Shown here in pieces: positions 1-64,000 of a stretch of DNA of 64,000 nucleotides. The first letter of the stretch is position 1. The number at the start of each line of letters is the position of its first letter. The position numbers and the translations under genes are program-made. The notes below the pieces were generated by a model. The model worked only from the letters and a program-made list of their open reading frames with translations, was not told where the DNA came from and did not search any database. Where the stretch lies: assembly GCA_038257155.1 (NCBI GenBank), contig JBBSJP010000015.1, positions 31,542 to 95,541 on the forward strand, given 5' to 3'. This stretch comes from Lysobacterales bacterium. Its GTDB lineage: Bacteria > Pseudomonadota > Gammaproteobacteria > Xanthomonadales > Xanthomonadaceae.

Positions 1-783
1 GTCTCCGTCGCCGTAGGTGCGGGTGATGTCCGAAGCATAGCCATCGATGCTGGCGCCGGCATCGATCAGGAACGAGCAGGAATGCGCCGGCGCGATCTGA
101 TCCTGGTACTGGTAGTGAAGGACGGCGCCGTGCGAGTTGAGTGCAACGATGCTGCTGTAGGGCAGGTCGACATCGCGCTGTGCCGTTGCCGCCAGATAGG
201 ATCGATGGATGGCCGCTTCCGAAGCACCTTCGCGAAATGCTGCTTCGGCCGCAATATGCCCGCGCACGGCGCACGCCGAGGCCAGGCGCATGCGCTCGAT
301 CTCGTAAGGCGTCTTGTAGCTGCGAAACCAGTGCAGGTGATCAATCACCGCGGTCGCGTTGTTCGGGGCAATTCCCGAGATGCCGGAATCGGCCTCCCCA
401 AGGATGGCGGCGCGCGTGGCTGCAGGCAGGTGCTTGGTTGCCTCGCAGGGTGAGCGGATCACCCGGATGTCGAAGTGCTGTACCCAATCGCCTTGCGGAT
501 CGGCAGGCGGCAGATGCCAGAAATCCTCGGGTTGGTGGTAGATCAGCACAGGGCGCTTGCCGGGCGTATAGGACAGCCAGCAGTCCGGATGATGAGTCAG
601 CGGCAGCCATTGCTTGAAGAGCGGATTCGGCGCAAACGAATAAGGGCGGTCATCGAGAAAGTGAAATTTCTCGACGCCGGCGGCAATCAGCAAGTGATCT
701 GCCTGACCTGCCTCGAGTGCTGCGTCGGCGCGACGCATCATTTCGCCAAGGTGGTTCGCGTAGGAAGACATGCTGGTGCTCAT
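1..783 (-). CDS. pepQ: Xaa-Pro dipeptidase (M24B), 5' portion; gene continues beyond window start
   Basis: Minus-strand ATG at 783-781. The N-terminus MSTSMSSYANHLGEMMRRADAALEAGQADHLLIAAGVEKFHFLDDRPYSFAPNPLFKQWLPLT parallels E. coli PepQ. The open frame runs to position 1 and ends in the YASDITRT M24B motif. It is missing from the ORF track only because it is truncated by the window edge. Confidence 0.85.
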   Translation of the reverse strand, partial: MSTSMSSYANHLGEMMRRADAALEAGQADHLLIAAGVEKFHFLDDRPYSFAPNPLFKQWLPLTHHPDCWLSYTPGKRPVLIYHQPEDFWHLPPADPQGDWVQHFDIRVIRSPCEATKHLPAATRAAILGEADSGISGIAPNNATAVIDHLHWFRSYKTPYEIERMRLASACAVRGHIAAEAAFREGASEAAIHRSYLAATAQRDVDLPYSSIVALNSHGAVLHYQYQDQIAPAHSCSFLIDAGASIDGYASDITRTYGDGD

Positions 784-922
784 TGGTCAGGCCGAACCCG
801 GTGCGCAGATTGGTAGGCGAAGGTGAAGATCAACAGGACTTGGCCGGGTGACCCATCCTGTGGCGGAATCCAGGGACCACTCGCCGATGGCCACCCAGCA
901 GCCGCGGTGCCCGACGCCTTGA

Positions 923-1978
923 TCAGCACGGCCCTGGTTCTCCGATGGCAGGACCCAGGCGGACTGGATCGCGATGCAGTTCGATACGCGTGTCCATTGC
1001 AGCGGTGATCAGCAGTTCGTTCTCTTCAGTCAACATCAGTGCGCACCGAATGCCAAGGCGACGGGTCATGCTCTCGAACAGTGCGGGGCCTCCGATGAAG
1101 ATCGCGGTTGAGGCGATATCGGCCAGCACGGCGTCGTGATGCAGCACTGCGACGGCGGCCGTGCCGCGGGTCGGGTACCCGGTCCGGACATCGAGAATGT
1201 GTGGCCAGCGCGCCCCGTCGGGTGCTTCGCGAAACTTGTTGTAGTTTCCGGACGAGAACAAGGACTCGCCATCCGAAAGTTCGACCGTGCCAAGCATGCC
1301 GCCGTAAGGGTCGCGCACGCCGACGCTCCAGGGTCGATTGCCTGCATTGCCCATGGCATGGATGTCGCCGCCCATGGTCAGCAGTACATTCTGCACCTGC
1401 TGCTTCAGCATGATGTCGCGGACCCGTTCGACCGCGACGCCCTCGGCCATGCCGCCAAAGTCCAGCTTCACCCGCCGATTGCGGCTGAACACGGTGCCGT
1501 CTTCCACGTGCACATCCGCCAGGCTGGGCGCGGCTTCCCGCCATTCGGCGATGGCCTGCGAAGAGGGTGCCGGCTGAGTGACAGGAAAGGTGCTGGTGTG
1601 AAAGCCCCACAGCGAAATCAAGCCGCCGGCCGCCGGGTCAAACAGGTAGTCGGTGTCCGGCACCACGCGCTTGGCACGTGCGATGAGGTCCTGGATCGAG
1701 GCGGGGGCAGGGGCAGCCGACCCGATCGCGATGGCGTCGTTCACGGCAGAAAGCGGTCCTGGTTCCCAAGGGTGCCACTCGCGGTGCAGTTGGGTCAGCA
1801 GTTGGGATGATTCTGCCAGTGCAGCGTCCACCCGTTCGTCTGGCTCGTTCGCGAAGCGCAACTCGGCCACGCCACCAAAAACCAGCAGCGTTTCGCTGCG
1901 ATGAACTGGCTCGGGAGTGCAAGCCGCAGCCAGCAGAACCAGGAAAAGCCCGATTGCCGCGGCCTTGCGACTGCGCAT
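923..1978 (-). CDS. apbE: FAD:protein FMN transferase (ApbE family lipoprotein)
   Basis: 351-aa ORF. Lipoprotein-like N-terminus (LLAAACTP). ApbE-like core with the DPYGGMLGTVEL and SGNY motifs. Confidence 0.8.
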   Translation of the reverse strand: MRSRKAAAIGLFLVLLAAACTPEPVHRSETLLVFGGVAELRFANEPDERVDAALAESSQLLTQLHREWHPWEPGPLSAVNDAIAIGSAAPAPASIQDLIARAKRVVPDTDYLFDPAAGGLISLWGFHTSTFPVTQPAPSSQAIAEWREAAPSLADVHVEDGTVFSRNRRVKLDFGGMAEGVAVERVRDIMLKQQVQNVLLTMGGDIHAMGNAGNRPWSVGVRDPYGGMLGTVELSDGESLFSSGNYNKFREAPDGARWPHILDVRTGYPTRGTAAVAVLHHDAVLADIASTAIFIGGPALFESMTRRLGIRCALMLTEENELLITAAMDTRIELHRDPVRLGPAIGEPGPC

Positions 1979-2358
1979 CAGACGTAGTTGCTGTCTGGCT
2001 GGTCTATCCAGGCGCGTAGCGCAGCGACGTCCTCATTGGCGATGTCGATGAAACGGAACCCGGACCATACCTGTCCTGGCATGTTCGCCTCATCCGACCA
2101 CAGGTGGTGGGCGCCGACCAGCAGATCACGTCCTGTGCCTCTGCCAGGCAGATGGAAGCGAAGCTGGAAGAGCGCGTCATCGAACAGCGCCTCGCCGCCG
2201 ATCATCAGCATTCCCGATTCGGAGATATTGCCGATCCGACCCATCACCTTGTCGGTCATGGTGTCGATAACCTCGATGACATCATTGGCCTGCTTGCGCT
2301 TGGCGCGACGATATTCCGTCATGGCGACGTCCTCAGGTGCTCGACGTGGAGGATTCAC
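1978..2358 (-). CDS. PilZ domain protein (c-di-GMP binding)
   Basis: 126 aa. RxxxR motif (YRRAKRK) followed by a D/NxSxxG motif (NISESG). Confidence 0.65.
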   Translation of the reverse strand: MNPPRRAPEDVAMTEYRRAKRKQANDVIEVIDTMTDKVMGRIGNISESGMLMIGGEALFDDALFQLRFHLPGRGTGRDLLVGAHHLWSDEANMPGQVWSGFRFIDIANEDVAALRAWIDQPDSNYV

Positions 2359-4903
2359 CGCGACCGGAGAAGGTCTTCAGTGCCCCGAGGATCGCGCTCC
2401 AGGCGCGGTCGATCATGCTGTCGCTGCTCGTCTCGATGACCCGCACATTGCCGCGCTTCAGCTCGCGTGCCAGCCAAACAAGGGGATACTCGCCGATCCG
2501 CTGGCCACGGTGGTTGACGAACAGGGTGTGGCCGGTGGTGGGGCTGAACCAGGACATGCGGCGGCGGGACTTGTCGCCTTGCTGGTTGATGGTGAATTCG
2601 AACCAGGTGCCATAGGGCAGATGCTTGATGCGCTCGAGCGCCGATTGTTCTTCGGCATCAAGCGGTATCAGCTTGTCACCCTTCGAATCCTGCGACTCAA
2701 CATTCTGGCCAAGGCGGGTGCGGCTCTTCAGGCGCATGGCCAGTTCGGTGCGCGAGGCCGGATCGGACTCGTCCTCATCCAGTGACGATGCCAGAAGTCG
2801 CATGGCGACCGATTGGGCATCCTCGCTGTGGTAGCCCACCTGGGTGAGTGACTGTTCAATCTCTGCCCGCAGCGACTGGACTTCCGCTGGACCAATCAGC
2901 GACTTGCCGGTGGTACGCAGGCTGACGGCGGACTCGATCAGTCGCTCCACGATTTGCAGCTGGTGGCGAAAGGCATCGGAATCCTCGCCCTGGCGCAGCA
3001 TGGTCAGGGAAAGCACGTCAGACCAGGCCTGCGCGAGCAGCGAATGCAGGAACTTCGGGATGCGCTTGCCGCGCAGTTTCTCGTCAATCGCTTCAGCGGC
3101 GCGAATCCGCGCTATCTCCAGTTTTTCCTTGCCGCGCGCGGCGTCGACGTGTCGCCTTTCAGCGACTTCGGCCTTGCGGGCCTGCAACTGCATGTGCTGG
3201 CTCAGATCGCCGAGCATCGACTCGAACAGGGCGTTGTCGCCGCTGAACTCGCTGGCCACCCGGTCAACCAGCATGCGCATCTTGTCGATCAGGTCGCGAT
3301 CGGCCTGCTCGTCGCTGACCCAGTAAGCGCCGGTCTCGGCGATGGCATTCAGCATCTGGCGTGCCGGATGCTGGCGCTGGGTGAAGAATCCCTTGTCATC
3401 CAATGCCACGCGCAGCAGGGGAACCTGCAGCTTGGTGAGCAAGGCCGCTGCCGGGCTGTTGGGGCGCACATCGCGCAGGATGTGATCGAACAGCATGCCG
3501 ACCAGGTCAATGGAATCGGCGTCCTTCTCCGCCAGCGCGGGGGCCTTGCCATCCGGTGCAAGCTGGCGCAGCTGGGCCAACAGGTCATGCTTGAGATGAG
3601 CAACGCTGCGCGTAACCGGTTTGCCTTCCAGCATGACCGGGGCAGGTGAGCGCTGCTGCAGCATCCCCAGAACGCTCTGCAAGTCCTCGGTGCGCGGAGT
3701 GAAGCTGTTGGCTTTCGGGGCCGCGGGCGCGCTGCCCCCTAGCTTGCCGAGCAGAGAGCGCCGTCCGGCGAGCAGCTGCCGGAGCACATCGAACATTTCC
3801 TGATCCTGTGGATCTCCCGCCGGCGCGACTTCCGGACGTTGACCGGGCCAGCCAGTCAAGGGTGCCGCGGGCCCGCCGCTGGGTCGCGGCGCGTGCTGGT
3901 CGCCCCCAGCATTGGCCGGAGGCTGTCTAGCGGCAGCAGCAGCTGTTTCGCTACGCGGTGCGGGCGGCTGCTTTGACGCCGGAACCGCCGGATCGACAGT
4001 AGCCGGCGCCCGGCGCTCGGCGCGCGCGGCGGCCTTGTTGGGTTCGGCCGCAAAGTTCGTGGGCTGGGCGCTCGGCTTGCTGCGCACTGGCACGAAGGTC
4101 AGGTGCGGTAGCACCTTCTCCTTGATGAGATAGTTGTTGACCATCTCGAAAAACGGCGAAAGGAACTGCAGCACCAGCCGGTCGAACTGCCGAAACAGCA
4201 GCTGTCGATGTTCACTGTTGAGGTCGAAGCAATGCGTCGCTTCCCGCAGTACGCGGCATAGCGCAGTGGGTCCGATCGGCAGGTGCTCGGCATCGAATGC
4301 GGGCCTGCCGGCGATGACGCCGAAGCGCTGCCCAAGCAGGAAAAGGGTCAGGCTGTTGCGCATTTCAGTGCGAGCGGCCACTTCATTCAGGACGATGTCC
4401 TCGTCCATGGCGACGTTCTCGACCAGCGAAAGCTCGGAATAGTTCAGACTGGAAAAGGCCTGCGCCTTGGGTGTCACCGGGTCGTGCAGGCGGGCCAGGG
4501 CTGCTTCCAGCTCCATGACGAAGCGCGGCACGAAGTCGGCACGCTTCATCCGTACTTCGCTCAGCGCCTCAAGGCACTGCTTCTGCACCTCATTGCTGCG
4601 GGCCTGTTCGGCGAGCTTGAAAAGGTGCTGCTCGGTCTCGTTGAGCATGGATCCGAGCCCGCGCTCCATCTCGTCCGACGCGTACTGGAGGACGCCTTCG
4701 AGAATGCTGCGCACGCGTCTTGGAAATCCGCGCTGGGCCAGCGTCGGCGGATGGGCATCCGCCTTCGGCCGGGGCGCTGCAGCCTTGCCGGTCATTTCAA
4801 TCAGCTCCCCCTGGGGTGCGGACCCCGATTCTATGCGAGCCGGCCCGCCCTTGCTAGGAGAAACCGGCGCAGCACCAAGGGTGCCTGCGCCGGACAGTTC
4901 CAT
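2333..4903 (-). CDS. Large cytoplasmic protein, DUF1631-like (tentative family call); start ambiguous (4903 or internal M at ~4795)
   Basis: 856-aa uninterrupted ORF co-oriented with the PilZ gene, which it overlaps by 26 nt. Pro/Ala-rich low-complexity centre flanked by helical regions. No recognisable catalytic motif. Confidence 0.55.
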   Translation of the reverse strand: MELSGAGTLGAAPVSPSKGGPARIESGSAPQGELIEMTGKAAAPRPKADAHPPTLAQRGFPRRVRSILEGVLQYASDEMERGLGSMLNETEQHLFKLAEQARSNEVQKQCLEALSEVRMKRADFVPRFVMELEAALARLHDPVTPKAQAFSSLNYSELSLVENVAMDEDIVLNEVAARTEMRNSLTLFLLGQRFGVIAGRPAFDAEHLPIGPTALCRVLREATHCFDLNSEHRQLLFRQFDRLVLQFLSPFFEMVNNYLIKEKVLPHLTFVPVRSKPSAQPTNFAAEPNKAAARAERRAPATVDPAVPASKQPPAPRSETAAAAARQPPANAGGDQHAPRPSGGPAAPLTGWPGQRPEVAPAGDPQDQEMFDVLRQLLAGRRSLLGKLGGSAPAAPKANSFTPRTEDLQSVLGMLQQRSPAPVMLEGKPVTRSVAHLKHDLLAQLRQLAPDGKAPALAEKDADSIDLVGMLFDHILRDVRPNSPAAALLTKLQVPLLRVALDDKGFFTQRQHPARQMLNAIAETGAYWVSDEQADRDLIDKMRMLVDRVASEFSGDNALFESMLGDLSQHMQLQARKAEVAERRHVDAARGKEKLEIARIRAAEAIDEKLRGKRIPKFLHSLLAQAWSDVLSLTMLRQGEDSDAFRHQLQIVERLIESAVSLRTTGKSLIGPAEVQSLRAEIEQSLTQVGYHSEDAQSVAMRLLASSLDEDESDPASRTELAMRLKSRTRLGQNVESQDSKGDKLIPLDAEEQSALERIKHLPYGTWFEFTINQQGDKSRRRMSWFSPTTGHTLFVNHRGQRIGEYPLVWLARELKRGNVRVIETSSDSMIDRAWSAILGALKTFSGRGESSTSST

Positions 4904-4986
4904 CTCGGCGGGGTTCCGCAGCGCACCGATGTGCAGCTCGGCAGCCTGCCTCGCAGCCTCGGCAGGTGCGCGATCTGCGCGGTGAC

Positions 4987-6783
4987 TCAGCGTTGCCAGC
5001 GAAGATTGAGCAGAAGACTGGCGCCAGGTGTGGCAAACCCCTCGACCAGAACGAAGTCGCGATCCAGCAGGTTGTCGAGGCGGGCATCAAGGGTCAAACC
5101 GGGGCGCAGGTTGAGGCCCGCATTCACCGCGAACGTGGCGTAGCCAGGCAGTGTTCCGGCAAAGTCGGCTATGCCCGAGGCCGCATGCACCTCCAGGCCC
5201 ATTTTCCAGCGCCCAAGGCTGCGCTCGGCACGAAGATTGGCCTTGCGCTGGGCGCGTCGCAGCAGGCGCTGGTCCGTGCTGCGGTCGCGAGGATCCTGCC
5301 AGGTTGCATTCCCGACCAGGTGCCAGCCGCCGATTTCGGTGGTGGCGCCCAGTTCGATGCCGTCTATCTGCACGCGGGCGATGTTGATCGCCTGAAAGTC
5401 GGTGCCGGCAAAGCTGATGAGATCACGAATGCCGGTGCGGAACGCACGCAATTCGACCCGCAGGGCAGAGTCGGAAAACAGACCCAAAGCAAACTCGAAG
5501 TTCTCGGAGCGCTCTGCACCCAGATCCGGGTTTCCCGCAAACAAGCCCCCAAAGCCGGGAGAGTACAGCTCGTTGAAGTTGGGTGCGCGGAAACCCTCAC
5601 CAAAGCCGGCGCGTAGCTCCAGGCTGCGCGAAAGCCGCCAGCCCCAAGCGGCCTGTGCCGTGGTAGCGCTGCCGAAAACGCTGTTGTCATCATGTCGCGC
5701 GGCCAGTTCCAGACTGTGGGAATCGAAACTGCCGCGCCAGCTCGCAAACGCAGCACGATTGCTGCGCTCGCCACGATAGCGTGGGGATCCGTCGAGGGTA
5801 TTCAGCAAGCCGCCCTTCTCCTCGACCCAGGCAAGCCCCAGCAGCAGGGCATGCTGTTCGGAAAGATCCAGGTCGAACTGCCAGTCGAGTTGCTGCCTGC
5901 GACTGTCGAAGCGGTTGAAGAAGGCCTCCGTTTCCAGTTGTTCGCGCGCGGCGCCGAAGCTGAGACGGTGAGTCAACGATTCGCCCAGGGGGCCTGCCAG
6001 CGAAACCTCACCATTGCTGTTCTGCGCGGTCGACACGCCTTGATCGAACTCCGCCCGATCATCGGTATGCAGTGCGCGCAGGGCCAGCAGCTGTTCGGCC
6101 AGCGGCAGGCTCGCGCTGAGCTGCAGGTTGCGCGCCAGGAATCCGTCACGATCCGGATCGAAACTGAAATTGCTGGGCGTGGTGGAATTGAAGCCGCGCG
6201 ACTCGGTGTAGCCGGCGCGCAAACCGATGCTGCCGCGCGTGCTGGTTGTTCCGATCCCTGCATCCAGGCCATGGGTATCGTGGCTGCCGACCCGCAGGCC
6301 GGCTTCGGCTCCCGTTGCCGGGCGGGTGAAGATCTGGATCACGCCACCGATGGCATCCGATCCGTACAGCGCTGCGCGAGGCCCGCGTACGATCTCGATG
6401 CGCTCGATCTGGCTGAGCGGCAGGTGTTCCCAGGCGTATCCGCCGACATTGACCGAGGCCACTCTTACGCCGTCGATCAGGACCAGCAGATGATTGGAAT
6501 TGCTGCCGCGCAGAAACACACTGGTCTGCTGGCCAAATCCGCCACCGCGCACCACGTCGACGCCGGTCTCGCGACGCAGCAGTTCCAGCAGATCGAGTGC
6601 ACCTGCTGACTCGATATCGGCACGCGTGATCACACCGACCGCTGCCAGCGAATCGGCCACCGGCATCGAGGTCCTCTGCGCGGTCACGACGACTTCAGGC
6701 TGTCTTGCCGGCTCTTCGGCCAATGCAGCACCAGACAGTCCGGCAAGCGCCAGACCGACACACTTCAAGCAACGATTCATCCA
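4987..6783 (-). CDS. btuB: TonB-dependent outer-membrane receptor, BtuB-like (cobalamin)
   Basis: Signal peptide MNRCLKCVGLALAGLSGAALA at the internal start. Plug-domain motifs (VVVTAQR, FLRGSNSNHLLVLIDGVR, IERIEIVRGPRAALYGSDAIGGVIQIF). C-terminal barrel. A cobalamin riboswitch lies immediately upstream. Confidence 0.8.
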   Translation of the reverse strand, partial: WMNRCLKCVGLALAGLSGAALAEEPARQPEVVVTAQRTSMPVADSLAAVGVITRADIESAGALDLLELLRRETGVDVVRGGGFGQQTSVFLRGSNSNHLLVLIDGVRVASVNVGGYAWEHLPLSQIERIEIVRGPRAALYGSDAIGGVIQIFTRPATGAEAGLRVGSHDTHGLDAGIGTTSTRGSIGLRAGYTESRGFNSTTPSNFSFDPDRDGFLARNLQLSASLPLAEQLLALRALHTDDRAEFDQGVSTAQNSNGEVSLAGPLGESLTHRLSFGAAREQLETEAFFNRFDSRRQQLDWQFDLDLSEQHALLLGLAWVEEKGGLLNTLDGSPRYRGERSNRAAFASWRGSFDSHSLELAARHDDNSVFGSATTAQAAWGWRLSRSLELRAGFGEGFRAPNFNELYSPGFGGLFAGNPDLGAERSENFEFALGLFSDSALRVELRAFRTGIRDLISFAGTDFQAINIARVQIDGIELGATTEIGGWHLVGNATWQDPRDRSTDQRLLRRAQRKANLRAERSLGRWKMGLEVHAASGIADFAGTLPGYATFAVNAGLNLRPGLTLDARLDNLLDRDFVLVEGFATPGASLLLNLRWQR

Positions 6784-6939
6784 CACACTCCTTGCACAAC
6801 GCACACCCGCGAATTGCGCGTTGCGGAGCAGGATCAAGGAACGAAGGCAGTCGCCCGCGCACGGGCGACGACTCCGTGCCGTCGCCCACCGCAACGCGCG
6901 CCGTGCGCGGCGCACCGACCTGTGGTCGACACGCGGCGC

Positions 6940-7115
6940 GCCCTGGACCGGTCTCCGGACTTGCAGGGCAGGCAGGCACTGGGCCTGGCTGGTGTCCGCC
7001 GTCTTCCCGGGAGCATTCCCAGTGACGTTTGGCGGACTACGCCTGCTTACCGTTGCGGGGGCAGTGCCGGACTCTCACCGGCTTCCCGAGCACCCGGGGC
7101 GGCGTGGAGTCTAGG
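6940..7115 (-). promoter_or_regulatory. Cobalamin (B12) riboswitch in 5' leader of the TonB receptor gene
   Basis: Minus-strand sequence reads ...GGGAAGCCGGTGAGAGTCCGGCACUGCCCCCGCAACGGUAAG...GUCACUGGGAA...AGCCAGGCCCAGUGCCUGCC. This matches the conserved cobalamin-riboswitch core (GGUGAGAGUCC, CUGCCCCCGCAACGGUAAG) and a B12-box-like element. Confidence 0.75.
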
Positions 7116-7137
7116 CGAAATCCATTGCACCTGTCAC

Positions 7138-7686
7138 TCAGAAATTCGGCTTGTCTTCCGCCGAATCGAAGCGCTGCACCGCCTCCATCACCAGGCGCCG
7201 GGCTTCCTCGGCATTGCCCCAGCCGTCGAGTTTCACCCACTTGCCGTCTTCGAGATCCTTGTAGTGCTCGAAGAAGTGGCCAATGCGCTGCAGCCAGTGC
7301 GGCGAAACCTGTTCGATATCGGCGATGTGCGAATAGCCTGCGAAAACCGAATCGATCGGTACCGCGAGCAGCTTCTCGTCGCTGCCCGCTTCGTCGCTCA
7401 TTCGCAGCACGCCCACGGGGCGGCAGCGGATCACGGCACCGGGAATCAGCGGCAGGGGCAACACCACCATGACATCGGCCGGATCGCCATCGCCGCACAG
7501 CGTATGCGGGATGTAGCCATAGTTGCAGGGGTAACGCATCGGGGTCGACAGGATGCGGTCGACGAAGATCGCGCCGGTGGCCTTGTCGACCTCGTACTTG
7601 ACCGGTTCGGCGTCCTTTGGAATTTCGATGACGACATTGATTTCGAACGGCAGGCGAGCACCGCTGGCTACGAGATCGAGGCCCAT
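7138..7686 (-). CDS. ppa: Inorganic pyrophosphatase
   Basis: 182 aa with near-complete family-I PPase signature (EIPKDAEPVKYEVDK, DGDPADVMVV, LDGWGNAEEA). Confidence 0.9.
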   Translation of the reverse strand: MGLDLVASGARLPFEINVVIEIPKDAEPVKYEVDKATGAIFVDRILSTPMRYPCNYGYIPHTLCGDGDPADVMVVLPLPLIPGAVIRCRPVGVLRMSDEAGSDEKLLAVPIDSVFAGYSHIADIEQVSPHWLQRIGHFFEHYKDLEDGKWVKLDGWGNAEEARRLVMEAVQRFDSAEDKPNF

Positions 7687-7753
7687 TCAGAGGCTCCAGG
7701 AGTCAGGGAGGCCGCTCAGAATACGCTGCATTGCCGCGCTGCAGCAAAGCACC

Positions 7754-8050
7754 TCAGTCGCCCAGGCCGTGCTGTTTGAGCTTTTTCCGCAACGTGGCCC
7801 GATTGATGCCGAGCGCCTGTGCAGCACGGCTCTGGTTGCCCTCGCAGTGGGCCAGCACCTCGGCGAACAAGGGCGCCTCGACTTCGCGCAACACGATGGC
7901 GTAGAGATCTTCCGGATCCTGCCCGTCCAACTTGGAAAGGTAGCGGCGCACCGCCATGCTGACGCATTCGCGCAATGGCGCCTGCGAGACCTGGACATTG
8001 GCAGCACTGTGTACGCCATCGGTACGCGGTGCCGCGGATTGGTTGAGCAC
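7754..8050 (-). CDS. fis: DNA-binding protein Fis
   Basis: 98 aa. C-terminal [28 protein letters not shown] typical of Fis. Located downstream of prmA as in the conserved prmA-(dusB)-fis neighbourhood. Confidence 0.85.
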
Positions 8051-8197
8051 GGGCTACTCCGGGGAGCTTTCAGCCACGCTGTCGGGCACATGCCTGAAAG
8101 CGCTGCTGGGAATTCGCGGGTCGGTCAGTGTACCGCCGAGATTGCGTGCTGTCCTGAATTGGACGAGAAATATTCCGCGACGAGCAGCACAAACGTT

Positions 8198-8911
8198 TCA
8201 GCGAAACTCGAAGGCAAAAGCGATCGCCTCCTTGCCCGGGTCCTGCAATTCCAGTGTTGCCGCCACCGACTGCCCAGGATCCAGCATGCTTTGCTGTGGT
8301 GGCACGCCCATGTATTCGGCTGGGCGAAAGCGCCGCAACGCCAGTGGCCGACCTTCGATGTCGGACAAGGCCAGTTCCAGCAAGGGCCAGGGCTGCGGCG
8401 ATGCTGCATCATTGCGAAAGCTTGCGCTGACCAGGAGGGCGTCGGGCACCGACGGATGCGGTCTGACATCGCGTGCCAGCAGCCGCAGACTGGTGACTTC
8501 AGTGGTCTGGTCGATCGGCAGTCCCAATCGTCCGGCGACTGCCTCGACTGCAGGACGCCAGGCCGGCAGACGAACCAGACGATCGCGCTCAGCCAGGCCC
8601 ATCTGGATCAGCAGCAGGAACAGCAGCGCCGCATTGGCGGCCCACATCGGCCAGCGTCGCGGCTTGCGTTGACGCGCCTGAGTGAAGCTCGGCTGCTCGA
8701 CCGCGAACAGGTCGCCCTGTTCGACTGGCGCGCCGCTGTCGGGCAGATGCGCCGGCCGAACGGACTGGCCACTTTGCGATCGCTCGCTCAGGTGTTCCAA
8801 CGCATCGAAGTCGCGGGCGCACACGACGCAGTGCAATCGCCCACGCGCTTGCGCCAGCTGAGATGGCGTGGGCTGGTAGACGGTGCGGCAATGGGTGCAC
8901 ATCGTGAACAT
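8198..8911 (-). CDS. Zinc-ribbon (MJ0042-type) / DUF3426-like membrane protein
   Basis: N-terminal CxxC...CxxC (MCTHCRTVYQP...LHCVVCARDF), one TM segment, C-terminal periplasmic domain. Occupies the position between prmA and fis. Confidence 0.6.
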   Translation of the reverse strand: MFTMCTHCRTVYQPTPSQLAQARGRLHCVVCARDFDALEHLSERSQSGQSVRPAHLPDSGAPVEQGDLFAVEQPSFTQARQRKPRRWPMWAANAALLFLLLIQMGLAERDRLVRLPAWRPAVEAVAGRLGLPIDQTTEVTSLRLLARDVRPHPSVPDALLVSASFRNDAASPQPWPLLELALSDIEGRPLALRRFRPAEYMGVPPQQSMLDPGQSVAATLELQDPGKEAIAFAFEFR

Positions 8912-9057
8912 GGCGGACAGTGTAACCGCGGCCTGGGGCAGGGCGCGGCATCACGCCGCAGTGCATCCGACAACAGCAGCGCGTTCGCGATGTGCGTTCC
9001 CTTGAACGTGACGCGGTGTGGTCGGCAATCCTTCCAGGTACCGGGCCCGCGGAATCC

Positions 9058-9966
9058 TCAGCTGCGGCGCACGCCGTCGATGCGGATCCAGTCTTCGCGA
9101 CGCGCGACCGAAAGCGCGTCGAACCAGGGTGCGTAGCGTGTCAGCAGCGCATCTTCCTGCCCCGCCAGAATGCCGGACAGCGCAATGCGTCCGCCAGGCG
9201 CAACCCGGCTCGCGAGGGTTTCTGCCAGAGCGTCCAATGCCGTAGCCAGGATGTTGGCGACCACCACCGGATACATTGCGGGCGGCTCCTGCTCGGGAAG
9301 ATGCACGCTCAAGCGGGTGCCGACACCGTTGCGCTCGGCGTTGTCGGCCGTGGCGATCAGTGCTTGCGGATCATTGTCAACGCCGACCGCGCGTTCGGCC
9401 CCCAACAGCAGCGCTGCCAGCGCCAGGATCCCTGATCCGCAGCCGAAGTCGAGCACCGCTTTGCCTTCCAGTTCGAGGCCATCCAGCCAGTCCAGGCACA
9501 AGGCCGTGGTTGGATGCGTGCCGGAACCAAAGGCCAGGCCAGGATCGAGTCGAACCACCACCGCGTCCGCAGTCCGCGCGGCATCGGGCAGTTCGCGGTT
9601 CCAGGGCAGGATCCAGGTGCGCCGCCCGAACTGCAGGGGTTCGTACTGATCCATCCAGGCGCGTTCCCAGTCCTGATCCTCGACCACCTCGAACTGCACG
9701 CCGGACAGATCCAGTCCCGGATCGAAAGACTCCAGCGCATGTAGCAGCGTCTGCTCGTCCGTACCGGCGGGAAACAACGCGTTCAGCACCATGTCCTGCC
9801 ACAGCGGCTGCTCTCCGACGCCCGGCTCGAAAATCGCCTGCTCGTCGGGCGCCTCGGCGTGCGCATCGGTCAGTGTGACCGCCAGCGCGCCGACGTCTTC
9901 CAGCGCCTGTTCAAGACGCGGTTGCTGTGATTCTGTGCAGGTCAAGGATAGTTGCAGAAAGGGCAT
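9058..9966 (-). CDS. prmA: Ribosomal protein L11 methyltransferase
   Basis: SAM-binding motif [20 protein letters not shown] plus GVDNDPQAL. Start chosen at internal ATG 9966 (MPFLQL...), giving a typical ~303 aa length; the ORF track extends further upstream. Confidence 0.85.
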
Positions 9967-10311
9967 TGCTGGATTTGACTGATTCGTGGGTCGGCGCGCG
10001 ATCTCAGGGAGGCTCGTGCAGCGCAATTGTGCGGTGATTACGCATAGCTGCAAGCCTGCTCGGGCAGGTGCTGGCAAGGTGTCGGTTCGATCTTGCTGCC
10101 GAGGATAACGGACTGTCATGCGTAAGGTGCATTCGGATCGGTTCAAAGGGCGATCGGTGCCTTGCAACCAGGCGGTGCCAGGTTGTCGATACGGTCAGCA
10201 GTTCTTGATCCGATCTGGCGGGGGTTCCGGGGTCCGGTGCGGGGTCCCGGGCGAGCTCAGGCCAGCCGGTGACCGACCCCGCCCCGAACCGAACCGTTAC
10301 AGCCAGCGCGC

Positions 10312-11898
10312 TTACTCGAAACCTGCGCGGAACACCCCCGCCGGATCACCCAGCGCTGTGATGGTGCCGGCACTGAACGCGCCCTCGCCCATGGCCTTGA
10401 TGCCGGTTTCCAGGACAGGCGGGACAACGCCGTCCTCCAGTTGAACCAATGCCGGCTTCAGGGCGCCTGTGACACCATCGATGCTGGCTTCTTCCGCAGA
10501 CACGAGCGTTCCCGGCAGCAGTTGGGCAAAGAAGGCTTCGCGTGTCAGCAGTTTCCCGGCAGCGTCCCGAAAAGCCGCCATCGAGGTGTCGATGGTGCGG
10601 CCCAGCACCTCGAGGGTGGGGTTGGCGATGGCGGTCACCGGGCCCTGTAGTCGCAGGTCGGCCACGTCTGGCGTTCCACGCTCGCGCAGCCGGGTCAGGA
10701 ACAGCATGCCGTTGGCATCAATGAAGGCTCGCAGTTCGACCTGCACCTCCGCAAGCGGACCATCGGGCAGTAACCCATCCTCATCGCGAACCTGTGGGGC
10801 CGCGACGAAATGCAAACCCAGAAGTTCGACCGAGGCGTCACCAGTGAAGGCGCCCGCATCGGCCGGTGCGATCAAACGCACCTGGGCCTGCAAAAAGCGT
10901 ATTTCGGTGGCAGTCAGCACGCCGGCATTGGCATCGAATTGACCATGCGCTTCGATCCGCACGCCCTCGTCCAGATCGTCCGGCGTGCCGCCGCGGAAGT
11001 CAGTCTGCGGGGTCGCATTGATGGTCACACCGGCTAGTTCGAAGGACAGCGGATCAGGCATCGGGTCCGCCAGGGCGGAGATGATTCCCTCAATTGAAGC
11101 ATCGCCTTCGGCAGGCTCGAACTCGTCGAACGCAGCGTCTTCACAGCTCGCCGAAACCACACCCTGCAGCGTGGCACCCGCGGCGAAGGCAGGATCAGGC
11201 ACCGCTTCTATCTCCACGAAGTGCCCCGGCTGAAGTGGACCACTGCAGTTGGCGGCTGTCACCCCCGAAATGTCCACCGCCTGCGCACCGATCGTCAGCG
11301 AATTGGCCGTTGCCGTCGTGATCGCGCCGGTTAGCTTCCAGTCCTGACCAGGATCGTCCATTCGGGCGATTCGGGTCGCTACCACCGTTCCGGCGATGAG
11401 GTCGGGAAAACCGCTGACTTCGACCTGATCGCCGATCGCGAGCGCTTCCAGTCCTGGCAAGCCATCGAACACCGTATCCCCGGTCACTAGCAGGGTCTGA
11501 GTTAGCACACTGGGTGGATCGATGCCGGTCATCGGGCCGCGCAGCAGGGTTTCGATGCGGATCATGTCCGCCACTCGAATACCGGCTGCATCCGGTGGCG
11601 AAGATGCCTCGACGTAGGCGCGATGGCCGCGTGCCAGTCGCAGCGCCTCGAGCGGAGCCAGCGTGTCGTTGTCGAGCAGGACAAGGGTGTCATCCGTTAC
11701 TCGGTACACGCCGGAGGCATTGATCCGAACCAGATCCTCGGGGCGTGCGTGAACACTCCCGGCGGCAAGTGCCAACGTCAATGCGAGCGCACCTGAATGC
11801 AGAAGAAGTAACCGATGGGACGGAAGGGTCATGCGAGACTCCAGTGAATACGGACGAGCGGAACGGTGGCTGGCCGTCAGGTTGTTGGGTGCGTTCAA
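10312..11898 (-). CDS. Secreted hypothetical protein (DUF5666-like repeats, tentative)
   Basis: Signal peptide MTLPSHRLLLLHSGALALTLALAAGSVHA (M23). The ATG at 11898 overlaps the upstream gene's stop by 4 nt (ATGA). Repetitive beta-rich sequence. Confidence 0.55.
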   Translation of the reverse strand: MNAPNNLTASHRSARPYSLESRMTLPSHRLLLLHSGALALTLALAAGSVHARPEDLVRINASGVYRVTDDTLVLLDNDTLAPLEALRLARGHRAYVEASSPPDAAGIRVADMIRIETLLRGPMTGIDPPSVLTQTLLVTGDTVFDGLPGLEALAIGDQVEVSGFPDLIAGTVVATRIARMDDPGQDWKLTGAITTATANSLTIGAQAVDISGVTAANCSGPLQPGHFVEIEAVPDPAFAAGATLQGVVSASCEDAAFDEFEPAEGDASIEGIISALADPMPDPLSFELAGVTINATPQTDFRGGTPDDLDEGVRIEAHGQFDANAGVLTATEIRFLQAQVRLIAPADAGAFTGDASVELLGLHFVAAPQVRDEDGLLPDGPLAEVQVELRAFIDANGMLFLTRLRERGTPDVADLRLQGPVTAIANPTLEVLGRTIDTSMAAFRDAAGKLLTREAFFAQLLPGTLVSAEEASIDGVTGALKPALVQLEDGVVPPVLETGIKAMGEGAFSAGTITALGDPAGVFRAGFE

Positions 11899-13451
11899 AG
11901 CGTTCCGCGCAGATAGACATTTGCGCCGCGAACCACTTCGATGAGCTTGCCCCGCGGATCGAAGTCAAGTAGGAGACTCCCGTCTCGTTCGGGGAAGCGG
12001 AAGCGCAACTCGCCTTCTTCGCCCGCGACCTGCACGGTGCCGCGGGTGACGCCGCCGACACGAAGCTCATAGCTGCCGTCATCAAGGTCTTCGACTTCGA
12101 CCTCGAATTCCTGCTCATTGCCGAAGGACTCGTACTGGGCTTTGCCCGAGGCATCGGCATCCATTCCGGTGGCCTGCAAGACGGTGCTGACAGAACTGCC
12201 GGCAGGAGGCGGAGGCGGTGTGCTACCCGAGTCATCACCGTCGCTAATGGAGGGCGTCAGGGGAAACACGCCGCTGATTGAAGTTCCATTCGGACCGAAT
12301 ACTGCAAGCACCTGCCCACGGGGATCGAAGTCGAGCAGCAACTTGCCCGGCTCGACCGGATTACGGAACTCGAGCTCGCCCTCAGTGCCGTCGGGGAAGG
12401 ACTGCACGGTCAACATGCCGCGTGTCACGCCTCCGACCTGGACCTGGTAGTCGCCGACCGGAACGTCCTCCAGCTCAAGCGAAAACTCGACCCGGTCGCT
12501 GCGTTGCTCGAGTTCGGCGTGCAACTCGGGGCCGTCGTTACCGGACGGCTCCACCACCAGTTCGTAGTACCCGCTACCGGTCGGAACGCCGCCACTGGGT
12601 GGTGGAGTGGGCGCGGGTGCATCGCTGCTGGTCACGCTGCCCCGGAACCATTCGCTGGCCCCGGAGGAAACCGAGAGCAGGCGTCCGCGCGGATCGAAAT
12701 CAAGCAGTTGCTTGCCCGGCTCCGCTGGGCTTCGGAACTCGAGCTCGCCGCGCGTTGAGGCCGCCGTGGACGTGACCATGATCGTGCCCTTGAACTCGCC
12801 ATCCACGCGGAAGTCGTAGTTTCCTGCCGGAACATCCTCAAGTTCGATGCTGAACTCGGTGCGATCCGGGCGCTGCTCGAACTTGACCTTGGCTGTGCCT
12901 CCAGCAGGCGCGCCTACCGGATCCAGGAAGCGCACCAGCTCCACTGCGCTGCCATCGCTGGGCCGATCATCCGAAAGGCCACCCGTGCAGTGCCCGTTGA
13001 AAAGCTGGGTCAGCCGCGTCAGTGGCATGATTCCGCTTGCGGAGCCCGCCGCGAACGGCGTGAAGTTGAGCTGTCCGTTGGTGCAGCTGGAGAAACTGAG
13101 CTGCAGTACCCCCCACGGCTCCACCACCACATTGGACGGCTGGAAATTGCCATCGAAGCTGCCGCCGCGGGTGCGGTAAGCCGTCACCGTAACGCTGTCG
13201 CCCACAACCGGGCCCGAGCCGTGCAGCCACAGCTGGGTGCCGTCCGGTTCGTAGGTGAACCAGTACATCACGGCTGTCTTGCCTGCAGCCGAGTCCACGA
13301 CTTCAAGTCCAAGCCCATGCCCGGAACGGCTTGGTTCATACCAGGCTGCGGTGAACTCGCGGGTAATGGCGACCGCATCGGCAGTAGGAAGCAGCGATGC
13401 CTGGCCAAGCACAACGGCGAGGGCGATGGCGAGGGGACGGATGGAACGCAT
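11895..13451 (-). CDS. Secreted protein with three internal ~105-aa tandem repeats
   Basis: Signal peptide MRSIRPLAIALAVVLGQASLLPTADA. Three repeats share the pattern [E/Q]..R.DR.EFS[I/L]ELEDVP.G.Y...V.G...G...V.......GELEFR.P.EPGK.LLDFDPRG, separated by Pro/Ser/Gly linkers. Confidence 0.7.
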   Translation of the reverse strand: MRSIRPLAIALAVVLGQASLLPTADAVAITREFTAAWYEPSRSGHGLGLEVVDSAAGKTAVMYWFTYEPDGTQLWLHGSGPVVGDSVTVTAYRTRGGSFDGNFQPSNVVVEPWGVLQLSFSSCTNGQLNFTPFAAGSASGIMPLTRLTQLFNGHCTGGLSDDRPSDGSAVELVRFLDPVGAPAGGTAKVKFEQRPDRTEFSIELEDVPAGNYDFRVDGEFKGTIMVTSTAASTRGELEFRSPAEPGKQLLDFDPRGRLLSVSSGASEWFRGSVTSSDAPAPTPPPSGGVPTGSGYYELVVEPSGNDGPELHAELEQRSDRVEFSLELEDVPVGDYQVQVGGVTRGMLTVQSFPDGTEGELEFRNPVEPGKLLLDFDPRGQVLAVFGPNGTSISGVFPLTPSISDGDDSGSTPPPPPAGSSVSTVLQATGMDADASGKAQYESFGNEQEFEVEVEDLDDGSYELRVGGVTRGTVQVAGEEGELRFRFPERDGSLLLDFDPRGKLIEVVRGANVYLRGTL

Positions 13452-13756
13452 GGGAAAGCTCCGGAAATCTGCGCGTCGAACGTCGACGCAACCGTGAAGT
13501 CAGTGTCATCAAATGGGGAGTAGGCAGGAATGGGTAAAAACCCCTGCCCCATCAGGGCGGCTTTGCCCAGCGCTAAAATGGAACAGATGGTCGATCCGAA
13601 GGCCGAAACGGGCGGCCGCGCGGTGTCGCCTGGGGGGAAAACCTCAGCTGGGCGGGTATTTCCGCCTAGCGCGCCACGGAATGTGGGCGAACCACTCGAC
13701 GCGCGCGCGACAGGGCTCTAAGGTTGAGAAGTATTTCTTCCTGGTTGGCACTTGTC

Positions 13757-14608
13757 ATGCGCGCGTCCCGAACCTGCCTGCTTGGCGCATTCCTCGCCGG
13801 ATCGATGATCGGCCCAGCGGCCTTTGCTGCGAGCACGATCAACGTGACCATCGTGGGTGACGTTGCGACGGCGGCTATCGAGGTGGACGACGGTGTAGAC
13901 AGCTATTCGGCCACACTCCGCCTGAGCTTCCAGCAGCCGCAGAACCTGACTGCCGCCTGCCTTGGCATAGACGCGGAACTGCTTGATGCGGGCGCGATTG
14001 CGGCCCTGGATGCGCGCTTGCCCGATCCGGCAGGTCAGCAGATCGATCCTGACTTTCCTGTTCGCATCGTTGTCGAACCGCCCCCAGGTTGTGGCTTGAG
14101 CTTCGTCAACGAGGTTTCCTTCGAACTGCACACCACAGAACTGAACTACACACCCTTCTCCCCATACCGACTGGTGAAGGCACCGATTGGAGGCGCCTTC
14201 GCTGACATTACGGCCGCGGTAGAGTCCGGCAGCATCCGTGCGCGGGGCAGCGGAGGCGCGTTCTCAGAGTTCGCCATGGTGCAGGATCTATCACAGGATC
14301 ACGCGCTGGATGCCGAGGGCCTGTTTGATGAGCTTTCCAACGAACTCGACGACCCGGACATAGCCCTAACCGCGCGCAGCACGCTGGAAGCTGATCTTGC
14401 GGTGGCCCGCGGCGCTTTTGATTCCAATCAGATCGCCGATGCGAGAACCGCCCTGGCCGGCTTCGAATCCGACTTGCGCGCGCTGGCAGGCGTGGGGGTG
14501 GACAACGATTACGATGCCGGCACCGCGCTTCCCAGTGAAGTGGGTGAGTTGCTCGGAATCAGTGGCGCCCTGGGCTTCCGGCTGGGGCGGCTGGACGGCG
14601 TTCCATGA
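13757..14608 (+). CDS. Secreted hypothetical protein, first gene of the FHA/kinase operon
   Basis: ATG 13757 with signal peptide MRASRTCLLGAFLAGSMIGPAAFAAS. Stop overlaps the next start (ATGA at 14605-14608). Confidence 0.6.
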   Translation: MRASRTCLLGAFLAGSMIGPAAFAASTINVTIVGDVATAAIEVDDGVDSYSATLRLSFQQPQNLTAACLGIDAELLDAGAIAALDARLPDPAGQQIDPDFPVRIVVEPPPGCGLSFVNEVSFELHTTELNYTPFSPYRLVKAPIGGAFADITAAVESGSIRARGSGGAFSEFAMVQDLSQDHALDAEGLFDELSNELDDPDIALTARSTLEADLAVARGAFDSNQIADARTALAGFESDLRALAGVGVDNDYDAGTALPSEVGELLGISGALGFRLGRLDGVP

Positions 14609-15492
14609 AGCAACCGGCCGCTCGGCTGGTCATCCATCTGCGCGGAGAGGCCAGCCAGAGTCACCTGCTTGACGATGATTGCCGGCATCACTTGGGACGC
14701 GACGCCGGGGTCGACATCAGCATCCCGCACCCATCCGTGTCACGTCGGCACGCCGCCCTTGAGCGACGCGATGGCCTCTGGTACCTGCTGGACCTGGGAT
14801 CCAAGAACGGCACCTTAATCGACGGCCGCCCGGTCCAAGAGACGCCCCTGGATGCGCCGACCTGGTTTTCAGTGGGCGACGTGTTCTGTGAATTCCAGCC
14901 ACTCAGCGCAACCGCACTGACCCGTATTCGCGAAACCGCCGCCACCCGACGGCATTCGTCGGCAGCCTGGCACGCTCGCGTCAATGTGCGACGCGGCATC
15001 GAGACCCTGCTTGCGGATGTCCTTGAGGGCGCCATCGACATCGCACAATGCCGTAGAGGCGTACTTCTGACTGGCATCAAGTCGGGCTCGCTCGACGTGG
15101 CTGCGGCTTTTTCACCGCCCGGAGAGGATCCTGCAGCCGCGCCGGAATGGAGCCGGACTGCCGTGGAGCGGGTCCTGCGTGAACGACGCCCTGTCTACCT
15201 GTCGAGTCAATCCGATCGCGCCTGGCTCAAGAACGCAGCTTCGGTCGTGGGGCAGGGGCTACGCTCACTGGCCTGCCTTCCGCTACTTTGCAGCGGGCGC
15301 CTGCTGGGCGTGCTCTATGTCGACACCGATGAATCGGCCAAAGTGTTCGATCAGCTGGATGTCGAACTGCTCGATGCGTTCGCCGAACGGGCCGCGTCCG
15401 CATTGGCACTGGCCGATATTGAACACACACTGCGCGCTATCGAGGCCGATGCCCTGATCGTCGCGCCGACGCCCAAGGGAATGCAGACGTGA
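14605..15492 (+). CDS. FHA domain - GAF domain protein
   Basis: N-terminal FHA signature (GRDAGVDISIPHPSVSRRHAALERRDGLWYLLDLGSKNGTLIDGRPV). C-terminal GAF-like fold (LACLPLLCSGRLLGVLYVDTDE). 4-nt overlaps on both sides. Confidence 0.75.
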   Translation: MKQPAARLVIHLRGEASQSHLLDDDCRHHLGRDAGVDISIPHPSVSRRHAALERRDGLWYLLDLGSKNGTLIDGRPVQETPLDAPTWFSVGDVFCEFQPLSATALTRIRETAATRRHSSAAWHARVNVRRGIETLLADVLEGAIDIAQCRRGVLLTGIKSGSLDVAAAFSPPGEDPAAAPEWSRTAVERVLRERRPVYLSSQSDRAWLKNAASVVGQGLRSLACLPLLCSGRLLGVLYVDTDESAKVFDQLDVELLDAFAERAASALALADIEHTLRAIEADALIVAPTPKGMQT

Positions 15493-18400
15493 CCGCGCCG
15501 GGTGCCCGTACGGTGATCCTGCCGGCAGGCGCCACGGTTACGGGGCTGTTGGCCGTGTCCCAGCTGCTGCCTGGGGACCGCGTGGCGCAGCGTTACGTGA
15601 TTCGCCGCATGCTTGGCATGGGCGGCATGGGTGTGGTCTACCTGGCGCAGGACGAACAGCTGAACATCGAGGTGGCCCTTAAGCTGCTGCGTCCGGAACT
15701 GGCCTCACGCCCCGACGCGTTCGAGCGTTTTCGCAACGAGGTGCTGCTGGCGCGGCAGGTATCGAGCCCGCACGTGGTCCGCATCCATGACCTCGTCCAG
15801 CACGAGGGCGCCTGGTTGCTGAGCATGGACTATGTTCCAGGCAGGCCGCTCGACCGCATCATCGATACCGAGGCGCCGCTCGCGCCGGACCGCGCACTGA
15901 ACCTGGTGCGACAGATCGCGCTGGGCCTGGCCGCCGCGCACCACCGCGGCGTGATTCATCGCGATCTCAAGCCCGCGAATGTCATGGTTTCCGACGATGA
16001 CGACGTGCAGATCACGGACTTCGGTGTGGCGCGCTCACTTGGTGCAACCGGACTCACCATGAGCGGCATGGTGGTCGGAACGCCCGAGTACCTGTCACCC
16101 GAGCAGGCCCGGGCCGACCCGGTTGATGGACGCAGTGATCTTTATGCCTTGGGACTTATCCTGCACGAGCTGTTGAGTGGACGATTGCCTTACGCGGGCG
16201 GCACACCGGCTGAAATGCTGGCTCAGCGCATCGTGCGCAGCCCGCCATCGGTCGCGCGAAGCCGTAGCGATCTGCCGCCGTTCGCGGTCACGCTCTGTGA
16301 CCGGTTGCTCGACGTGCGGCCTTCACGGCGCCTGCCCAGCGCCGAGGCTGTCGCGCGCGCGATCGAATCGCGCCACCTGCCATCGGCAGCTCTCCCGCCG
16401 CCAAGGCAATTGGCTCTGGTTGCCGGGTTGGCGATCGCGGCAACTGCGACGATCTGGTTTTCATCAGGACCCGTCTCGCGGATCGCCGTCCCGGCCGGGC
16501 CAGTTGCCGTCGCACCGGCGGCTTTGGCGGTACTGCCAGGCGATGCACCAGTCAGCGATGAGGATGCCGACCTGCAGCTAGGCTTGGTGCGTGCCCTCGC
16601 CGCGCGACTTTCACAAGGCGGCCTGGACACACTCGATTCCGCCCGCATTGAACGTAGCCTGCGTGAACTGGACATCGACCGCCACCAGATCGAGCGTCAA
16701 TGGCCGCGACTGATTCCGGCGCTCAATCTGCGCCAGTTTCTGAGCCTGGATATTGATCGCACTCCGGTCGGCCTGCAGGTCCAGTTGGCGATACGGGACG
16801 GAACCTCTCTGGAAACCCTGTGGCGCGATAGCGTGACGCTGGACGCGGCGCGCGATTCGGACGCAGATCTGGCACCGATAGGTCCGCTGCTGCGGCGCCT
16901 CGAGCAGTTCCTTCAAGCTGCACGACCTTTGAGGGATCTGCCCGATACCGCATCGATCCAACGGCTGGGAAGAATCTCGCCCTGGGATGGCGCAGCTTCG
17001 CTGCCGGCAGCGTCGCTGGGAGCGACCGCGTCCATCGACGAAGGGTGGTTTACGTTGAGTGTGCTGGAACGGGACGGACGCAATGCCGAGGCGCAGTCGC
17101 ATGGGCGCGAATGGATTCGCAGGCTGCAAGGGCAAGAGTCCGAACCTGCACTGCGCCTGCGTGCGCTGGCCGAGTACCTGACCGGTGCGCCGGAGGCCTC
17201 GCTCGAATTGATAGATGCATTGCCCGCCCGGGACACCGCCGTTAGCGAGCTGCGCGCACGGGCACTCATTGCACTGGGCCGATATGAGGACGCGGGGGAG
17301 GTGCTGCAGGCCCTGGTTAATCGCGACCCGCGCAATGTGGACGCCTGGTTCCAGCTGGGCAAGGCGCAATTGCAAATGGGACACGCGCAGACTGCGGTGG
17401 ACGATGCCTTGACTCGCGCGCTGGTGGTTGCCAACCGTCAGCGCGACCGACGCATGCAGGCCGACATCACCAATGCACTTGGTATCGGCTACAGACAATT
17501 GGGTCAGCTGGAGGCCTCCATTGAGCAGTTCGAACGAGCCGCCAGCCTGCGTGGGTCGCTGGATGATCCACGTGGACAAGGAGTCAGCCTGCGAAACCTC
17601 GCAGCGGCGCGCTCAATCGTCGGCGACTTCGACGGCGCAGACCAGGCCCTGTCGCAGGCGCGCAAGTTGCTGGAACCGATCGGCGATCCAGCAGTCTTGG
17701 CCGATCTGATAAATGACGTGGGCATGGTGGCAGAGGAACGCGGTGATTTCCGAGCGGCGCTGGACGCCTATCGCGAGGCTCTGGGATTCCGGCAGATGAC
17801 GGGGGACTCGGTATGGGTTGCCGCGAGTCTGCTCAACGTGGGCTTCGCGTACTACTTCGTGGGCGAGTTCGACAACGCACAGGTATTCCTTCAACAGGCC
17901 GAGCAAACCTACGCCACCATCGACGACCAAGCCGGTGCCATACGTGCCCATCAGGGGCTGGGTCTTGCCGAACTCGCGCGCGGCAATTTCGCGCGTTCCC
18001 GCGCGCTGGTGGAACAATCCCTGCTCGATGCGGAAACACTACAGATGCGCGAGGAGCAGAGCACTGCACTTGCCGCGCTGGCCGAACTTGACCGCCTCGA
18101 GGGTGACTACGGGTCGGCCTTGCGCCGCGCCCAGGCCGCCGCCAGTCTTTTCGAGTCGCGCGGAGACGCCCGCGGCCTTACTGAAATGCACTTGTTGCAG
18201 GCCGAGGTAGGTCTTGACATTGGCGACTGGGATGCGGCCGATGCCGCTCTGCAAACGGCACTGCAGGAGGGCATCCCGAATGCGGAGCAGCGTGCCATTG
18301 CGCTTACCCTGTCCGGCAGACTGTCACTGGTGCGCGGGGACCCGAAACAGGCGGCGGCGCTAGCGGCCGAAGCCTTGGACATAGCGGGCGGTGCTGGTGC

Positions 18401-18812
18401 TGCAGCGGCCAAGGTCAAGGCACGCCTTGTCTCGGCACGTGCGCAACTGGCTTTGGGCCAATCTTCCTCGGTCGGCGAAACGCTGCGTGATACGACCGCT
18501 GAACTTGAGCGCTTCGCCAGCCTGCCCTTGCGTCTTGCGGTGCTCGAGACGCGCCTCGCGACCACTCAGGGGGACGTCAATGCTTACCGGGACGCACGGA
18601 CCCTGTTGGCCATGCTGCCCGCTTTTGGTGCGGAATGGCGCCTAGCGGCCACCGCCGCCCGGAGTGGGCTGCCTGAAGCCGAGCGGCGCGAAGCGGGCCA
18701 GCGTGCGCGCCTAGCGTTGCAGCGCGTTGCGGCGGGCCTGGAACCACCACGCCGGGAGCGGTTTTTGGCGTGGGCCGAACCACAGATTCCTGTCGGAGAA
18801 GCGACCCCATGA
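15489..18812 (+). CDS. Hanks-type Ser/Thr protein kinase with TM segment and C-terminal TPR array
   Basis: GTG start overlapping the upstream stop. Kinase motifs LGMGGMGVVY, VALKLL, IHRDLKPANVM, TDFGVAR, GTPEYLSPEQ. Hydrophobic segment LALVAGLAIAATATIWF, then ~650 aa of TPR-like repeats. Confidence 0.85.
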   Translation: MTAPGARTVILPAGATVTGLLAVSQLLPGDRVAQRYVIRRMLGMGGMGVVYLAQDEQLNIEVALKLLRPELASRPDAFERFRNEVLLARQVSSPHVVRIHDLVQHEGAWLLSMDYVPGRPLDRIIDTEAPLAPDRALNLVRQIALGLAAAHHRGVIHRDLKPANVMVSDDDDVQITDFGVARSLGATGLTMSGMVVGTPEYLSPEQARADPVDGRSDLYALGLILHELLSGRLPYAGGTPAEMLAQRIVRSPPSVARSRSDLPPFAVTLCDRLLDVRPSRRLPSAEAVARAIESRHLPSAALPPPRQLALVAGLAIAATATIWFSSGPVSRIAVPAGPVAVAPAALAVLPGDAPVSDEDADLQLGLVRALAARLSQGGLDTLDSARIERSLRELDIDRHQIERQWPRLIPALNLRQFLSLDIDRTPVGLQVQLAIRDGTSLETLWRDSVTLDAARDSDADLAPIGPLLRRLEQFLQAARPLRDLPDTASIQRLGRISPWDGAASLPAASLGATASIDEGWFTLSVLERDGRNAEAQSHGREWIRRLQGQESEPALRLRALAEYLTGAPEASLELIDALPARDTAVSELRARALIALGRYEDAGEVLQALVNRDPRNVDAWFQLGKAQLQMGHAQTAVDDALTRALVVANRQRDRRMQADITNALGIGYRQLGQLEASIEQFERAASLRGSLDDPRGQGVSLRNLAAARSIVGDFDGADQALSQARKLLEPIGDPAVLADLINDVGMVAEERGDFRAALDAYREALGFRQMTGDSVWVAASLLNVGFAYYFVGEFDNAQVFLQQAEQTYATIDDQAGAIRAHQGLGLAELARGNFARSRALVEQSLLDAETLQMREEQSTALAALAELDRLEGDYGSALRRAQAAASLFESRGDARGLTEMHLLQAEVGLDIGDWDAADAALQTALQEGIPNAEQRAIALTLSGRLSLVRGDPKQAAALAAEALDIAGGAGAAAAKVKARLVSARAQLALGQSSSVGETLRDTTAELERFASLPLRLAVLETRLATTQGDVNAYRDARTLLAMLPAFGAEWRLAATAARSGLPEAERREAGQRARLALQRVAAGLEPPRRERFLAWAEPQIPVGEATP

Positions 18813-19588
18813 ATTCGTCGTCGCCTGCAGAACACACGCCAGCGAATGCCCTTCAGCGTCAGCTCGAGCAGTTGCGCGCGGACCAGGAGCGCTTGTTCCG
18901 GGAGCTGCAGAGCGGCGAATCGCGCCTGCGGCGAATCGCGCGCTCTGTGTCACGAATCGAAGAGGACGAGCGACGCCGCATTGCGCGTGATCTGCATGAT
19001 GGCGTCGGGCAAAACCTGTCGGCCCTGCGGCATCGTATCGAGGCGATACGTCCGCGACTCGATGCCGCTGATGGCATAAAGCTGCTGGACGAGGCACTCG
19101 AGATTTGCGGCCAGACCCTGGCCGACACGCGCCATCTGGCCCGGCTGCTGCGCCCACAGATCCTCGATGACCTCGGGCTTGAAGCGGCCTTGCGCTGGCT
19201 TGCCGCGAGCTGTGCCTCGGCGATCGGCTGCGAAATCGAAGTCGAAGCGAGCCTGGACGAAGCCGAACTTGACCCCGAGCTCAGTGCGTTGGCCTTCCGG
19301 ATCGTGCAGGAGTCGCTGACCAATGTGGTCCGGCACTCGCAGGCTAGCCACGTGACGATCCGCGTCGCCAGCCGCGGCGGGCAGCTCGCCGTCGTGGTGG
19401 TGGACGATGGTATTGGGTTCGACGTAAAAGCGTCCCAGGCCGCCGGCAGCCAGGCCCGCAGCGCTGGTCTCGCCGGCATGCAGGAGCGCGTGGGCCTGTT
19501 CGGCGGGCGCCTCAACCTGATCTCCGGTTCCGGCGCTGGAACCCAGGTGCGGGCGCATATTCCACTGTCCCTGCGAGCCGACACGTGA
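18809..19588 (+). CDS. Cytoplasmic sensor histidine kinase (HisKA_3 + HATPase_c, no TM or sensor domain)
   Basis: ATG 18809 overlaps the kinase stop (ATGA). H-box RRRIARDLHDGVGQNLSAL, G-boxes VVVVDDGIGF and GLAGMQERV. Confidence 0.8.
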   Translation: MNSSSPAEHTPANALQRQLEQLRADQERLFRELQSGESRLRRIARSVSRIEEDERRRIARDLHDGVGQNLSALRHRIEAIRPRLDAADGIKLLDEALEICGQTLADTRHLARLLRPQILDDLGLEAALRWLAASCASAIGCEIEVEASLDEAELDPELSALAFRIVQESLTNVVRHSQASHVTIRVASRGGQLAVVVVDDGIGFDVKASQAAGSQARSAGLAGMQERVGLFGGRLNLISGSGAGTQVRAHIPLSLRADT

Positions 19589-20229
19589 AGCGCATTCGCG
19601 TCATCGTCGCTGACGATCACACCATCCTGCGTGAAGGTGTCGTGGCCCTGCTTGAACGCAGCGGCGACATTGATGTCATCGCGCAAGCCAGCGACGGACT
19701 TGAGGCCGTCGAAGCCTCGCTCCGTCTGACACCCGATGTGATCGTCGTGGACATCGCCATGCCCGGGCTGTCTGGCCTAGAGGTGGTGCGACGATTGTCT
19801 GGTGATGGCTCCCGCATCCGTGCCCTGGTCCTCACCATGCATGCCGAGTCCGAATATGTGGTGCATGCGGTGCGTGCTGGTGCCTCAGGTTTCCTGCTCA
19901 AGGACAGTCCCGCGAGCGAGATGGTTGCCGCGGTGCGCACGCTTGCGGCGGGACGCGCCCATTTCGGCGGGCATGCCGCAGCGGTGCTGGCCCAGCAGAT
20001 GCTAGTTCCCAAGGCAGCGCTCGATGATCCCTACCGTGATATGACTGCCCGCGAGCGCGAAGTATTCCACCTCGTGGTCGAAGGTCTTACCAGCAAGGAA
20101 ATCGCCCACAAGCTCGACACCAGGCTCAAGACCGCCGAGAACCACCGCGCGCGGGTGCTGGACAAGGCGGGTGTGCGCAATAGCGCGGAACTGGTGCGCT
20201 ACGCAGTGCGGCACGGACTGTTCGACTAA
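19585..20229 (+). CDS. NarL/LuxR-family response regulator
   Basis: GTG start overlapping the HK stop. Receiver motifs (VADDH, DVIVVDIAMPGLSG) and C-terminal LuxR HTH (REREVFHLVVEGLTSKEIAHKLDTRLKTAENHRARVLDKAGV). Confidence 0.85.
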   Translation: MKRIRVIVADDHTILREGVVALLERSGDIDVIAQASDGLEAVEASLRLTPDVIVVDIAMPGLSGLEVVRRLSGDGSRIRALVLTMHAESEYVVHAVRAGASGFLLKDSPASEMVAAVRTLAAGRAHFGGHAAAVLAQQMLVPKAALDDPYRDMTAREREVFHLVVEGLTSKEIAHKLDTRLKTAENHRARVLDKAGVRNSAELVRYAVRHGLFD

Positions 20230-20243
20230 GGAACGAGATCGTT

Positions 20244-21509
20244 TTAGGGCAGGTTCGCGGGGCAGCCACTCGATGAGGGTTCAAGGCCGTCGGCAAACAC
20301 TTCCTCGGCCGGACGAAAGGCCAGCGCCAGGCCGACACGGTTCGTGAGGGGCGCGCTGGCCAGGCTCAGATCGCCCGCCTGCGCCAGTGCAAATCCGAAG
20401 GCGCCTGACGGTCTGCTGCGCCGGGTCGCCAGCACGCGGCCACTCCATGCCGACAGGCCGACTGGCTCGAACCACTCCGCCGTGCCACAGGCTTCACTGC
20501 CATCATCACCGGCAAACGGTGCCGCGGCCAGGATGCCGTTCGCGCTGAGCGAGACCGCCCATCCGAACCGACCGCCGGCTCGCGGCTGCGTCGAGGCAAG
20601 CGACGCAGCGGGCAGCCACGCGACTCCATCATGTTCGAATACGTCGACTCGACCTGTGCGCATGAGGTTGCCGGGAACACCGATGATGGCGCGTGTGCCC
20701 AGCAAAGCGAGCTGGCTGCCGAACCGGTCGCCGTCTGCCGCGGCTGTTGGCAGCAACATGCCCTGCGACTGCCAGCTCAATCCGTCGAAGTCGAAAGCGA
20801 CTACGGCACCGCGCGCGTAGGCTGCACCCGCACCGTCGGGATCGTACGTGGGCAGGCTGACCAAGGCTCGGTTGCCGCTCTGGGCGACACTGAAACCGAA
20901 GCGCTGTTGCGGAGCCGGAACTGGCGACTGCAGTCGCTCGCGGAATACCCAGGTGCCGGCCTCGCGCGCGAACGCGTACACCGCACCGCTGTTCTCAGCC
21001 ACTGCAGGGGCGCCCACCAGCAAACGATCGCCGGACAGGGCCAGGCTCCAGCCGAAGCGGGCATTGCTCTCGCCATCGGGCACGACAAGTCGTTGCGCAT
21101 GGGTCCATGTGCCCACCTGCAATTCAAACAGGTCGACATGGCCATCGTCGCGTTCCGGGCTGCCAACGGCGAGACGGCTGCCATCGAGAGACAAGGCGGC
21201 ACCAAACGCTTGTCGATCGCGTGGCTTCACGGCTTGGAGGCGCTGCACGGGGGCACAGCCTCCGGCGTCGCAATTGAATGCGTGCACTGCACCCGCTGCG
21301 CTGTCCTCGCCCGGCGCTCCAAGAAAAACCCAATTGCCGCCAGCGACGAGGGCATGGCCACGGTCAGCAAGCGCCTCGGAGTCCGAAATCGGTGCATTCA
21401 ACACATCGATTTCGTAACTTGCCACGGGCAGTGTGAACGCCAGCAGCGCGAACCCGGCAACAAGGCCCAGAGGCTCGATCCGAGTGTGCTTGAAAAGGCT
21501 GCAATCCAT
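20244..21509 (-). CDS. Secreted FG-GAP repeat (integrin-alpha-like beta-propeller) protein
   Basis: Signal peptide. Repeated FG..GAP-like units (RFGWSLALSGDRLLVGAP, RFGFSVAQSGNRALVSLP, RFGSQLALLGTRAIIGVP, RFGWAVSLSANGILAAAP). Convergent with the operon end. Confidence 0.75.
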   Translation of the reverse strand: MDCSLFKHTRIEPLGLVAGFALLAFTLPVASYEIDVLNAPISDSEALADRGHALVAGGNWVFLGAPGEDSAAGAVHAFNCDAGGCAPVQRLQAVKPRDRQAFGAALSLDGSRLAVGSPERDDGHVDLFELQVGTWTHAQRLVVPDGESNARFGWSLALSGDRLLVGAPAVAENSGAVYAFAREAGTWVFRERLQSPVPAPQQRFGFSVAQSGNRALVSLPTYDPDGAGAAYARGAVVAFDFDGLSWQSQGMLLPTAAADGDRFGSQLALLGTRAIIGVPGNLMRTGRVDVFEHDGVAWLPAASLASTQPRAGGRFGWAVSLSANGILAAAPFAGDDGSEACGTAEWFEPVGLSAWSGRVLATRRSRPSGAFGFALAQAGDLSLASAPLTNRVGLALAFRPAEEVFADGLEPSSSGCPANLP

Positions 21510-21909
21510 TGACGCAGTGTGCGTCGAAGCACCGCTGGACTGTCAAGCCGCGACTGAGGGAAAACACCCAGGTAAGACACAGCGGTTCAGGCAGCAGGCA
21601 GATTGATCAGGCTGACGAAGCCTCAGCTTCCTCCCAAGGTCCTCGACGGTTGCCGCCCCGCTGCCTAGCCGTGCCTGAACCTGTTTCGGCGTGAAGCAGG
21701 CTATGCGAATAGCCTCCAATCGCCGTGGGGCGAAACAGGCTGCATGCCGAAAGCGACCCGAAGACAAGAGAGCGGAACTTCCGAGGTACAAGAAAATGAC
21801 TTGTTAGCGCCGCACGCGACAGCTGCTGCTGTTGCCCATGACGCTCTGGTCGCCGCTGCCACGCCCGCAGGCGCAGTGTCATCGAAGCGAGATAACCTCA
21901 GCGCCTCTC

Positions 21910-23283
21910 TCACCCCAAATCAATCGCCTTTTCCTTGTGCTCCTTCAGCCGCTTCTCCAGGTAATGGATGTTCATCCCACCCTGTTGAAAACCGACATCC
22001 GACAGGATGCGCTGCTGCAGCGGGATGTTGGTCTTGATGCCATCGACCACCATCTCTGACAGAGCCACCCGCATGCGGGCGATGGCTTGGGCGCGGTCGG
22101 CGCCGTGCACGATCAGCTTGCCGATCATCGAGTCGTAGTTGGACGGCACCCGATAGCCCTCGTAGATGTGGCTGTCGACTCGAACGCCGGGGCCACCTGG
22201 GGCGTGGAAATGCTTGATCAGGCCGGGGCAGGGCAGAAAACTGTCCGGGTCTTCGGCGTTGATTCGGCATTCGATGGCGTGGCCGCGCAGCACGATATCC
22301 TGCTGGCGAATCGACAGTGGCCGGCCGGCGGCGATCATCAGCTGCTCGCGTACCAGGTCGACGCCGGTGATCATTTCGGTCACCGGATGCTCGACCTGGA
22401 TGCGGGTGTTCATTTCGATGAAATAGAAGCGGCCCTCCTCGAACAGGAATTCGAAGGTGCCCGCGCCGCGGTAGCCGATGCGGATGCAGGCCTCGACGCA
22501 GACCTTGCCGATCTCGGCGCGCTGCGCTTCGGTGATGCCGGGTGCCGGTGCCTCTTCAACCACCTTCTGGTGACGGCGCTGCATCGAGCAGTCGCGCTCG
22601 CCGAGATGTATTGCATTGCCCTGGCCATCGGCCAGTACCTGGATCTCCACGTGCCGTGGGTTCTCCAGGAATTTCTCCATGTACACCATGTCGTTGCCAA
22701 ACGCGGCCTTGGCTTCCGACTTGGTGGTCGCCACGGCGTTGGGCAGATGCGCTTCTGTGTGCACCACCCGCATGCCGCGTCCACCGCCACCGCCGGCGGC
22801 CTTGACGATGACCGGATAGCCGATTTCGCGCGCGATGCGCACGTTCTCTGCCGGATCATCGCCCAGCGGTCCGCCCGAACCCGGCACGCAGGGCACGCCA
22901 GCCGCCTTCATTGCACGAATGGCCTCGACCTTGTCGCCCATCAGGCGGATGGTGTCGGCCTTTGGCCCGATGAAGATGAAGCCGCTCTGCTCGACGCGCT
23001 CGGCGAAGTCGGCGTTTTCAGAGAGAAAGCCATAGCCCGGATGAATGGCCTGGGCATCGGTGACCTCGGCTGCGGCAATGATTGCCGGGATGTCGAGGTA
23101 GCTGCGGTTGGATGGCGGCGGGCCGATGCAGACCGATTCATCGGCCATCGCGACGTGCTTCAGGTTGCGATCGACGGTGGAATGCACCGCGACGGTCTGG
23201 ATGCCCAGCGCATGGCAGGCCCGCAGGATGCGCAGCGCGATCTCGCCACGATTGGCGATGACTACCTTGTCGAGAGTGTTCAT
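21910..23283 (-). CDS. accC: Acetyl-CoA carboxylase biotin carboxylase subunit
   Basis: Start at internal ATG ([23 protein letters not shown]...). ATP-grasp motifs. ~457 aa. Confidence 0.92.
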
Positions 23284-23564
23284 GCGGCGCTCCGGTACCA
23301 CACGCGCACGACTTGAACGCGTTGGGCAGTAAGTTCGAACATCCCGATGTTGTAGCGGACGTCATCGTGCGCGCTGGTGGAAGACTGCTCAGCCGCGGAC
23401 TGAGGCAGGATCAGGGTCTCGATGCTGAGCACGTCGACCTGCTCGCGCGCGATCCAGGCATTGGTTGCTTCAAGCACGGTATCCATGGTCTGCCGGCCAC
23501 CGATGGCCAGGCCGAGGACTTTCTGCTTCCAGTCGGGGGCGAAGTCGCGAAAACGGATTTTCAT
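23280..23564 (-). CDS. Small hypothetical ORF wedged between accB and accC (ATG 23564; alternative GTG 23576 overlapping accB stop)
   Basis: 94-aa [26 protein letters not shown]... filling an unusual 289-bp accB-accC gap. No recognised family. Coding status is uncertain. Confidence 0.35.
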
Positions 23565-23572
23565 TCCCCGTG

Positions 23573-24064
23573 TCACCCGATGACGAAAAGTGGCTCGTCG
23601 AACTCGACCGGCTGGCCGTTCTCGACCAGCACGGCGAGCACGGTGCCGGACACGTCCGCCTCGATCGGGTTGAACATCTTCATCGCTTCGATGATGCCCA
23701 TGGTGTCGCCGGCCTTTACCGACTGGCCGACCTTGACGAAGGCCGGGGCTTCGGGATTCGGCGAACCATAAAAGGTGCCGACCATCGGCGAGCGCATGGT
23801 GTGGCCGTCCGGTTGGGCAGGCACGGATCGGCCGCCGGTGGCAGCCTCGGTCGGCGAGACCATGCCCTGCACAGCACGTGGCGCCTCGAGCATTGGTGCA
23901 TGCATTGGCGCATGCATCGGCATCGAGGCATGCGAGTAGTGCATCGTGCCGCCGGTGGGCACGCGGGACAGGCGCACGGATTCTTCGCCTTCCTTGATCT
24001 CGATCTCGGAGAGGTTGGACTCTTCCAGCAGGTCGATCAGTTTCTTGATTTTTCGCAGGTCCAT
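23573..24064 (-). CDS. accB: Biotin carboxyl carrier protein
   Basis: Start [29 protein letters not shown]. Pro/Ala linker. Biotinyl motif [20 protein letters not shown]. Confidence 0.9.
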
Positions 24065-24082
24065 GGGGGCCTCTGGGTCTAG

Positions 24083-24240
24083 GGTCAGCGGCTGCGCCGC
24101 TTTTGGTAAGTGAGAGGTGAGGAAGTCAGTCGCCCGCTGCGCGGGCTGTAAGTTTTGGTCAGTCGGCGGCTGCGCCGCCTGTAAGAAGTGAGAAGTCAGC
24201 GACGCGACGCTTCGACTGACAGCCCGCGCAGCGGGCGACT
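24083..24240. repeat. GC-rich composite palindromic element (REP-like) between aroQ and accB
   Basis: 22-bp inverted repeat (AGTCGCCCGCTGCGCGGGCTGT at ~24128-24149 and its complement at ~24219-24240), each arm itself palindromic. Also direct repeats GGTCAG(T)CGGCTGCGCCGC...GTAAG.AGTGAGA. Confidence 0.6.
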
Positions 24241-24698
24241 TACTTTCTCTCCTCCTGACTCCCTGGAAGCCGCCGCAAGGCGGCATCCAGGGCAAGGCGG
24301 TAGCTTTCGGCTCCGAAGCCACAAATAACGCCAACCGCCAGGTCGCTCAAATAGCTGTGATGACGAAAGGGCTCGCGTGCGTGTGGGTTGGACACGTGGA
24401 TCTCGATGAACGGGATGGCCACCGCCGCCAGCGCGTCACGCAGCGCCACGGAGGTATGGGTGAAGGCGGCGGGATTGATCAGGATGAAGGCGGTACCATC
24501 GGTCCGTGCCGCCTGGACGCGCTCTACCAGCACGTGTTCGGCATTGGACTGCAGCGCATCCACGCGATGGCCAAGTGCAGCGGCCGACGCGCCGAGCTCC
24601 GCGTCTATCTCGGCCAGCGTGGTGCGGCCATAGACCTCCGGCTCGCGCTGTCCGAGCAGGTTCAGGTTGGGACCATGCAACAGCAGAATCTGCGCCAC
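24240..24698 (-). CDS. aroQ: 3-dehydroquinate dehydratase, type II
   Basis: GTG start ([24 protein letters not shown]). The type II DHQase core extends to ...[34 protein letters not shown]. aroQ-accB-accC order is conserved. Confidence 0.85.
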
Positions 24699-24904
24699 CC
24701 GCGTTCTCCCGAGGAAGGCGCGCAAGTCTGCGTGAAGGCCGCGTTGATGTCCAGTTTGCCGAAGATCGTCGCCGTTTCGGCGGATGTGCGGAAGTTGGCC
24801 CCAGTACCCATCGCCCTGACGGCACCACCCGATGGCGCGGAGGGTCCATCCACAAACGCAAAGCGCCAGGCATGCCTGGCGCTTTGGAGGCAAAGTAACG
24901 GGGC

Positions 24905-25081
24905 TTACTTCTTCGGAGTAACGGCTTCCTTGAGGTCGCCGTAGGCAGACTGCACCTTGCCAGTGACCTGCTCAACCTTGCCATTGCGCTCCATCGATTT
25001 GTTGCCGACGGCGCGTCCCACGGCTTCCTTGACCTTGCCCTTGTTCTCCTTGATCCGGCCCTTGATGTTGTCCTTGTTCAT
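24905..25081 (-). CDS. csbD: CsbD-family stress protein
   Basis: 58-aa product from internal ATG. Full product: [58 protein letters not shown]. Confidence 0.75.
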
Positions 25082-25260
25082 GTCACGCTCCTGCTGCAGC
25101 CCTGCGACGAATGCCCGGCGATTGCTACGGACCGTTCCTGCCGCGAACTGAACCGCCAAAACCGGACGCCAGTCCGGATCTTGTGTGCCATGGCGTTCGA
25201 TCGTCTGTTCGGAACCGCACGTCGCAAACCGCACCCGCAGGCACGCCGGACGGCAGGGCT

Positions 25261-25806
25261 TCAGTCATCCACCCACGTCGCCAGTTCGTCCGCTGTGAAT
25301 TCACCGAGTTTTTGCGCTGCGATGCGGCCCTGCGCGTCGATCAGCACCGAGTAGGGCAACACGCCGCGCGCATTGCCGAGGCGAGTGGAGAGGTCGACCA
25401 GGCCGACTTCCGCGATCGCGATCTGATAGGCGACAGGATGTTGAGCAAGGAAGGTTCGCACCGACCCGGCATCCTCCAGTGCGATACCGATGACATCAAT
25501 GCCCTGGTCGGCGTATTGCGTAGCGAAGACGTCGAGCATGGGCATTTCCTTGATGCAAGGAGGGCACCAGGAAGCCCAGAAGTTGATCAGCACGCGACGG
25601 CCGTTGCGTGGAAGCACCGAGACGGTCCGTCCCTCCGGGTCGAGCAGCTCAATGGCCGGGGCGGCATCGCCGATGCCCAGCACCTCGGTGCCGGGCGGCA
25701 ATGGCACTGCGGGTGGCAGGCGGCGGTCCTGCCCCAGCCACAGACCCAGGCCCGCAGCCAGCACGGCGACGAGAACAATCAGGACGGTCTGGCGCAGTGG
25801 CATCAA
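25261..25806 (-). CDS. TlpA-family periplasmic thiol:disulfide oxidoreductase
   Basis: N-terminal TM anchor. Thioredoxin motif WASWCPPC. Overlaps the dsbD stop by 4 nt. Confidence 0.85.
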   Translation of the reverse strand: MMPLRQTVLIVLVAVLAAGLGLWLGQDRRLPPAVPLPPGTEVLGIGDAAPAIELLDPEGRTVSVLPRNGRRVLINFWASWCPPCIKEMPMLDVFATQYADQGIDVIGIALEDAGSVRTFLAQHPVAYQIAIAEVGLVDLSTRLGNARGVLPYSVLIDAQGRIAAQKLGEFTADELATWVDD

Positions 25807-27986
25807 CGCGCTGCCCCGAGTGCCTCCAACACCACCGATTCGCTCAGCACCAGCGGCAGTACCAGCGGCTCACCACCACCGGCGGGGTACATCACATAGA
25901 GCGGAACACCCACCGCACCGTGCTCCTGCAGGAATGCCGTGATTGCTGGATCGACATTGGTCCAGTCGCCTTTCATGTAGACCGTTGCGGTGCTGGCAAG
26001 ACCGTCGCGGAACGCGTCGCCTGCCAGCACCCGGCGCTCGTTGGCCTTGCAGGTGACGCACCAGTCGGCGGTCATGTTGACGAACACGGCGCGGCCCTCG
26101 CTGCGCAGCGCCTGCAGGCGATCAGCCGAGTACGCCACACTGCCTTCGGTAACCGTGGCGCTGGGTGTTTCGAGGCGGGTCACCGCCCATAGCGGCAGCA
26201 GGGCCAACAGCAGCAGCGCAACGCCAAGCGCGCGCGACAGCGGACGCGACTGATGGCGCAGGCGCTCCAGCCACCACAGCGCGGCCGCCAGCAGCACCAC
26301 GCCGATCAGCAGCAGGGCAACCGCGTCGACGCCGCGCTGCTTGCCCAGCACCCAGGCCAGCCACACGGCCGTCAGGTACATCGGGAAGGCCATGGCCTGT
26401 TTGAAGCCATCCATCCAGGCGCCGGGGCGCGGCAGCATGCGGGCAAAGGCCGGCACGAAGCCGATCAGCAGGAAGGGCAGGGCCAGGCCGAGGCCCAGCG
26501 CCAGAAACACTGCCAGGGCCAGCGCGGTCGGCGCGGCGAAGGCGAAGGCCAGGGCGGTGCCCATGAAGGGAGCGGTGCAGGGGCTTGCAACCACGACGGC
26601 GAGCACGCCGGTGAAGAAATCGCCAGCCGGGCCGGATTTCTGGGTGAGGTTCTGGCCGAGTCCGGCGACGCCGGCGCCGAGTGTGAATACCCCCGACAGG
26701 GACAGGCCGATTGCCAGCATCACATAGGCCAGCGCCGCAACAAAGATTGGCTGCTGCAGCTGGAAGCCCCAGCCGAGTGCCTCGCCGGCGGCACGCAGAC
26801 CAATCACGGCAAGTCCCACGGCCGCGAATGTCGTCAGCACGCCGGCGGTGTACCAGAGCGCGTGCGAGCGAGCCTTCTCGCGGCTTTCGCCACTCGATGC
26901 CAGTCCCAGTGCCTTGAGCGACAGGATCGGCAGCACGCATGGCATCAGGTTCAGCACCAGCCCGCCGATCAATGCGCCACCCAGCGCGGCAAGCAAGGCC
27001 AGGAAGCCCAAGCTGGACTTGCCAGCATCCATGGGCGAAGTCGGTGGTGTCTCGGGCAGCGCGGTCGCCTCGCCAGCCGGCAGATCTACCGCAACCACGC
27101 GGGTCATCGGGGGATAGCAGACGCCATCCGTCTGGCAGCCCTGGAATGTTGCTTCCAGCATGACGCGCTGGGCGCCACCGTCACGGCGGCCAATCGACAT
27201 CGGCAGTTCAACCTGGTCGAAGTAGACCAACACCTCGCCGAAGTGTTCATCGGCATGGGGCGTGGCTTGCGGCCAGCGCGGTGCGCCCAGCCCTACGCCC
27301 TCACCCTCGATGATGCGGAAGCTGCTGCGGTCCTGATAAAGGTAATAGCCGGGCGCTGGGGTGAAGCGCAGCAGCAGTTCGCTGCTCGACACGGCAATGG
27401 CGTCGAAGGCGAAAGCCTCGTCCTCTGGCAGCGGCAGCGAATCTGTCACCAATGGCCCCGTGCCACCGAGCTGCAGGCCGCTGGACTGCTGCCCCAGCGT
27501 CAGTCCCAGCGGGTTGGACGTCGCGGCTGGTGCAGGCAGTGCCGTGGCAGCAGGCAGCGCCACGCTGATCGTCTGCTTGTGCGGCGGATAGCAAACGCCG
27601 ACATCGGCGCAGCCCTGATAGCGCAGGGTGAAGCTCGCCTCGCGCGCGCCAAGGACCGGGCTGCCGGCAAGCACGGCTTCGACGCTGTCGCGGTAAGTTT
27701 CCACGTCGCCGAAGAATTCGTCGGTGTAGGCCTCTCCCGGCGGCAGCTGCAGCGGGTCGGCCTTGAACTTGCCGTCGGCGCTCTCGGCGCCCATTCGATG
27801 CCGGTAAAGGTAGTAGCCCTCGGCAATCCTGAAATGAAAGACGATGCGCTGGTCCGACTCGGCACGAGCAGTCAGCGCGAAGGCCTGATCGATTGGCAAC
27901 AGGTCATCCGGGTCGACCGCGTGGCTGGGCGAAGCAGCCAGCAAGGCGGTGCAGAACAGCAGGAAGCGCAACAGGGAAGCGGGCAT
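25803..27986 (-). CDS. dsbD: Thiol:disulfide interchange protein DsbD with duplicated N-terminal alpha domain (start 27986, or 28055 overlapping cutA)
   Basis: Two alpha-domain signatures (YQGCADVGVCYPP and FQGCQTDGVCYPP). Central 8-TM beta domain with conserved Cys (NLMPCVLP, SPCTAP). C-terminal thioredoxin-like gamma domain (DWCVTCK). Confidence 0.85.
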   Translation of the reverse strand: MPASLLRFLLFCTALLAASPSHAVDPDDLLPIDQAFALTARAESDQRIVFHFRIAEGYYLYRHRMGAESADGKFKADPLQLPPGEAYTDEFFGDVETYRDSVEAVLAGSPVLGAREASFTLRYQGCADVGVCYPPHKQTISVALPAATALPAPAATSNPLGLTLGQQSSGLQLGGTGPLVTDSLPLPEDEAFAFDAIAVSSSELLLRFTPAPGYYLYQDRSSFRIIEGEGVGLGAPRWPQATPHADEHFGEVLVYFDQVELPMSIGRRDGGAQRVMLEATFQGCQTDGVCYPPMTRVVAVDLPAGEATALPETPPTSPMDAGKSSLGFLALLAALGGALIGGLVLNLMPCVLPILSLKALGLASSGESREKARSHALWYTAGVLTTFAAVGLAVIGLRAAGEALGWGFQLQQPIFVAALAYVMLAIGLSLSGVFTLGAGVAGLGQNLTQKSGPAGDFFTGVLAVVVASPCTAPFMGTALAFAFAAPTALALAVFLALGLGLALPFLLIGFVPAFARMLPRPGAWMDGFKQAMAFPMYLTAVWLAWVLGKQRGVDAVALLLIGVVLLAAALWWLERLRHQSRPLSRALGVALLLLALLPLWAVTRLETPSATVTEGSVAYSADRLQALRSEGRAVFVNMTADWCVTCKANERRVLAGDAFRDGLASTATVYMKGDWTNVDPAITAFLQEHGAVGVPLYVMYPAGGGEPLVLPLVLSESVVLEALGAAR

Positions 27987-28051
27987 GGAAGGGGCGGACG
28001 CAGTACGGAATGGGGTAGAGACAGCAAAGGTGGCAAAGGGTTCGCGCCTGA

Positions 28052-28377
28052 TCATCGGTTTTCCGGTGAGGTCTCGGTTTGAATCCAGGACAGATAGGCT
28101 GGTAGGCCATCGGAGATGTCCACGGCGATGATCTCCGGCACATCAAAGCGGTGCAGCGCCTCAATTCGATCGCGCAGGGCGGCAAAGCGCTGCGCAGTCG
28201 TCTTGATCATCAGCAGGACCTCCGCGGCCTCCTCGATCCGGCCTTGCCAGCGGTACACCGAACGGACCTGCGGCAGCTGGTTCACGCATGCCGCAAGCCG
28301 CTGTTCGACGAGGTCTCGCGCGATGCTGCTGGCGGAGTCTGCATCGGGGCAGCTACAGAACACGATGAGTTCGGACA
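28052..28377 (-). CDS. cutA: Divalent-cation tolerance protein CutA
   Basis: 108 aa, MSELIVFCSCPDADSASSIARDLVEQRLAACVNQLPQVRSVYRWQGRIEEAAEVLLMIKTTAQRF... Lies at the 3' end of a long spurious antisense ORF. cutA-dsbD order is conserved. Confidence 0.8.
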
Positions 28378-28486
28378 TGGTCGCGAGCGAATGGATCGTC
28401 AGAAGGAGGTATTGAAGCCAGCCATGGTACGCGGAACCTGCCGGGCGCTTCTGGCACCATGCAGGCAGTCCACAGACTGCACGCCA

Positions 28487-30997
28487 ATGGAACGTGACCC
28501 AATGGATTCCGCCCTCGCCCTGCTCGCCCTGCCGGCGGATGAGCGCGAAGCGCAACTGGCCGCGCTGCAGCGCGAGGCACCGGAGCGCGCTGCAGAGCTT
28601 CAAGCGCTGATCGATACGCTCAACGCGGCGACGTCTGCGGGTGACAGCCCTTCCATTGCCGCGGCATTCGGCGCACCCGAACGCATCGCGCGCTATCGGA
28701 TATTGGATACGCTGGGCGAAGGCGGCATGGGCACGGTCTACCGGGCGCGGCAGGATCAGCCGGAACGAGACGTCGCGCTCAAGCTGATTCGCGCCGCATC
28801 GGACGACCACGAAGCCCTGACCCGCTTTCGGCTGGAGGCTGAAGCCCTGGCACAGCTCGAGCACCCCGGAATCGCGCGCATCCATGAAGCCGGCACCGCG
28901 CAGATCGGCGCCCGTGAATTGCCTTGGCTGGCGATGGAGTACGTACGTGGCCCCGATCTGCTGGGCTACGCGGCGCAGCACAAGCTCGATCTGAAGGCCC
29001 GGCTCGAGCTGCTGATTGGCCTCGCTCGCGCCGTGCATCACGCACACAGCCGTGGCGTGATCCACCGTGACCTGAAGCCGCAGAACATCCTGGTCGATCC
29101 GCTCGGCCAGCCGAAGGTGCTGGATTTTGGCGTTGCCCGCATCCAGACCAATGCCGCGACCATGACCCGTATCGGTCAGGTCGTCGGCACGCTGGGCTAC
29201 ATGAGCCCGGAGCAATTGAGCGGCAACGCGGCGCAGGCCGACGCGCGCAGCGATGTCTACGCGCTGGGCGTGATCGCCTACCAGCTGCTGAGCGGACGCA
29301 TGCCCTATCCCGACCTGGCGCGCAGTTCGCTGATCGATGCCCTCGACCAGATCCGCCGCAGCGACCCTGAAGCCTTGGGCAAGGTGGATGCCAGCCTGCG
29401 CGGCGATATCGAAACCGTGGTGATGAAGGCGCTTGCTTCCGACCCGGCCAAGCGCTACGACTCGGCCGCCGGCCTGGCGGCGGATATCGAGCGCGTCCTG
29501 CTGCATCGACCGGTGGAAGCCCGGCCACCAACCCCGATGTATCTGCTTGGCCGCTTTGCGCGTCGCCATCGCGTGCTGGTATCGGCCGTCACCCTGGTGG
29601 CAGTGGCGCTGCTGGTCAGCGTGGTGGTCAGTCTGAATTTCGCCTTGTCCGAAGCGGCCGCGCGGCAGGAAGCGGAAGAGCGCCGCCAGCAGGCAGAAGC
29701 GGTATCCGCATTCCTCAGTGGCATGTTCGAGCAGGCCACGCCCGAGAAGGCCTTGGGCCGCGAGTTGGGAGTGCGCGAAGTGTTGGACGAAGCGGCGCGA
29801 GCGGTGAAATCGGGCAGCACGCCAGCGCGGGTGCGGGCAGGCGTGCACCGCGCGCTGGGTGAAAGTTACTACGGCCTGGGCCGCTACCAGGAAGCGGTTG
29901 AGCAGTTGCAGGCTGCTGTCGACGCGCTGCAGGAACTGGCCACGGTCGATGCGGATGAACTCTGGTTGGCGCAGCGTGATTTGAGCAGAACCCTGATTGA
30001 CGCTGGCCAACTGGATGAGGCCGAGGCTTTGCTGGACCAACTGGATTCCCCGGACTGGGCCGCGCCACGGCAGGCCATGCTGCTGGTCAGTCGCGCTCGC
30101 CTGGCGGAGGATCGCGGCGAGCAGACGCTTGCGATAGCGCGCTATCGCGAAGTGCTGACAACGGCTGATCCTGCAACACAGTCCGACCTGATTGCTTCCG
30201 CCCGACTCAATCTCGCCAATTTGTTGAGCGCATCCGGCGCGACCGACGAGGCCGCCGCGCTGCTGCAGTCGCTGTTGCAACAACGGATGGGTGAATTGGG
30301 CGCTGACCACCCGCGCACCCTGTCGGTGCAACATGGTCTGGCACATCTGTTCGATCGCACTGGCAAACGCGACAAGGCCGAGGTGCTCTATGTTGACACC
30401 CTGAGCCGACGCCGCGTCGTGTTGGGCGACCGGCATGGTCAGACCCTGGCCACACTGCAGAGCTATGCTGCCCTGCTCAGCCAGACCGGGCGTGCCGCCG
30501 AGGCCGAGCCGCTGATGCGCGAGGCGGCCGCGGCAATGCGCGAGATTTTCGGAACCCGCGCCGCCGACACGCAGGCGACCCTGGGCGGCCTCGCCAACGT
30601 CTATGAGGAACTGGGCCGGATGGACGACGCCGAGCTGCTGTATCGCGAGATCATCGAAGCGCAGGAAGGTGCCGGCGAGCGTGGAGGGCACGTGGCCATT
30701 GCCCGCAACAACCTCGCCATGTTGCTGATGCAGACGGACCGGCTGGAGGCAGCCTGCGAAGGCTTTGCGCAAGCGGTTGACGAAGCTGATTCCAGTGCTG
30801 GCCCAGACCATCCAATGAGCGCCATCCTGCTTGGCAACCTTGGTGAATGCCTGTCGCGCCAGCGCAAGACGGTCGCCGCACGTGATGCCCTGCAACGGGC
30901 GCACAGCGTGCTGGCGGAACGCCTGGGCGAGGACCACGAACGTACGCGCAAGGTCGAGCGTTTGCTGAGCGAGCTGAGTGCCGCTGGAGGTGGGTAA
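28487..30997 (+). CDS. Hanks-type Ser/Thr protein kinase with TM segment and C-terminal TPR array (paralog 2)
   Basis: Start MERDPMDSAL. Kinase motifs LGEGGMGTVYRA, VALKLI, IHRDLKPQNILV, LDFGVAR, GTLGYMSPEQ. TM segment VLVSAVTLVAVALLVSVVVSL. TPR-rich tail. Confidence 0.85.
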   Translation: MERDPMDSALALLALPADEREAQLAALQREAPERAAELQALIDTLNAATSAGDSPSIAAAFGAPERIARYRILDTLGEGGMGTVYRARQDQPERDVALKLIRAASDDHEALTRFRLEAEALAQLEHPGIARIHEAGTAQIGARELPWLAMEYVRGPDLLGYAAQHKLDLKARLELLIGLARAVHHAHSRGVIHRDLKPQNILVDPLGQPKVLDFGVARIQTNAATMTRIGQVVGTLGYMSPEQLSGNAAQADARSDVYALGVIAYQLLSGRMPYPDLARSSLIDALDQIRRSDPEALGKVDASLRGDIETVVMKALASDPAKRYDSAAGLAADIERVLLHRPVEARPPTPMYLLGRFARRHRVLVSAVTLVAVALLVSVVVSLNFALSEAAARQEAEERRQQAEAVSAFLSGMFEQATPEKALGRELGVREVLDEAARAVKSGSTPARVRAGVHRALGESYYGLGRYQEAVEQLQAAVDALQELATVDADELWLAQRDLSRTLIDAGQLDEAEALLDQLDSPDWAAPRQAMLLVSRARLAEDRGEQTLAIARYREVLTTADPATQSDLIASARLNLANLLSASGATDEAAALLQSLLQQRMGELGADHPRTLSVQHGLAHLFDRTGKRDKAEVLYVDTLSRRRVVLGDRHGQTLATLQSYAALLSQTGRAAEAEPLMREAAAAMREIFGTRAADTQATLGGLANVYEELGRMDDAELLYREIIEAQEGAGERGGHVAIARNNLAMLLMQTDRLEAACEGFAQAVDEADSSAGPDHPMSAILLGNLGECLSRQRKTVAARDALQRAHSVLAERLGEDHERTRKVERLLSELSAAGGG

Positions 30998-31121
30998 TCA
31001 GCGCCGTACTGGAAGCTTCAGCATGCCGGCATGAACTGCGTCTCTGCGCGTACCTGCGTCCGCCCCACGGGTGCAGCAACCTGCCATCGTTTGCCATGGC
31101 ACCAATGAGAGGGGCGACATA

Positions 31122-32252
31122 ATGATCGAGACGAGCATGCCTGCGGATCGGATCCTGCCGCCAGACTGGTTGCCCGCGGCGCTGGTCAGCAGCTGGAATT
31201 TTCTCGCCACATATCCCGTGGCACTGGCCTTGATCGTGTTGTTGATCGGCATCGGCATGGCCGTACTCGGTCGCGTCTTCGTGCTGTACTGGGGTGGCAA
31301 GCTCGCCCGTCGCGCGAACGCGGACCTCGGCCCGCGGCTGCTGCGGATCTGCGCCAACGTAGCGGCCTTGCTGCTGGCCTACTTCGCCATGGTGGTCGCG
31401 ATCCGGATCCTCGGCCTGCCGGAGGGTGTCGAGCGTAATCTGATTCGCGTCCTGCTGAGCCTGTTGATCCTGCGACTGATCGTATCTGCGATGCGCGCCA
31501 GCCACATTGGGCTGGAAATTCTGGGACGCATACGCGACCGATTCAACATCGTCGAGGAGCGCACCATTCCGCTCTTCGATCTGGTCAGCACCCTGCTGAT
31601 CATCGGAGCCGCGGCCTACACCCTGCTGATGGTGTGGAACATCGACCCCACTGCCTGGCTGGCTTCGGCCGGCGTGGTCGGCATCGCGGTGGGTTTTGCC
31701 GCGCGCGACACCCTGGCCAATCTGTTCGCCGGCTTCTTCATCATTGCCGACTCGCCCTACAAGCTCGGCGATTACATCGTGCTCGATTCGGGCGACCGCG
31801 GCGAAGTGACCAAGGTCGGCATTCGCTCCACCCGCTTGCTGACCCGCGACGACGTCGAAATCACGGTGCCGAACGCGGAAATGGCCAATGCCAAGATCTT
31901 CAACGAGTCCGGTGGACGCTGGGTCAAGTTTCGCATCCGGATCAAGGTCGGCGTGGCCTACGGTTCAGACGTAGACGAGGTCGTCGCGCTGCTGGAGCGC
32001 ATCGCTAGTGAGCACGACAACATCTGTCGCGAGCCCGAGCCGCGCGTGCGCATGCGCGGATTTGGCGATTCCAGCCTGGACTTCGAACTGCTGTGCTGGG
32101 TCAATCACCCATCCGAACGCGGCCTGGTGACGCACGAGCTTTACATGCACATCTACAAGGAACTGGGTCGCGCCGGCATCCGAATCCCGTTCCCGCAGCG
32201 CGATGTGTGGATGCGCGATGCCGGTCCCGGAGTGGCGCTGGAACGAGACTGA
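31122..32252 (+). CDS. Small-conductance mechanosensitive channel (MscS family)
   Basis: ATG 31122 with upstream GAGAGGGG RBS. Three TM segments. MscS core (GFAARDTLANLFAGFFIIADSPYKLGDYIVL...GEVTKVGIRSTRLLTRDDVEITVPN). Confidence 0.85.
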   Translation: MIETSMPADRILPPDWLPAALVSSWNFLATYPVALALIVLLIGIGMAVLGRVFVLYWGGKLARRANADLGPRLLRICANVAALLLAYFAMVVAIRILGLPEGVERNLIRVLLSLLILRLIVSAMRASHIGLEILGRIRDRFNIVEERTIPLFDLVSTLLIIGAAAYTLLMVWNIDPTAWLASAGVVGIAVGFAARDTLANLFAGFFIIADSPYKLGDYIVLDSGDRGEVTKVGIRSTRLLTRDDVEITVPNAEMANAKIFNESGGRWVKFRIRIKVGVAYGSDVDEVVALLERIASEHDNICREPEPRVRMRGFGDSSLDFELLCWVNHPSERGLVTHELYMHIYKELGRAGIRIPFPQRDVWMRDAGPGVALERD

Positions 32253-32324
32253 ATTCGATTACGGATCGGTGGGCGGGCTGTCCTCACTGCGTCGCGATGT
32301 TCTGATGCCCAAGCAGCCAGGGGT

Positions 32325-35234
32325 TCATTCGAACCCGTCACGCAGGATGTCCTGCGGACCCATCAGCGAGGAAAAGTCGACGGCTACGCGGGTGATGTTG
32401 CCCTGCTGGTCGCGCACTTCGGCCTCGAGCTGTGCTTCTGCAAATCGCGGCAGTGGCTCGGACAAGGCCAAGGTCCAAACGCCTGGCGCGGTTTCCTGCA
32501 ACAGGTCGGCCAGTTCGCTGCCGGGTGCCCGGCCTTCAACTTCGAAGTCGGCGCGCAGCGAGAGCGAGCCGTCTTCGAGGCCGCTGTTGGCATCGGCCGC
32601 GCCGACCCGGATCTCACGCACATGCGTGCGGTTCAGTCCGGGGCGCGGCATGGAAACGGTGAGGGCGGGTCGCAAGTCGTCGAGCAACCAGCCGAACGCG
32701 GCATTGCCGGTGTCGATCGGTGCACCGAGGTCGATCCAGCGCACGAAAAGCAGCTTTTCGTCTTCACTCAGCGGCAGTGCCGGTGGCGGCGGCATCGGGC
32801 TGCCGCTGTAGTCAAGGTCGGCGCTGTTCGGATCGGCACCGAGCGGCAGGGTCGTCGCATCGCCGGGCACGGACTCGGTCGGGTGGTCGGCATTGCTCCA
32901 GCCGTCCAGACGTTCACCGTAGAGCTTCCAGATCAGCAAGGATCGACGGCTCTGGAAGGCGCGCACGTAGCGACTCGTGTTGCTTTGCCGCCAGCTACCG
33001 TTGCTGATAACCGGGGCATGGCCGAAGCGTGCGTCCTGATCGGCGGCGAGCCGGTAATAGTCGCCGGGCAGACCATCGACCTCCGTCAGGTCATTGAGAT
33101 CGAGATTGCCGGCTGCATTCGGACTCTGGTGGCAGCCTGCGCAATGCGTCTGCAGGATGGGTCGGATGTCGCGCAGGAACTCGACGTCGACATGGGAGAC
33201 CGGCTCAATGAGCAGCGCCGGCGCATCGTCCACCCGGGTCAGCAGCGGTGTCAGCTCGGACAGGTCGAAGACCGGATAGTCCGCAGCGGCAGCCGCAGTG
33301 CCTTCGAAAGCCAGCGGCTGCTGGCTGTGCGCGTGGCAGCCGCCGCAATCCACGCGCATTTCGCCGGGCCGAACCTGATGCCAGGTCTGCGCCATGTTCA
33401 GCAGCATGCCGCGGCGGTCGAGGGTTTGGAAGGTAAAGGGCGTATCGGCCGGAATCTTTGCCAGGAAACTGGTGTCCGGGTTGCCTTCGCCATCCAGCAG
33501 CGGGCCGCCGCCCTGCGCAGTCTTGCGCAAGGGGATTTCACCCAGCACGCGCAGGCGTTCGTTGGCATGGTTGTAGAACTGGCGGCCCTCATTGGGCCCG
33601 TAGCTGCGATGCGTGTTGGGCTCCATGGCGAGCAGGCGCACCGCCCAGATATCGGCATTGGAATAGGAGCCGGCATCGGAACCTTGCACGAACCAGTTGC
33701 TCGATTGGCCATTTTCGCTGGTATTGAAGGCGTCCAGCCCGTCGAAGGTGTTGGCCCAGCTGGTCACATGGCCGGGAAAACTCTCACGCTTGTAAAAGCT
33801 CGACGCACCGACCAGTCCGAAGGGCGTTCCGGCCGGCAGCTCGGCGTGCAGGCTGCCGTCATTGGGCAGCCAGGGCAATGCATCCGGTTCGGCCACGCCA
33901 TGGATGGCCGAATACGGCACCACGGCACGCGGCCAGGCCTCGTTGAAGCCGGGATCGTTCTTGATCAGCACCAGCTCTTGTGGGCTGTTGACGGTCTCAC
34001 CGTCGGCAATCAGGTACAGACCGGCGTCGTAGTAGGGCAGGGTGGTTGGACGGTTCAGGTCGTTGGCCGGTCCGGGAGTCCATACCACCAGCAGGTCGTT
34101 GCCCGGCGCAGCGGAAGGATGGGTGAACTTGCCGACCCGTACGCCGCCCGCACCGACTGGCGCCGCCTCGTCGTCACCATGGGTGAAGGGGGTGATCGAG
34201 CGCATGTCGCGCGGCTGGAACGGCATGGTGAAGTCATAGCGAAAGCCAGCACCAACGGTGCGGGCGATCGGCGGTGCGTCGGAGGCGAAAGCATCATGGA
34301 ACGGCGGTGGGCCCGGCGGCGGTGAAGGCGGCAGCCGATAGAGCGCGCCGAAGCCGTTGTTGTTCAAGTTGTAGTAGTCGACCACGACGATGTCGCCATC
34401 GCCAAGCTGGGTCATGAAGTGGAACGACTGCGGCTCGCGGAAGGCGCTGATCAAGGGATTCCAGTTGCGCCCGTCCGGCCAGATCGTCCAGATGCCCCAC
34501 AGGCGTCGGTCGCGCAGACCCTGGCTCTCGTGCGTGCTGAACATCAGCCGTCCATCGCGCAGCACGGTCGGATGCAGGGCGCTGGAGATGCTCATCGGCG
34601 CGATCGGCGTCAGGTTGCCGCCGTCCTCGTCCATCACGAAGATTTGCAGCGTGGGGTGCGTGAAGCCCTTGGGCGGCACGAAAGCGTTGCGGTTGCTGGT
34701 AAACGCGATCCTGCCGTCCGGCAGGGGCATCGGCCCAAGGTTGAGGATGCCGTAGCCAAGCCGGTTGTAGCCGGCGGGCGGGTCGAGCGGATTGGACTCG
34801 TCCCAGTTTCCCGCCCCGGTATTGGGGGTGAACTCACCATGGGTGAGGCGCTCGACACTGCGCGTGGCCAGATGGATGCGGTAGATGTCGGCCCCGGCAT
34901 AGGGAAGATCGCGCTGCGAGTTGATCGCCTCGGGCCGCATGTCGGGGAAATAACTGTAGTAGACCCACTGCGCGTCGAATGACAGCACCGGATCAGTCAC
35001 GCTGCCATTGCCACCGGCGACCAGCACTTCCTCGCTGCCGTCCGGGTGCAGCAGCATCAGATCCGCACCGGGATCGATACGTGCTGGATGGAATACTTCA
35101 GGCCATGTCGTGTTGATCTGGTCGCCGTAGCGAGGCTGGCGAACGTAGACAATGTCGTAGGGGAGCGCAGCCTGCACGGCGCTGCTGGCGAGCGCAGCAA
35201 GCAGAACGGCCAGGCGCAGCGAGAATGAACTCAT
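32325..35234 (-). CDS. Large secreted beta-propeller-like protein with two CXXCH c-type heme-binding motifs
   Basis: Start MSSFSLRLAVLLAALASSAVQA (signal peptide). ~969 aa. Two CXXCH motifs (DCGGCHAHS and THCAGCHQSP). Confidence 0.7.
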   Translation of the reverse strand: MSSFSLRLAVLLAALASSAVQAALPYDIVYVRQPRYGDQINTTWPEVFHPARIDPGADLMLLHPDGSEEVLVAGGNGSVTDPVLSFDAQWVYYSYFPDMRPEAINSQRDLPYAGADIYRIHLATRSVERLTHGEFTPNTGAGNWDESNPLDPPAGYNRLGYGILNLGPMPLPDGRIAFTSNRNAFVPPKGFTHPTLQIFVMDEDGGNLTPIAPMSISSALHPTVLRDGRLMFSTHESQGLRDRRLWGIWTIWPDGRNWNPLISAFREPQSFHFMTQLGDGDIVVVDYYNLNNNGFGALYRLPPSPPPGPPPFHDAFASDAPPIARTVGAGFRYDFTMPFQPRDMRSITPFTHGDDEAAPVGAGGVRVGKFTHPSAAPGNDLLVVWTPGPANDLNRPTTLPYYDAGLYLIADGETVNSPQELVLIKNDPGFNEAWPRAVVPYSAIHGVAEPDALPWLPNDGSLHAELPAGTPFGLVGASSFYKRESFPGHVTSWANTFDGLDAFNTSENGQSSNWFVQGSDAGSYSNADIWAVRLLAMEPNTHRSYGPNEGRQFYNHANERLRVLGEIPLRKTAQGGGPLLDGEGNPDTSFLAKIPADTPFTFQTLDRRGMLLNMAQTWHQVRPGEMRVDCGGCHAHSQQPLAFEGTAAAAADYPVFDLSELTPLLTRVDDAPALLIEPVSHVDVEFLRDIRPILQTHCAGCHQSPNAAGNLDLNDLTEVDGLPGDYYRLAADQDARFGHAPVISNGSWRQSNTSRYVRAFQSRRSLLIWKLYGERLDGWSNADHPTESVPGDATTLPLGADPNSADLDYSGSPMPPPPALPLSEDEKLLFVRWIDLGAPIDTGNAAFGWLLDDLRPALTVSMPRPGLNRTHVREIRVGAADANSGLEDGSLSLRADFEVEGRAPGSELADLLQETAPGVWTLALSEPLPRFAEAQLEAEVRDQQGNITRVAVDFSSLMGPQDILRDGFE

Positions 35235-35476
35235 GCGGATTCCTACCGGTTGAGCGGCGGACTGCTGCCGCCATGGCCCCTGATTGACCCCGCCGATCAT
35301 AGTCCTGTCCCGCTGCCGGGTGGAGGCGAGGCAGTCCAGTCCACGCAGCGTCGGAACTTGCCGACCCTCGACTCGGGCACGAGCGACCAGCGGCGCGCCA
35401 AGGTGAACCGAAGACCGGAACCAAGCCCGTTGCGGTGCGTTTGTCTGCGTCCCCGATCTACTTTCGGATCGACGGA

Positions 35477-35646
35477 CCCTAGGAGCCTGCGCGGCGGAAG
35501 CAATCGAGGCGAAAGCGAGACTGCGCGAGAGCGGAGTTTCGACGATTCGCCGGCCTGTAGTGGTTCTACAGGCCAAGAATCGGCGGAATTCCGGGCCGCG
35601 CAGGCGCGGTTGCAGCCCGGTTGTCTTCTGCCGCGCAGGCTCCTAG
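35477..35646. other. Structured GC-rich element in the 5' leader of the beta-propeller gene (long-range inverted repeat plus internal hairpin)
   Basis: CCTAGGAGCCTGCGCGGCGG (35477-35496) is complementary to CCGCGCAGGCTCCTAGG (35630-35646). Internal hairpin GCCTGTAGTGGTTCTACAGGC at ~35552-35574. Confidence 0.4.
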
Positions 35647-36824
35647 GTCCCTGCAGGCTTGGCCGCCAGCCACTGCAGCACGCTTGGGGGCAGGCTCGAC
35701 TCCTGCTGGCTTCCGCTGCCATCCACTTTTTCTGTAGACCCGCTGCGCGCTGCCAGCAGGCGCGTGGCGCGCAGGCCCAATTCATGTCGACTGGGGTCGG
35801 AGCCGCGCATCACGAAAATCAGCGCGCCCTGCGCAAGGGGCCTGATGGCGTATGCGTCGAGCAATTCTGCCTCGGCGCTCGTCGCCTGAACTGACGCCGT
35901 CGCCACCTCGCTCTGTGCATCCCAGGCTGGCGCCAGCAAGCCATCCTCGGCCAGTCCCTCAGCCTGCCCCACCGCACGCATCAGGTACGTGGCGACCCCG
36001 ACGCGCTCGGCATACGCCAGCGGCGCAAGGCTTAAAGCGGGCGCTGCGCGATAACGCACCTCGACGAACCACGCATCCGGGTCAGCGAGATCGACATCGC
36101 GGTGAACTGCCCAGCCAAGGGTTTCGTCGTCCAGGCTCACTTCGCGCAGACGAGCCACGATCAGCAAGGAACTCTTGGTGGCGAAACGGAATTCGCCCGG
36201 CAGCGCCAGGGTCGCGCCGCCGGAACCCAGCTCGATCTTGCCAAGACGGTAGGAAAGCCGGCTGGCAACCACATCCAGACTGGGAGCTTCAGGCTCGCGT
36301 TCTACCACGGGCACGCTGCGTTCGGGTTCGCGCGACGAGGTGCCGGGTGCGGAGGGCGCCGGCATGGCGCGACGAGCTGGTGGCGCAGTACTCACCCGAG
36401 GGGTTACGGGCACCTGCGGATCAGCACCCTCGGAATCGTCATACCCGGCGTCGTCGTATTCTTCCTCGTCGTAGTCTTCGTACTGCTGACCCTCGCGCGC
36501 CGCCATGATCTTGTCGGCCATTTCGGGATTGTCGCGGCGGATGCGTTCGATGTCGGCTTCAGTCATGTAGGGCGCCTGATCGAGAATGAACTGCTCGACC
36601 GCCTGATTGCCGCTGTGGAACGCCAGCGCGCCGACGATCACTGCCAGGACAAAGGGCAGGCGGATGTCGGAGGCAGGGTCGCCCCAGTGCTTGATTACCG
36701 CAATCAGCGCCGCGGGCCAGAAAAGGAACACCAGGATGGCCAGGCCGCCGCTGGCGCGCGCGGTCTTGACCGTCATCCACAGGATCAGGCCAAACAGGAT
36801 CAGCCACCAGAACGTTGCGGACAT
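35643..36824 (-). CDS. Hypothetical membrane protein (3 N-terminal TM helices, acidic linker, C-terminal globular domain)
   Basis: ATG 36824 preceded by an AGGAGT RBS. MSATFWWLILFGLILW... TM segments. DE-rich linker QYEDYDEEEYDDAGYDDSEG. Confidence 0.6.
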   Translation of the reverse strand: MSATFWWLILFGLILWMTVKTARASGGLAILVFLFWPAALIAVIKHWGDPASDIRLPFVLAVIVGALAFHSGNQAVEQFILDQAPYMTEADIERIRRDNPEMADKIMAAREGQQYEDYDEEEYDDAGYDDSEGADPQVPVTPRVSTAPPARRAMPAPSAPGTSSREPERSVPVVEREPEAPSLDVVASRLSYRLGKIELGSGGATLALPGEFRFATKSSLLIVARLREVSLDDETLGWAVHRDVDLADPDAWFVEVRYRAAPALSLAPLAYAERVGVATYLMRAVGQAEGLAEDGLLAPAWDAQSEVATASVQATSAEAELLDAYAIRPLAQGALIFVMRGSDPSRHELGLRATRLLAARSGSTEKVDGSGSQQESSLPPSVLQWLAAKPAGT

Positions 36825-36828
36825 GCCA

Positions 36829-37176
36829 TTACTCCTGGCTGATGTGCTGGATCTGCGACGGGCCAAGGCGCAGCCGCGCGTAGCCGCTCGGCAGGATCAC
36901 CCGCAGGGTGAGCGAGCGCGCATCGGCACGTTCCACACGGCCGCGTCGCGAGCGGCCATCCGACATGACCACCCGCACGTCTTGGCCCTGCATGGTGGAC
37001 AGTTGCGCAAACTCGACGCGTCGCGATGTGCCATTGCCGGGCGCGCGCGTGGCAAGGCGTTTGTTGTCGGCGACGTAGCGCGAGATCCAGCGCTCGTCCT
37101 CTTCAACGCTGGCCTTGCTTTCGGCCGGGCTCAACAGGGCTGCTGCGACAAACAAGGCCGCAATGAGTCGATACAT
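36829..37176 (-). CDS. Small secreted hypothetical protein
   Basis: Internal ATG gives MYRLIAALFVAAALLSPAESKA signal peptide. 115 aa. Directly upstream of and co-oriented with the membrane protein gene. Confidence 0.5.
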   Translation of the reverse strand: MYRLIAALFVAAALLSPAESKASVEEDERWISRYVADNKRLATRAPGNGTSRRVEFAQLSTMQGQDVRVVMSDGRSRRGRVERADARSLTLRVILPSGYARLRLGPSQIQHISQE

Positions 37177-37339
37177 GAGTTGGTTACCGTCCTGTGGGCC
37201 CATGGCTGATTGCCGGCCGGCGTGCTGCCGTATGCGGGCGCGCCCCACGCGCCGCGGCGCGGATAATGACGGTGTCTTCAGGCCTGCGCAAGTTTTCGGC
37301 CAGTTTTGCGCGGCCTGAGAGGCATGGCCAATCGCCCTG

Positions 37340-40300
37340 CTACTTCGCCGCCGGCTTGCGCGGCGCGGGCGTCCCGCCGGCCTTGTCGCGTAGTCCGCTG
37401 ATCAGCAGGTCGAGGCGCGTGGCGATGGTGGTGAGCAGCTTCTGCTGCTCGCCGCGGCCCTCGTTGCGCGCGCGGATTTCGTCAACCAGCGGGCGGAAGC
37501 CAACCTCCAGGGCTGAGCGCAGGCCGCCCAGCCACATTGCACTTTCAGTTGCGGTATCGCGCGAGAAGGTGCGCGCCAGGGCCTGCTCGCTCGCGATGCG
37601 CTGCAGCAGGTCGATCAGGGCGGGCCAATGTTCGCTGTTTGCGGCGACGTCGTCGGCGCTGGCGGGCTCGGCGCCGCGCTGGGTGCTGGCATCGGCCAGC
37701 TCGCGCAGGGCCTGGGCAAGCAGGTCGAGGCGCGCGACGACATGCTGGCCGGTTTCGGCCTGCGCGCCCTGCGCCGCACCGAGGGACGACAGGCCTCGCA
37801 CGCCCTCGACCAGGTCATGCAACTGCCCGACCACACGCACGCCGACGTCGCTGTCGGCGCCGCCCATCGATTTGTTGCGGCGGTAGTCGCGCAGGATCTG
37901 CTCCCAACGCGCCTTTTCCACATCGGTCTGGCGGCCGAGCAGTTCGGCCAGCTTGAGCAGGTTCTCTTCGGCGCCGGCGGTGAGCAACTGGGCCTCGCCC
38001 TGGTAGTGGTCGCGCAGCACCTGCTCGATGTCGGCATCGTTCATCGCCGGCGAGAGCTTCTCGGCCAGCTTGTTCATGTTGCGGTAGCTGCCCTGCAGGC
38101 GGAACGGCGGCTCGGTGCGGTAGTCGTCGTCCTGCGCCGCCGAGGCGATGTACTGCTGGTTGACCCGGAACACCGTGTCGCGCACCTGCATCAATCGCCG
38201 CAGCACGGCCTCGATCTCGCCGATCTCGGCGGCGCTGTAGGTGTGTGCCAGTTCGTTGGCGGAAAACGCCTTGCCCTCGGCCTTGGCGATCAGCTTGTAG
38301 ACATCGCTCATCTGGCGCGTGGCCAGCGGCGCCAGGATCGGATTGGAGGTGAGGCAGATCTCCACGTAGCTCATCGCGAAGGCCTCCTGCATGCCGCCCA
38401 GCACGTCGCCCAGGTTGTAGACGTCGGCGCGGTTGGCCAGCATGTCGGGAATCTTGAAGACCTCGCCGGACTCGGTGTAGGGGTTGCCCGCCATCACCAC
38501 GCAGAACTTCTTGCCGCGCAGGTCGAAGGTGCGGGTCTTGCCCTGCCAGACGCCCTCGATGCGGCGGGTGCCGTCGCACAGCGAGATGAATTTCTGCAGG
38601 AATTCCGGATGGGTGTGCTGGATGTCGTCGACATACAGCATGGTGTTGTTGCCCATCGCCAGCGCGAGATTGAGTTTTTCCAGCTCGCGCGCGGCGGTGG
38701 CATCGGGCGCCTGTGCCGGGTCGAGCGAATGCACCGCATGGCCCAGGGCCGGGCCATTGATCTTCATGAAGTTCAGGCCCATGCGATGCGCCACGTACTC
38801 CATCAACGTGGTCTTGCCGTAGCCGGGCGGCGAGATCAGCAGCAGCAGGCCCATCAGGTCGCTGCGCTTGCCTTCGCCGACCGTGCCCATCTGCTTGGCA
38901 AGGTTGTCGCCGATGATCGGCAGGTAGACCTCGCTGATCAGCCGGTTGCGCACGAAGGCGGTCAGCGGCTTTGGCTTGAATTCGCCCAGGCGCATCGATT
39001 CGCGCTCGCGCTCCAGGCGCGCGTGGCGCTGCGCGTGGTACTGCTTGAGGCCCGGCAGGAAGGCGTGGCGGTGATGCTCGAAGCGCGCCTCGAAGTCGTC
39101 CAGCGCTAGCGCCAGGCGGCCGTCCTGGATGCGCGCATGCACACCGAGCAGGCCGGCGACTTCGGTGCGCAGGTCGGCCTGCGCAATTCGATTCGGCAGG
39201 CTCTCGCCGAGCAGCAGCAAGGCGGCGGCCTCGTTGCGGTAGTCGCGCAGCGCGCCGAGCTCAGTATCGCCAAGCAGGGCGTCGAGCCAGCCCAGCAGCA
39301 GGTTCCAGCGCGCGTCCAGGCGACCATCTAGGCGCTTCAGGGTGTCCTGCAGTTCGTGCCAGGCATGCGCGGTTTCCAGGCGCTCGCGCAAGGCCTTGGC
39401 AAGCTGGGCGGCGTATTTGCTGAAGTGGAACTGCACATGCTCGGCAGCCAGTTCGTGCTGCAGATAGTCGGCTGCGCGCTTGAGGTGCACGCCGTCCAGC
39501 GGCAGTCCGCGCTCAAGGGCAAAAGCTTCCAAGGCCTGCGCGAGTTCATTGCGCAGCGCCAGACCGCCACCGCCATGACCGAACAGCTCGCGCATGCGGC
39601 GCGCGGCGCGTGCGCGTTCGGGCCAGGTCGCGGACTGCTTGTGCGAGTTGATCAGCTCGGACCAGCCGAGCAGGGCGAGGGCGCGGTCATCGGGTGCATA
39701 GCGCAATGAACCGGCCTGCGCACGCAGCGGCAGCAGCGCAGACAGGATCAGGCTGGCGTCGTGGTCGTGGATGCCCTTCTCGTAGCCCTCGCGATAGCGC
39801 GCGGAAGCGAAATCGCGCAGGCGCTGCTGCAGGCCATCGGGCTGCAGCGCGAGGCGTTCCAGCTCGCTCATGCTCCAGCCATCGCTGCCGGCTTCGGCCG
39901 CCTCCAGCACGCAGCCCGCAAGGTACTCGCCGCGATACAGCGTGGCCGATTCGGATTCCAGATCGACCGCCCAGTAATCGCGTGCCGCGTCCAGTTCCGG
40001 ATCGTGCAGGGCCTGCAGGTAATCGGTGCCGGTGAGGTGCAGGTAGAGCCCGTCCTCACGCGGCATCAGGGTGAGGTCGAGCTCCTGGCGATTGACGCTG
40101 AAGCGGTGCCGACCGAAGCGCAGGGTTTCGCCGCCGGCGTCGAACAGTTCACTGCGGTCGCGCAGCGCGCGCAGGGCCTGGTCACGCGCCGCCTTGAGGC
40201 GCGATTCGACATCGTCGGCTTTGACGTTGTCCTTCAGGCCGCGCAGGCGCTCGGCCAGATCGCGCAGCTTGAGCACCAGCGGATCGCCGGCGAAGAAGGC

Positions 40301-42736
40301 GTTGAGCTGGTCCTGGTCGGTGAGTCGCTCGCTGCGCCGCGGCAGGCCTTCCAGGATGCGGATGGCGGCATCGTGCACGCCCTGCGCCTTGCGCTGGCGT
40401 TCGTCGAGCAGCGCCTGGCGCTGGCCCTCGAAGGCTTCCAGCACTTCCTCGCGCTTGGCCAGGATGTCGCCGAGGAACTGCTCGTGCTCGCCGAACTGGC
40501 TTTCCAGTTCTTCCAGTTGCACCAGCACGCGCGCCAGTTGTTCCTCGCAGGCTTCCGGCTCGCGTGCCTGCGACAGGGCGCTGGCGACACTCTGGCCAAA
40601 CAGCTGGAACTGCGCGCCGAACTGCGCCACGGCCTCCGATGAGCCGAGTGATTTGCGTCGTTGCTCGGCGCGCGCGCGGGCCTGGTTGAGGCGGGCATAC
40701 AGTGCCGAGATCGCCTCGACCACGCGGGTGCGTTCGGCCGCGTCTTCGACCGGCAGGCTGCCCATCAGGTTCGACAGCATGTCGAGATCGGAGCCCAGGT
40801 CAGCCAGGCCCTTGAGCGGCTCGCGCAGCTGACCACCGCTGCTGGCGGCCTGCGCCTTCGTATCCAGCGCAGTCAAACGGTCGCCGAGCGGTGTCAGCGC
40901 GGCGGGACTGGCGACGAAGCTGCCAGTGGCCTGGCCGGTGCGCTGCTGCGCCTCGAGCAACTCGGCCTCCATCGCGTCGATGGCGGCCACGTCGATGTAG
41001 CGGAAGTCGCGGATCGTCAGCAGGCGGCCGCGCAACGCGGCGATGCCGTTCAGCGCGTCGACGTAATCCTGCACCTTGTCCCAGCGCTCGGGCTGCAGCG
41101 ACTTCAGCAGTGCAGCCTGCTGCGTGCGCGCTTCAGTCAGGGCCTGCTCGGACTGACGCCGGATGCTGACGACTTTCTCGTACTCGTCGAGCACCTGTTC
41201 GCTGGTCGCGGCGATCTCGCGCACCAGGCTGGCGGCGCCCTGGCAGTTGCTGTCGTCGACCCAGTGGTGCAGGTCGAACAGGCGACGGGTCTCGGCCACC
41301 AGGCGCTCGAAGCGCTGCGCCGAGATGTCGGTCGATTCGATTTCGCGCGCCACGCCGAGCAGGTCGGACAGGCCGCGTACCAGTTCGGCATTGCCGATCT
41401 TGCCCATGAAGCTGGTGCGCGGCGGCTGGCGCGCGGCGAACTCTTCGGTGGTGAAGGGCGTTTGCCAGATCTGCATCGGATGCACGCGCGTGGCTTCGGC
41501 GCTCTCGGCGCTGAACACCACCATGCGGCCGTCCTCCATCATGGCGTAGCCATGCGCGAAGATCGGCGTCTGCAGGCGACGCTGGATCAGGTTGTAGGTG
41601 AACAGCGCGAAGCGGCCTTCCTCGGGCTCGTAGAACACGTACAGCACGTCTTCGCCATTCGGCGAACGCAGCACGCGCTTGAAACCCATGCCGTCCATCG
41701 AGCGTTCGAAGCGGCGGTACTCGCCGTTCTGCAGCACATAACCGCCGGGGAACACGATGCCGTGGTCTTCCGGCAACTGGATGCAGGCCGCGCCGATGGC
41801 ATCAATGCGCAACACGCTTTGCGTGATGCGGTTGTAGACCAGGTAGCGCCAGACCTCTTCGCGATAGGGCAGCACCCGCAGCAGGATGAGGCTGCCGACC
41901 TGGGCGAACTCGACGATCGCGTCGTCGAGCGACTGGGTCTTGTCGGCAACTGGCTCGCGGTACACGCCGAGGCCGTCTTCGGTGTTGTTCTCGACCTTGA
42001 CGGTGAGGTCGCCGGCAACGGTCTCGACGAACACGGTGTCGAGGATGTTCAGATGCGGGTGGCGGCCGTGCACCGCGTGCTCGCGCGTGCAGCGTGTCCA
42101 CTCGAAGTCATAGGCCGGCGGCGGCGCGATGTCGCGTTCGCCGCGGTTGTCGATGTAGCGGATCTGGCTGCCGTCGGACGAGACGTTCCAGCGAAACACG
42201 CGCACATCGGTCAGGCGCTCGCCGATCTGGAAGCTGGCCAGCAGCTTGCCCTGCCGCACCACCAGCTGCAGCAGGCGGGTGTGCTTGTAATAGGCGTACA
42301 GCTCGCGGAAATCGTTGCGGAAATCGGGCGCATCGAGAAAGCTGCCCGCGACCGGCACTGGCTCGCCTTCGAAGCCCTCGCCCTCCTCTTTCAGGCGATA
42401 GAGCGAGAACACATCCTCGACAACGGTTTCCTTCTTCAGCCCGATGAAGACGTTGTAGCCGAACAGCAGCAGATGCCCGACCTGCACGATATCGCGCGCC
42501 GCACAGTTGTTCTCGGTGCGCACCCGCAGCCGCCCGGCGACAGCCATCTCGCTGCTGCCGAACTCGGCCAGGCGCTGGGTGTTGAGCGCATCGACCACAC
42601 CCGCAAGCCGCGAGCCCTGTTCAACCAGGCGCTTGTGCAGCACTTCGTAAGCGCCACCTTCGGTGACGGCGCGGTCGACATTGCTGGTATCGGGGGTGGG
42701 GTTGGTCATGGGGCGAGTTTCAAACGTGTGAGACAT
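37340..42736 (-). CDS. Giant (1798 aa) protein with a single central AAA+-like P-loop ATPase module and extensive helical regions
   Basis: Uninterrupted 5.4-kb ORF. Walker A LISPPGYGKTTLMEYV, Walker B-like MLYVDDIQH, sensor-like VVMAGNP. Long helical Glu/Arg/Leu-rich stretches. No signal peptide. Confidence 0.85.
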   Translation of the reverse strand: MSHTFETRPMTNPTPDTSNVDRAVTEGGAYEVLHKRLVEQGSRLAGVVDALNTQRLAEFGSSEMAVAGRLRVRTENNCAARDIVQVGHLLLFGYNVFIGLKKETVVEDVFSLYRLKEEGEGFEGEPVPVAGSFLDAPDFRNDFRELYAYYKHTRLLQLVVRQGKLLASFQIGERLTDVRVFRWNVSSDGSQIRYIDNRGERDIAPPPAYDFEWTRCTREHAVHGRHPHLNILDTVFVETVAGDLTVKVENNTEDGLGVYREPVADKTQSLDDAIVEFAQVGSLILLRVLPYREEVWRYLVYNRITQSVLRIDAIGAACIQLPEDHGIVFPGGYVLQNGEYRRFERSMDGMGFKRVLRSPNGEDVLYVFYEPEEGRFALFTYNLIQRRLQTPIFAHGYAMMEDGRMVVFSAESAEATRVHPMQIWQTPFTTEEFAARQPPRTSFMGKIGNAELVRGLSDLLGVAREIESTDISAQRFERLVAETRRLFDLHHWVDDSNCQGAASLVREIAATSEQVLDEYEKVVSIRRQSEQALTEARTQQAALLKSLQPERWDKVQDYVDALNGIAALRGRLLTIRDFRYIDVAAIDAMEAELLEAQQRTGQATGSFVASPAALTPLGDRLTALDTKAQAASSGGQLREPLKGLADLGSDLDMLSNLMGSLPVEDAAERTRVVEAISALYARLNQARARAEQRRKSLGSSEAVAQFGAQFQLFGQSVASALSQAREPEACEEQLARVLVQLEELESQFGEHEQFLGDILAKREEVLEAFEGQRQALLDERQRKAQGVHDAAIRILEGLPRRSERLTDQDQLNAFFAGDPLVLKLRDLAERLRGLKDNVKADDVESRLKAARDQALRALRDRSELFDAGGETLRFGRHRFSVNRQELDLTLMPREDGLYLHLTGTDYLQALHDPELDAARDYWAVDLESESATLYRGEYLAGCVLEAAEAGSDGWSMSELERLALQPDGLQQRLRDFASARYREGYEKGIHDHDASLILSALLPLRAQAGSLRYAPDDRALALLGWSELINSHKQSATWPERARAARRMRELFGHGGGGLALRNELAQALEAFALERGLPLDGVHLKRAADYLQHELAAEHVQFHFSKYAAQLAKALRERLETAHAWHELQDTLKRLDGRLDARWNLLLGWLDALLGDTELGALRDYRNEAAALLLLGESLPNRIAQADLRTEVAGLLGVHARIQDGRLALALDDFEARFEHHRHAFLPGLKQYHAQRHARLERERESMRLGEFKPKPLTAFVRNRLISEVYLPIIGDNLAKQMGTVGEGKRSDLMGLLLLISPPGYGKTTLMEYVAHRMGLNFMKINGPALGHAVHSLDPAQAPDATAARELEKLNLALAMGNNTMLYVDDIQHTHPEFLQKFISLCDGTRRIEGVWQGKTRTFDLRGKKFCVVMAGNPYTESGEVFKIPDMLANRADVYNLGDVLGGMQEAFAMSYVEICLTSNPILAPLATRQMSDVYKLIAKAEGKAFSANELAHTYSAAEIGEIEAVLRRLMQVRDTVFRVNQQYIASAAQDDDYRTEPPFRLQGSYRNMNKLAEKLSPAMNDADIEQVLRDHYQGEAQLLTAGAEENLLKLAELLGRQTDVEKARWEQILRDYRRNKSMGGADSDVGVRVVGQLHDLVEGVRGLSSLGAAQGAQAETGQHVVARLDLLAQALRELADASTQRGAEPASADDVAANSEHWPALIDLLQRIASEQALARTFSRDTATESAMWLGGLRSALEVGFRPLVDEIRARNEGRGEQQKLLTTIATRLDLLISGLRDKAGGTPAPRKPAAK

Positions 42737-42748
42737 TCAAGCCCCTCT

Positions 42749-42840
42749 CCCGCCGGGAGAGGGGTTGGGGAGAGGGGCAAACGGAGCCCGAAGCTTTGGG
42801 CAAGTCCAGCCCCTCACCCCCGCCCCTCTCCCGTGGGGAG
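42749..42840. repeat. Pair of GC-rich hairpins sharing the stem CCCCTCTCC...GGAGAGGGG (REP-like)
   Basis: CCCCTCTCCCGCCGGGAGAGGGG at 42749-42771 and CCCCTCTCCCGTGGGGAGAGGGG at ~42818-42840, immediately after the giant gene's start. Confidence 0.65.
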
Positions 42841-42880
42841 AGGGGAGCGAAGCGGAACGGCCCAGCACCACTCCAGTTTC

Positions 42881-43051
42881 CCGTTCGTGGTGAGGAGCGA
42901 TCGAGGCATCCGCGCAGCGGATGACCGAGAGCGCGTCTCGAACCACATGCTGGATGGTTCGAGACGCCACCTCGTTCGGCCGCCAACGCGGCTGCGAGGC
43001 GCTGCGCGCCTTCGCGCTGCGCGCGCCTCGATGGCTCCTCACCACGAACGG
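42881..43051. repeat. Nested inverted-repeat element (MITE/REP-like) between flotillin and giant ATPase genes
   Basis: 26-bp terminal IR CCGTTCGTGGTGAGGAGCGATCGAGG (42881-42906) versus its complement at 43026-43051 (25/26 match). Inner palindrome GCGTCTCGAACCA...TGGTTCGAGACGC at ~42932-42969. Confidence 0.65.
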
Positions 43052-43105
43052 TTTATGGGGGAGGCTCATGGCAGCAGTTCAAGCAATCAAGAACCCAGCG
43101 CTCGC

Positions 43106-45064
43106 CTATTCCTCCCCACCCTTCTTCGGCACCTTGCGCTTGCCCTCATCCCCATCGCTCTTGCCCAGATACTTCGCCAACAAGTCCTGCACGATTGGAC
43201 TTTTGCCGGCAATGCCTTCGATCGCCTTGCCCACCGACAGCGACCTGGCAAAGGAATTGAAGAAGTCGCCCTCGCCGCCAACGATGTCGATCTTGGCCTT
43301 GGACAGCGCCGCCGACAGCACTTCGGCCTGTTCGCGTGCGATGTCCTTGCTGGCATCGATCGAGGCAATCGCCTGCTCGAAGTTCTTTTCGAGCTGCATG
43401 CGGAATTCCTCGTGGGTGCGGGCACCGTCGTCGAGCTTGGATAGCGCATCAAACTTCTCGGTGAGGCCCTTGGCCTCGGCCTGGAACTTCTGCAGCAGCA
43501 CATCGGCCTCGGCCGTGCCCTGCTTGCGCCAGGCCTCGGCCTTGGCTTCGGTGACGCGAGCCTGGGAAAGGCCCTTCTCCTGTTCGCCGCGCGCTTCAGC
43601 CATCAGTTGCTCTTCGAGCGACTTTGCTTTGGCCAGTCCCTCGCGTTCGGTCGCCGCGGCGCCAACCTCGCGCACCCGCGCATCGGCCAGGCCCGGCGCG
43701 GCGCGCTCGGCCTCGGTGCCTTCGGCCATCTTCTTCTTGCCCTCGGACTGCTTGCCTGCGGCTTCCAACTCGGCTTGCGCCAAGGTGGTGATCTCGATCG
43801 CCTTGTGCTTGGCCTTTTCCTCGTCGGCCTCGGCCTGCTTGACCTGGCGCACCAGTTCTTCTTCGGCCATCGCCTGGGCATTGAGGATCGCGACCTGCTT
43901 GGCGCGATCGGCAAAGGAAACTTCGCGAACTTCCTTGATGCGCTCCTCTTCCTGCGCCACGGATTTCTCCACCACGATGCGCTCGCGGATCACCCCGGCG
44001 ATGATCTGGCGCTGTTCTTCCAGGGCTTTTTCCTTTTCGATGCGCTGCAGCTCGACTTCACGTTCCCGGGCCACCTGCTCCAGGGCCTTGGCGCGGGCCA
44101 CCTTCTCGACTTCGATCACCACCGCGCGCTGACGGTTCTGCTGCGCCACTTCCACTTCGCGTTGGCGGTTCTCTTCGCGGATCTCGATGGTTTCCTGGGT
44201 CTGGATGCGGGCCTGCTCGGAACGCAGGCGCTCTTCCTCCTGAACCTTCTTGGTTTCGGCCTGTTCGCGCGCCTGGATGGTTTCGATCTCGCGCTTCTGG
44301 CGCGCCTCGGCGTCGGCCTGCTGGCGCTCCAGCGCCAGGGTCGCCTCGCGCGTCTCGACGTTCTTCTTCTTCATCGCCAGCTCTTCGTTGCGCTCGAGCT
44401 CGTTGGTGATGACGTTCTGCGCGGCGGTCAGCTCGGTGATCTTGCGGATGCCCTCGGCATCGAGGATGTTGTTGGGATCGAGCGAGGACTTCGGCGTCTG
44501 CTCCAGGTAGTCGATCGCCACGTCTTCCAGCACGTAGCCGTTCAGATCGTTGCCGATCACTTCCACGATGCGGTCGCGGAATTCCTGGCGGTTCTCGAAC
44601 AGCTTGACGAAGTCGATCTTCTTGCCGACCGTCTTCAGCGCCTCGGAGAACTTGGCATTGAACAGTTCGTTCACCGCGCCCTTTTCCGAGGCGCGATCCA
44701 CGCCGATCGCCTTGGCCACTTTCAGCACGTCCTGCTGGGTCTCATTGACGCGCAGGTAGAACGCCACCGTGATGTCGGCGCGCATATTGTCCTGGCAGAT
44801 CAGCCCATCCTTGCCGCGCCGGTCGACCTCCAGCGTGATCAGGGAGATCTTCATGAACTCCTTCTTGTAGACCACCGGGTACACCAGGGCGCCGGTGAAG
44901 TGCACCTTGGGAGTGGAAGACAGGTCGTTGACGATCAGCGCGGTGCCCTGCGGGACCTTGATGTAGAAGGCCTTGAACAGGGCGAACAGGCCCACGATCA
45001 CGACGACAACAACGCCAAGTCCGATCAGGAACGGCATCAGGAAGGCAAGATCCATGGCAAACAC
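43106..45064 (-). CDS. Flotillin-like SPFH/band-7 protein (YqiK-like) with extended coiled coil
   Basis: N-terminal TM hairpin (LAFLMPFLIGLGVVVVVIVGLFALF). SPFH domain (YIKVPQGTALIVNDLSSTPKVHFTGALVYPVVYKKEFMKISL...). ~350 aa EA/EQ/K-rich coiled coil. Confidence 0.85.
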   Translation of the reverse strand: MFAMDLAFLMPFLIGLGVVVVVIVGLFALFKAFYIKVPQGTALIVNDLSSTPKVHFTGALVYPVVYKKEFMKISLITLEVDRRGKDGLICQDNMRADITVAFYLRVNETQQDVLKVAKAIGVDRASEKGAVNELFNAKFSEALKTVGKKIDFVKLFENRQEFRDRIVEVIGNDLNGYVLEDVAIDYLEQTPKSSLDPNNILDAEGIRKITELTAAQNVITNELERNEELAMKKKNVETREATLALERQQADAEARQKREIETIQAREQAETKKVQEEERLRSEQARIQTQETIEIREENRQREVEVAQQNRQRAVVIEVEKVARAKALEQVAREREVELQRIEKEKALEEQRQIIAGVIRERIVVEKSVAQEEERIKEVREVSFADRAKQVAILNAQAMAEEELVRQVKQAEADEEKAKHKAIEITTLAQAELEAAGKQSEGKKKMAEGTEAERAAPGLADARVREVGAAATEREGLAKAKSLEEQLMAEARGEQEKGLSQARVTEAKAEAWRKQGTAEADVLLQKFQAEAKGLTEKFDALSKLDDGARTHEEFRMQLEKNFEQAIASIDASKDIAREQAEVLSAALSKAKIDIVGGEGDFFNSFARSLSVGKAIEGIAGKSPIVQDLLAKYLGKSDGDEGKRKVPKKGGEE

Positions 45065-45133
45065 TCCGAGGCGATGGACGAACAGTGGCGGCGGCGCCCT
45101 GCGGCGATGCCGTGAAGCAGGAAGTGAAACGGG

Positions 45134-45760
45134 TCAGGCGGCGTGCTTGGCGATCACGCGGTAGGCATTCTGCAGCGTCAGGTATTCCACTAGTACCACT
45201 TCGTCACCGCGTGAGAATTGGCCAGGGTCAGCGCGGACCTGCAGGACCAGTCCTGCACCGCCGTCCTCCAGATTCGCGGTTCCCTGCGAATCGGTGACAT
45301 GAGGGCTGCGCACGATGGCGATCTTGCCGAGCAGGGATTCGCTGTCGGTGGGCTTGAGCTTGGCAAATAACGGTGACAGCGGGCGCAGTGCCAGGCCGGT
45401 GATCGGCATGGCAACAACAACAGCGCCCAACAGCAGGCCGGAACCGAGGGCATAGCGCATCACTCCGGTGCCCAGGTGCTGCAGCAGGAACAGGTCGACG
45501 AAGTAGGTGAGCAGCCAGCCAAAAAATATGAAGCCGGTAGCGATCAAGGTCACCGGCACCCCATCCAGGCCCCATTTCATCAGCAGGCCGGCAACACCGC
45601 CAACATCCAGATCCATACCGTCCGGCATGGGCGCGAAATTCAGGATCTCCAGATCGATCAGGCCGATCATGGCCATCATCCAATAGATCACCGCCACCGC
45701 CAGCAGAACGCTGAAAACCACGGTGGGAAATGAAAGCGCGATTTGCAGGAACTCGTCCAT
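45134..45760 (-). CDS. YqiJ/NfeD-like inner-membrane protein (flotillin partner)
   Basis: Start MDEFLQIALSFPTVVFSVLLAVAVIYW. Multiple TM helices then a C-terminal OB-like segment (GKIAIVRSPHVTDSQGTANLEDGGAGLVLQVRADP...GDEVVLVEY). 69 bp upstream of the flotillin gene. Confidence 0.7.
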   Translation of the reverse strand: MDEFLQIALSFPTVVFSVLLAVAVIYWMMAMIGLIDLEILNFAPMPDGMDLDVGGVAGLLMKWGLDGVPVTLIATGFIFFGWLLTYFVDLFLLQHLGTGVMRYALGSGLLLGAVVVAMPITGLALRPLSPLFAKLKPTDSESLLGKIAIVRSPHVTDSQGTANLEDGGAGLVLQVRADPGQFSRGDEVVLVEYLTLQNAYRVIAKHAA

Positions 45761-45918
45761 GGTTCGAAGGCCCCCCGACGGCGTCTTTACGTTCCGAGAC
45801 AGCTGGAAGGATAGGCAATAGCGGCGCCGCGCGCCATGTCCCGGAGGGCAGGCTTGGTTTTCGGCTCGCCTGCCCCAAGAGATTTCGGTTACCCGTGGCT
45901 GAAACTGACTACCCATCC

Positions 45919-46169
45919 TCCGTTCGCACTGAGCGTAGCTGGCCGCAGGCCGGCGAAGTCGAAGTGCCTACCGCGTGTCCTTCGACTTCGGCCCCGCGGG
46001 CCTACGCTCAGGACGAACGGGTGTGGTTGGGCGGATGGGTGGTGCTGTCTGAGTCAATCTCTCCATGCCGTTCGCACTGAGCTTGGCTGGCCGCAGGCCG
46101 GCGAAGTCGAAGTGCCTGCCACGGGTCCTTCGACTTCGACCCCGCGGGCCTACGCTCAGGACGAACGGG
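45919..46169. repeat. Two tandem ~100-bp hairpin-forming repeat units (REP/MITE-like)
   Basis: Unit 1 at 45919-46022 and unit 2 at 46068-46169. Each has terminal IR CCGTTCGCACTGAGC(G/T)T.G...CTACGCTCAGGACGAACGG and inner IR GAAGTCGAAGTGCC...CTTCGACTTC. Confidence 0.8.
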
Positions 46170-46242
46170 CTGGCGAACAGGTGACGCCCCGCCGTTGTCT
46201 CGATACCATCGACCAAACCTCAACAAAGCCCTCGATAGCCCC

Positions 46243-46491
46243 ATGTCAGAAAGCCGCGACTACCTCGAGATGTCCTTCAAGTCGATCGAGTATTTCGCCA
46301 AGGACGGACGCCTGCATGCGCACGAGCTGGAGCAGCTCTACGCGCTGGCAATGCGCGATGGCAAGCTCGATGCCAATGAGGTGCGGGTGCTGAAGTCGGT
46401 GATCGATCGCATCCGCCCGGAGGAACTCGACGACGCGATGAAGGTGACGCTCGGTGAGATTACGCGCCGGCTCGGCAAGCCGGGCGGCTGA
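46243..46491 (+). CDS. Small hypothetical protein (possibly TerB-like helical)
   Basis: ATG 46243, 82 aa, MSESRDYLEMSFKSIEYFAKDGRLHAHELEQLYALAMRDGKLDANEVRVLKSVIDRI... Confidence 0.45.
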   Translation: MSESRDYLEMSFKSIEYFAKDGRLHAHELEQLYALAMRDGKLDANEVRVLKSVIDRIRPEELDDAMKVTLGEITRRLGKPGG

Positions 46492-46528
46492 GCCCGCCCA
46501 ACAAGGGCGCGCTGCCACCGACGGTGGC

Positions 46529-47134
46529 GTGCGCGTTTGGCCATGCCTTGCGACCAGCCTGCTCGCTGCCGCGCTGGTACTCGGCAGTGGATGCCAGGAA
46601 GTCCAGGCGCCGATCACCCTGGTCTCCGGCACGGCGCTGAGCACGCCGCGCGAGATTCCGGACTTCACGCTCGACGCCGGTGCGCCACAGCCGCTGACCC
46701 GCGCCGCGTTCGTCGGTCACTGGACCCTGCTGTCGATCGGCTTTACCCATTGCCCGGATGTGTGTCCGCAGACGCTGTCGCAACTCGCGGCCGTGCTTGC
46801 CCGGCTGGACGGCGCCGGTCCGTCCCTGCAAACGGTCTTCGTCAGCGTCGATCCGCAGCGCGACGCGAGCCCGCAGTTGGGCGAGTACGTTGCCTATTTC
46901 AATCCCCGTTTTATCGCCGCCACCGGCGCCAAAGCGGAGCTGGACCGGCTCTGCGAGAGCCTCGGTTTCGCCTACGTGCAGGTGCCAGATCGCGATGGCC
47001 GTTACAGCGTCGACCACTCCACCGCGGTGGCATTGATCGACCCGCAGGCGCGCGTCGCCGGTTATTTCACCCAGCCCTTGCAGATTCAGGCGATGGTTGA
47101 CGATCTGCGCGCGTTGCCGCGCGCCGCGCGGTGA
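46529..47134 (+). CDS. SCO1/SenC-family copper chaperone lipoprotein
   Basis: GTG start. Lipobox LAAALVLGSGC. Thioredoxin-like CxxxC (FTHCPDVCP). Conserved His (DHSTAVALIDPQ). Confidence 0.8.
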   Translation: MRVWPCLATSLLAAALVLGSGCQEVQAPITLVSGTALSTPREIPDFTLDAGAPQPLTRAAFVGHWTLLSIGFTHCPDVCPQTLSQLAAVLARLDGAGPSLQTVFVSVDPQRDASPQLGEYVAYFNPRFIAATGAKAELDRLCESLGFAYVQVPDRDGRYSVDHSTAVALIDPQARVAGYFTQPLQIQAMVDDLRALPRAAR

Positions 47135-47196
47135 CCGTCCGCGCTTCTGCTTGGGAGGCACTGATCAGAGTTGCTCTAAAGCATGAGCTTCACTGA

Positions 47197-48900
47197 TCAG
47201 AAGCGCGATGCAGTGAGCGCAACGTCGGAATCGCCCCATGCCTGCGCGAAGCGTCGCTCCACGTCCGCCGCTTCGGCTTCGCGACCCTGCGCTTGCAAGG
47301 CCAGCGCCAGACCTTTGAGCGACCAGCCATTCTCAGGATTGCGTCGCAGTTCGGCGAGGTATTCGCGTTCTGCGTCACTGGCCTGTTTGGCATCGAGCAA
47401 CACCGCGCCGAGGATCTGTCGAACCGGCTGATGCCAGCCCGGCGGTTCGTCATAGGGAATCGCCTCCTCGAGCACCACTGCCTCGCGCAGCATGCTGATC
47501 GATGCCTCGAAGTCGTTCTGCGCGGCGGCAAGCTCGGCCGCCACGACGCGTTCTGCCACGCCGACGGCAAGGCTCAAGGGGTAGCGATCAAAGGCCATCA
47601 TCGACTTCAGCGCAGGGTCACTGGACAAGGTGATCAGGCTCTCGTGATGGCTGCTGGCTTCATCCGGGCGCCCCGTACGCAGTGCCGCTATGGCCTGCGC
47701 GTAGTGCCACATCGCATTCATCAGTGGCAGGTCTGCGGCCGGTTGCGGCGTACCGGCGACCTCCTGCCAGCGGCCGAATCGCACGCGGGCAAACATCGGT
47801 GTCATGGCGAAGTTCTGCATCGCCTCAAGCCCGGGGGCTCGCATCAGTTCCGGATTGCTGGTGCGCTCGGCGGTTGCCTCGGCAGCTGCCAGCGCGGTGG
47901 CGCTGTCGCCGATCATGCTGGACGCGAACCACAGGAAGTGGTGGTTGTGTGGCACATAGCCGAGCGGATAGACGCCGGGAGCAGGCCGGCAGGCGGCGAG
48001 GTAGGCATCGTCGGCCTTGATCGCATCGCGATTCACTGCCGCGGCATCGCGCCAGCGACCGACGCGCGCATAGATATGCGCCGGCATGTGCACCAGGTGA
48101 CCGGAGCCGGGAAACAGGCCGCGCAAGGTATCGGCCGCGGCGACGCCGCGCTCGGGCTCGGCCGAGGCTTCGACCGCGTGCACGTAGAGATGCAGGGCCC
48201 CGGCATGCTTTGGCGCGCTGCGCATCACCGATTCCAGGATCGCGACGATCTGCGCGGTCTCGCCCTTGGGCGATCCGTCCGCGTTCCAGAAGTCCCAGGG
48301 CTGCAGATTCATCAGCGACTCGGCGTGCAGGGTCGCCGCGTCGACGTCTTCCGGGAAACGCCGCGACATATCGCCCATCGCCGCGGCATAGGCCTGGTCG
48401 AGTGGTTTGCGGTCGGTTGGCGGATCGGCGGCATAGCGCGTCGCCAGCGCGGCGATATAGGCCTGTTCGCGCTCGCTGGCCTTGGGCGCCAGGGCCTGCG
48501 CCTTCTGCACGCGTTCGAGCGCGGCGCCATTGCGCGCCGGATCCATCGCCGCGTTGACATGCGGGCCGAGCACCAGGGCCGCGCCCCACCAGCACATCGC
48601 GCAGTCCGGATCGAGTTCCGCCGCCTTCAGGAAGGAGCGCTCCGCCGCGTCGTGGTTGAAGCCGTAAGTCAGCATCAGGCCCTGATCGAACCAGCGCTGG
48701 GCCTGCGCCTGGCTGGTGCTGATCGGCATGCGGTAATCGCCCAGCCCATCCAGCAGGGTGGCGCCGGGTGGCGCCAGGTCCGGCAGCGCGGCAGGTGCTG
48801 GTTTGGCGACGGTATTCTCGGGCGGCTTGGCCCGGTCGCAGGATGTGCTCGCCAGGACAGCGGCAGCGAGCAGGATCGACACGGTGGCGATGCGGTTCAT
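47197..48900 (-). CDS. Secreted TPR-repeat lipoprotein
   Basis: Start MNRIATVSILLAAAVLASTSC (lipobox). ~567 aa of TPR-like helical repeats. Confidence 0.7.
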   Translation of the reverse strand: MNRIATVSILLAAAVLASTSCDRAKPPENTVAKPAPAALPDLAPPGATLLDGLGDYRMPISTSQAQAQRWFDQGLMLTYGFNHDAAERSFLKAAELDPDCAMCWWGAALVLGPHVNAAMDPARNGAALERVQKAQALAPKASEREQAYIAALATRYAADPPTDRKPLDQAYAAAMGDMSRRFPEDVDAATLHAESLMNLQPWDFWNADGSPKGETAQIVAILESVMRSAPKHAGALHLYVHAVEASAEPERGVAAADTLRGLFPGSGHLVHMPAHIYARVGRWRDAAAVNRDAIKADDAYLAACRPAPGVYPLGYVPHNHHFLWFASSMIGDSATALAAAEATAERTSNPELMRAPGLEAMQNFAMTPMFARVRFGRWQEVAGTPQPAADLPLMNAMWHYAQAIAALRTGRPDEASSHHESLITLSSDPALKSMMAFDRYPLSLAVGVAERVVAAELAAAQNDFEASISMLREAVVLEEAIPYDEPPGWHQPVRQILGAVLLDAKQASDAEREYLAELRRNPENGWSLKGLALALQAQGREAEAADVERRFAQAWGDSDVALTASRF

Positions 48901-49048
48901 TGCGCTCTCCTTCGGCCTGGATGTGGCTTCCTGATACGCCCGGAAACGGCGCCTGTCAACCGCGCGGCGGGCGGTTCGACCCGCGTCGCGGGCGAGACGC
49001 AGCGAGGCACGCGACTGTTGGCCGGCGCGTGTCGTTTCCGAGCCCGGA

Positions 49049-49984
49049 TCAGGCTTCCCGCAGTCGCGGATCCAGCGCCGCGCGCAGCGCATCAATCAGC
49101 GCATTGATCAGCACGATGGCAATGCCGATCGCCAGCACCACGCCCAGCACCAGGGTGTAATCACGATTCAGTGCACCCTGCACGAAACTGCGGCCGATGC
49201 CGGGAATGCCGAAGATCTGCTCGACCACGGCCGAGCCGGTGACAACATTGATCAGGGCCGGCGACAGCCAGGCGACGATCGGCAGCAGGGCTGGCTTCAG
49301 CGCATGCGCCAGCAGAACGCGTGCCGCCGAAAGCCCGCGTGCCCGCGCGGCGCGGATGTAATCCTGCCCCAGCACGTCCAGCAGGCTGGCGCGGGTAAGC
49401 CTCGCGCAGGCCGCAAGATTCGGCAGCGACAAGGCGATCACCGGCAGAACGAATTCGCGCCAGCCGCCCCAACCGCCTGCGGGCAGCCAGCCCAGTGCCA
49501 GCGCGAACAACAGGATCAGCAGCGGCGCCGCAACGAACTTCGGCACCGCCAAGCCAAGCCCAGCCAGCAGCATCAGGCCGCGATCCCACAGCCGGCCTTC
49601 GTGCAGCGCAGCCCACACGCCCAGCGGAATGCCGATCAGCAGCGACAGCAGCAGTGCGAGGCCGCCAAGCACTGCGGATACCTTCAGGCCTGACCAGACC
49701 AGCTCCGACACGCGATAGTCGGGATACTGGAACGATGGCCCCAGGTCGCCGTGCGCCACATCGGCGAGATAGCCAAAGTACTGCGCAGCGAGTGGCTGAT
49801 CCAGGCGGTAATGCGTTTCCAGCGAGGCGATGACTTCCGGCGGCGCCGCCTTCTCACTGTCGAAGGGACCGCCCGGTGCGGCGCGCAGCAGGAAGAAACA
49901 CAAGGTGACCAGCAGCAGCACGGTGACAAAGGCTTCCAGCACGCGTGCCGCGAAACGGCGAGCCGGCGATGCCAGCGCATTCAT
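49049..49984 (-). CDS. ABC transporter permease (OppB/DppB-type)
   Basis: Start MNALASPARRFAARVLEAFVTVLLLV. BPD_transp_1 core (EAA-like IRAARARGLSAARVLLAHALKPALLPI). 311 aa. Confidence 0.8.
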   Translation of the reverse strand: MNALASPARRFAARVLEAFVTVLLLVTLCFFLLRAAPGGPFDSEKAAPPEVIASLETHYRLDQPLAAQYFGYLADVAHGDLGPSFQYPDYRVSELVWSGLKVSAVLGGLALLLSLLIGIPLGVWAALHEGRLWDRGLMLLAGLGLAVPKFVAAPLLILLFALALGWLPAGGWGGWREFVLPVIALSLPNLAACARLTRASLLDVLGQDYIRAARARGLSAARVLLAHALKPALLPIVAWLSPALINVVTGSAVVEQIFGIPGIGRSFVQGALNRDYTLVLGVVLAIGIAIVLINALIDALRAALDPRLREA

Positions 49985-51609
49985 GGCGCCTCCCCGGTTT
50001 TCCAGCGCAGCCAGCGGCTGGGATGGCGATCGAGCAGGTTGGGCTCGAAGCCCTCCAGGCGTGGATCCACCAGATGCTTCGAGGTATAGATGTAGAGCGG
50101 CAGGATGGCGTGCGCCGCAAGCAGGCGCGCCTCGGCCTGTTGCAGCAGCGCATCGCGCTGCGCGGCGTCGGACTCGGCGGTCGCCTGCTGCAACAAGGCA
50201 TCGAAGTGTGGGTCGCGCAGCCCGCTCCAGTTCTGCGGGCTGCGGCTGTCGAACAGCGACAAGAAATTCATCGGGTCGTCGTAGTCGGCGATCCAGCCGC
50301 CGCGGAACACTTCGGTCACCACGCGTTGCGCGCGGTTTTGCACGAACACCTTCCACTCTTCATTGCGCAGGCGGGTTTGCACGCCCAGGGTCTGGCGCCA
50401 CATCGCCGCAACCGCCAGCGCCATGCGGCGGTGCGATGTCGAGGTGTTGTAGCGCAGCTCCAGCTGCAGAGGCCGCCCCGTTCCATGCCCGGCCTCGGCA
50501 TAGCGCCGTCGCGCCAGGGCTTCGCGTTCGGCCTGGCTCCAGTCGGCCCAGGGCAGGCGCGCCGGTTGATAGTCGCCGATGCCGGGTGGTACCAGCGCAT
50601 AGGCCGCAGTTTCGCCCATGCCGGTGACGTGCTGCACCAGGATTGCGCGGTCCACCGCCAGCGAGAGTGCTTCGCGCAGCGCCGCGGCCTTGCTGTCGCA
50701 CGGCAAGGCGTTTGACGGAGTTGCTGAAAAAGGGCAGCGGCCTTCACCCGCCAGCGGACCGCGCTGCAGATTGAAGCCGAAGTAGAAGCTGCCGGTGTAG
50801 GGCGACAGGCGCAACGCATCGCCGAAGCGCTCGCGCAGCGAGGCGAGACGCCCGGGCGGCACGGCCTCGCTGATGTGCAGGTCGCGGGCCATGAAGCGCT
50901 TGAGCTCGCTCGATGGATCTTCGGTAACGTGGAAGCGCACCGCGCTAATCGCGGGTGCCTCGCGAAAATGCGGATTGATCTGCAGGGTGAGGTGCGCCTG
51001 CAGGGTCCAGTCGCGCAGCATGTAGGCGCCATTGCTGACAAGATTGCCAGGCCGCGTGTGCTGGCCGCCGTGCTCGGCCAGGCCCGGCAGGTACACCGGC
51101 ATGGCCGGCGGCAGGCGCAGCAGTGACAGCAGCGGGGCAGGGCGAATCAGTTCGATCTCGATGGTGCGCTCATCAAGCGCGCGCACGGCCAGGCTTTCAG
51201 GCAGGGCTTCGCCGCGTCGAATCGCCGCTGCGCCAGCAATGGGCTCAAACCAGGCCGCCCCGGGTGAGGCGGTGGAAGGCGTCAGCGCACGCTGAAAACT
51301 GGCCACGATCTGCCCGGCATCCAGCGGCTCGCCATTCGACCAGCGCAGGTTCTCGCGCAGGGTAAAACGCCAGCGCAGGCCGTCGGCCGAGCTCTGCCAG
51401 GACTCCGCCATGCCCGGAATCGCCCGCCCCTGCGCATCATCCGCCACCAGCCCTTCGTACAAATCGCGCAGGATATTGCTGCACGCCACTTCGCTGCAGC
51501 GGTGTGCATCGAGAGTCGACGGATCAGGGCCGTTGCCACGCTGCAGGATGGTTTCGGCGTCGGCAGTAGCGCCGCCAACCGCCAGCAGCGCAGCCAGCAC
51601 GCTTGGCAT
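49981..51609 (-). CDS. ABC transporter substrate-binding protein, family 5 (oligopeptide/dipeptide-like)
   Basis: Start MPSVLAALLAVGGATADA (signal peptide). ~543 aa typical SBP_bac_5 length. 4-nt overlap with the permease. Confidence 0.8.
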   Translation of the reverse strand: MPSVLAALLAVGGATADAETILQRGNGPDPSTLDAHRCSEVACSNILRDLYEGLVADDAQGRAIPGMAESWQSSADGLRWRFTLRENLRWSNGEPLDAGQIVASFQRALTPSTASPGAAWFEPIAGAAAIRRGEALPESLAVRALDERTIEIELIRPAPLLSLLRLPPAMPVYLPGLAEHGGQHTRPGNLVSNGAYMLRDWTLQAHLTLQINPHFREAPAISAVRFHVTEDPSSELKRFMARDLHISEAVPPGRLASLRERFGDALRLSPYTGSFYFGFNLQRGPLAGEGRCPFSATPSNALPCDSKAAALREALSLAVDRAILVQHVTGMGETAAYALVPPGIGDYQPARLPWADWSQAEREALARRRYAEAGHGTGRPLQLELRYNTSTSHRRMALAVAAMWRQTLGVQTRLRNEEWKVFVQNRAQRVVTEVFRGGWIADYDDPMNFLSLFDSRSPQNWSGLRDPHFDALLQQATAESDAAQRDALLQQAEARLLAAHAILPLYIYTSKHLVDPRLEGFEPNLLDRHPSRWLRWKTGEAP

Positions 51610-51927
51610 GGCGAGGGAGCGGGTCACGCCCTCATCGTAGTGCGGCGGTCGGCGATTGGCGAGCCGTGGAGATGCGTCGCGTACGCGTCGAGCCTGGTCA
51701 CTCCCTGCTGGAGTGCACCCTTGGTGCGACCACAGCGATGCAACGCCCCAACGCCACCACTCCCAAATAATGCCGTTTATCACACCCGGTGATTGAGTGC
51801 GGTTCGCGCGGTTGGATGGCTGATCGATACTGGCCCTGGATTCCGAGTGATTGGATGGGGGCAGGCCTTTCTGGCCTGGCTTCAGGGTCGGATTTGGCTC
51901 GCCACCAGCGCCAGGAGCACGCGACGC

Positions 51928-52893
51928 ATGAACGAAAGCACGCACGATGGACAGGTTGTCGAGGCCGGGCGCACGCTTGCACAGGCGGTGATCCAGGATC
52001 GAATGGAGGTGCTCAAGCGGGGGGCCTCACCCGGCGTAACAATGGCGGCACCTGGCGGGGCAGTCACGCTGGAAGCTCGGTCCGTCGGACCCGCAGGCCG
52101 CATCGCCATGGCCGCGGCTCGTCCCCGCGGATACCTGATTGCGGAAGGCGACAGCTGGTTCGACTACCCGCGGTCCGACGTGCTGGATGTACTGGAAGAC
52201 GACCACGGTTATCGCGTGGAACGTTTGGCACACGGCGGGGACACAGTTGAAGACATGGCATTCAACGAGTCGCAGATCGGCGCACTGGCAAAGCGCTTCG
52301 AGCGACTTCTTCAGGACCGCAGGCCGGTCGATGCGGTACTTCTGTCGGGCGGCGGCAACGACATCGCCGGCAACGAGTTCAGCATGTTGTTGGAGCACGC
52401 CAGTTCGGGCAAGGCAGCCATCAACGCGGTAATCGCCGAGCAGGTGATCTATGGGCGCATCCGGGACGCCTTCCTTCGGATCATCGGTACTGTGAACGCG
52501 ATCTCCGAAGCCTACCTGGATCGTCATGTGCCCATCATCCTCCACGGCTATGGCTATCCCGTGGCCGACGGTCGCGGGTTCCTGGGAGGCGCCTGGTTTC
52601 TGCCCGGTCCATGGCTTGGCCCAGGCTTCGAACGCAAGGGGATTAGCGATTCGATTGTCCGCCGCCAGGTTATGCGAAGCCTGATGGACGACTTCAACGC
52701 AATGCTCTCTGCTCTGACGAGCGTGCCCGATCTCGATGGCGTGGTGAGTTACGTCGACCTTCGCGATCTGCTGTCCGACGACCTGGCGAACTATCGTGAC
52801 GATTGGGCGAACGAATTGCACCCGACGCAGTCAGGTTTTCGTCGAGTGGCGGCAAGCATCGCAGCCGAAGTTGAACGACGCACCGAAAGCTGA
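51928..52893 (+). CDS. SGNH/GDSL-family hydrolase without signal peptide
   Basis: ATG 51928. GDSx block LIAEGDSWFDYP, GGGND block (VLLSGGGNDIAGNEF), C-terminal DxxH-like block (WANELHPT). 321 aa. Confidence 0.7.
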   Translation: MNESTHDGQVVEAGRTLAQAVIQDRMEVLKRGASPGVTMAAPGGAVTLEARSVGPAGRIAMAAARPRGYLIAEGDSWFDYPRSDVLDVLEDDHGYRVERLAHGGDTVEDMAFNESQIGALAKRFERLLQDRRPVDAVLLSGGGNDIAGNEFSMLLEHASSGKAAINAVIAEQVIYGRIRDAFLRIIGTVNAISEAYLDRHVPIILHGYGYPVADGRGFLGGAWFLPGPWLGPGFERKGISDSIVRRQVMRSLMDDFNAMLSALTSVPDLDGVVSYVDLRDLLSDDLANYRDDWANELHPTQSGFRRVAASIAAEVERRTES

Positions 52894-52969
52894 TCGCCGC
52901 TGCGTCCTGACGAAAGCCTTGCAGTTCTTTCGTCCAGTTCCATCACCCAGACGCTGACTGGACACTGCG

Positions 52970-55318
52970 ATGAAGAAGCGAGCCACTCCGAAAGACAAGC
53001 CCGCAAAACCGGTCGTTGCGAAATCGACCGCTGGCAAGGTTTCTGGCAAGGCAGCACCGGCCAAGAAGACAGCGGGAAGGATTGCGCCCAAGCCGTTCAG
53101 CGGCGTCAAGGGCTTGCAGAAGCAGGCGATAGTCGAGGCGTTGGCGAGCCAATTGCTCAAAGCCTCCAAAGCCATAGTCCAGACCTTGGCGGTCGCGGGT
53201 CGAAAGAGCGACGTGCGTTCGTTGGTGGTCGGGCCGCTCGACATGGCGAGGTTTGGCAAGGACGCGCGACTGGTCCTGAACCTGGATTACCGAATCCTGC
53301 CGTCGGGCAAAGTGAGCCTTGAGGATTCCGAGTCTCTGCGTCCGTCGGTACAGGTGCTTGAGGGAGACGATTGGAGCGACCTTCCCGCCCAGGTGACGTC
53401 ATATCTTGCTGACACTGCGGCCTCGTCTCCGGTGTTCGCGATGTCCGATGTCGATTCTGGCGTTGAGGCCGAGTCCGACGATACCCGCGAATCCATGCCC
53501 TTGCCCGCGGTGGCAAAGCTTTGTACCCGTATCGGTACCAGTGCGCCGGCCACGATCGAGCAACTGGTAACCTCCGATGTGGCGGTGGCCGCGTCGATGG
53601 ATCCGCGCCTTCAGCTGGTGATGCTCAATCGTCGCAGCGGCAAGCACTCCGCCGCGACGTCCTCGACCGGCGAGGGCGAAGTTGCTGTGATCGCGAAAGT
53701 CACGGATGCAGATGCTTGGATCGAAACGGATGATGTATTCACGGGTGCCGATCTTGGCCCGGCACCCGACGGCGCACACATAGTGACCGCACGGATTCCG
53801 ATCCGGCGGATCGCGGAGATTCGGCGCCTGCCCTTCGTCCAGAGTTTGAAAGCCTCGTATCCCGTTCGCGGGCAGCTGAGAGCGACCCTCAGCGCCATGG
53901 ACGCGTCGTCGCGGGCACTCGGGCCGCGCGATCCTGACGGCGGCGCTGGGGTTGTCATCGGGATAGTGGACTTCGGCGGTGATTTCGCGCACCGCAACTT
54001 CCGTCATGTCGATGGTACAACGCGGCTGCTGGCCTTGTGGGATCAGAGCGGTGAGTCCAACGCCGACAGCCCCTTCGGCTACGGTCGCGTCTTCTGGCCA
54101 GACCAGATCGACGCGGCACTGTCCACGCCACATCCTCACTCGGCCTTGGGATATCGCCCGGAAGCCCTGGCGCATGGCACGCACGTGATGGACATTGCGG
54201 GCGGCAACGGAGAGGGAACGGGATTGCCAGGCCTTGCGCCAAAGGCTGACCTCATCTTCGTGGAAGCGGCTGCGTCCGATGTGGAATGGGAGGGACCGGA
54301 TGGTGTCGGCCAACACTTCGGCGATTCGGTGCAGATACTGGAAGCGGTACGCTGGATCTTCGATCAGGCGGGTGACCGGCCCTGCGTGGTCAACCTCAGC
54401 CTGGGCACGAACGGTGGCCCGCACGACGGAACCTCCCTGGTAGAAATCGGGCTGGACGCGATGTTGGGCGAGGCACCCAATCGAGCCATCGTGGTCTCTG
54501 CGGGCAACGCCCAGGAGGACGGCGTGCATGCGATGGACACGATTCCTGCCGAGGGTCAGTACGACCTGCACTGGCGAGTCGATCTGCCAGGCGAATGCGA
54601 ACTCGAGCTGTGGTACCCGGGCGCGGAGCGATTGACTGCCAGCCTGATCGCCCCGAATGGACAGGAGTTGCTGCAGGTCGCGCCGGGCGATTCCCGATCC
54701 TTGACCACGCCGGGTGGCAAACCGGCGGTTTTCGCTGCCAACCGTTTGCATGATCCCAACAACGGCGACAACCTCATCGGGATCTGGCTCTCCGGAGGTT
54801 TGCCTGCGGGGCAATGGACACTCAGGCTGACGTCTTCTTCAACGCGGACTGTCGCGTTCCATGCATGGATCGAGCGCAATGACGAGGCGCAGGCGAGCTT
54901 CGTCAATCCAACGGTCTCGCACCTGCTGGGCTCGATTTCGACTGGCCGGAACACCCTCGTGGTTGGATCTTTCGATGCGCACAAGAAGGCCTTGCCGATC
55001 TCGCGTTTTTCCGGCTCAGGGCCCACCCGCGATGGGCGAGAGAAGCCGGAGCTCTCCGCGCCCGGCCACAATGTGTCGGCAGCCCGCTCGCGAACCCGTA
55101 CTGGCCTCACCCGAATGTCAGGCACCAGCATGGCAGCGCCGGCCGTTTCCGGACTGGCAGCTCTGGTGCTTGCGAAAGCCGCGCGAGTGGGACAATCGCT
55201 CTCGGCGGCTGAGCTTGGAAGGCAGGTGCTCGCCAACCTCGCGAAGCACCCGCAGGTGGCTGCCAACGCCTGGCACCCACAGTTTGGTGCCGGCCTTGCC
55301 TCCGGCGACGCCGTCTGA
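52970..55318 (+). CDS. S8 subtilisin-family serine peptidase with Lys/Ala/Pro-rich N-terminal tail; no signal peptide
   Basis: Catalytic triad regions VVIGIVDFGGD (Asp), ALAHGTHVMDIAGG (His), SGTSMAAPAVSGLAALV (Ser). N-terminus MKKRATPKDKPAKPVVAKSTAGKVSGKAAPAKKTAGRIAPKP. Confidence 0.85.
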   Translation: MKKRATPKDKPAKPVVAKSTAGKVSGKAAPAKKTAGRIAPKPFSGVKGLQKQAIVEALASQLLKASKAIVQTLAVAGRKSDVRSLVVGPLDMARFGKDARLVLNLDYRILPSGKVSLEDSESLRPSVQVLEGDDWSDLPAQVTSYLADTAASSPVFAMSDVDSGVEAESDDTRESMPLPAVAKLCTRIGTSAPATIEQLVTSDVAVAASMDPRLQLVMLNRRSGKHSAATSSTGEGEVAVIAKVTDADAWIETDDVFTGADLGPAPDGAHIVTARIPIRRIAEIRRLPFVQSLKASYPVRGQLRATLSAMDASSRALGPRDPDGGAGVVIGIVDFGGDFAHRNFRHVDGTTRLLALWDQSGESNADSPFGYGRVFWPDQIDAALSTPHPHSALGYRPEALAHGTHVMDIAGGNGEGTGLPGLAPKADLIFVEAAASDVEWEGPDGVGQHFGDSVQILEAVRWIFDQAGDRPCVVNLSLGTNGGPHDGTSLVEIGLDAMLGEAPNRAIVVSAGNAQEDGVHAMDTIPAEGQYDLHWRVDLPGECELELWYPGAERLTASLIAPNGQELLQVAPGDSRSLTTPGGKPAVFAANRLHDPNNGDNLIGIWLSGGLPAGQWTLRLTSSSTRTVAFHAWIERNDEAQASFVNPTVSHLLGSISTGRNTLVVGSFDAHKKALPISRFSGSGPTRDGREKPELSAPGHNVSAARSRTRTGLTRMSGTSMAAPAVSGLAALVLAKAARVGQSLSAAELGRQVLANLAKHPQVAANAWHPQFGAGLASGDAV

Positions 55319-55392
55319 GACTGAATCCTTGCTGGCCGCGGAAATTGCACCTGCGTTCGGGGGCGCGTAACGTGGTGCCTGAGGTGACCTGC

Positions 55393-55653
55393 ATGCCCAT
55401 TGATCTTGCCCAACTGATCCTGAGTGATAGTGATACGGAGTCCTCGCCGAGGCTTGGCAGCGGGCGTTTTCATGCCGTGCTGCGACTCCATCACGGCGAG
55501 TCCGTGCCCGAATATGTGCACGTTCGCAGCAAGATTGCCGAAGAATTGTTAACCATCGATTTTTCCGCAGAGGATCTGGATCGCATCACGAATGATCCAC
55601 GGGTGATTTCGGTCGCCCTGGCCAAGCCACTGCAGGCGTTCTCCGAAGGCTGA
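55393..55653 (+). CDS. Small protein resembling a subtilisin propeptide / I9 inhibitor, encoded separately
   Basis: ATG 55393. 86 aa ending ...EELLTIDFSAEDLDRITNDPRVISVALAKPLQ, an I9-like beta-alpha-beta pattern. 74 bp downstream of the S8 gene. Confidence 0.45.
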   Translation: MPIDLAQLILSDSDTESSPRLGSGRFHAVLRLHHGESVPEYVHVRSKIAEELLTIDFSAEDLDRITNDPRVISVALAKPLQAFSEG

Positions 55654-55904
55654 GATTGCTGTTTCACTTCCCGATCCAGGCGGAGGGCATTTCCAGGCGG
55701 TGCCCCGGGTAACCGCTTGCCAGCGGCTCGGCGGAAATCAAACCGAGGCACGCAGACGCCGACCAGACCTGATGCGGCAACTGCTCCTGATGTTCGCGCT
55801 GGGCCTGAGTCGGGCGTTCGCGGGTTCTGGCTCGCGAAGCGATAAACGGAGAAGATGGACGGAGACAGGGCATCCGCCATGTCGATCTTGTTGTGCTGAT
55901 CGAA

Positions 55905-56768
55905 TCAAGGCGGGTCAGCCACCACAGTGTACGGCCGGTCGGGACTGGGCCAGTCTTCCTCACGGTAGCGCAGTGCTTCGAGCGCCTCATGCGCTGCGTT
56001 CAACTCGTTTTCCAACCCGCAGATACGCTCGACCGCGGCACTCACGGATGCGGCTGCTTCCAGCGCCTTGTCGAGAAGAATTTGCACGTCCGTTGATTGC
56101 ACGGCATCAACGCGAAATTCGGCATCGCCGTGGCGCAGGCCCGTCAGGCTCCGCACCAACATCGCGACGTCGCGTCCGCAGTTCCAGAAACCGCCGTCCA
56201 CGCGTCCGATCGTGTCGATATCCACCAGTGTGCCCGGCCAGTCCGGAATCAGGTGGGCCAGGAATTCGAGGCGGTGGACCAGAAACAGGGAGCGGACATC
56301 GCCCTCGCTCTTGAGCAGTGTTCTGGCGATTTCATCGAGGAGAGAGCGGATCGTCAAGGAAGCGAAGCTGACCTCGTTGGAAGCCAAGGCCAGCTTGATC
56401 AGCGCGTTGCGGGACGCCAACAGTCGCTCGATCTCCTGCCGCTGTTCCGACCATCGTTTGGCCGTCAGCGCGATGGCGGCGCGACCCGCCGCGTCTGGCT
56501 GACGCCACTTGGCCAAGCCTGACCCTTCCGGTTCGACAAGCGCCGCCATTCGCGCGTCGATTCGATCGCGACGGGACTCAAGCGCTTCCATCGCCTCTTC
56601 GTCGCCTTCTGCGGCTTGGCGAGCCTCCTTCTCCAGATGCATCAGGTGGTAGTGAACTTCATGAAGTCCGGCGTCCTGATCGCTGCCAGGTGAGCAGGCA
56701 AGCAAGGCGAGACACAGCAGGCAGGTCACGAGGCGACGGACGCCAGGCACTGACACTTCCAACTTCAT
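55905..56768 (-). CDS. Hypothetical lipoprotein (paralog A)
   Basis: Lipobox LLCLALLACS. Helical protein. Confidence 0.6.
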   Translation of the reverse strand: MKLEVSVPGVRRLVTCLLCLALLACSPGSDQDAGLHEVHYHLMHLEKEARQAAEGDEEAMEALESRRDRIDARMAALVEPEGSGLAKWRQPDAAGRAAIALTAKRWSEQRQEIERLLASRNALIKLALASNEVSFASLTIRSLLDEIARTLLKSEGDVRSLFLVHRLEFLAHLIPDWPGTLVDIDTIGRVDGGFWNCGRDVAMLVRSLTGLRHGDAEFRVDAVQSTDVQILLDKALEAAASVSAAVERICGLENELNAAHEALEALRYREEDWPSPDRPYTVVADPP

Positions 56769-57586
56769 GGCGTGGTGCTCCGTTCCGCATTCGAAGTTGA
56801 AGCAATGAGGCGCTCCACGCCAGCATCGACGGACTCGCGCGAGTCATGCATGGCGGGCATCCAGGGCGCCGAGTCCAGGATCGTGCCGATCAGGGGCACG
56901 ATCTGTCGGTGTTCGGCCAGCACCTCAGCCAGGGCGGCTCGCGACCTGGGTCCGCTGATCTGCCGCAGCCCGCGCTCTTCGTCGCCGCTTTCCAGTGCCG
57001 GCAGCAGCATGCCGAGGATGGTCCAGCTTCGCTCCAGTCCCCAGTGGTGGCCGTCGGTTCCACGGATCTCGCCGGTGCGAATGTCGACGAAGTAGGCGGT
57101 CAGCGACTTTGCCATTCTGGCGAGTTCCATGGCCGCGAAGATCTGCCGTGGTTCACCCTGCTCGTGCAGCAGTTGATTGACCAATTCATGCGACGAGTAT
57201 TCGAGCCGTTGCAGGGCTTTCGTCGCCGTATCGCAGGCAGCCGCGAGGGCGATCAGGTCGGACCTCCTGGCCAGCAGAGCGTCGACATGCAATCGAACAG
57301 CCTTCCATTGCAGCTCAAGGTCAGCAGGGCCCATGGCGGGGAATGACTTTGCCAACGCCCATTGCAGATCATCGGCATCGGGCGACCGCACCTGGCCAGC
57401 GAGCAACGACTCTATCCGCTCGCGCCGCAAGGGCAGCGCTCGCAGGGCTGCCTCATCGCCAAGGCTTGCGTCGTGCACTTCCTGCTTCAGACGCAACAAC
57501 TGGTAGCGCAGTTCGCCGATCTCGGGACTTCGGTCGGGGTGCGGTGCACAGCCTGTCAGCGACAAGCCAAGCAAAAACCAGAGCAT
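56765..57586 (-). CDS. Hypothetical lipoprotein (paralog B; start 57586 or 57670)
   Basis: Lipobox MLWFLLGLSLTGC. Shares architecture and motifs with the downstream paralog (LKQEVHDASLGDEAALRALPLRRERIESLLAGQV vs LEKEARQAAEGDEEAMEALESRRDRIDARMAALV). 4-nt overlap with it. Confidence 0.6.
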   Translation of the reverse strand: MLWFLLGLSLTGCAPHPDRSPEIGELRYQLLRLKQEVHDASLGDEAALRALPLRRERIESLLAGQVRSPDADDLQWALAKSFPAMGPADLELQWKAVRLHVDALLARRSDLIALAAACDTATKALQRLEYSSHELVNQLLHEQGEPRQIFAAMELARMAKSLTAYFVDIRTGEIRGTDGHHWGLERSWTILGMLLPALESGDEERGLRQISGPRSRAALAEVLAEHRQIVPLIGTILDSAPWMPAMHDSRESVDAGVERLIASTSNAERSTTP

Positions 57587-57810
57587 GTTGGCCAGATTGG
57601 CGCGCGCGAGCGTGTACAGGGGCGGCAGTTCGACGACTGGCGTACGCGAAAGTCCGTTCCTGTCAGTCATGCAATTCGTGCCTCCAATATCGCTTGGGCG
57701 GACCAGGGCGCTGGGCGCGCTACCGCACAGATGCGGCCCGCATGTCAGTCCATGATTTGTCGACGATGCCGCTGGTGGGTGCAGTGTCGCCGCCGTACCC
57801 GGAGACCGCA

Positions 57811-58116
57811 ATGCGCAAAGTTTTGCTCATTCCGCTGTTGATTCTCATCCCGCTTTCCGGAGTGCAGGCGCTGTCGAGCAGTGGCACCACGCCGGGCGCC
57901 AGCGTGCTGCATGGCGGGCTGGCTCGATGGAGCAGCGCTGAGGTGCAGGAGTGCGATATCCACGACCAGAACACCAATGCTGTCGCCATTCTCGGTGACC
58001 CAGCGCGACTTGCGAGCATCGGTGAGACAGCACCGCAACGGCCGTCTGCGGAAGTCGGTGTGCTCAAGTCCGAAGCCGAGCGCGTCGCAGCCCAGGACGT
58101 TTGCGACAACGAGTGA
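57811..58116 (+). CDS. Small secreted hypothetical protein
   Basis: ATG 57811. Signal peptide MRKVLLIPLLILIPLSGVQA. 101 aa. Confidence 0.5.
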   Translation: MRKVLLIPLLILIPLSGVQALSSSGTTPGASVLHGGLARWSSAEVQECDIHDQNTNAVAILGDPARLASIGETAPQRPSAEVGVLKSEAERVAAQDVCDNE

Positions 58117-58195
58117 GAGCACGGGGAGACATCCTCGAATCGGCTCACGACACCTTTTGCAGAACGCAATCAATTGAGTTTCCGGGAGACACACA

Positions 58196-58522
58196 GTGAA
58201 CAAACCACCCAAGAAGCGCGCCGACTTCAGTCGCGTAAGCTCAACCGTCAGCAGCACTGAGAAGACCAAGGCGGATTTTGGCAATGTCCGCGCCAGCGTG
58301 AACTCCACTGAGTTCACGACGGACCGCATAGAGACGCCCCATCGGACCTACACGGTTGTCAGCGGCGACTCGCTGTCACGCATCGCCTTGCAGGTGTACG
58401 GCAAGGCGAGCCGCTGGCCGGCGATTTTCGAGGCCAACCGCGATCAGCTAAGCGACCCTGACCGGATCCAGCCCGGACAGGTGCTGAAACTGCCTGACAT
58501 CGACGACCAGTCCGACGTCTGA
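58196..58522 (+). CDS. LysM peptidoglycan-binding domain protein
   Basis: C-terminal LysM (YTVVSGDSLSRIALQVYGKASRWPAIFEANRDQLSDPDRIQPGQVLKLP). GTG start. Confidence 0.7.
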   Translation: MNKPPKKRADFSRVSSTVSSTEKTKADFGNVRASVNSTEFTTDRIETPHRTYTVVSGDSLSRIALQVYGKASRWPAIFEANRDQLSDPDRIQPGQVLKLPDIDDQSDV

Positions 58523-58548
58523 TCACCCCACCTGCCGGAGATGCATCC

Positions 58549-59043
58549 ATGAATCGCACTGCCCTGTATCACGCAAGCGCCATCGCCCTGACCGCCACCC
58601 TCGCCTTGGCCGGTTGCGGCAAGAAGGACGCGGAGCCGTTGCCGACGCCGACCACCACTCGGCCTGCGACCACGCCTGCGCCGGCTCCTCCCGCTTTAGC
58701 GGCCACCGCAACTGTCACTGCGGTGAGCGTCGGCAACAGCGTGGGTCCAGATGGCTCGGTCTCGGCCGTCGGCACCACGTTCGCCACCACGGACACCATC
58801 ACGGCCTCGGTCAAGACGGAGACCTCAAATCCGAGTGCGAACGTGTCCGGATCACTGGGCGCGCGCTGGCTGTTCGAGGACGGCCAGGTCGTGAATCTCG
58901 AATCGAAGTCCTTCACCTTCACCGGCCCGGGCACGACGAACTTCCAGATCAGCAAGCCCGACGGCTGGCCGGTTGGGCGCTATTCGCTGGAAGTGTCCTT
59001 GAACGGCGCTGTCGTGAAGACCACCCAGTTCGATATCCGGTAA
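58549..59043 (+). CDS. Hypothetical lipoprotein with Thr/Pro/Ala-rich linker
   Basis: Lipobox LALAGCGKK. TPTTTRPATTPAPAPP linker. Beta-rich C-terminal domain. Confidence 0.65.
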   Translation: MNRTALYHASAIALTATLALAGCGKKDAEPLPTPTTTRPATTPAPAPPALAATATVTAVSVGNSVGPDGSVSAVGTTFATTDTITASVKTETSNPSANVSGSLGARWLFEDGQVVNLESKSFTFTGPGTTNFQISKPDGWPVGRYSLEVSLNGAVVKTTQFDIR

Positions 59044-59499
59044 GCCCGCACGAAACCCGGGGATGCGGCTGCCGTATGAACGGCTTGCGCCGGGGCGGTT
59101 GATCGCGCGTGCGAGCCACTGGCTCGCATAGCGCGAGGGGCCGTCGCGTGTTCATTGGCCGGCTGTCGTTGACGTCTGAATTCGGCGACATCCGCCGGAC
59201 GTCTGACGACGTGAACACTCTCAGCCTTTCAATCCAGCGCTCGGTTTGCCCCTTGCGACTCCACCGACGGAAAAAGGGGCTTCGAGCAGCAAGGCGGTTT
59301 CGTCGACCTGCAGCCGCTGTGGATTGCGGAAACTGGTTCGGGTGACTGCCTCAAACGGCAAGGGTTGATGCTTCTTCAAGCCGCCCTGAACACCAGGCGC
59401 CGCCTTGCAATTTCCTAACACTTTGAACACCAGGTCGCCCGTATCCTGCGGCGCCGGTGAGTCGTGTCCGCGACTTGCCACCAAGCACGATGACCCGGA

Positions 59500-60543
59500 A
59501 TGCCCAGAAAGCTGACGACCACCATGCGCCCGATGGCTCTTGTCCTGCTGTTGTCCTGTCTGCTGCCCGGGATCTTGGCCGCGGATACGCCGGGGCAATC
59601 ACTGCCCAGCGAACGCGAACCCTTGCAGACGACCGTACTGGATGAGGTGCTGGTCACCGGCGATCAGCCCGGGCCGGGGCTGTGGCGGATCAGCCGTGGC
59701 GAAAATACGATGTGGCTGTTGGGCAACCAGTCACCTCTGCCGCGCCGGATGCGCTGGCGCTCGGATGAGGTGCTGGCCTTGGTTGCTTCGTCGCAGCTCG
59801 TGTTGGCATCCCCCACGCTGACCTTCGGTAGCGACATCGGACGCATCCGGGGTCTGCTGCTGGTGCCGGCCTTGCTCGGCGCGCGCCGTAACCCGGACCA
59901 GGCCAGCCTCGCCGAGGTGCTGCCGGAGGAAACCTATCAACGCTGGAGCGCTCTCAAGCGGCGCTATCTGCCGCGCAATCGCGGCGTAGAGAAGTGGCGG
60001 CCGCTGTTCGCTGCGCAAAAACTGTACGAAGCCGCGGTGGAGGATTCCGGTCTGCGCTTTGACAATATCGTCTGGCCGCTGGTGGAGAAGGCCGCCAAGC
60101 GCGCGCGGGTCGAAGTCATCGTGCCCGCGGTGAGCGTGCGCATCGAAGCGCCACGCGCTGCGATCAAGGATTTCGCAAAGACCTCGCTGGATGACCTTGC
60201 CTGCCTGGAGCTGACCCTGGAGCGCCTCGAAACCGACCTCGAATCAATGCGCGATCGCGCCAATGCCTGGGCCGTTGGCGATGTGGCTTTGCTGCGCGAT
60301 CTGCCGTTCATCGACCAGGGGCCGGCCTGCATCGATGCGGTGCTGCAATCCAGTGTGCTGAGCGAGCGCGGTTTTGCCGATCTGCCGCAGCAGGCAAAGA
60401 CCGTCTGGCTGGAAGCCGCCGAGAAAGCTCTGGAGGAGAACTCGCAGACGTTTGCCGTGCTGCCGATGCGCCTGGTGCTGGGCGATGATGGATTTGTCGC
60501 TGCCTTGCGCGAGCGCGGGTACCACGTTGAAGCGCCGCTCTGA
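59500..60543 (+). CDS. gumN: TraB/GumN-family protein
   Basis: Signal peptide. ~347 aa with GumN-like layout (LWRISRGENTMWLLG..., conserved mid-region PLVEKAAKRARVEVIVPAVSVRIE). Confidence 0.65.
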   Translation: MPRKLTTTMRPMALVLLLSCLLPGILAADTPGQSLPSEREPLQTTVLDEVLVTGDQPGPGLWRISRGENTMWLLGNQSPLPRRMRWRSDEVLALVASSQLVLASPTLTFGSDIGRIRGLLLVPALLGARRNPDQASLAEVLPEETYQRWSALKRRYLPRNRGVEKWRPLFAAQKLYEAAVEDSGLRFDNIVWPLVEKAAKRARVEVIVPAVSVRIEAPRAAIKDFAKTSLDDLACLELTLERLETDLESMRDRANAWAVGDVALLRDLPFIDQGPACIDAVLQSSVLSERGFADLPQQAKTVWLEAAEKALEENSQTFAVLPMRLVLGDDGFVAALRERGYHVEAPL

Positions 60544-60567
60544 TCGCGGCAGGCCATTGGGTGCCGA

Positions 60568-60933
60568 TCAGCGCTTCAGCATGTCTCTCAGGCTTGCAAA
60601 CGGGTTGGATGTGGCAGGTGCGTCTTTCGCCGCCGAGCCCAGGCCACCCACTTCGATCTGACGCTGGTGCTCGTTGTCGTGGCAGTACACGCACAGCAGT
60701 TCCCAGTTGCTGCCGTCGCTTGGGTTGTCATCGTGGTTGTGATTGCGATGGTGCACGGTGAGTTCGCGCAGGTTGACGCGGGTGAATTCGCGCGCGCAGC
60801 GCCCGCAGATCCACGGGTAAAGCTTCAGGGCCTGCTCACGGTAGCCCTTGTCGCGCTCCGCCGCGGCGCGATGCGCTTTGGCCACGATCTGGTCGAGTTT
60901 GGCGGAATCCGGAGTCTTGGGTCGGCCGGTCAT
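60568..60933 (-). CDS. yajD: YajD-family HNH nuclease
   Basis: ALKLYPWICGRCAREFTRVNLRELTVHHRNHNHDDNPSDGSNWELLCVYCHDNEH closely parallels E. coli YajD. Confidence 0.85.
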   Translation of the reverse strand: MTGRPKTPDSAKLDQIVAKAHRAAAERDKGYREQALKLYPWICGRCAREFTRVNLRELTVHHRNHNHDDNPSDGSNWELLCVYCHDNEHQRQIEVGGLGSAAKDAPATSNPFASLRDMLKR

Positions 60934-61062
60934 GGGGTGTCCTGGATGTGTCAAATGGATGGCAACCGTCGTCGCGCCCGCAGGTGACAGCGTTCAGGTC
61001 GCCCGGGCAGGCGCCTGACGGGTAGTATTCGCGGCCACGCCCACTTCCGCAACGCGTAGCGC

Positions 61063-62106
61063 ATGTCCGTGCCTGTCGATACCGATACCGCCGGTTCAAC
61101 GGCTTTCCCCAGCGTGGAGACATCTGCCTGGCAGCTTTCGGTTGCGCCAATGATGGATTGGACCGACCGCCATTGCCGCATGTTTCATCGCGCACTGGCG
61201 CCGCGGGCGCGGCTTTACACCGAGATGGTGCATGCGCAGGCCGTGCTGCACGGCGATCGCGAGCGCCTGCTTGGCTTTGATCCGGTCGAACATCCGCTGG
61301 CGCTGCAGCTGGGTGGCAGCGAGCCGGTCGAACTGGCGCAGGCCGCGCGCATCGGTGCCGACTGGGGCTATGGCGAGATCAATCTCAATGTCGGCTGTCC
61401 CTCCGACCGGGTGCAGGCCGGGCGCTTCGGCGCCTGCCTGATGCGGGAATCGGGCCTGGTTGCCGATTGTGTGGCCGCGATGTGCGCCGCGGTGAGCATT
61501 CCGGTAACCGTGAAGTGTCGCCTGGGCGTGGATGAAGATGCCGACTACGACGTGCTGCGCGCGTTTGTCGATCCCGTGGCCGCCGCAGGCTGCGGCATCT
61601 TCGTGGTGCATGCGCGCAAGGCCTGGCTGCAGGGCCTGTCGCCTAAGGAAAACCGCGAGGTGCCGCCGCTTCGCTATGAGTGGGTGCATAGACTGAAGGC
61701 AGAGCGACCTGATCTGGTGGTGGTGATCAACGGAGGTCTGCTCAGCCTGGCGCAGGTGCAGGCGCAACTGGCGCATGTTGATGGCGTGATGCTGGGACGG
61801 CTGGCCTACCACGAGCCCTATGCGCTGCACTGCATCGCACACGCGCTTTACTCGTCAGGCGCTGAACCGCAGCCGCGCGCCGAGCTATTGCGATCGCTTG
61901 AACCCTATGTGCAGGCCATGCTGTCGCGCGGCGACGCGTTGAAACATTTCAGTCGCCATATCCTGGGCCTGTTTCATGGCGAGCCAGGCGGGCGGCGTTA
62001 TCGCCAGATCCTCAGCGAAGGCGCACATCGCGCCGGCGCAGGTTGGGAACTGATCGAACGCGCGCTGGCTGCGGTGGAGTCGGTCGCAGGGGAGCGCGCC
62101 GCATGA
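61063..62106 (+). CDS. dusA: tRNA-dihydrouridine(20/20a) synthase
   Basis: SVAPMMDWTDRHCRMFHRALAPRARLYTEMV, GYGEINLNVGCPSDRVQAGRFGACLM, and VTVKCRLGVD motifs of DusA. Confidence 0.9.
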   Translation: MSVPVDTDTAGSTAFPSVETSAWQLSVAPMMDWTDRHCRMFHRALAPRARLYTEMVHAQAVLHGDRERLLGFDPVEHPLALQLGGSEPVELAQAARIGADWGYGEINLNVGCPSDRVQAGRFGACLMRESGLVADCVAAMCAAVSIPVTVKCRLGVDEDADYDVLRAFVDPVAAAGCGIFVVHARKAWLQGLSPKENREVPPLRYEWVHRLKAERPDLVVVINGGLLSLAQVQAQLAHVDGVMLGRLAYHEPYALHCIAHALYSSGAEPQPRAELLRSLEPYVQAMLSRGDALKHFSRHILGLFHGEPGGRRYRQILSEGAHRAGAGWELIERALAAVESVAGERAA

Positions 62107-63017
62107 TCATCGACAGTGCGAGTGGCTGGCGCAGTTGTGCGCTGGCGAACAGCCTGCCTGGTGGTCGCGCCAGTACGCCCAAAGCGGTGTTCCTGGTGAC
62201 ACCCGAAGGCTTTTCCCTGGCTGAGCAATCGGCGCAGGACAACCGTTACATGGCGATGCAGCAGGGCGTTTCGAGCGAACGTGCGCTGGCCCAGCACCGC
62301 GCCCTGCAGCGCGCGTTGGCGTCTGAACGCCCTGCGCTGACTTTCCCCGGCGATCCTCAGACCCCCGATGCGGTGTTCCCCAACAACGCGTTCGCCACCG
62401 CGCCCGGACGCCTGGTGCTGGGGCACATGCGGCATCCGGTTCGTCAGCGCGAATCCGAGCGCCGCGACGTGCGCGACTTCTTCAGCGACGTGCTGGACTA
62501 CGTCACGCACGACCTGCGCGAGCAGCCAGGCATCTGCGAACTGACCGGCTCGCTGGTCATCGAGCGCGGTCGCGGTATTGGTTACTGCGGACTGTCCGAA
62601 CGTTGCGATGCGCTGGGTGCCGCCGCCATGTACGACGCCTTCGACCTGCGCGCCAGTTTCGTGTTCGAACTGGCCAAGGGCGAGTACCACACCAATGTTG
62701 TCATGAGCGTGCTGGCTGGGCGGGCCGTGGTGTTGTGTCCGGATGGATTCGCCGATGCGGCAGTGGTTGACGCCATCGCGGCCGATTTCGCGCCGCATGT
62801 GGTGATGCTGTCGGCCGCCGAGAAGCATGCCTTTGCCGGCAACTGCATTGCGATATCCGATTCGTCGGTCTGGATGAGCGAGGCGGCTGCTGATGGTCTG
62901 GAGCCTTCGAGTCGAGTTGCGTTCGAGCGCGCCGGATTCCAGATCCGCAGCGTGGCGCTGGATGAGATCGAGAAGGCCGGTGGTTCGCTCAGGTGTTGTG
63001 TGGGGGAGATCTACTGA
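62103..63017 (+). CDS. Amidinotransferase-superfamily protein (arginine deiminase/DDAH-related)
   Basis: ATG 62103 overlaps the dusA stop (ATGA). C-terminal catalytic Cys motif GGSLRCCVGEI. ~304 aa. Confidence 0.7.
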   Translation: MIIDSASGWRSCALANSLPGGRASTPKAVFLVTPEGFSLAEQSAQDNRYMAMQQGVSSERALAQHRALQRALASERPALTFPGDPQTPDAVFPNNAFATAPGRLVLGHMRHPVRQRESERRDVRDFFSDVLDYVTHDLREQPGICELTGSLVIERGRGIGYCGLSERCDALGAAAMYDAFDLRASFVFELAKGEYHTNVVMSVLAGRAVVLCPDGFADAAVVDAIAADFAPHVVMLSAAEKHAFAGNCIAISDSSVWMSEAAADGLEPSSRVAFERAGFQIRSVALDEIEKAGGSLRCCVGEIY

Positions 63018-63180
63018 TTCCGGGCACTGTGCCGATCTTTCGGCACTGCTGACTCGCCCAGAAGGGACAAAGCTCCTGCGGCGCTGCTGTTCTCCGCTGT
63101 CGGAGGGGCAGCCTGGGTTTGAAGTTGGAGGGCGGATCTTGATCCGCCAGTGCGGGGTGGTCGGTTTGCTGTTCCGACAT

Positions 63181-63790
63181 CAACCGCAACTGCAACTACA
63201 GCCGCAACTGCAACTGCAACCTCAGCATCAAGATCAAGATCAAGATCAAACGCTTTCGCGCCCCTACGGGGCCACGAGTCACTTTCTCTTGCTTGTCCAA
63301 GAGAAAGTAACCAAAGAGAAGGACACCCCAGTCTCGCGCCGCGCGGGTGAAGCTCGCGCGGTCCCCTGCGCTGCTCGCCATGACCGGGCCGGCGCGAACT
63401 CGGCCATCCATGGCCTCGGACATGCGCGCCTTTCCCCCGGCCCTGGCTCCGCTGCTCGGCACGAGCCGATGGGGACCCAAGAGCCAACAGCAGCAGCCAA
63501 AGCAACAGCCAAAGCAACAGCCAAAGCCAAAGCCACAGCCAAAGCCACAGCACAGCCACAGCGGGCTTTGTCCCGGATCCAACTGCGACGTGGCGAGCGC
63601 AGCGATGCCACGCACTTCAACAAAGCGAGTGAAGCCGCGGCATTGATCGAAGCATGCAATTGCTCTTTGCTCTTTGCTCTTTGCCGTTGGCTCTGAATCC
63701 CCGTTCATTTTCCGCCGAGTAGCGGAAGAATCTGGCGGGGAAAGGCGCGCATGTCCGAGGCCATGGATGGCCGAGTTCGCGCCGGCCGGC
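63181..63790. repeat. Cluster of microsatellites (hexamer, hexamer, nonamer, heptamer) partly enclosed by a 49-bp inverted repeat
   Basis: (CAACTG/CAGCCG)x7 at 63181-63222, (CAAGAT)x3.5 at 63226-63249, (CAGCCAAAG)-type units at 63486-63560, (CTCTTTG)x3 at 63663-63686. IR GGCCGGCGCGAACTCGGCCATCCATGGCCTCGGACATGCGCGCCTTTCC at ~63385-63433, with its complement at ~63739-63787. Confidence 0.8.
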
Positions 63791-64000
63791 GGATTCTGAG
63801 CAACGCAGGGCACCCCGCGCGCTCTTTGCGCGGGGCGGGAAATCCGGGGTGCCCTTCTCTTTATCTCTTGCCAACCCGCTACGCTGCGGGTCGAGAGCGC
63901 CGGCGTGCGTGCCCGTTTCTCTTGTGGTCTTTCGACCGTTACCCAGCAAGGCGCCGCACGCCGGTTGCTCACGTCTTCGCCCGAACAGTTGCCCGACTAT

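Follow-up and report, generated by a model that had tools for sequence, protein, structure and literature searches.

The 94-aa GIY-YIG protein SsnA recognizes the NTS hairpin in a single orientation and only in single-stranded DNA, which it cleaves upstream of the hairpin; neither double-stranded DNA nor RNA is bound or cut (Chenal et al. 2025, PMC11893778). The gene is laid out as NTS-ssnA-NTS, and thousands of ssnA homologues possess flanking hairpins of their own (PMC11893778). The CGTC-tagged REPs, NTS among them, have no dedicated transposase (Di Nocera, De Gregorio and Rocco 2013, PMC3733652), and the RAYT-type REPs are defined by an invariant 5' GTAG or GTGG that precedes the palindrome (PMC4690160).

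Here we analyze the hairpin elements located between a flotillin gene and a giant ATPase gene in a 64-kb stretch of bacterial DNA with a G+C content of ~64% (the whole stretch is hereinafter called the window). The most plausible reading, to which we assign a probability of roughly 0.7, is that the spacer between these genes holds gene-less copies of two unrelated and very widespread, selfish or domesticated hairpin families that elsewhere form the inverted ends of tiny nuclease genes. Rather than regulators of the operon, the spacer elements appear to be relatives, without the gene, of small nuclease-plus-hairpin elements. The initial annotation of this locus had proposed related REP/MITE-like elements, which proved to be broadly right; the nuclease partners, GIY-YIG and DUF559, are the new part.

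Hairpin Elements in the Window

The flotillin and ATPase genes are co-directional, both on the minus strand, and the spacer between them (42712-43105) is the site of the hairpin elements (Table 1). Judged against the orthologous loci of two relatives (L105 and L106, see below), the ATPase gene most likely starts with the ATG at 42711-42709. An ORF on the minus strand, 42737-43069, overlaps the spacer repeats.

Table 1. Features of the flotillin-ATPase region, in window positions.
Feature	Position	Strand	Comment
DUF3686 + AAA giant ATPase gene, 1,798 aa	37340 to ~42711	-	downstream of spacer
C-rich double hairpin, two units inverted	42741-42846	.	hairpins outward, leaders inward
Left C-rich unit, hairpin	42742-42764	-	unit runs leader then hairpin on minus strand
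Left C-rich unit, leader	42766-42778	-	GGGGAGAGGGGC on + strand
Right C-rich unit, leader	42809-42821	+	GCCCCTCACCCCC
Right C-rich unit, hairpin	42823-42845	+	inverted repeat and pattern match
Nested palindrome, 171 bp, A-type CCGTTCG module dimer	42881-43051	.	termini outward; no gene between modules
Left A-type module	42881-42945	+	CCGTTCG-TGGT-GAGGAGC-[variable hairpin, C-GCA-G tip]-GCGTCTCGA-ACCA
Right A-type module	42955-43051	- (sense)	~36 nt extra nested hairpin at ~42977-43012 compared to the L106 orthologue
Flotillin-family gene	43106-45055	-	upstream of spacer; named from homologues
B-type CCGTTCG dimer, first copy	45920-46020	.	stems left CACT/AGTG, right TCCT/AGGA; core GAGCGTAG..GAAGTCGA
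B-type CCGTTCG dimer, second copy	46068-46168	.	148 nt from first copy, start to start; divergent intergenic region

The two hairpins with an identical stem that had been recognized in the initial annotation are indeed present. They have the form CCCCTCTCCC-N3-GGGAGAGGGG, a pattern that was matched twice compared to 0.00 expected matches (100 shuffles), and constitute the outer parts of an inverted repeat (42742-42778/42809-42845) with 37-nt arms that are 86% complementary. Each C-rich unit consists of the leader CCCCTC(A/T)CCCC, two nucleotides and the hairpin CCCCTCTCCC-loop-GGGAGAGGGG. Apart from these two, the 64-kb window contains no pyrimidine-arm/purine-arm hairpins. The C-rich hairpins are a family separate from the CCGTTCG elements, a distinction that was absent from the initial annotation.

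The second element of the spacer had been described as a nested inverted repeat of ~170 bp with 26-bp termini. The repeat itself stands, at 171 bp, and its termini have to be redefined as arms of 27 nt that are 96% complementary; the central hairpin GCGTCTCGAACCA/TGGTTCGAGACGC is perfect, and the fold of the element as DNA has a free energy of -78.2 kcal/mol (z = -10.5). Beyond the flotillin gene, the window contains two more CCGTTCG dimers, which are 94% identical to each other over 102 nt, so that there are three such dimers in total. Both of these B-type dimers are bounded by CCGTTCG...CGAACGG, the ends that they had been said to have in common with the nested element of the spacer. The heptamer CCGTTCG as such shows no enrichment in the window, where it occurs 17 times vs 15 expected, and the exact termini of the three palindromes account for 6 of the 17; therefore, the relatedness of the elements needed other tests. 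The relationship between the 171-bp element and the elements at 45920-46168 is confirmed by common architecture and gene association, not by the heptamer count.

The CCGTTCG elements of the window have TIR-like ends, and no target-site duplication is visible at 42881/43051, 45920/46020 or 46068/46168. Comparison of the orthologous loci yielded no precise empty sites or insertion boundaries: because the flanks of these loci are too diverged, neither the boundaries nor the target-site duplications can be defined from them.

Anatomy, Covariation, and Distribution of the CCGTTCG Module

An exact scan for the 18-mer terminus CCGTTCGTGGTGAGGAGC in one genome per species identified at least 104 stretches, compared to a chance expectation of ~17 for the whole collection. 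Among the matches listed, 5-9 separate 18-mer loci occur in single assemblies, the multi-locus ones coming from Lysobacteraceae, Candidatus Babeliales and several alpha- and gammaproteobacteria; elements like 42881-43051 are also found in metagenome-assembled genomes of Lysobacteraceae. It is this distribution, together with the common module plan and the variable presence of the elements in relatives (see below), that supports the proposal of related REP/MITE-like elements, which occur in multiple copies.

A full A-type module, in which a self-complementary stretch and then GCGTCTCGAACCA come after the 18-mer, is present at 78 of the 116 18-mer sites among the matches listed, and the tips at these 78 sites are perfect hairpins with sequences unrelated to one another. 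The order of parts in the A-type unit is CCGTTCG, a 4-bp stem, GAGGAGC, the variable tip hairpin, GCGTCTCGA and the complementary stem; sometimes the unit ends with (TA)CGAACGG, in which case all of it closes into one hairpin of 44-55 nt. The B-type module, CCGTTCG-CACT-GAGCGTAGC-[hairpin]-GAAGTCGA-AGTG, follows the A-type plan with a different box. The general plan, accordingly, is CCGTTCG, a covarying 4-bp stem, GAG, TCGA and the complementary stem, with or without a hypervariable tip hairpin between GAG and TCGA and, in some cases, with CGAACGG after the second stem, and modules built on this plan are arranged as outward-facing dimers (as in the window), back-to-back pairs, singles and tandem arrays.

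When the stem was left free in the search, the stem pairs found among the matches listed were TGGT/ACCA (73), TCCT/AGGA (9), CCCT/AGGG (8) and TGCT/AGCA (2). In an alignment of 30 sequences, 95.9% of the cells pair, vs 74.1% in shuffles (none of the 500 shuffles reached the observed value) and 37-54% in controls with slid partners, and 8 of the 14 pairs show compensatory changes on both sides. The helix of the inner GAG/TCGA box is invariant, including its G.T pair. In the B elements of the window, pairing is retained inside each module and lost between the arms (CACT/AGTG vs TCCT/AGGA); therefore the module, rather than the long palindrome, is the conserved unit. Among the simple triloop tips, 23 of 32 are of the form C-GNA-G, a hyper-stable type of DNA mini-hairpin, and this predominance hints at a hairpin that forms at the DNA level.

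Several identities of the conserved boxes were considered and discarded. The GAG/TCGA box, which is a 7-bp helix with a GA bulge, has no match among the Rfam ribozymes that would make it a hammerhead or a kink-turn, and the likeness of GGTTCGA to tRNA found no counterpart in the ARAGORN output. A blastn search of plasmids with both types of element gave no match; BLAST needs longer stretches than the conserved boxes offer. A literature search with the peptide and DNA strings of the elements retrieved nothing relevant.

The initial annotation had named chance similarity of the termini, together with absence of the elements elsewhere in the genome, as what would overturn it, and the flat heptamer count in the window speaks for a chance likeness among GC-rich palindromes. 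This explanation is refuted by the excess of the 18-mer, the covariation of the stems and the association with genes described in the next section, to which the C-rich hairpin pattern, with its zero expectation, can be added; the probability left to it is negligible.

GIY-YIG Genes Between CCGTTCG Modules

Among the first 104 loci with modules, two have an ORF between a convergent pair of modules. One of these (L095) encodes an intact 95-aa protein with a match to PF01541 (E = 1.6e-16), in the layout module, GIY-YIG gene, inverted module; in the other (L082), a frameshifted copy of a GIY-YIG gene lies between inverted modules. Read-through tails, among them ERASTGSARTE, VSTSLDTNG, LRSGRTG and PFDKLRANG, are frequent in the database homologues, and these tails are translated modules.

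An independent test was performed on 80 metagenomic GIY-YIG loci that were picked by the protein alone. A sense terminus is located within 260 nt upstream of the gene in 44 of these loci, an antisense terminus downstream in 43, and both in 33, compared to about 0.1 expected; typically, the termini lie at -53 to -64 and at +25 to +70. Most of the apparent negatives contain variants of the module plan, e.g., CCGCTCA-TCCT-GAG-CTTG-TCGA-AGGA. When a generic module definition was applied to a set of 83 GIY-YIG loci, chosen by protein similarity only, at least one module was detected at 75 loci and modules on both sides at 42. The module class agrees across the gene, with minimal/minimal at 32 of the 83 loci, B/B at 4 and A/A at 2.

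The 64-kb window itself contains no GIY-YIG gene, and the pairing is seen in related loci only. In one of these (L169), B-type modules that are 88% identical to those of the window are located beside a GIY-YIG gene. In the isolate Lysobacter sp. TAF61 (L187), a GIY-YIG gene is flanked by four modules, the only ones in 20 kb, and these are of the B-type, as in the second CCGTTCG family of the window; therefore, the family to which the window belongs has the pairing. The annotation of the GIY-YIG clade is limited to Pfam PF01541, with no family in NCBIfam, and the nearest solved structures are those of the UPF0213 proteins 1zg2 and 1ywl.

The position of the GIY-YIG gene exactly between two inverted modules, which abut directly in the gene-less dimers, could also be read as a trace of homing, whereby the gene-less palindromes are targets, the nuclease cuts empty dimers, and repair copies the gene into the center of the palindrome; dimers such as those of the window would then be vacant sites and not elements that have decayed. 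The agreement of module class on the two sides of the gene and the GIY-YIG fold, a classical homing-endonuclease fold (PMC1564403), would fit such a scenario. However, gene-less copies far outnumber the gene-bearing ones and include singles, back-to-back pairs and tandem arrays, which pure homing does not produce; the proteins of this clade lack a separate DNA-binding domain; and the characterized relative SsnA cuts only single-stranded DNA (PMC11893778). Homing therefore appears unlikely, and inverted ends of a small nuclease gene, with the window elements being gene-less copies of such ends, remain the preferred interpretation.

C-Rich Hairpins and DUF559 Genes

The 114-nt double hairpin has many matches per replicon, which cover more than 90% of it at 72-74% identity: 12-24 per replicon in Azospirillum lipoferum, 12 in Vitreoscilla, 39 in Cupriavidus and at least 40 in a plasmid of Xanthomonas sacchari. 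Single C-rich units are found as far as cyanobacteria and Deinococcus.

Some of the double-hairpin matches fall under genes that are annotated as DUF559. In Deinococcus aetherius, a gene encoding a 114-aa DUF559 protein (WP_264778003.1; PF04480, E = 1.2e-36) is preceded by a leader-plus-hairpin unit and followed by its inverse. We collected 13 DUF559 loci by tblastn from one collection, from Deinococcus, alpha-, beta- and gammaproteobacteria and cyanobacteria; pyrimidine-arm/purine-arm hairpins lie within 250 nt of the DUF559 gene in 11 of them, and the density of such hairpins is 6.9 per kb, compared to 0.07 per kb in ~1 Mb of other loci, an approximately 100-fold difference. The two exceptions are cyanobacterial and possess an analogous CCCCCC-loop-GGGGGG unit with a leader of its own. 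The protein family that adjoins the C-rich units is characterized by the DUF559 domain (PF04480), a Vsr-like PD-(D/E)XK endonuclease domain. As with GIY-YIG, there is no DUF559 gene in the 64-kb window, and the pairing is seen in related loci only. The C-rich dimer of the window is not a simple deletion derivative of a gene-bearing element, because its leaders are inside and its hairpins outside, the reverse of the arrangement around the Deinococcus gene. No peptides translated from C-rich units were found in the GIY-YIG homologues, which leaves the C-rich family unconnected to the GIY-YIG clade. In the DUF559 literature, judged from titles and the openings of abstracts, no description of a link to hairpin repeats was found, and the pairing between DUF559 and the C-rich hairpins is proposed here, on the strength of 13 loci, as a new one.

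With both gene associations in hand, the possibility can be weighed that the elements are classical REPs or REPINs moved by a RAYT (Y1 HUH) transposase, or else MITEs belonging to a DDE insertion sequence, and that the links to nucleases are incidental. The elements are short, GC-rich, imperfect, extragenic and multi-copy palindromes, and inverted dimers of these form larger hairpins, in the manner of REPINs and BIMEs (PMC3116915, PMC3733652). Against this possibility, the associations with GIY-YIG and DUF559 genes are far above chance, and clustering of ORFs across the 104 module-bearing loci yielded no recurrent transposase-like ORF. Furthermore, the stem that occupies the position of the GTAG/GTGG tag varies: GTGG occurs only with the stem TGGT, and the other modules carry CCCT, TCCT, CACT or TGCT. 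Mobilization by a transposase is thus distinctly improbable for these families.

Dispensability of the Elements in Close Relatives

The same operon was compared in two relatives. In L105, a contig with a flotillin that is 98% identical, the spacer is 175 nt long and holds a C-rich double hairpin without the 171-bp element. In L106, a 92% relative, an orthologous CCGTTCG dimer of 135 bp is found at the same site, along with no more than a single, degenerate C-rich hairpin. Where the window has the two B elements, the divergent region of L106 is 144 nt long and empty, and that of L105 contains a different palindrome. Neither of the spacer elements is needed by the operon, given that close relatives lack one or the other.

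The spacer separates two co-directional genes and would be transcribed, and its predicted fold as RNA is very stable (-251.7 kcal/mol, z = -12.4). Functional RNA elements of the operon, that is, a terminator, an attenuator, a processing site or an mRNA stabilizer, therefore have to be considered, all the more so as REPs can serve as 3' stabilizers in E. coli. The initial annotation had listed a terminator among the possible roles. This role finds no support in the spacer, which contains no terminator-like or promoter-like sites and in which the hairpins lack T runs. When the window was compared to Rfam 15, only a cobalamin riboswitch, located outside the spacer, reached the threshold, and the spacer itself had only sub-threshold matches to generic microRNA hairpins; no known RNA family fits the spacer, because the scans with gathering thresholds and with E-values gave nothing above that level. 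In addition, the elements are absent or swapped in the close relatives that carry the same operon, and the same families turn up in divergent promoter regions as well as, across phyla, in unrelated contexts. A function as RNA elements of this operon is, accordingly, highly unlikely. Taken together, the relatives and the missing terminator, promoter and Rfam matches, all at the level of sequence, argue against an operon-specific function and in favor of gain-and-loss dynamics. The copies in the flotillin-ATPase spacer are ordinary passengers.

Proposed Mechanism and Implications

Under the preferred interpretation, two families of small nuclease-plus-hairpin elements would have contributed to the spacer. 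In the first, inverted pairs of CCGTTCG modules in other genomes bracket the gene for a single-domain GIY-YIG nuclease of ~95 aa, and the 171-bp element of the window is two such modules joined without the gene. In the second, the C-rich leader and the pyrimidine-arm/purine-arm hairpin bracket genes for DUF559 (Vsr-like) endonucleases. By analogy with SsnA and NTS, the module is predicted to fold once the DNA becomes single-stranded, e.g., during replication, transformation or conjugation; the folded module would then be bound in one orientation by the cognate nuclease and nicked nearby, and this activity might spread or maintain the repeats and modulate recombination. The copies in the flotillin-ATPase operon would simply be carried along. 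On the polycistronic mRNA, they would form very stable hairpins, and an incidental effect on mRNA decay is conceivable.

In GC-rich bacterial genomes, the repeats, which previously had no assigned partner, are among the most common sources of spurious 'hypothetical proteins'; for annotation, ORFs such as 42737-43069 on the minus strand of the window are to be masked. Long structured spacers of this kind are not to be taken for operon-specific regulators. A broader proposal, for which we see even odds, is that orphan REP-like families are generally paired with a small nuclease, with two candidate new pairings, namely CCGTTCG-N4-GAG...TCGA-N4' with a UPF0213-like GIY-YIG clade and the C-rich units with DUF559. 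If correct, this would provide the first concrete substrate hypothesis for DUF559, as a hairpin- or strand-specific nuclease, and a wider set of programmable pairs of single-stranded DNA nucleases and sites.

Comparison with Known Systems

The elements described here share features with several known groups of repeats. Like BIMEs and MITEs (the E. coli BIME and the Correia elements), they form mosaic, intergenic clusters of hairpins in alternating orientation, are transcribed together with operons and are present in some strains and missing from others. In contrast to these, no terminal TA or target-site duplication is seen, and the parent element encodes a nuclease, not a DDE transposase. The resemblance to REPs and REPINs (Nunvar 2010; Bertels and Rainey 2011) lies in the extragenic, GC-rich, imperfect palindromes, which form long hairpins as inverted doublets, and in a single-copy protein gene flanked by repeats along with many gene-less copies, but the partner is a GIY-YIG or DUF559 nuclease rather than a Y1 HUH transposase.

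The CGTC-tagged REPs are, similarly, an orphan superfamily of palindromes that is widespread in Proteobacteria and occurs mostly as head-to-head dimers, and the A-type module has GCGTC beside its 8-bp central stem. However, the stems of the CGTC-tagged REPs are 8-9 bp long and start with AT, their loops comprise 4-5 nt and they have a CCA tail, a description that the window elements do not fit.

The likeness to the Ssn system and its repeats (SRM) extends to more features: a single-domain GIY-YIG gene for ~95 aa located between inverted hairpin repeats of 20-50 nt, many gene-less copies and dimers of the repeat spread over many phyla, and conserved non-palindromic flanks that orient the repeat, the counterpart of which in the CCGTTCG module is the GAG/TCGA box. 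The motifs themselves differ, with CCGTTCG-N4-GAG...TCGA-N4' here and CGTC-ATTCCCGC-loop-GCGGGAAT-CC there. The SRM pattern HGTCWYN(0-2)YYVSBRHN(0-5)WNVSBRGN(0-2)RNCYNB has no match on either strand of the window or in the flanks of the 80 GIY-YIG loci, and true NTS-like dimers are present in 3 of these 80 loci, away from the gene. As for the proteins, the Ssn family proper corresponds to cd10448, and the clade described here is, among solved structures, closest to those of UPF0213 proteins; it is therefore called Ssn-like here, with no claim that it belongs to Ssn. As far as can be judged from sequence comparison, the pairing of this GIY-YIG clade with the CCGTTCG modules appears to be a new variant of the Ssn system described in 2025, which would extend the concept to a second class of hairpins and possibly, with DUF559, to a second nuclease fold.

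Conserved gene string and other palindromes

The genes for a 208-aa protein, a flotillin-family protein and a giant ATPase (DUF3686, DUF7902 and AAA) form a conserved string that is present in the window (37340-45916, minus strand) and in its two close relatives, L105 and L106; across this string, the three loci vary in the spacers only. The L105 region orthologous to positions 45760-46244 of the window (approximately 8950-9230) contains a palindrome other than those of the window, with arms TTGGTGCTGAGCGCAGCGAAGCC and GGCTTCGCTGCGCTCAGCACCAACC, the TGAGCG.AGC core of which is similar to the B-type box of the CCGTTCG modules. Several additional features were identified in the window itself. 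The hairpin cluster has inverted arms of 40 nt (24114-24153 and 24215-24254) and looks like a repeat family of another kind. The 110-aa ORF can almost certainly be dismissed as spurious; repeats such as those that enclose it give rise to 'hypothetical proteins' and to false N- or C-terminal extensions in database entries.

Additional features identified in the window
Feature	Position	Strand	Details
Cobalamin riboswitch	6929-7129	-	Rfam RF00174, 85.2 bits (gathering score 31.5)
GC-rich hairpin cluster	24086-24290		dense; GCGGCTGCGCCGC, CGCCCGCTGCGCGGGC and similar
Palindromic element	35478-35647		170 bp; 23-nt arms CCTAGGAGCCTGCGCGGCGGAAG / CTTCTGCCGCGCAGGCTCCTAGG, 96% complementary
ATG ORF	42737-43069	-	110 aa; wholly within repeat elements

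Modules flanking GIY-YIG genes and coexisting hairpin classes

In Lysobacter sp. TAF61 (L187; 9864-9968 and 10366-10475), the interiors of the modules that flank the gene for the GIY-YIG nuclease consist of a unit of approximately 31 nt (AGCGTAGGCGCGGAGCGCCGAAGTCGAAGGA) that is tandemly repeated three to four times. In the Candidatus Babeliales locus L082 (5160-5178 and 5675-5692), the 16 nt that precede CCGTTCG (TGCATTGATAGAATC) are also repeated between two copies, so that the repeated unit in this genome may reach past the heptamer.

Three of the loci with module-flanked GIY-YIG genes also contain true NTS-like repeats with the CGTC tag, such as TGTCATTCCCGCGAAGGCGGGAATCCAT, as head-to-head dimers in L163 (3059-3135) and L178 (2563-2643) and as one match in L183 (537-564). 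These repeats share the loci with the GIY-YIG genes without adjoining them; therefore, the two hairpin classes coexist in the same genomes. Directly upstream of the module-flanked GIY-YIG gene of L169, at 22-56, are REP-like sequences that carry the GTGG tag and belong to the pseudomonad/xanthomonad type (GTGGGAGCCCGCTTGCGGGCGA); accordingly, RAYT-type REPs and the modules coexist as well.

Comparison with cyanobacterial DUF559 units

The DUF559 genes of Pseudanabaena (L196) and of plasmid pAQ6 of Picosynechococcus PCC 7002 (L198) are flanked by a unit that consists of the leader GCCCCCCTAG and the hairpin CCCCCC-AATTCT-GGGGGG. This unit shares its plan with the C-rich leader and hairpin unit, whereas the sequences of the two are different.

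Follow-up and report, generated by a model that had tools for sequence, protein, structure and literature searches.

The window, i.e., the whole 64,000-nucleotide stretch of Lysobacterales DNA that was analysed, carries on its forward (+) strand three co-oriented genes, which encode an SGNH/GDSL esterase of 321 amino acids (51928..52893), a Csp-like S8 subtilase of 782 amino acids (52970..55318), and a small protein of 86 amino acids (55393..55653). The intergenic gaps measure 76 and 74 bp, in agreement with what the sequence-only reading of this DNA had stated, and a terminator-like site is absent from both. The SGNH gene starts with the ATG at position 51928, which is preceded by AGGAG and is also the start used in public gene calls. 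The S8 ORF begins at the first start codon past an in-frame stop, so that a hidden N-terminal extension upstream does not exist, while the small ORF is preceded by the Shine-Dalgarno sequence GAGGTG, located 6 nt upstream of its start. In the window, flanking defence genes, mobility genes, and tRNA genes are all absent and the GC content is only slightly below that of the upstream flank. The window is not an obvious defence island. PADLOC returned nothing on the trio beyond a generic S8 match.

The SGNH protein, which is the proposed latent effector, matches the Pfam family Lipase_GDSL_2 (PF13472) with an E-value of 8e-10 and a score of 39.9 bits (cut-off 32.9). Its AF2 model (pLDDT 88) has the SGNH fold, and the Foldseek matches are GDSL esterases. 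Invariant residues are S76 (motif GDSWF), G141-N144 (GGGND), and N295, E296, and H298 (NELHP), so that, in addition to Pfam match and fold, the block I Ser (S76), the block III Asn (N144), and the block V His (H298) of SGNH/GDSL enzymes are present. Three positions before the block V His, Asn is found instead of Asp, a substitution that is also reported for a lipase of Streptomyces rimosus (PMC10779480). The family comprises 557 representatives of 50%-identity clusters at E<=1e-30. The N-terminus is formed by a family-conserved helix (residues 3-32; 51934..52023), which is modelled with a pLDDT of 87-98 and in which G14, A18, and R25 are shared by 90% or more of the sequences. It is connected to the core by a variable linker (residues 33-67; 52024..52128), which is a candidate cleavage region. 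In the AF2 model, residues 33-54 of this linker are non-helical coil and a short helix at residues 55-62 is confident; the 10-residue blocks over residues 31-50 average pLDDT values of 70 and 53. Length and sequence of the linker vary by SGNH clade, tracking the class of the partner protease. In fusions of a caspase (Peptidase_C14) with an SGNH domain (P0245 and P0261), the match to the family profile begins only at about position 37-57, and these proteins therefore appear to be devoid of the N-terminal helix.

The second protein of the trio matches Peptidase_S8 (PF00082) with an E-value of 6.5e-29. Its best sequence match in the PDB is CspB (4i0w, E 1.3e-28), and the target-normalised TM-score obtained with Foldseek is 0.82 to CspB and about 0.8 to CspC and CspA, ranging from 0.77 to 0.82 over the entries 4i0w, 6mw4, 9pr8, and 9pr9. 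The residues D334, H402/H405, N513, and S720 are invariant, with the catalytic triad being invariant in 51 homologs. Judged from sequence and model, the enzyme is a catalytically intact CspB-like subtilase with an N-terminal prodomain of its own. It starts with a disordered, Lys/Ala/Pro-rich tail (residues 1-51; 52970..53122; pLDDT <50); many homologs possess a similar basic tail and some a Zn-ribbon instead. Then follows a helix with a small beta-rich region (residues 51-137; 53120..53380), for which AF2 gives a helix at 51-76 and strands across 84-137 with pLDDT values of about 55-67. This region is confined to a subset of homologs of about 775 amino acids and may represent a regulatory or sensor part; no Pfam match and no recognised sensor domain were found in the N-terminal 200 or so residues. 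The internal prodomain (residues ~209-300; 53594..53869) has the order beta-alpha-beta-beta-alpha-beta, with strands and helices over residues 237-300 modelled at pLDDT >90. Its conservation begins at MDPRLQL, and the whole AF2 model aligns with the prodomain-containing chains of CspC and CspA over 577-601 columns. A linker (residues 302-319; 53873..53926; pLDDT <50), which is a candidate autoprocessing region, leads to the catalytic domain (residues 325-782; 53942..55315), as delineated by the PDB match, AF2, and Foldseek. The latter domain contains a jellyroll-type insert (residues 520-635; 54527-54874).

The 86-amino acid protein has no match in Pfam, NCBIfam, or PADLOC, and a profile search of PDB sequences with its family found nothing. 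It had been described from the sequence as a stand-alone propeptide-like protein, and this description is borne out by the alignment of the family with residues 200-322 of the S8 protease, comprising the cognate prodomain (hhalign probability 90.9%, E 1.1e-6, 65 columns). Among 59 long-ORF matches of the small-protein HMM, the same N-terminal region of an S8 protein was hit in every case checked. The small ORF lies directly 3' of the S8 gene in 71 of 80 Csp-like S8 loci, which are spread, at 47-57% identity, over about ten phyla (Proteobacteria, Acidobacteriota, Cyanobacteria, Actinomycetota, Bacteroidota, Bacillota, Deinococcota, Chloroflexota, Verrucomicrobiota, and Planctomycetota); the pair is also found on plasmids and in a conjugative-type region carrying a T4SS. 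On this sequence evidence, the 86-amino acid protein is a free-standing paralog of the S8 prodomain that is co-inherited with the protease across phyla. The two proteins also co-evolve, as indicated by a mirror-tree comparison, in which the pairwise distances of the small proteins and of the S8 catalytic domains correlate with a Spearman rho of 0.43, a value reached in none of 500 permutations. The small protein evolves faster, its mean identity being 31% versus 55% for the S8 catalytic domain.

The S8/small-protein pair is mostly a free-standing two-gene cassette, and its recurrent neighbours are mainly ordinary housekeeping or regulatory genes, so that the pair is not clearly enriched in defence islands. 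Lipolytic partners occur at part of the loci: PLDc_2 at 7-9 of them (L014 and L015, the closest relatives, are among these), an alpha/beta-hydrolase at three, and a patatin-like protein at one. Within 8 kb, all 80 Csp-like S8 loci lack an SGNH gene; consequently, the exact combination of SGNH and Csp-like S8 rests on the window and, possibly, on L088.

From the side of the SGNH gene, association with proteases is frequent. About 30 of 85 SGNH loci, and 15 of the 25 with at least 1.2 kb available on both sides, have an adjacent same-strand gene for a CHAT, S8, C25-like, or trypsin protease; the flanks of SGNH homologs also include CHAT genes with astacin as well as TIR/STAND genes. TPR-S or astacin domains are present on partner proteases of other SGNH clades, and TIR-STAND partners are found at further loci. 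When 33 SGNH proteins were arranged in a neighbour-joining tree, genes linked to CHAT, C25, and trypsin proteases fell into one clade per class, whereas those linked to S8 were distributed over one main clade, the clade of the window, and a few isolated branches. Together with the caspase fusions, this shows that members of the SGNH family habitually adjoin, co-diversify with, or are fused to proteases of five different classes. At least six loci (L098, L105, L132, L136, L140, and L169) combine SGNH with a non-orthologous S8 protease of 408-460 amino acids and an ORF of 77-105 amino acids, and three of these six small ORFs give weak matches to the Fervidolysin prodomain. Taking into account these loci, where the S8 belongs to a different clade, and the S8/small-ORF pair in 71 of 80 independent genomes, the arrangement of the trio exceeds chance. 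In the window's own SGNH clade, there are four other members. L088 is the closest relative (68% identity), and its SGNH gene is followed by the start of a K-rich gene resembling the N-termini of Csp-like S8 proteins. L098, which also has an AbiJ domain in its surroundings, continues with an S8 gene, and L006 with a remnant of such an S8, situated between CBASS and Wadjet, with BrxR also being present. At the fourth, L089, a TIR-STAND gene follows and pYEATS is found in the vicinity. The sequence-only reading had related the genes to lipase/protease pairs of toxin or conflict modules; from the SGNH side, this idea is supported by the protease linkage of the family and the defence-type surroundings of some relatives, with the caveat of the 80 SGNH-free loci of the Csp-like S8 pair.

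The interpretation we put forward, to which about an even chance is assigned, is that the trio constitutes a cytoplasmic conflict module, in which the protease releases a latent SGNH effector and a free-standing prodomain mimic exerts regulation. By analogy, its role would likely be abortive-infection-type defence or a related addiction function. At rest, both its own prodomain and the small mimic thereof would keep the S8 protease inactive, with the mimic expected to bind to the catalytic domain in the manner of an I9-type propeptide. A trigger, possibly sensed via the variable N-terminal 200 residues of S8, would free the protease; alternatively, this would result from loss of the fast-evolving small protein. 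The freed S8 would cut the SGNH protein in the variable linker behind the conserved N-terminal helix, and this cleavage would unlock an esterase/lipase activity damaging the cell via membrane or envelope esters. The place of this effector would be filled by the downstream-encoded PLD-family phospholipase in the closest S8 relatives. SGNH cleavage, toxicity, S8 inhibition, and phage defence are all predictions.

Since most S8 and GDSL enzymes characterised from bacteria are secreted, the two enzymes might be ordinary exported nutrient-scavenging hydrolases, whose signal peptides are hidden by mis-called start codons. Export was examined by a crude hydropathy scan (maximum 10-mer Kyte-Doolittle value) with three exported proteins of the window as controls. 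The maxima are 1.26 for SGNH, 1.59 for S8, and 1.55 for the small protein versus 2.2-3.05 for the controls, and a signal-like hydrophobic N-terminus was found in none of the three proteins. Values above 2.2 were obtained for none of the 120 SGNH homologs and for six of the 120 S8 homologs; in these six, the hydrophobic stretch is Ala-rich and mostly located deep inside the protein, away from the N-terminus, so that a signal-like N-terminus occurs in effectively 0 of 120 S8 homologs as well. The S8 ORF cannot be extended upstream, and a 45-codon extension of the SGNH gene is not signal-like, with the homologs beginning level with the ATG at 51928. The scavenger explanation is thus already largely refuted and would have only a vanishingly small probability. 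That neither enzyme has a recognisable signal peptide had been noted before and agrees with the scan of both enzymes and of about 120 homologs each, in which no Sec/Tat signal came up on either; the suggested cytoplasmic or non-classical localisation of the hydrolase pair is supported by these N-termini. Non-classical export is presupposed if S8 and/or SGNH were interbacterial or anti-eukaryotic toxins and the small protein an immunity factor protecting the producer by protease inhibition. A small cognate inhibitor encoded immediately 3' of the protease would be in keeping with toxin-immunity gene order, as would its fast evolution, a TcA-like toxin component encoded upstream at one locus, and the occurrence of the pair on plasmids and in the T4SS-carrying region. 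Not only is a signal peptide not found, but also PAAR, RHS, LXG, CDI, and T6SS/T7SS genes were not seen among the annotated flanking genes; moreover, the protease retains its own inhibitory prodomain, and the SGNH partners are CHAT, caspase, and TIR-STAND proteins of cytoplasmic type. Such a toxin pair is considered quite improbable.

Two further explanations were considered. The trio might consist of two independent cassettes lying side by side, i.e., a self-contained S8 protease with its inhibitor, perhaps an effector-independent protease or addiction module, and an unrelated SGNH gene, which either landed upstream by chance as a mobile solo gene or lost its original S8 partner. This is suggested by the SGNH-free Csp-like S8 loci, by the lack of a lipolytic neighbour at most S8 pairs, by solitary SGNH homologs such as L090, and by the different S8 clade that partners relatives of the window's SGNH. 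It is judged unlikely for four reasons. The SGNH and S8 genes share a strand, and the 76 bp that separate them contain no terminator. Of the four other members of the window's SGNH clade, three have an S8 gene (L098), the remnant of one (L006), or the start of a K-rich S8-like gene (L088) downstream of SGNH. The SGNH family, taken as a whole, is linked to proteases and in some cases fused to them. Finally, phospholipase D fills the corresponding partner position in the nearest S8 relatives. Alternatively, the protease could have a regulatory or developmental function outside of conflict, processing an SGNH or PLD zymogen in the course of differentiation or of envelope remodelling in hosts with a complex life style, comparable to the action of CspB on pro-SleC. 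The closest structures are indeed those of CspB, CspA, and CspC, i.e., germination proteases that retain a prodomain and activate the zymogen of a hydrolase, and many hosts are filamentous cyanobacteria, actinomycetes, Acidobacteriota, or rhizobia. The patchy distribution over about ten phyla at roughly 50% identity, including plasmid locations, points to horizontal spread rather than to a conserved developmental function, conserved developmental neighbours are absent, and the NCBIfam Csp scores lie far under the cut-offs; a developmental role is therefore deemed rather improbable.

Concerning known systems, the S8 protease of the trio is comparable to the clostridial germination subtilases, in which a prodomain-retaining subtilase activates a hydrolase zymogen, the substrate of CspB being pro-SleC. 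CspB, CspA, and CspC have the closest catalytic domain by sequence and fold, including the jellyroll insert and the N-terminal prodomain. The identity, however, is only about 24%, and the NCBIfam models CspBA and CspC give 101.5 and 73.2 bits versus cut-offs of 1250 and 675, respectively. Further differences are the non-sporulating, high-GC, Xanthomonadales-like host, the K-rich N-terminal extension of the S8 protein, and the partners, with an SGNH esterase and a separately encoded copy of the prodomain in place of SleC. The small protein recalls the I9 family, to which belong the propeptides of subtilases and free-standing inhibitors resembling them, e.g., PBI2 of yeast and POIA1 of Pleurotus. 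Likewise a small separate polypeptide homologous to a subtilase prodomain, it would be expected to share the tight, product-like binding to the catalytic domain. Unlike I9 members, it remains below the threshold of PF05922 (the window protein is unmatched; three of 46 family members match, sub-threshold, with a best E-value of 0.039), its detectable kinship is only with the prodomain of its own S8 family, and it is the operon-encoded bacterial partner of a protease that also keeps its own prodomain. IetAS, composed of the S8 protease IetS and the ATPase IetA (Gao et al. 2020), likewise has a cytoplasmic S8 protease in a defence context; identity with this system was rejected, given that the IetS models match weakly (19.4 and 13.3 bits) and that no IetA-like ATPase gene is adjacent to the trio.

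Closest in overall organisation are the antiviral modules of linked protease and effector genes, whose effectors include MBL, alpha/beta-hydrolase, Pepco, EACC1, bacterial gasdermin, and others (Evans et al., bioRxiv 10.1101/2025.11.14.688446; Johnson et al., bioRxiv 10.1101/2021.06.07.447441). Common traits are an effector gene conserved beside a protease gene, effector clades with one protease class apiece (trypsin, caspase/CHAT, or S8) and phylogenetic congruence, and a broad, horizontal distribution; for the SGNH family, both recurrent protease adjacency and congruence between effector phylogeny and protease class were found. A hydrolase effector with an extra N-terminal segment and linker, removable by cleavage, is predicted for SGNH as well. 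In contrast to these modules, the S8 of the window is without a recognised sensor fusion, and there is a third component, the stand-alone prodomain paralog. SGNH/GDSL is outside the ten effector families surveyed by Evans et al. (10.1101/2025.11.14.688446), and a search of one literature library for SGNH in anti-phage contexts returned no description of a protease-linked or defence-module SGNH. If the proposed mechanism is true, the trio would represent a variant of the modules in which a protease unlocks a lethal enzyme, with an SGNH esterase as the effector and a prodomain mimic as the regulator.

The SGNH esterase gene, the gene of a Csp-like (CspB-like) S8 subtilase and a small ORF follow one another at 51928-55653 of the window. 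The first gene, at 51928-52893 (+), encodes a 321-amino acid SGNH/GDSL hydrolase with a Pfam Lipase_GDSL_2 match; the second, at 52970-55318 (+), a 782-amino acid peptidase assigned to Pfam Peptidase_S8; and the third, at 55393-55653 (+), a protein of 86 amino acids for which Pfam, NCBIfam and PADLOC returned no match. The co-orientation of the genes and the gaps of 76 and 74 bp described in the sequence-only reading are confirmed by the ORFs and by the public annotation of a metagenomic contig of identical sequence, in which all three starts are the same, and the Pfam matches agree with its naming of the two enzymes. Shine-Dalgarno motifs precede the SGNH start (AGGAG) and the start of the small ORF (GAGGTG); the S8 ORF has no room for a hidden N-terminal extension, its start being the first one possible after a stop codon. 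A promoter/terminator scan revealed no terminator-like site in either gap.

By hydropathy, export signals are absent from the three proteins. Exported proteins of the window, three in number, served as positive controls in the scan and scored 2.2-3.05, whereas the SGNH protein, the S8 protein and the small protein scored 1.26, 1.59 and 1.55, respectively. None of 120 SGNH homologs exceeded 2.2, and in the six S8 homologs that did, the high score came from Ala-rich stretches, mostly deep inside the protein and not N-terminal. The N-termini of the SGNH family are basic, with a median net charge of +13 over the first 60 residues, and many S8 homologs carry N-terminal Lys/Ala/Pro-rich tails, while zinc ribbons are found in few.

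Among solved structures, the S8 protein is most closely related to CspB, CspA and CspC, the germination subtilases of clostridia (E 1.3e-28). In the AlphaFold2 model, calculated from 51 homologs (pLDDT 76, pTM 0.75), a K-rich disordered tail (residues 1-51) is followed by a helix with a small beta-rich region, modeled at modest confidence (51-137), by a prodomain of beta-alpha-beta-beta-alpha-beta topology (about 209-300, pLDDT >90), by a low-confidence linker (302-319), and by the catalytic domain, which contains a jellyroll-type insert at 520-635. Foldseek gave target-normalised TM-scores of 0.77-0.82 against CspB, CspC and CspA, with alignments to prodomain-containing chains spanning 577-601 columns. 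Residues D334, H402/H405, N513 and S720 are invariant among the 51 homologs and, given this conservation, the enzyme should be active; the domain identities of both S8 and SGNH and the intactness of their catalytic residues are shown. PADLOC yielded a generic subtilase match and very weak IetS matches, nothing more, and no sensor domain was recognizable in the S8 protein. Among Csp-like S8 proteins it is the N-terminus that varies, and this may be the sensing part. A few Csp-like homologs (among P0002-P0120) start with a CxxC...CxxC zinc-ribbon-like segment that replaces the Lys-rich tail.

In a word-indexed homolog search, the small ORF matched itself only, and a PDB-sequence profile search with its family found nothing. 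An ORF search near S8 homologs located a related ORF of 80-100 amino acids directly 3' of the S8 gene in 71 of 80 loci. These loci belong to about ten phyla and share 47-57% S8 identity; some lie on plasmids, and one is in a conjugative-type region that carries a T4SS. Of the nine without the small ORF, three break off at the S8 gene. The only case in 71 of a small prodomain-like ORF on the opposite strand, 44 bp past S8, is found in an Acidobacteriota locus (L022, 10021-10308). That the small protein is propeptide-like, as had been supposed, is borne out by a profile-profile alignment of its residues 19-83 to residues 231-303 of S8, which lie in the prodomain (probability 90.9%, E 1.1e-6), and the small-family HMM matched the same N-terminal region of S8 wherever this was checked (59 matches in long ORFs). 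With this alignment and no Pfam I9 or PDB match, the small protein is, as judged from sequence profiles, a stand-alone paralog of the cognate S8 prodomain; it scores below the Pfam I9 threshold and is I9-like in kind rather than a demonstrated member of that family. The two proteins are co-inherited, and the pairwise distances among the small proteins correlate with those among the S8 catalytic domains (Spearman rho 0.43, reached by 0 of 500 permutations), with the small protein evolving far faster (mean identity 31% versus 55%). A RiPP precursor was also considered and rejected, the conserved pattern being that of a folded domain with no hypervariable or Cys/Ser/Thr-rich core.

The surroundings of the S8 pair are mostly ordinary genes. 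A PLDc_2 phospholipase is encoded directly 3' in 7-9 loci, including those of the closest S8 relatives (L014, L015), an alpha/beta-hydrolase occurs nearby in three loci and a patatin-like protein in one; the remaining recurrent neighbors are generic (sigma-54 regulators, histidine kinases, LysR and ABC proteins). Since viral contigs gave a single good S8 match, at 41% identity, a phage-borne family was rejected. On a Bacillus cereus plasmid (NZ_CP053657.2; L099, 5998-9930), a second S8 of 491 amino acids and two hypothetical genes of about 75 amino acids come after the Csp-like S8, and close by are xerS and a gene for an EEP-family nuclease/phosphatase; this is a different elaboration of the S8 cassette. 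In a Niastella MAG (L075, 4305-7589), the same-strand gene immediately 5' of S8 encodes a TcA-type Tc-toxin TcB-binding domain.

The AF2 model of the SGNH protein is confident (pLDDT 88). At the N-terminus, residues 3-32 form a long helix (pLDDT 87-98) that is conserved on one face (G14, A18, R25). It is followed by residues 33-54, which are not helical and of which the first ~20 have the lowest confidence in the N-terminal region, and by a short confident helix (55-62), beyond which the SGNH core begins. The closest structural matches, generic GDSL esterases (E about 1e-5), do not allow a substrate to be inferred. The family is large, with 557 representatives of 50%-identity clusters found at E<=1e-30 in an exhaustive profile search, and its linkage to proteases is strong and varied. 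Among 85 loci encoding SGNH homologs, same-strand flanking genes, usually within 50 bp, code for CHAT proteases (often astacin plus CHAT), S8 proteins of 408-460 amino acids, C25-like cysteine proteases, trypsin-like proteases (in one case with a fused TPR-S sensor) and TIR/STAND proteins; of the 25 loci having at least 1.2 kb on both sides, 15 contain such an adjacent protease. In a neighbor-joining tree the SGNH clades match the class of the partner, and the SGNH linker varies in length and sequence by clade, tracking the partner protease; an adaptor domain common to the N-termini of SGNH and S8 was not found. Two of the top profile matches, P0245 (582 amino acids) and P0261 (918 amino acids), have a Peptidase_C14 caspase domain N-terminal to the SGNH domain, and P0269 (483 amino acids) has a weakly matching alpha/beta-hydrolase-like region in that position. 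The caspase-SGNH fusions align to the family profile only from position ~37-57 on and, for this reason, appear to lack the N-terminal helix.

The arrangement of SGNH, signal-less S8 and small prodomain-like ORF recurs, judging from gene order, as a design whose S8 has been exchanged for a non-orthologous one. In locus L098, whose SGNH is 66% identical to that of the window, a 408-amino acid S8 of another clade and a 77-amino acid ORF follow, with an AbiJ-domain gene upstream; in L105, L132, L136, L140 and L169, SGNH is joined by an S8 of 429-460 amino acids and an ORF of 100-105 amino acids. Three of these five small ORFs match the Fervidolysin prodomain model weakly (E 0.005-0.05), and resemblance to the N-terminus of their own S8 is likewise weak (E 3.5e-4, probability 37%); homology between the Csp-type and the short-S8-type small-ORF families was undetectable (hhalign probability <1%). 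In L006 (62% identity), the short S8 is reduced to its first 61 codons, between a CBASS operon and BrxR/Wadjet. This locus (1-16927 of Xanthomonadales MAG JADKCY010000002) is a defense island that comprises, in order, an 840-amino acid S8, patatin, a DncV-like cyclase, E1/E2 and JAB (CBASS operon), an RHH protein, SGNH with the short-S8 remnant, BrxR and JetABCD. The closest relative, L088 (68% SGNH identity), breaks off 23 codons into a downstream gene with a K-rich start like the N-termini of Csp-like S8 proteins.

A defense island is not evident in the window itself. The neighbors of the trio are genes for an ABC peptide transporter, two paralogous lipoproteins, LysM, GumN/TraB and HNH proteins; a tRNA scan of the window found none, and the GC dip is small. 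The two lipoprotein-like paralogs (55905-57811, -; 287 and 348 amino acids) overlap by 4 nt, share 32% identity (E 5e-21) and have the lipoboxes LLAC and LTGC, one of them with a weak PilJ N-terminal match; in none of the other loci examined did such genes adjoin S8 or SGNH. Farther upstream, 37340-46491 may be a membrane-stress or Ter-type cluster, comprising a 1798-amino acid DUF3686, DUF7902 and AAA ATPase gene (37340-42736, -), two large ORFs without Pfam match (43106-45064 and 45134-45916, both -) and a 98-amino acid ORF (46195-46491, +), TerB-like by eye and without Pfam match. A 1083-amino acid protein is encoded at 32325-35576 (-), its sole Pfam match being the hydrazine synthase alpha middle domain (E 1e-11).

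The best-supported reading, to which an even chance is given, is that the trio constitutes a cytoplasmic protease-effector module. The small protein would inhibit or regulate S8 in the manner of a prodomain, albeit as a separate protein; S8 would cut the linker of SGNH and thereby activate the esterase; and the outcome would be cell damage in a conflict setting, for example abortive infection. The main competing explanation, in which the SGNH gene and the S8 pair would be separate, independent cassettes, is considered unlikely. Viewed from S8, membership of SGNH in the unit looks doubtful, an SGNH gene being present within 8 kb in 0 of 80 Csp-like S8 loci; viewed from SGNH, with its protease neighbors, the opposite impression arises. 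The exact Csp-like S8 plus SGNH combination occurs in this window only, possibly also in L088.

Zymogen processing outside any conflict, as carried out by Csp and SleC, would suit the kinship of the S8 protein to the Csp subtilases and is improbable in view of the patchy occurrence of the S8 pair over about ten phyla and on plasmids; an exported toxin-immunity pair, which would account for a protease next to a putative inhibitor, is slightly more improbable still, given the lack of export signals. Ordinary secreted enzymes, which is what most characterized S8 and GDSL proteins of bacteria are, are essentially excluded; the Sec or Tat signal that would mark them was not found in either enzyme, as the sequence-only reading had held. 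Its idea of a cytoplasmic lipase/protease conflict module gains support from the comparative evidence on SGNH-protease linkage. The protease-effector reading can be widened, tentatively and with somewhat less confidence than for the trio itself: the SGNH family could be an unlisted, widespread class of protease-gated latent effectors that swaps CHAT/caspase, C25-like, trypsin and S8 partners, the S8 versions adding a stand-alone prodomain copy as separate inhibitor or trigger-sensitive "fuse", which would be a new regulatory principle.

If correct, a large esterase/lipase family would join, as the eleventh effector family, the protease-effector logic that is now recognized as a major theme in prokaryotic immunity. 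A duplicated prodomain acting as a separate protein would suggest a simple control device for cytoplasmic subtilases, and a defined role of the cassette of S8 and prodomain mimic in about ten phyla would annotate hundreds of genes now called "S8 family peptidase" or "hypothetical protein". The rewiring of zymogen-type effectors from one protease to another could be studied cleanly with the caspase-SGNH fusions and the exchanges of partner protease.

Compared with known systems, the S8 protein is not an orthologue of the Csp germination subtilases, its NCBIfam scores being far under the cut-offs. Linked protease-effector modules have been described with trypsin-, caspase- and S8-linked clades and phylogenetic congruence (bioRxiv 10.1101/2025.11.14.688446). 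SGNH is absent from the ten effector families of that paper, and among the papers searched none was found that ties SGNH to such modules. The SGNH proteins likewise fall into clades by protease class, and the protease-effector reading proposed for the trio matches the bacterial gasdermins.

What the first reader, a model, noticed from the sequence alone, without database searches (positions are those of the whole stretch)
52970..53900. Histone-H1/AlgP-like Lys-Ala-Pro tail on an S8 protease
The first ~45 residues (KKRATPKDKPAKPVVAKSTAGKVSGKAAPAKKTAGRIAPKP) resemble KPAA/AKK repeats of bacterial histone-like proteins. They are followed by an I9-like segment (VTARIPIRRIAEIRRLPFVQSLKASYPVR) ahead of the catalytic Asp. 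A nucleoid- or polyanion-binding tether on a subtilase is unusual.
Basis: seen in the sequence. Interest (0 to 1): 0.5.

Follow-up and report, generated by a model that had tools for sequence, protein, structure and literature searches.

The report
Conserved lysine-rich tail on Csp-like protease
The lysine-rich stretch is the genuine, disordered N-terminus of a cytoplasmic spore-protease-like (Csp-type) subtilase. About half of its 120 closest relatives carry a similar basic tail, so it is probably an electrostatic tether to DNA or another polyanion, but this is untested.

Summary
ORF 52970..55318(+) encodes a 782-aa S8 protease whose first 42 residues carry 11 Lys, 2 Arg, 9 Ala, 6 Pro and 1 Asp (net +12). 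The ATG is the first possible start.

Two details are wrong. There is no KPAA/AKK repeat, only compositional bias. The "I9-like segment" lies about 230 residues downstream (aa 272-300), not next to the tail.

The tail is not a start-codon artefact:
- 63 of the 120 best homologues begin with a comparable basic head.
- In one clade with 92% identical cores, tail sequence drifts to 67% identity. Thirteen basic columns, 12-13 K+R, almost no acidic residues (one in one of ten members) and tail length stay fixed.

The protein is a CspB-like subtilase: prodomain, intact triad D334/H405/S720 and a beta-sandwich insert. It has no signal peptide.

It sits in a conserved operon with an 86-aa free-standing propeptide-like protein. 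Most tail-bearing relatives add a DrmC-like PLD protein.

Best reading: a sequence-independent polyanion tether, probably to DNA and analogous to the FrzCD tail, on the prodomain side of a latent protease. The tail's existence and conservation are shown; its function is inferred.

The parts
52970..53095 (+). Polycationic N-terminal tail, aa 1-42 (K11 R2 A9 P6 D1; net +12), predicted disordered
   Evidence: Sequence and composition. pLDDT < 50 for aa 1-49. No repeats. No Pfam match. Analogous tails in 63/120 homologues with conserved charge.
53114..53194 (+). Predicted helix aa 49-75, moderately amphipathic and basic (aa 43-100 net +6)
   Evidence: AF2 secondary structure with pLDDT about 58. 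Hydrophobic moment 0.4-0.49.
53219..53419 (+). Low-confidence small beta module aa 84-150, shared with the 775-aa subfamily and with fragment P0220
   Evidence: AF2 model. N-terminal alignment. Exhaustive search finds only P0220.
53417..53503 (+). Acidic disordered linker aa 150-178 (aa 101-205 net -12)
   Evidence: Charge profile. pLDDT < 50.
53585..53869 (+). Prodomain-like (subtilase propeptide fold) domain aa 206-300.
   Evidence: High pLDDT beta-alpha-beta fold. Foldseek matches to Csp proteins including their prodomains and to pro-subtilisins. Conserved columns D211, R213 and others. No Pfam I9 sequence match.
53942..55318 (+). S8 catalytic domain with triad D334 (53969-71), H405 (54182-84), S720 (55127-29), oxyanion N513, and a beta-sandwich insert aa 520-650 (54527-54919), to the stop codon
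   Evidence: Pfam PF00082 6.5e-29. Invariant triad in a 60-sequence alignment. CspB best solved relative by sequence (E 1.3e-28). CspB best by fold (TMt 0.80).
55393..55653 (+). Conserved downstream partner gene: 86-aa free-standing subtilase-propeptide-like protein (candidate trans-inhibitor or chaperone)
   Evidence: Found directly downstream in at least 60 of about 85 loci. hhalign to the S8's own prodomain gives Prob 78%, E 1.9e-5. AF2 beta-beta-beta-alpha-beta. Foldseek top hits are subtilase propeptides (2z58_B TMt 0.70). No Pfam match, all members 'hypothetical'.
51928..52893 (+). GDSL/SGNH-like hydrolase gene 77 nt upstream on the same strand. Possibly co-transcribed, but this neighbour is specific to this locus.
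   Evidence: Pfam Lipase_GDSL_2 1.2e-9. Called as 321 aa. No signal peptide. Absent beside the S8 gene in all other loci.

Best explanation
The Lys/Ala/Pro-rich stretch is the true, translated N-terminus of a cytoplasmic Csp-type subtilase. It is an intrinsically disordered polycationic tail (+12 over 42 residues) on an otherwise acidic protein (net -9). Selection maintains its charge, length and low hydrophobicity rather than its sequence.

Inferred mechanism:
- The tail acts as a sequence-independent electrostatic tether to a cellular polyanion. Nucleoid DNA is the most probable target; RNA or polyphosphate are alternatives.
- It would work in the way the ~30-residue basic N-terminal tail of FrzCD docks that protein on the nucleoid.
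- The tail lies on the prodomain side of the expected autoprocessing junction (about aa 300-325). It would therefore anchor the prodomain-inhibited (latent) enzyme rather than the free catalytic domain.

The protease belongs to a conserved two-gene module with a free-standing propeptide-like protein, which is most likely a second, trans-acting inhibitor or chaperone. In most tail-bearing relatives a DrmC/MkoB-like PLD-family protein follows. The module sits in mobile or conflict-gene-rich contexts. This suggests a regulated proteolytic switch rather than a housekeeping protease.

Shown: the tail is real, disordered and conserved in charge. The Csp-like architecture and intact triad are shown. 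The conserved partner with a propeptide fold is shown.
Inferred: polyanion or DNA binding, inhibition by the partner, and any defence role.
For: Start and translation:
- The ATG at 52970 is the first start after an in-frame TGA.
- It lies 77 nt after the upstream gene's stop.

Family trait:
- 63 of the 120 best homologues have net >= +5 in their first 40 aa (median +9; mean K 6.9 and R 3.8). The N-terminal consensus is M-A-x-K-K.
- Several DNA-level loci show the basic head beginning exactly at an internal MAxKK.

Selection on charge:
- In ten 775-776-aa relatives the cores are 92% identical and the tails 67% identical.
- Their 13 basic columns are 95% K/R.
- Each has 12-13 K+R; nine of the ten have no Asp/Glu (P0062 has one) and the tail alignment has no indels.

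Composition across the 63 tails:
- Lys is enriched 7.9-fold over the cores, and Ala is 21%.
- FILMWY residues are 6.3% versus 19.4% in the cores. This is the DNA-binding H1-like type rather than a membrane anchor.

Rarity: 0 of about 620 other long ORFs in the loci have such a head.

Structure and location:
- pLDDT is < 50 for aa 1-49.
- There is no signal peptide or transmembrane segment.
- A basic tail followed by an acidic region matches the layout described for FrzCD, where deleting residues 7-27 abolishes DNA binding and nucleoid localisation. FrzCD's tail also varies in sequence but stays positive (PMC5716589).

Context:
- A PLD-like protein with DrmC/MkoB-like HKD domains follows the partner in 7 of 10 tail-bearing loci with enough flank. 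It is absent from the Zn-ribbon types and from the genuinely short-headed types: 0 of 6 Zn-ribbon loci, and the only two 'short' rows that scored positive (L004, L090) are basic-headed loci mislabelled by the script.
- Neighbours include Septu PtuA, bpMoxR and CHAT genes and transposases.
Against: - No binding assay exists for any member of this family.
- The tail has only 13 basic residues and no repeats. It is far shorter than AlgP or H1 tails.
- 57 of 120 homologues lack a strong tail. They have short, Zn-ribbon or other heads, so the tail is not needed for catalysis or folding.
- This window lacks the PLD gene and has a lipase-like GDSL gene instead. That fits a membrane target as well as a DNA target.
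- No close relative of this particular protein is available (best 58% identity). Conservation of this exact tail therefore cannot be measured.
- The Shine-Dalgarno sequence before the ATG is weak (GGA).
Confidence: 0.5

Rival explanations
1. Anionic-membrane tether. The polybasic tail and the following amphipathic helix dock the protease on phosphatidylglycerol- or cardiolipin-rich inner-membrane surfaces. There it acts with lipid-directed partners (a GDSL-like hydrolase here, PLD-family proteins elsewhere).
For: - Helix aa 52-79 has a hydrophobic moment of 0.4-0.49.
- The upstream gene is GDSL-lipase-like.
- The PLD superfamily includes phospholipases.
Against: - The tails are almost devoid of aromatic or hydrophobic residues: FWY 0.9% and FILMWY 6.3%.
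- The helix is not conserved across tail-bearing homologues.
- The PLD proteins match nuclease-type defence families DrmC/MkoB rather than phospholipase models.
- The GDSL neighbour is unique to this locus.
Confidence: 0.17
2. Regulatory or autoinhibitory disordered extension with no external polyanion target. The basic tail would pair with the protein's own acidic linker (aa 101-205, net -12) or with the acidic partner protein. Alternatively it serves as a handle that is clipped or degraded during activation.
For: - Basic (+12, +6) then acidic (-12) blocks are arranged in series.
- The tail is attached to the prodomain, the part that is removed or degraded in subtilase activation (established knowledge of subtilases).
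- The N-terminal region is the most variable part of the family.
Against: - The acidic linker is not consistently present. The mean net charge of the region after the tail in tail-bearing homologues is +2.9.
- Strict conservation of 12-13 positive charges with almost no acidic residues is typical of binding to an external polyanion.
- This role is not exclusive of the tether role.
Confidence: 0.15
3. Export or host-targeting signal. The tail would direct unconventional secretion (as for the signal-less subtilase PopC). Alternatively it acts as an NLS-like signal (KKRATPK) in a eukaryotic host, given the many rhizobial plasmid homologues.
For: - PopC is a subtilase without a signal peptide that is nevertheless exported, and it is held back by a co-encoded protein, PopD (PMC6434023).
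- Homologues lie on Rhizobium, Sinorhizobium and Agrobacterium plasmids.
Against: - The family is widespread in free-living soil and water metagenomes and in Acidobacteria, Nitrospira and Bacillus.
- No secretion-system genes are conserved nearby.
- The neighbours are intracellular conflict-type genes.
Confidence: 0.06
4. Annotation artefact or neutral low-complexity sequence. The true start would be downstream (for example TTG at codon 50 or ATG at codon 92) and the Lys-rich frame would be untranslated.
For: - The Shine-Dalgarno sequence at 52970 is weak.
- The GC3 signal over 42 codons is not decisive: 0.64 versus 0.56 and 0.61 in the other frames.
Against: - Independent gene calls in dozens of genomes give the same kind of head.
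- Charge columns are conserved at 95% while neighbouring columns drift, without frameshifts or indels.
- A Lys-rich open frame in 65% GC DNA is very unlikely by chance.
Confidence: 0.03

Closest known systems
Clostridial germination subtilases CspB / CspA / CspC (PDB 4i0w, 6mw4, 9pr8)
   Same: - CspB is the best solved relative by sequence (E 1.3e-28 over aa 325-734) and by predicted fold (TMt about 0.8).
- Both have an N-terminal prodomain, an S8 core and a beta-sandwich (jellyroll) insert between His and Ser.
- Both lack a signal peptide.
- The catalytic triad is intact, as in CspB.
   Different: - Identity is only 17-24%.
- The protein scores far below the NCBIfam cut-offs (101 bits against 1250).
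- The GC-rich host (about 65% GC) is unidentified, and the close homologues that carry organism names are mostly from non-sporulating Pseudomonadota such as Rhizobium, Mesorhizobium, Sphingomonas and Variovorax.
- No SleC-type substrate gene is nearby.
- It carries an extra ~205-residue N-terminal region, including the basic tail.
- It is paired with a separate propeptide-like gene.
FrzCD chemoreceptor N-terminal basic tail (Myxococcus xanthus; PMC5716589)
   Same: [quoted passage not shown]
- The sequence varies between species but the positive charge is kept.
- It sits on a protein whose main function is not DNA-related.
- In FrzCD it is shown experimentally to bind DNA non-specifically and to localise the protein on the nucleoid.
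   Different: - The attached domain is unrelated (MCP signalling versus protease).
- There is no sequence homology.
- DNA binding is not tested for the subtilase tail.
Histone H1-like / AlgP / Hc2 / mycobacterial Ku and HupB lysine-rich tails (KPAA, PAKKA, AKKA repeats)
   Same: - The composition is K/A/P-rich with very few acidic or hydrophobic residues.
- Some homologues do carry true AKKA-type runs, for example P0036 MAVKKAAKKVAARKAVKKAAKKAAKKATKK....
   Different: - The window's tail is short (42 aa) and non-repetitive.
- It matches no family model.
- It is N-terminal on an enzyme rather than forming the body or C-terminus of a nucleoid protein.
Free-standing subtilase propeptide-like inhibitors (MEROPS I9-type, e.g. 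the Plasmodium SUB1 propeptide-like protein, PMC6993865; yeast PBI2 and Pleurotus POIA1 from my own knowledge) and the PopC/PopD pair (PMC6434023)
   Same: A small separate protein with a propeptide fold, or a co-encoded inhibitor, controls a subtilase. Here the 86-aa gene is conserved directly downstream.
   Different: - The partner has no sequence match to Pfam I9.
- Inhibition is not tested.
- The protease also keeps its own cis-prodomain.

Membership tests
Peptidase S8 (subtilase), catalytically active | Match to the S8 profile above threshold | tested here: met
   PF00082 E 6.5e-29, 101.6 bits against a cut-off of 21.8.
Peptidase S8 (subtilase), catalytically active | Asp-His-Ser triad in that order, plus the oxyanion Asn | tested here: met
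   D334, H405, S720 and N513 are invariant in a 60-sequence alignment.
Csp-type germination subtilases (CspB/CspBA/CspC) | Prodomain + S8 core + jellyroll insert architecture | tested here: met
   AF2 model. Foldseek top hits are 4i0w, 9pr8 and 6mw4 with TMt 0.77-0.80. CspB is the best PDB sequence hit.
Csp-type germination subtilases (CspB/CspBA/CspC) | Score above the NCBIfam family cut-offs (equivalog-level membership) | tested here: not met
   NF040809: 101.5 bits against 1250. NF040808: 73 bits against 675.
Csp-type germination subtilases (CspB/CspBA/CspC) | Acts in spore germination by cleaving pro-SleC, in an endospore former | not testable with these tools
   The window's host could not be identified. 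Most named close homologues come from non-sporulating Pseudomonadota, and no SleC-like neighbour was seen.
Histone H1-like / AlgP-type lysine-rich repeat proteins | Tandem KPAA / AAKP / AKKA-type repeats | tested here: not met
   TRF finds no array at 52900-53600, and no periodicity is visible in the 42 residues.
Histone H1-like / AlgP-type lysine-rich repeat proteins | K/A/P-dominated, acid-poor composition | tested here: met
   K11, A9, P6 and D1 in 42 aa. Family-wide Lys enrichment is 7.9-fold.
Histone H1-like / AlgP-type lysine-rich repeat proteins | Binds DNA or polyphosphate | not testable with these tools
   Needs EMSA, anisotropy or in vivo localisation.
Peptidase inhibitor I9 (subtilase propeptide), for aa 206-300 and for the 86-aa partner | Sequence match to Pfam Inhibitor_I9 | tested here: not met
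   No hit at E <= 10 for either sequence.
Peptidase inhibitor I9 (subtilase propeptide), for aa 206-300 and for the 86-aa partner | Propeptide fold (beta-alpha-beta sandwich ending in a strand that leads into the active site) | tested here: met
   - The S8 prodomain has high pLDDT and is covered by the Csp and pro-subtilisin matches.
- The partner's top Foldseek hits are Tk-subtilisin, cucumisin, BPN' and furin/PC1 propeptides. They have rmsd about 2-2.5 A over about 60 residues, but weak E-values of 0.03-0.5.
- The partner and prodomain profiles align with E 1.9e-5.
Known anti-phage systems with an S8 protease (Gao_Iet IetS; gasdermin-associated subtilase) | Full-length match to the system's protease model and presence of the partner gene (IetA ATPase or gasdermin) | tested here: not met
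   The IetS hits are fragmentary (E 6.5e-5, about 70 aa). The PADLOC 'subtilase' model matches at 1e-20, but no IetA or gasdermin-like neighbour exists.

The most novel reading that the evidence does not exclude
The basic tail parks a latent Csp-like protease on DNA as the sensor or anchor arm of an undescribed three-component conflict system. The components would be the protease, a free-standing propeptide-like inhibitor and a DrmC-like PLD nuclease. In other loci a different effector, such as the GDSL-like hydrolase here, would take the nuclease's place. Loss of the inhibitor, or contact with invading nucleic acid, would release proteolysis that activates the effector. This would be a proteobacterial counterpart of the CspB to pro-SleC activation logic, reused for defence or abortive infection.
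Probability: 0.15. Interest if true: 0.7.

Novelty: new variant of a known kind. Interest (0 to 1): 0.45.

Why it matters
Csp-type subtilases are known only as spore-germination proteases of clostridia. This locus belongs to a large uncharacterised family, with more than 1,100 hits at E <= 0.001 among the 8,000 candidates scored. Its named members are mostly Proteobacteria, often on plasmids or next to transposases.

Members of the family keep the Csp architecture but have three additions:
- a charge-conserved polycationic tail on the prodomain side;
- a separate propeptide-like gene;
- frequently a defence-type PLD gene.

If the tail tethers the zymogen to the nucleoid, it would be a rare example of spatial control of a bacterial protease by non-specific DNA binding. 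It would also give an experimental handle: deleting the tail, deleting the partner, and testing for toxicity or phage resistance. That would open a candidate new conflict module, for which cultivable hosts such as R. leguminosarum WSM1325 are available.

Tried and rejected
- The genome-contig scan with the single protein returned only 2 loci and did not find the source genome.
- The organism could not be identified. Cluster look-ups for the S8, the partner, Dus and the TraB-like protein gave unnamed singletons.
- The exhaustive phmmer search with aa 1-205 against 1.84e9 representatives found only a 174-aa fragment (P0220, also basic-headed) and a junk repeat. The N-terminal module is therefore not a widespread domain borrowed from other proteins.
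- Pfam on the tails of four family members gave only noise.
- Pfam I9 was not found on the prodomain or the partner.
- BLASTP of the partner against the prodomain was not significant (E 14). Only the profile-profile and fold comparisons link them.
- A word-indexed search with the partner alone found only itself. An alignment query was needed.
- The viral contig scan gave one locus, so this is not a phage family.
- PADLOC on the window's neighbours gave nothing. I therefore do not claim that the window itself is a defence island.
- The promoter and terminator scan was uninformative.
- The Iet and gasdermin-associated systems were considered and rejected because their partner genes are missing.
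- Sec/Tat export was considered and rejected because there is no hydrophobic segment.
Full report
**1. What is at the coordinates**

ORF 52970..55318 (+) encodes 782 aa.
- The ATG at 52970 lies four codons after an in-frame TGA and 77 nt after the stop of the upstream gene. It is therefore the most upstream start possible.
- They contain 11 Lys, 2 Arg, 9 Ala, 6 Pro and 1 Asp, for a net charge of +12.
- The window is 64.6% GC. This is the only lysine-rich basic stretch among the confident ORFs of the window. Other basic stretches there are Arg-rich and mostly belong to over-extended ORF starts.

Two details of the finding do not hold.
- The tail contains no repeat. Tandem Repeats Finder reports nothing at 52900-53600, and no Pfam model matches even at E <= 10.
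- The quoted "I9-like" peptide is aa 272-300 (53783-53869), about 230 residues after the tail.

**2. What the protein is**

- Pfam finds only Peptidase_S8 (E 6.5e-29).
- The best curated and solved relatives are the clostridial germination subtilases. NCBIfam CspBA and CspC match, but far below their cut-offs. CspB (4i0w) is the best PDB sequence hit, with E 1.3e-28 over aa 325-734.
- I predicted the structure with AlphaFold2 from a 60-sequence alignment (pTM 0.75). The model shows the following regions:
  - aa 1-49 disordered (pLDDT < 50);
  - a helix at aa 49-75;
  - a low-confidence small beta module at aa 84-150;
  - a disordered acidic linker at aa 150-178;
  - a confident prodomain-like beta-alpha-beta domain at about aa 200-300;
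  - the S8 core, with a beta-sandwich insert at about aa 520-650.
- Foldseek against the PDB puts CspB, CspC and CspA first (TMt 0.77-0.80). Pro-subtilisins follow.
- D334, H405, S720 and N513 are invariant across the alignment, so the enzyme should be active.
- The protease, the downstream partner and the upstream GDSL-like protein all lack a signal peptide or transmembrane segment. I therefore predict a cytoplasmic location.
- The "I9-like" call is right at the level of fold. It is not supported by sequence.

**3. Is the tail real and more than chance?**

The result is the opposite.

The protein search returned 1,176 hits at E <= 0.001 among the 8,000 candidates scored. They share 50-58% identity from the conserved MDPRLQL motif (aa ~210) onwards. 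Their N-terminal regions do not align with one another. Among the 120 best hits the heads fall into four groups:

| Head type | Number of 120 | Notes |
|---|---|---|
| Basic head | 63 | net >= +5 in the first 40 aa; median +9; mean K 6.9, R 3.8 |
| Other | 31 | several have a shorter basic head followed by acidic residues |
| Short | 17 | start just before the core |
| Cys4 zinc-ribbon | 9 | |

- The consensus start of the basic group is M-A-x-K-K.
- Some members carry true AKKA runs, for example P0036 MAVKKAAKKVAARKAVKKAAKKAAKKATKK....
- In DNA-level loci where the longest ORF over-extends, the basic head begins at an internal MAxKK.

One clade of ten 775-776-aa proteins has the same architecture as the query. 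Its cores are 92% identical and its tails only 67% identical. Even so, the 13 basic columns are 95% K/R. Each tail has 12-13 K+R; nine of the ten have no acidic residue (P0062 has one), and the tail alignment has no indels. This pattern indicates purifying selection on charge and length, as expected for a functional disordered polycation.

Across the 63 tails, Lys is enriched 7.9-fold over the cores (17.7% versus 2.2%) and Ala is 21%. FILMWY residues fall to 6.3% from 19.4%.

As a background, I examined 624 ORFs of at least 250 aa from about 90 related loci. Only three have a head with net >= +9 and K >= 6, and all three are this protease or its homologues.

The specific N-terminal 205 residues of the window protein are nearly an orphan. 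An exhaustive phmmer search over 1.84e9 representatives found only a 174-aa fragment, P0220. That fragment again has a basic head of different sequence.

**4. Surroundings**

*The partner gene.* An 86-aa gene at 55393..55653 follows the protease and has a good Shine-Dalgarno sequence (GAGGTG).
- A profile built from four copies finds it immediately downstream of the protease in at least 60 of about 85 loci. Its sequence identity across loci is only about 30%.
- It has no Pfam match, and every database member is annotated 'hypothetical'.
- Its profile aligns with the protease's own prodomain (hhalign Prob 78%, E 1.9e-5, 62 columns).
- Its AF2 model is beta-beta-beta-alpha-beta.
- Its best structural matches are subtilase propeptides: Tk-subtilisin 2z58_B (TMt 0.70, rmsd 2.1 A), cucumisin, BPN' and furin/PC1. 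The E-values are weak (0.03-0.5), as expected for a 60-residue domain.
- I read it as a free-standing propeptide-like protein, hence a candidate trans-inhibitor or chaperone. The Plasmodium SUB1 propeptide-like inhibitor is a precedent (PMC6993865). The PopC/PopD pair is a looser precedent for a signal-less subtilase held in check by a co-encoded protein (PMC6434023).

*Other neighbours.* Beyond this two-gene unit the neighbours vary.
- In 7 of 10 basic-headed loci with enough flank, a ~535-aa protein follows the partner. It has two PLDc_2 domains, and its HKD region matches the defence nucleases DrmC and MkoB. L004 and L090 are counted as basic-headed by eye, from the N-terminal sequences; the script labelled them 'short' only because it was given their gene starts. 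This protein is absent from the Zn-ribbon types (0 of 6 loci) and from the genuinely short-headed types.
- On R. leguminosarum WSM1325 plasmid pR132503 the order is S8 (head MTKKPTSQSSTKKTSRKK...), an 85-aa partner and a PLD-like protein. A Septu PtuA-like ATPase (E 3e-223) lies close behind.
- Other loci carry bpMoxR, CHAT proteins, or Tn3 and IS66 transposases.
- The window itself lacks the PLD gene. It has instead a GDSL/SGNH-like hydrolase gene 77 nt upstream (51928..52893), which is seen in no other locus.
- GC content dips from about 67% to 60-64% between roughly 52 and 58.5 kb.
- No PADLOC system is detected near the window's gene.

**5. How it most likely works**

*Shown.* The tail is translated, disordered, polycationic, lysine-biased and hydrophobic-poor, and its charge is conserved. 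It sits at the N-terminus of an acidic (net -9), cytoplasmic, catalytically competent Csp-like subtilase. It lies upstream of that enzyme's prodomain.

*Inferred.* The tail is an electrostatic, sequence-independent tether to a polyanion.
- DNA is the leading candidate for three reasons:
  - The composition is of the H1/Ku/HupB type and has almost no aromatic residues.
[quoted passage not shown] That tail binds DNA non-specifically and places FrzCD on the nucleoid (PMC5716589).
  - The gene most often linked to the tail-bearing clade is a nuclease-type PLD.
- In subtilases the prodomain is cut off but, in CspB, stays bound to the enzyme (established knowledge of Csp proteases). The tail would therefore anchor the latent prodomain-enzyme complex. 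The extra propeptide-like protein would add a second layer of inhibition.
- I put about 0.5 on the polyanion-tether reading, with DNA the most likely partner within it.

*Rivals.*

| Rival | Probability | Main points |
|---|---|---|
| Anionic-membrane tether | 0.17 | Supported by the amphipathic helix and the lipase-type neighbour. Weakened by the lack of hydrophobic residues and the non-conserved helix. |
| Purely regulatory or autoinhibitory disordered extension | 0.15 | Supported by the basic-then-acidic arrangement. |
| Export or host-targeting signal | 0.06 | |
| Start-codon artefact | 0.03 | Largely refuted. |

**6. Comparison with known families, and novelty**

- The protein works like a Csp-type subtilase and shares its architecture. 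It is not an equivalog of that family (cut-offs not met; no germination context).
- The tail works, on present evidence, like the FrzCD tail or H1-like tails. It is not a member of the H1/AlgP repeat families (no repeats).
- It does not belong to the known S8-containing defence systems Iet or gasdermin-associated subtilase, because their partner genes are absent.
- My literature searches found no description of this family, its basic tail or its propeptide-like partner. Absence from a partial library is not proof of novelty.
- I rate it a new variant of a known kind: an uncharacterised, widespread Csp-like subtilase clade with a charge-conserved polycationic head and a trans-encoded propeptide.
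- Interest is moderate (0.45). The result is a solid, testable hypothesis, and possibly the entry point to a new protease-based conflict module. A basic disordered tail is not in itself a surprising device.

Noticed in passing
window 55393-55653 (+): An 86-aa gene is conserved directly downstream of the protease across the family. Its predicted fold and profile match subtilase propeptides. It has no Pfam family, and all database members are 'hypothetical'.
   Followed up: yes
window 51928-52893 (+): A cytoplasmic GDSL/SGNH-like hydrolase gene lies 77 nt upstream on the same strand. It is found next to none of the ~90 related loci, so it may be a locus-specific effector or may be unrelated.
   Followed up: partly
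L090 (R. leguminosarum WSM1325 pR132503) 4093-15229; also L004, L015, L019, L023-L026, L028: Basic-headed family members are usually followed by the partner and then a ~535-aa protein with two PLDc_2 domains and a DrmC/MkoB-like HKD region. In L090 a Septu PtuA-like ATPase (E 3e-223) lies just beyond. This may be an undescribed protease, propeptide-like and PLD cassette.
   Followed up: partly
L090 4093-6841 and L045 2818-5542: Two unknown proteins (~545 aa and ~370 aa, no Pfam match) lie immediately upstream of the protease in both loci (56% and 68% identity). L045 also has a bpMoxR ATPase downstream.
   Followed up: partly
L072, L077, L079, L085, L086 (metagenomic loci): A subfamily replaces the basic tail with an N-terminal Cys4 zinc ribbon (M..VICPNCH...C..C). 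It has a 1200-aa TPR-CHAT protein and a sigma-factor-like gene upstream. It lacks a detectable propeptide-like partner.
   Followed up: partly
L092 (Sphingobium fuliginis plasmid p1) 2778-10073: The protease-partner pair sits between a Tn3-family transposase and an IS66 element. The two-gene unit may therefore travel as transposon cargo. This copy has an acidic, Ala/Gly-rich head rather than a basic one.
   Followed up: no
window 37340-42736 (-): A 1798-aa protein carries DUF3686 ('ATPase involved in DNA repair', E 1e-201), DUF7902 and an AAA domain. Two genes without any family match follow it (43106-45064 and 45134-45916). None has a PADLOC hit.
   Followed up: no
window ~52000-58500: GC content drops from about 67% to 60-64% across the GDSL-S8-partner genes and the two unknown minus-strand genes (55905-56768 and 56765-57811, which overlap by 4 nt). 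This is a mild sign of a horizontally acquired segment.
   Followed up: no
L091 (Bacillus cereus plasmid) 5998-9930: A Bacillus homologue (46% identity, short head, no tail) is followed by a second, shorter S8 peptidase and two ~75-aa hypothetical genes, instead of the single partner.
   Followed up: no

Follow-up and report, generated by a model that had tools for sequence, protein, structure and literature searches.

A small gene downstream of a CspB-like subtilase encodes a predicted free copy of the protease prodomain and candidate protease inhibitor

The window analyzed here is a 64,000-nucleotide stretch of DNA from a Lysobacterales bacterium (contig JBBSJP010000015.1). On its forward strand, the gene for a large subtilisin-like (S8) serine peptidase is followed after 74 bp, on the same strand, by a small gene for an 86-amino acid protein. 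The features of the pair are as follows.

52970..55318, + strand: gene for a 782-amino acid CspB-like S8 serine peptidase without a signal peptide (PF00082, E 6.5e-29).
53678..53878, + strand: predicted cis prodomain-like domain of the protease, residues 237–303, β-α-β-β-α-β (AlphaFold2 and HHalign).
53939..55315, + strand: catalytic domain of the protease, with triad D334, H402, and S720 and oxyanion residue N513 (residue conservation and CspB alignment).
55381..55386, + strand: Shine-Dalgarno-like GAGGTG, 6 nt before the ATG (read from the sequence).
55393..55653, + strand: gene for the 86-amino acid propeptide-like protein, stop codon included (open reading frame, homologs beside S8 genes, and dN/dS).
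55393..55458, + strand: N-terminal 22 residues of the small protein, with the motif h-D-[LF]-x-x-L (MPIDLAQL in the window) and a variable linker (pLDDT 47–60).
55465..55620, + strand: predicted I9-like core of the small protein, residues 25–76 (AlphaFold2 elements and family conservation).
55621..55650, + strand: C-terminal tail AKPLQAFSEG, residues 77–86, with L80 as the putative P4 equivalent and F83 as the putative P1 equivalent.

The small open reading frame consists of an ATG, 86 codons in all, and a stop. The spacing of GAGGTG supports the ATG at 55393 over a TTG at 55345 as the start, and homologs likewise begin with MPIDL or MxxDL. A length of 86 amino acids is on its own little evidence of a gene at the 64.6% GC of the window; the small gene itself has a GC content of 55.9% and the protease gene 63.6%. 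The same gene was called in an independent assembly, and its dN/dS of 0.10–0.20 (Nei-Gojobori, informative pairs) indicates that it is under purifying selection. An antisense open reading frame of 129 amino acids (55491..55880) overlaps it, without comparable support from conservation of position, dN/dS, or an independent call. We conclude that 55393..55653 is a genuine, conserved gene that belongs to an unannotated family of small proteins.

Upstream, an SGNH/GDSL-type hydrolase gene (51928–52893, + strand) ends 76 bp before the protease gene and may be co-transcribed with it in this genome, but it was rejected as a partner because it was found beside the pair in no other locus. Downstream, two overlapping paralogous genes on the − strand (55905–56768 and 56765–57811, 287 and 348 amino acids) converge on the small gene, and the first of them has a lipoprotein-like N terminus (…LLACS) and a weak PilJ-type match. 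These two lipoprotein-like genes were also set aside, as they are not syntenic with the pair elsewhere. At a distance from these genes, the window carries a cobalamin riboswitch (6929–7129, − strand; Rfam RF00174, 85 bits).

The protease has more than 1,169 homologs, with ~50–58% identity over the C-terminal ~600 residues. Its best PDB sequence match is the clostridial germination protease CspB (4i0w_B, E 1.3e-28, or 1.5e-52 with a profile). An AlphaFold2 model of residues 191–782 (pLDDT 85.3) matched CspB in Foldseek with E 1e-36 and a TM-score of 0.84, and by both sequence and fold the closest solved relatives are CspB, CspC, and CspA. The alignments to all three extend over the central β-rich insert; the Foldseek rmsd against the uncleaved CspC and CspA structures is ~17 Å and uninformative for domain placement. 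The model has the Csp-type architecture of an N-terminal prodomain and an S8 domain interrupted by a jellyroll, here an all-β, jellyroll-like insert at approximately residues 520–644. Scores against the NCBIfam CspBA and CspC models were far below the cut-offs (101.5 bits versus 1250 and 73 versus 675); therefore, the protein is Csp-like rather than a Csp ortholog.

Ahead of the catalytic domain, the model places β-α-β-β-α-β elements at residues 237–295, preceded by a conserved helix at 212–222. D334, H402, S720, and N513 are invariant in two alignments of 21 and 63 homologs; thus, the protease is predicted to be catalytically active. The first 190 residues (52970–53539 in the window) are Lys/Ala/Pro rich, of low complexity, and variable in length among homologs, and no recognized domain was found in them. 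Neither the protease nor the small protein has an apparent hydrophobic signal or membrane-spanning segment, and both are presumably cytoplasmic.

When the small protein was used alone in a word-index homolog search, it matched only itself. An exhaustive phmmer search of 1.84 billion representatives at E<1e-3 gave 20 matches, including the query and a 785-amino acid repeat protein (P0124) that was discarded as a false positive; the other 18 are genuine small homologs of 76–128 amino acids. A profile search of a 5.8-billion-protein collection extended the family to 99 members of 57–133 amino acids, none with a precomputed Pfam domain. Where these carry a name it is "hypothetical protein," apart from two JGI names that are apparent mis-annotations, and the small protein had no match in Pfam, NCBIfam, or PADLOC.

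Genomes with homologs of the protease were then scanned at one genome per species, which gave 80 loci. Matches to the small-family HMM (46–98 bits) were present in 35 of these S8 loci, where the small gene directly follows the S8 gene in the same orientation after a median of 80 bp; in one locus it is divergent. The hosts span at least nine phyla and include Beta- and Alphaproteobacteria, many Cyanobacteria, Bacteroidota (Chitinophaga and Niastella), Acidobacteriota, Chloroflexota, Deinococcota (Calidithermus), Myxococcota, Verrucomicrobiota, and Actinomycetota. Plasmids carry copies as well, for instance pTH2a of Rhizobium sp. TH2, where the gene for the S8 protease WP_258163201 precedes that for the "hypothetical" WP_258163200. 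Pairwise distances between small proteins correlate with those between the catalytic domains (r = 0.77; none of 2,000 Mantel permutations was as high), and the small protein evolves faster, with a mean identity of 31% compared with 53% for the catalytic domain. No other neighboring gene is conserved beside the pair across loci. The small gene and one clade of S8 peptidases therefore form an autonomous two-gene module, although no small gene was found within 6 kb of approximately six close-clade proteases (L014, L016, L024, L025, L026, and L029).

In five loci (L040, L041, L043, L045, and L078), the S8 gene is truncated or broken into two open reading frames, which could be due to pseudogenization or to assembly error in metagenome-assembled genomes; where the small gene is present in this set, it is intact. 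A single Verrucomicrobiaceae metagenome-assembled genome carries the module twice, as L040 and L041.

The small protein was modeled with AlphaFold2 from a 19-sequence alignment, with a mean pLDDT of 76.7 that rises to ~90 over residues 30–80. The elements of the core follow the order β1 (25–32), β2 (43–47), β3 (52–58), α (59–66), and β4 (71–76). The conserved core residues are P39, which is invariant and located in a loop; R45, present in 51 of 54 members; and D68, which is invariant and forms a D68-P69 pair before β4. The fold of the small protein is thus predicted to be I9-like, that is, the open-sandwich antiparallel β-α-β-β-α-β fold of subtilase propeptides, with the first helix of the canonical I9 fold missing from the model and replaced by the loop that holds the invariant Pro39. 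The top Foldseek match was to Tk-propeptide:subtilisin complexes (TM-score 0.72 when normalized to the propeptide, probability 1.00), at a weak E of 0.02.

Sequence searches gave a similar picture at low scores. Pfam Inhibitor_I9 did not match the window protein at E≤1 and gave a weak match in 2 of 19 family members (best E 0.043); by database thresholds, therefore, the family is not a recognized member of I9. A direct BLASTP comparison of the small protein with the protease aligned the correct region but was not significant (E 6.5). The small-family HMM matched the N-terminal domains of close-clade S8 proteases with E values of 1e-3 to 0.06 and those of a distant clade of very long fusions with E values of 1e-7 to 1e-5. 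In profile-profile comparison, HHalign scored the small family against the close-clade N-terminal region at 80.6% (19 versus 21 sequences), and with 54 versus 63 sequences at 88.5% (E 2.7e-6, score 35.8, 67 columns); 20 column-shuffled controls scored 13.9 or less. In this alignment, residues 17–83 of the small protein correspond to residues ~229–302 of the protease. No match of a profile search against PDB sequences reached into the Csp prodomains. The predicted link of the family to I9 thus runs through its modeled fold and its profile-level homology to a genuine N-terminal domain of subtilases, and profile comparison indicates that the small protein is an evolutionary copy of the N-terminal prodomain of this protease family, encoded as a separate gene. 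The original prediction had proposed a separately encoded, subtilisin propeptide-like protein and named structure prediction as a check; the check returned an I9-like fold with propeptides as the leading Foldseek matches, and profile homology and synteny bear out the same proposal.

The proteins of the distant S8 clade (L047–L081; for example, L068:1106-10341) are giants of 1,300–2,100 amino acids in which an N-terminal I9-like domain (1e-5 to 1e-7 with the small-protein HMM) is followed by S8, PG_binding_1, and Peptidase_M15_4 domains. Ahead of their genes lie three conserved genes of unknown function (~330, 200, and 210 amino acids), a PASTA-repeat protein, and a SARP/BTAD regulator. No free small gene was found in these loci, which look like a distinct, uncharacterized system directed at the cell wall.

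The C-terminal tail of the small protein can be placed in register with known propeptides. We verified the C-terminal sequence of the subtilisin BPN′ prosegment (...DPSVAYVEEDHVAHAY), and a gapless, DPxV-anchored alignment of ITNDPRVISVALAKPLQAF with its end, LKKDPSVAYVEEDHVAHAY, puts F83 on Tyr77 (P1) and L80 on Ala74 (P4). The best PDB sequence match of the family profile was to the propeptide chain 8c4z_A; it is weak (E 0.12) and covers the last 27 residues, and the end of that chain lies in the same register as the small-protein tail. Leu occupies the L80 position in 43 of 54 members, and the position three residues further on is I, V, Y, F, A, L, or M in 35 of 52. Exactly four residues past L80, equivalent to P1′, the chain ends in 26 of 54 proteins. 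In the protease, the junction between prodomain and mature enzyme falls near residue 305, as extrapolated from the CspB alignment (query residue 325 corresponds to mature residue 21), and it coincides with the C terminus of the small protein in the cis/trans alignment. Together, the tail register, the chain ends, and this coincidence suggest that the free protein resembles a prodomain that has already been processed. A likeness to the C-terminal end of I9 propeptides was part of the original prediction and is real, as seen from the DPxV-anchored register, the conservation of L80, and the match to 8c4z_A. The protein contains the string on which it was based, LDRITNDPRVISVALAKPLQ, but five further residues, AFSEG, follow this string before the C terminus.

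Residues 1–22 are predicted to be disordered. Within this region L8 is conserved in 34 of 54 members and D/E4 in 29 of 54, and many members carry a fuller motif, h-D-[LF]-x-x-L-x-K-L-E (for example, MPIDLxSLxKLE or MDFSKLxKLE). This segment might serve as a degron or a tether, or it might make a second contact with the protease.

Precedent for the action of such a protein comes from CspB itself, whose prodomain is a folding chaperone that remains bound after autoprocessing, with its C-terminal P3–P1 residues occluding the active site (PMC3567191). When supplied in trans, the CspB prodomain still blocks labeling of the active site unless P3–P1 are removed (PMC3567191). POIA1 and Arabidopsis SPI-1, both free I9-like proteins, inhibit subtilases potently. 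From the fold, homology, tail register, synteny, and this precedent we infer binding and inhibition: the small protein is probably a minimal, I9-type free copy of the prodomain that inhibits the neighboring CspB-like protease. In such a mechanism, a separate, cytoplasmic 86-amino acid protein would be expressed from the same strand, 74 bp past the protease gene, and the protease's own cis prodomain would help it to fold. The free copy would then occupy the same prodomain site, with its four-stranded sheet against the catalytic domain and its tail in the substrate cleft, L80 in S4 and F83 in S1. The small protein would thus act as a product-like or "temporary" inhibitor that binds tightly and keeps the intracellular protease inactive until it is itself displaced or degraded. 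Several points weigh against inhibition. The cis prodomain of the protease could do the same job, approximately six close-clade proteases lack the small gene nearby, the Pfam I9 and Foldseek support is weak and helix 1 is missing, and the conserved N-terminal motif has no part in the model.

The small protein might instead be a trans-acting folding chaperone, needed for folding or maturation of the protease rather than for its inhibition. I9 propeptides catalyze folding, the CspB prodomain works in trans (PMC3567191), and the I9-like fold and homology to the cis prodomain would suit such a role as well as they suit an inhibitor. Every partner protease, however, has a well-conserved cis prodomain-like domain of its own, and approximately six close orthologs lack the small gene. 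We therefore consider this alternative unlikely, an obligatory chaperone role in particular, and an accessory brake more likely, with the proviso that a protein of this family can be both chaperone and inhibitor.

Alternatively, the small protein could be a substrate, decoy, or sensor of the protease in a toxin-antitoxin-like or a stress- or phage-triggered switch, with the N-terminal motif as a degron or recognition site. Such a role would give a function to this otherwise unexplained motif and to the substrate-like P4-P1-P1′ tail, and it would suit an autonomous two-gene module that occurs in variable contexts and on plasmids, with a small gene of lower GC than its surroundings. In pTH2a (L082, 1-9956), moreover, genes for a CHAT-domain protease and a phospholipase D-like protein flank the module, which suggests a conflict system at that locus, although this context is not general across loci. 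Against a switch, 112 neighboring proteins from 28 loci gave isolated single PADLOC matches with no enrichment and belonged mostly to housekeeping families (Pfam), so the hypothesis of a defense island was rejected. PADLOC has no match for the small protein and a generic subtilase match for the protease, the protease has no phage homologs, and the order of protease then inhibitor is atypical of toxin-antitoxin modules. We regard a substrate or switch role as improbable. A related reading, in which a labile prodomain copy restrains a cytoplasmic subtilase, the motif serves as degron or sensor, and stress or infection frees proteolysis in a manner similar to toxin-antitoxin or abortive infection systems, seems quite improbable.

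It is very improbable that the small protein is a generic ferredoxin-like or ACT/RAM-like domain whose function has nothing to do with the protease and whose likeness to propeptides is convergent, because the leading structural matches are consistently propeptides, the profile homology to the cis prodomain far exceeds the shuffled controls, and the gene is strictly syntenic and co-diverges with the protease. That the frame arose by chance in GC-rich DNA can be dismissed, even though 86-codon frames are frequent at 65% GC and a longer antisense frame overlaps, since retention of the same position across phyla and a dN/dS far below 1 already refute it, and the Shine-Dalgarno sequence and the confident fold prediction further argue against it.

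As a candidate prodomain-type inhibitor, the small protein can be compared with several known systems. The free I9 inhibitors (MEROPS I9/PF05922), such as Pleurotus POIA1 (1v5i) and Arabidopsis SPI-1, differ in that the protein here is bacterial, has a gene that forms an operon-like pair with that of its presumed target, and scores below the Pfam I9 thresholds; its target retains a cis prodomain, helix 1 is reduced to a loop with an invariant Pro, and there is an additional conserved N-terminal motif. Clostridial CspB (4i0w), CspC, and CspA carry the prodomain within their own chain; the module described here has a further copy with a gene to itself, and its hosts are mostly non-sporulating bacteria. 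The small protein shares its fold, the DPxV-strand-tail motif, and the distance from motif to P1 with the cis propeptides of subtilisins BPN′ and E and Tk-subtilisin, but it is unattached and without helix 1, and its target is predicted to be cytoplasmic rather than secreted. IetAS and the PADLOC "subtilase" modules are likewise self-contained, horizontally scattered, and built with an S8 protease; the match of our protease to the PADLOC "subtilase" model is generic, weak, and partial (1.1e-20). The module described here differs from such defense or toxin-antitoxin-like modules in having no ATPase partner, a small protein that is absent from PADLOC, and neither defense-island enrichment nor a link to phages.

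Fungi and plants are known to have free propeptide-like subtilase inhibitors, and yeast proteinase B inhibitor 2 is a further free inhibitor of the I9 propeptide type. In a limited literature search we found no description of a bacterial, operon-encoded counterpart. The inhibitor proposed here would not be a new principle, since its biochemistry would follow established propeptide inhibition. Its interest lies in an unannotated small family, spread over at least nine phyla, that is paired with an equally uncharacterized clade of more than 1,100 intracellular CspB-like proteases. With the small protein named, it becomes possible to test how these cytoplasmic subtilases are silenced and what purpose they serve, and the module offers a natural system for the competition of cis and trans prodomains on one enzyme. 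If the switch reading were true, the module would represent a type of protease/anti-protease switch that has so far not been described in bacteria.
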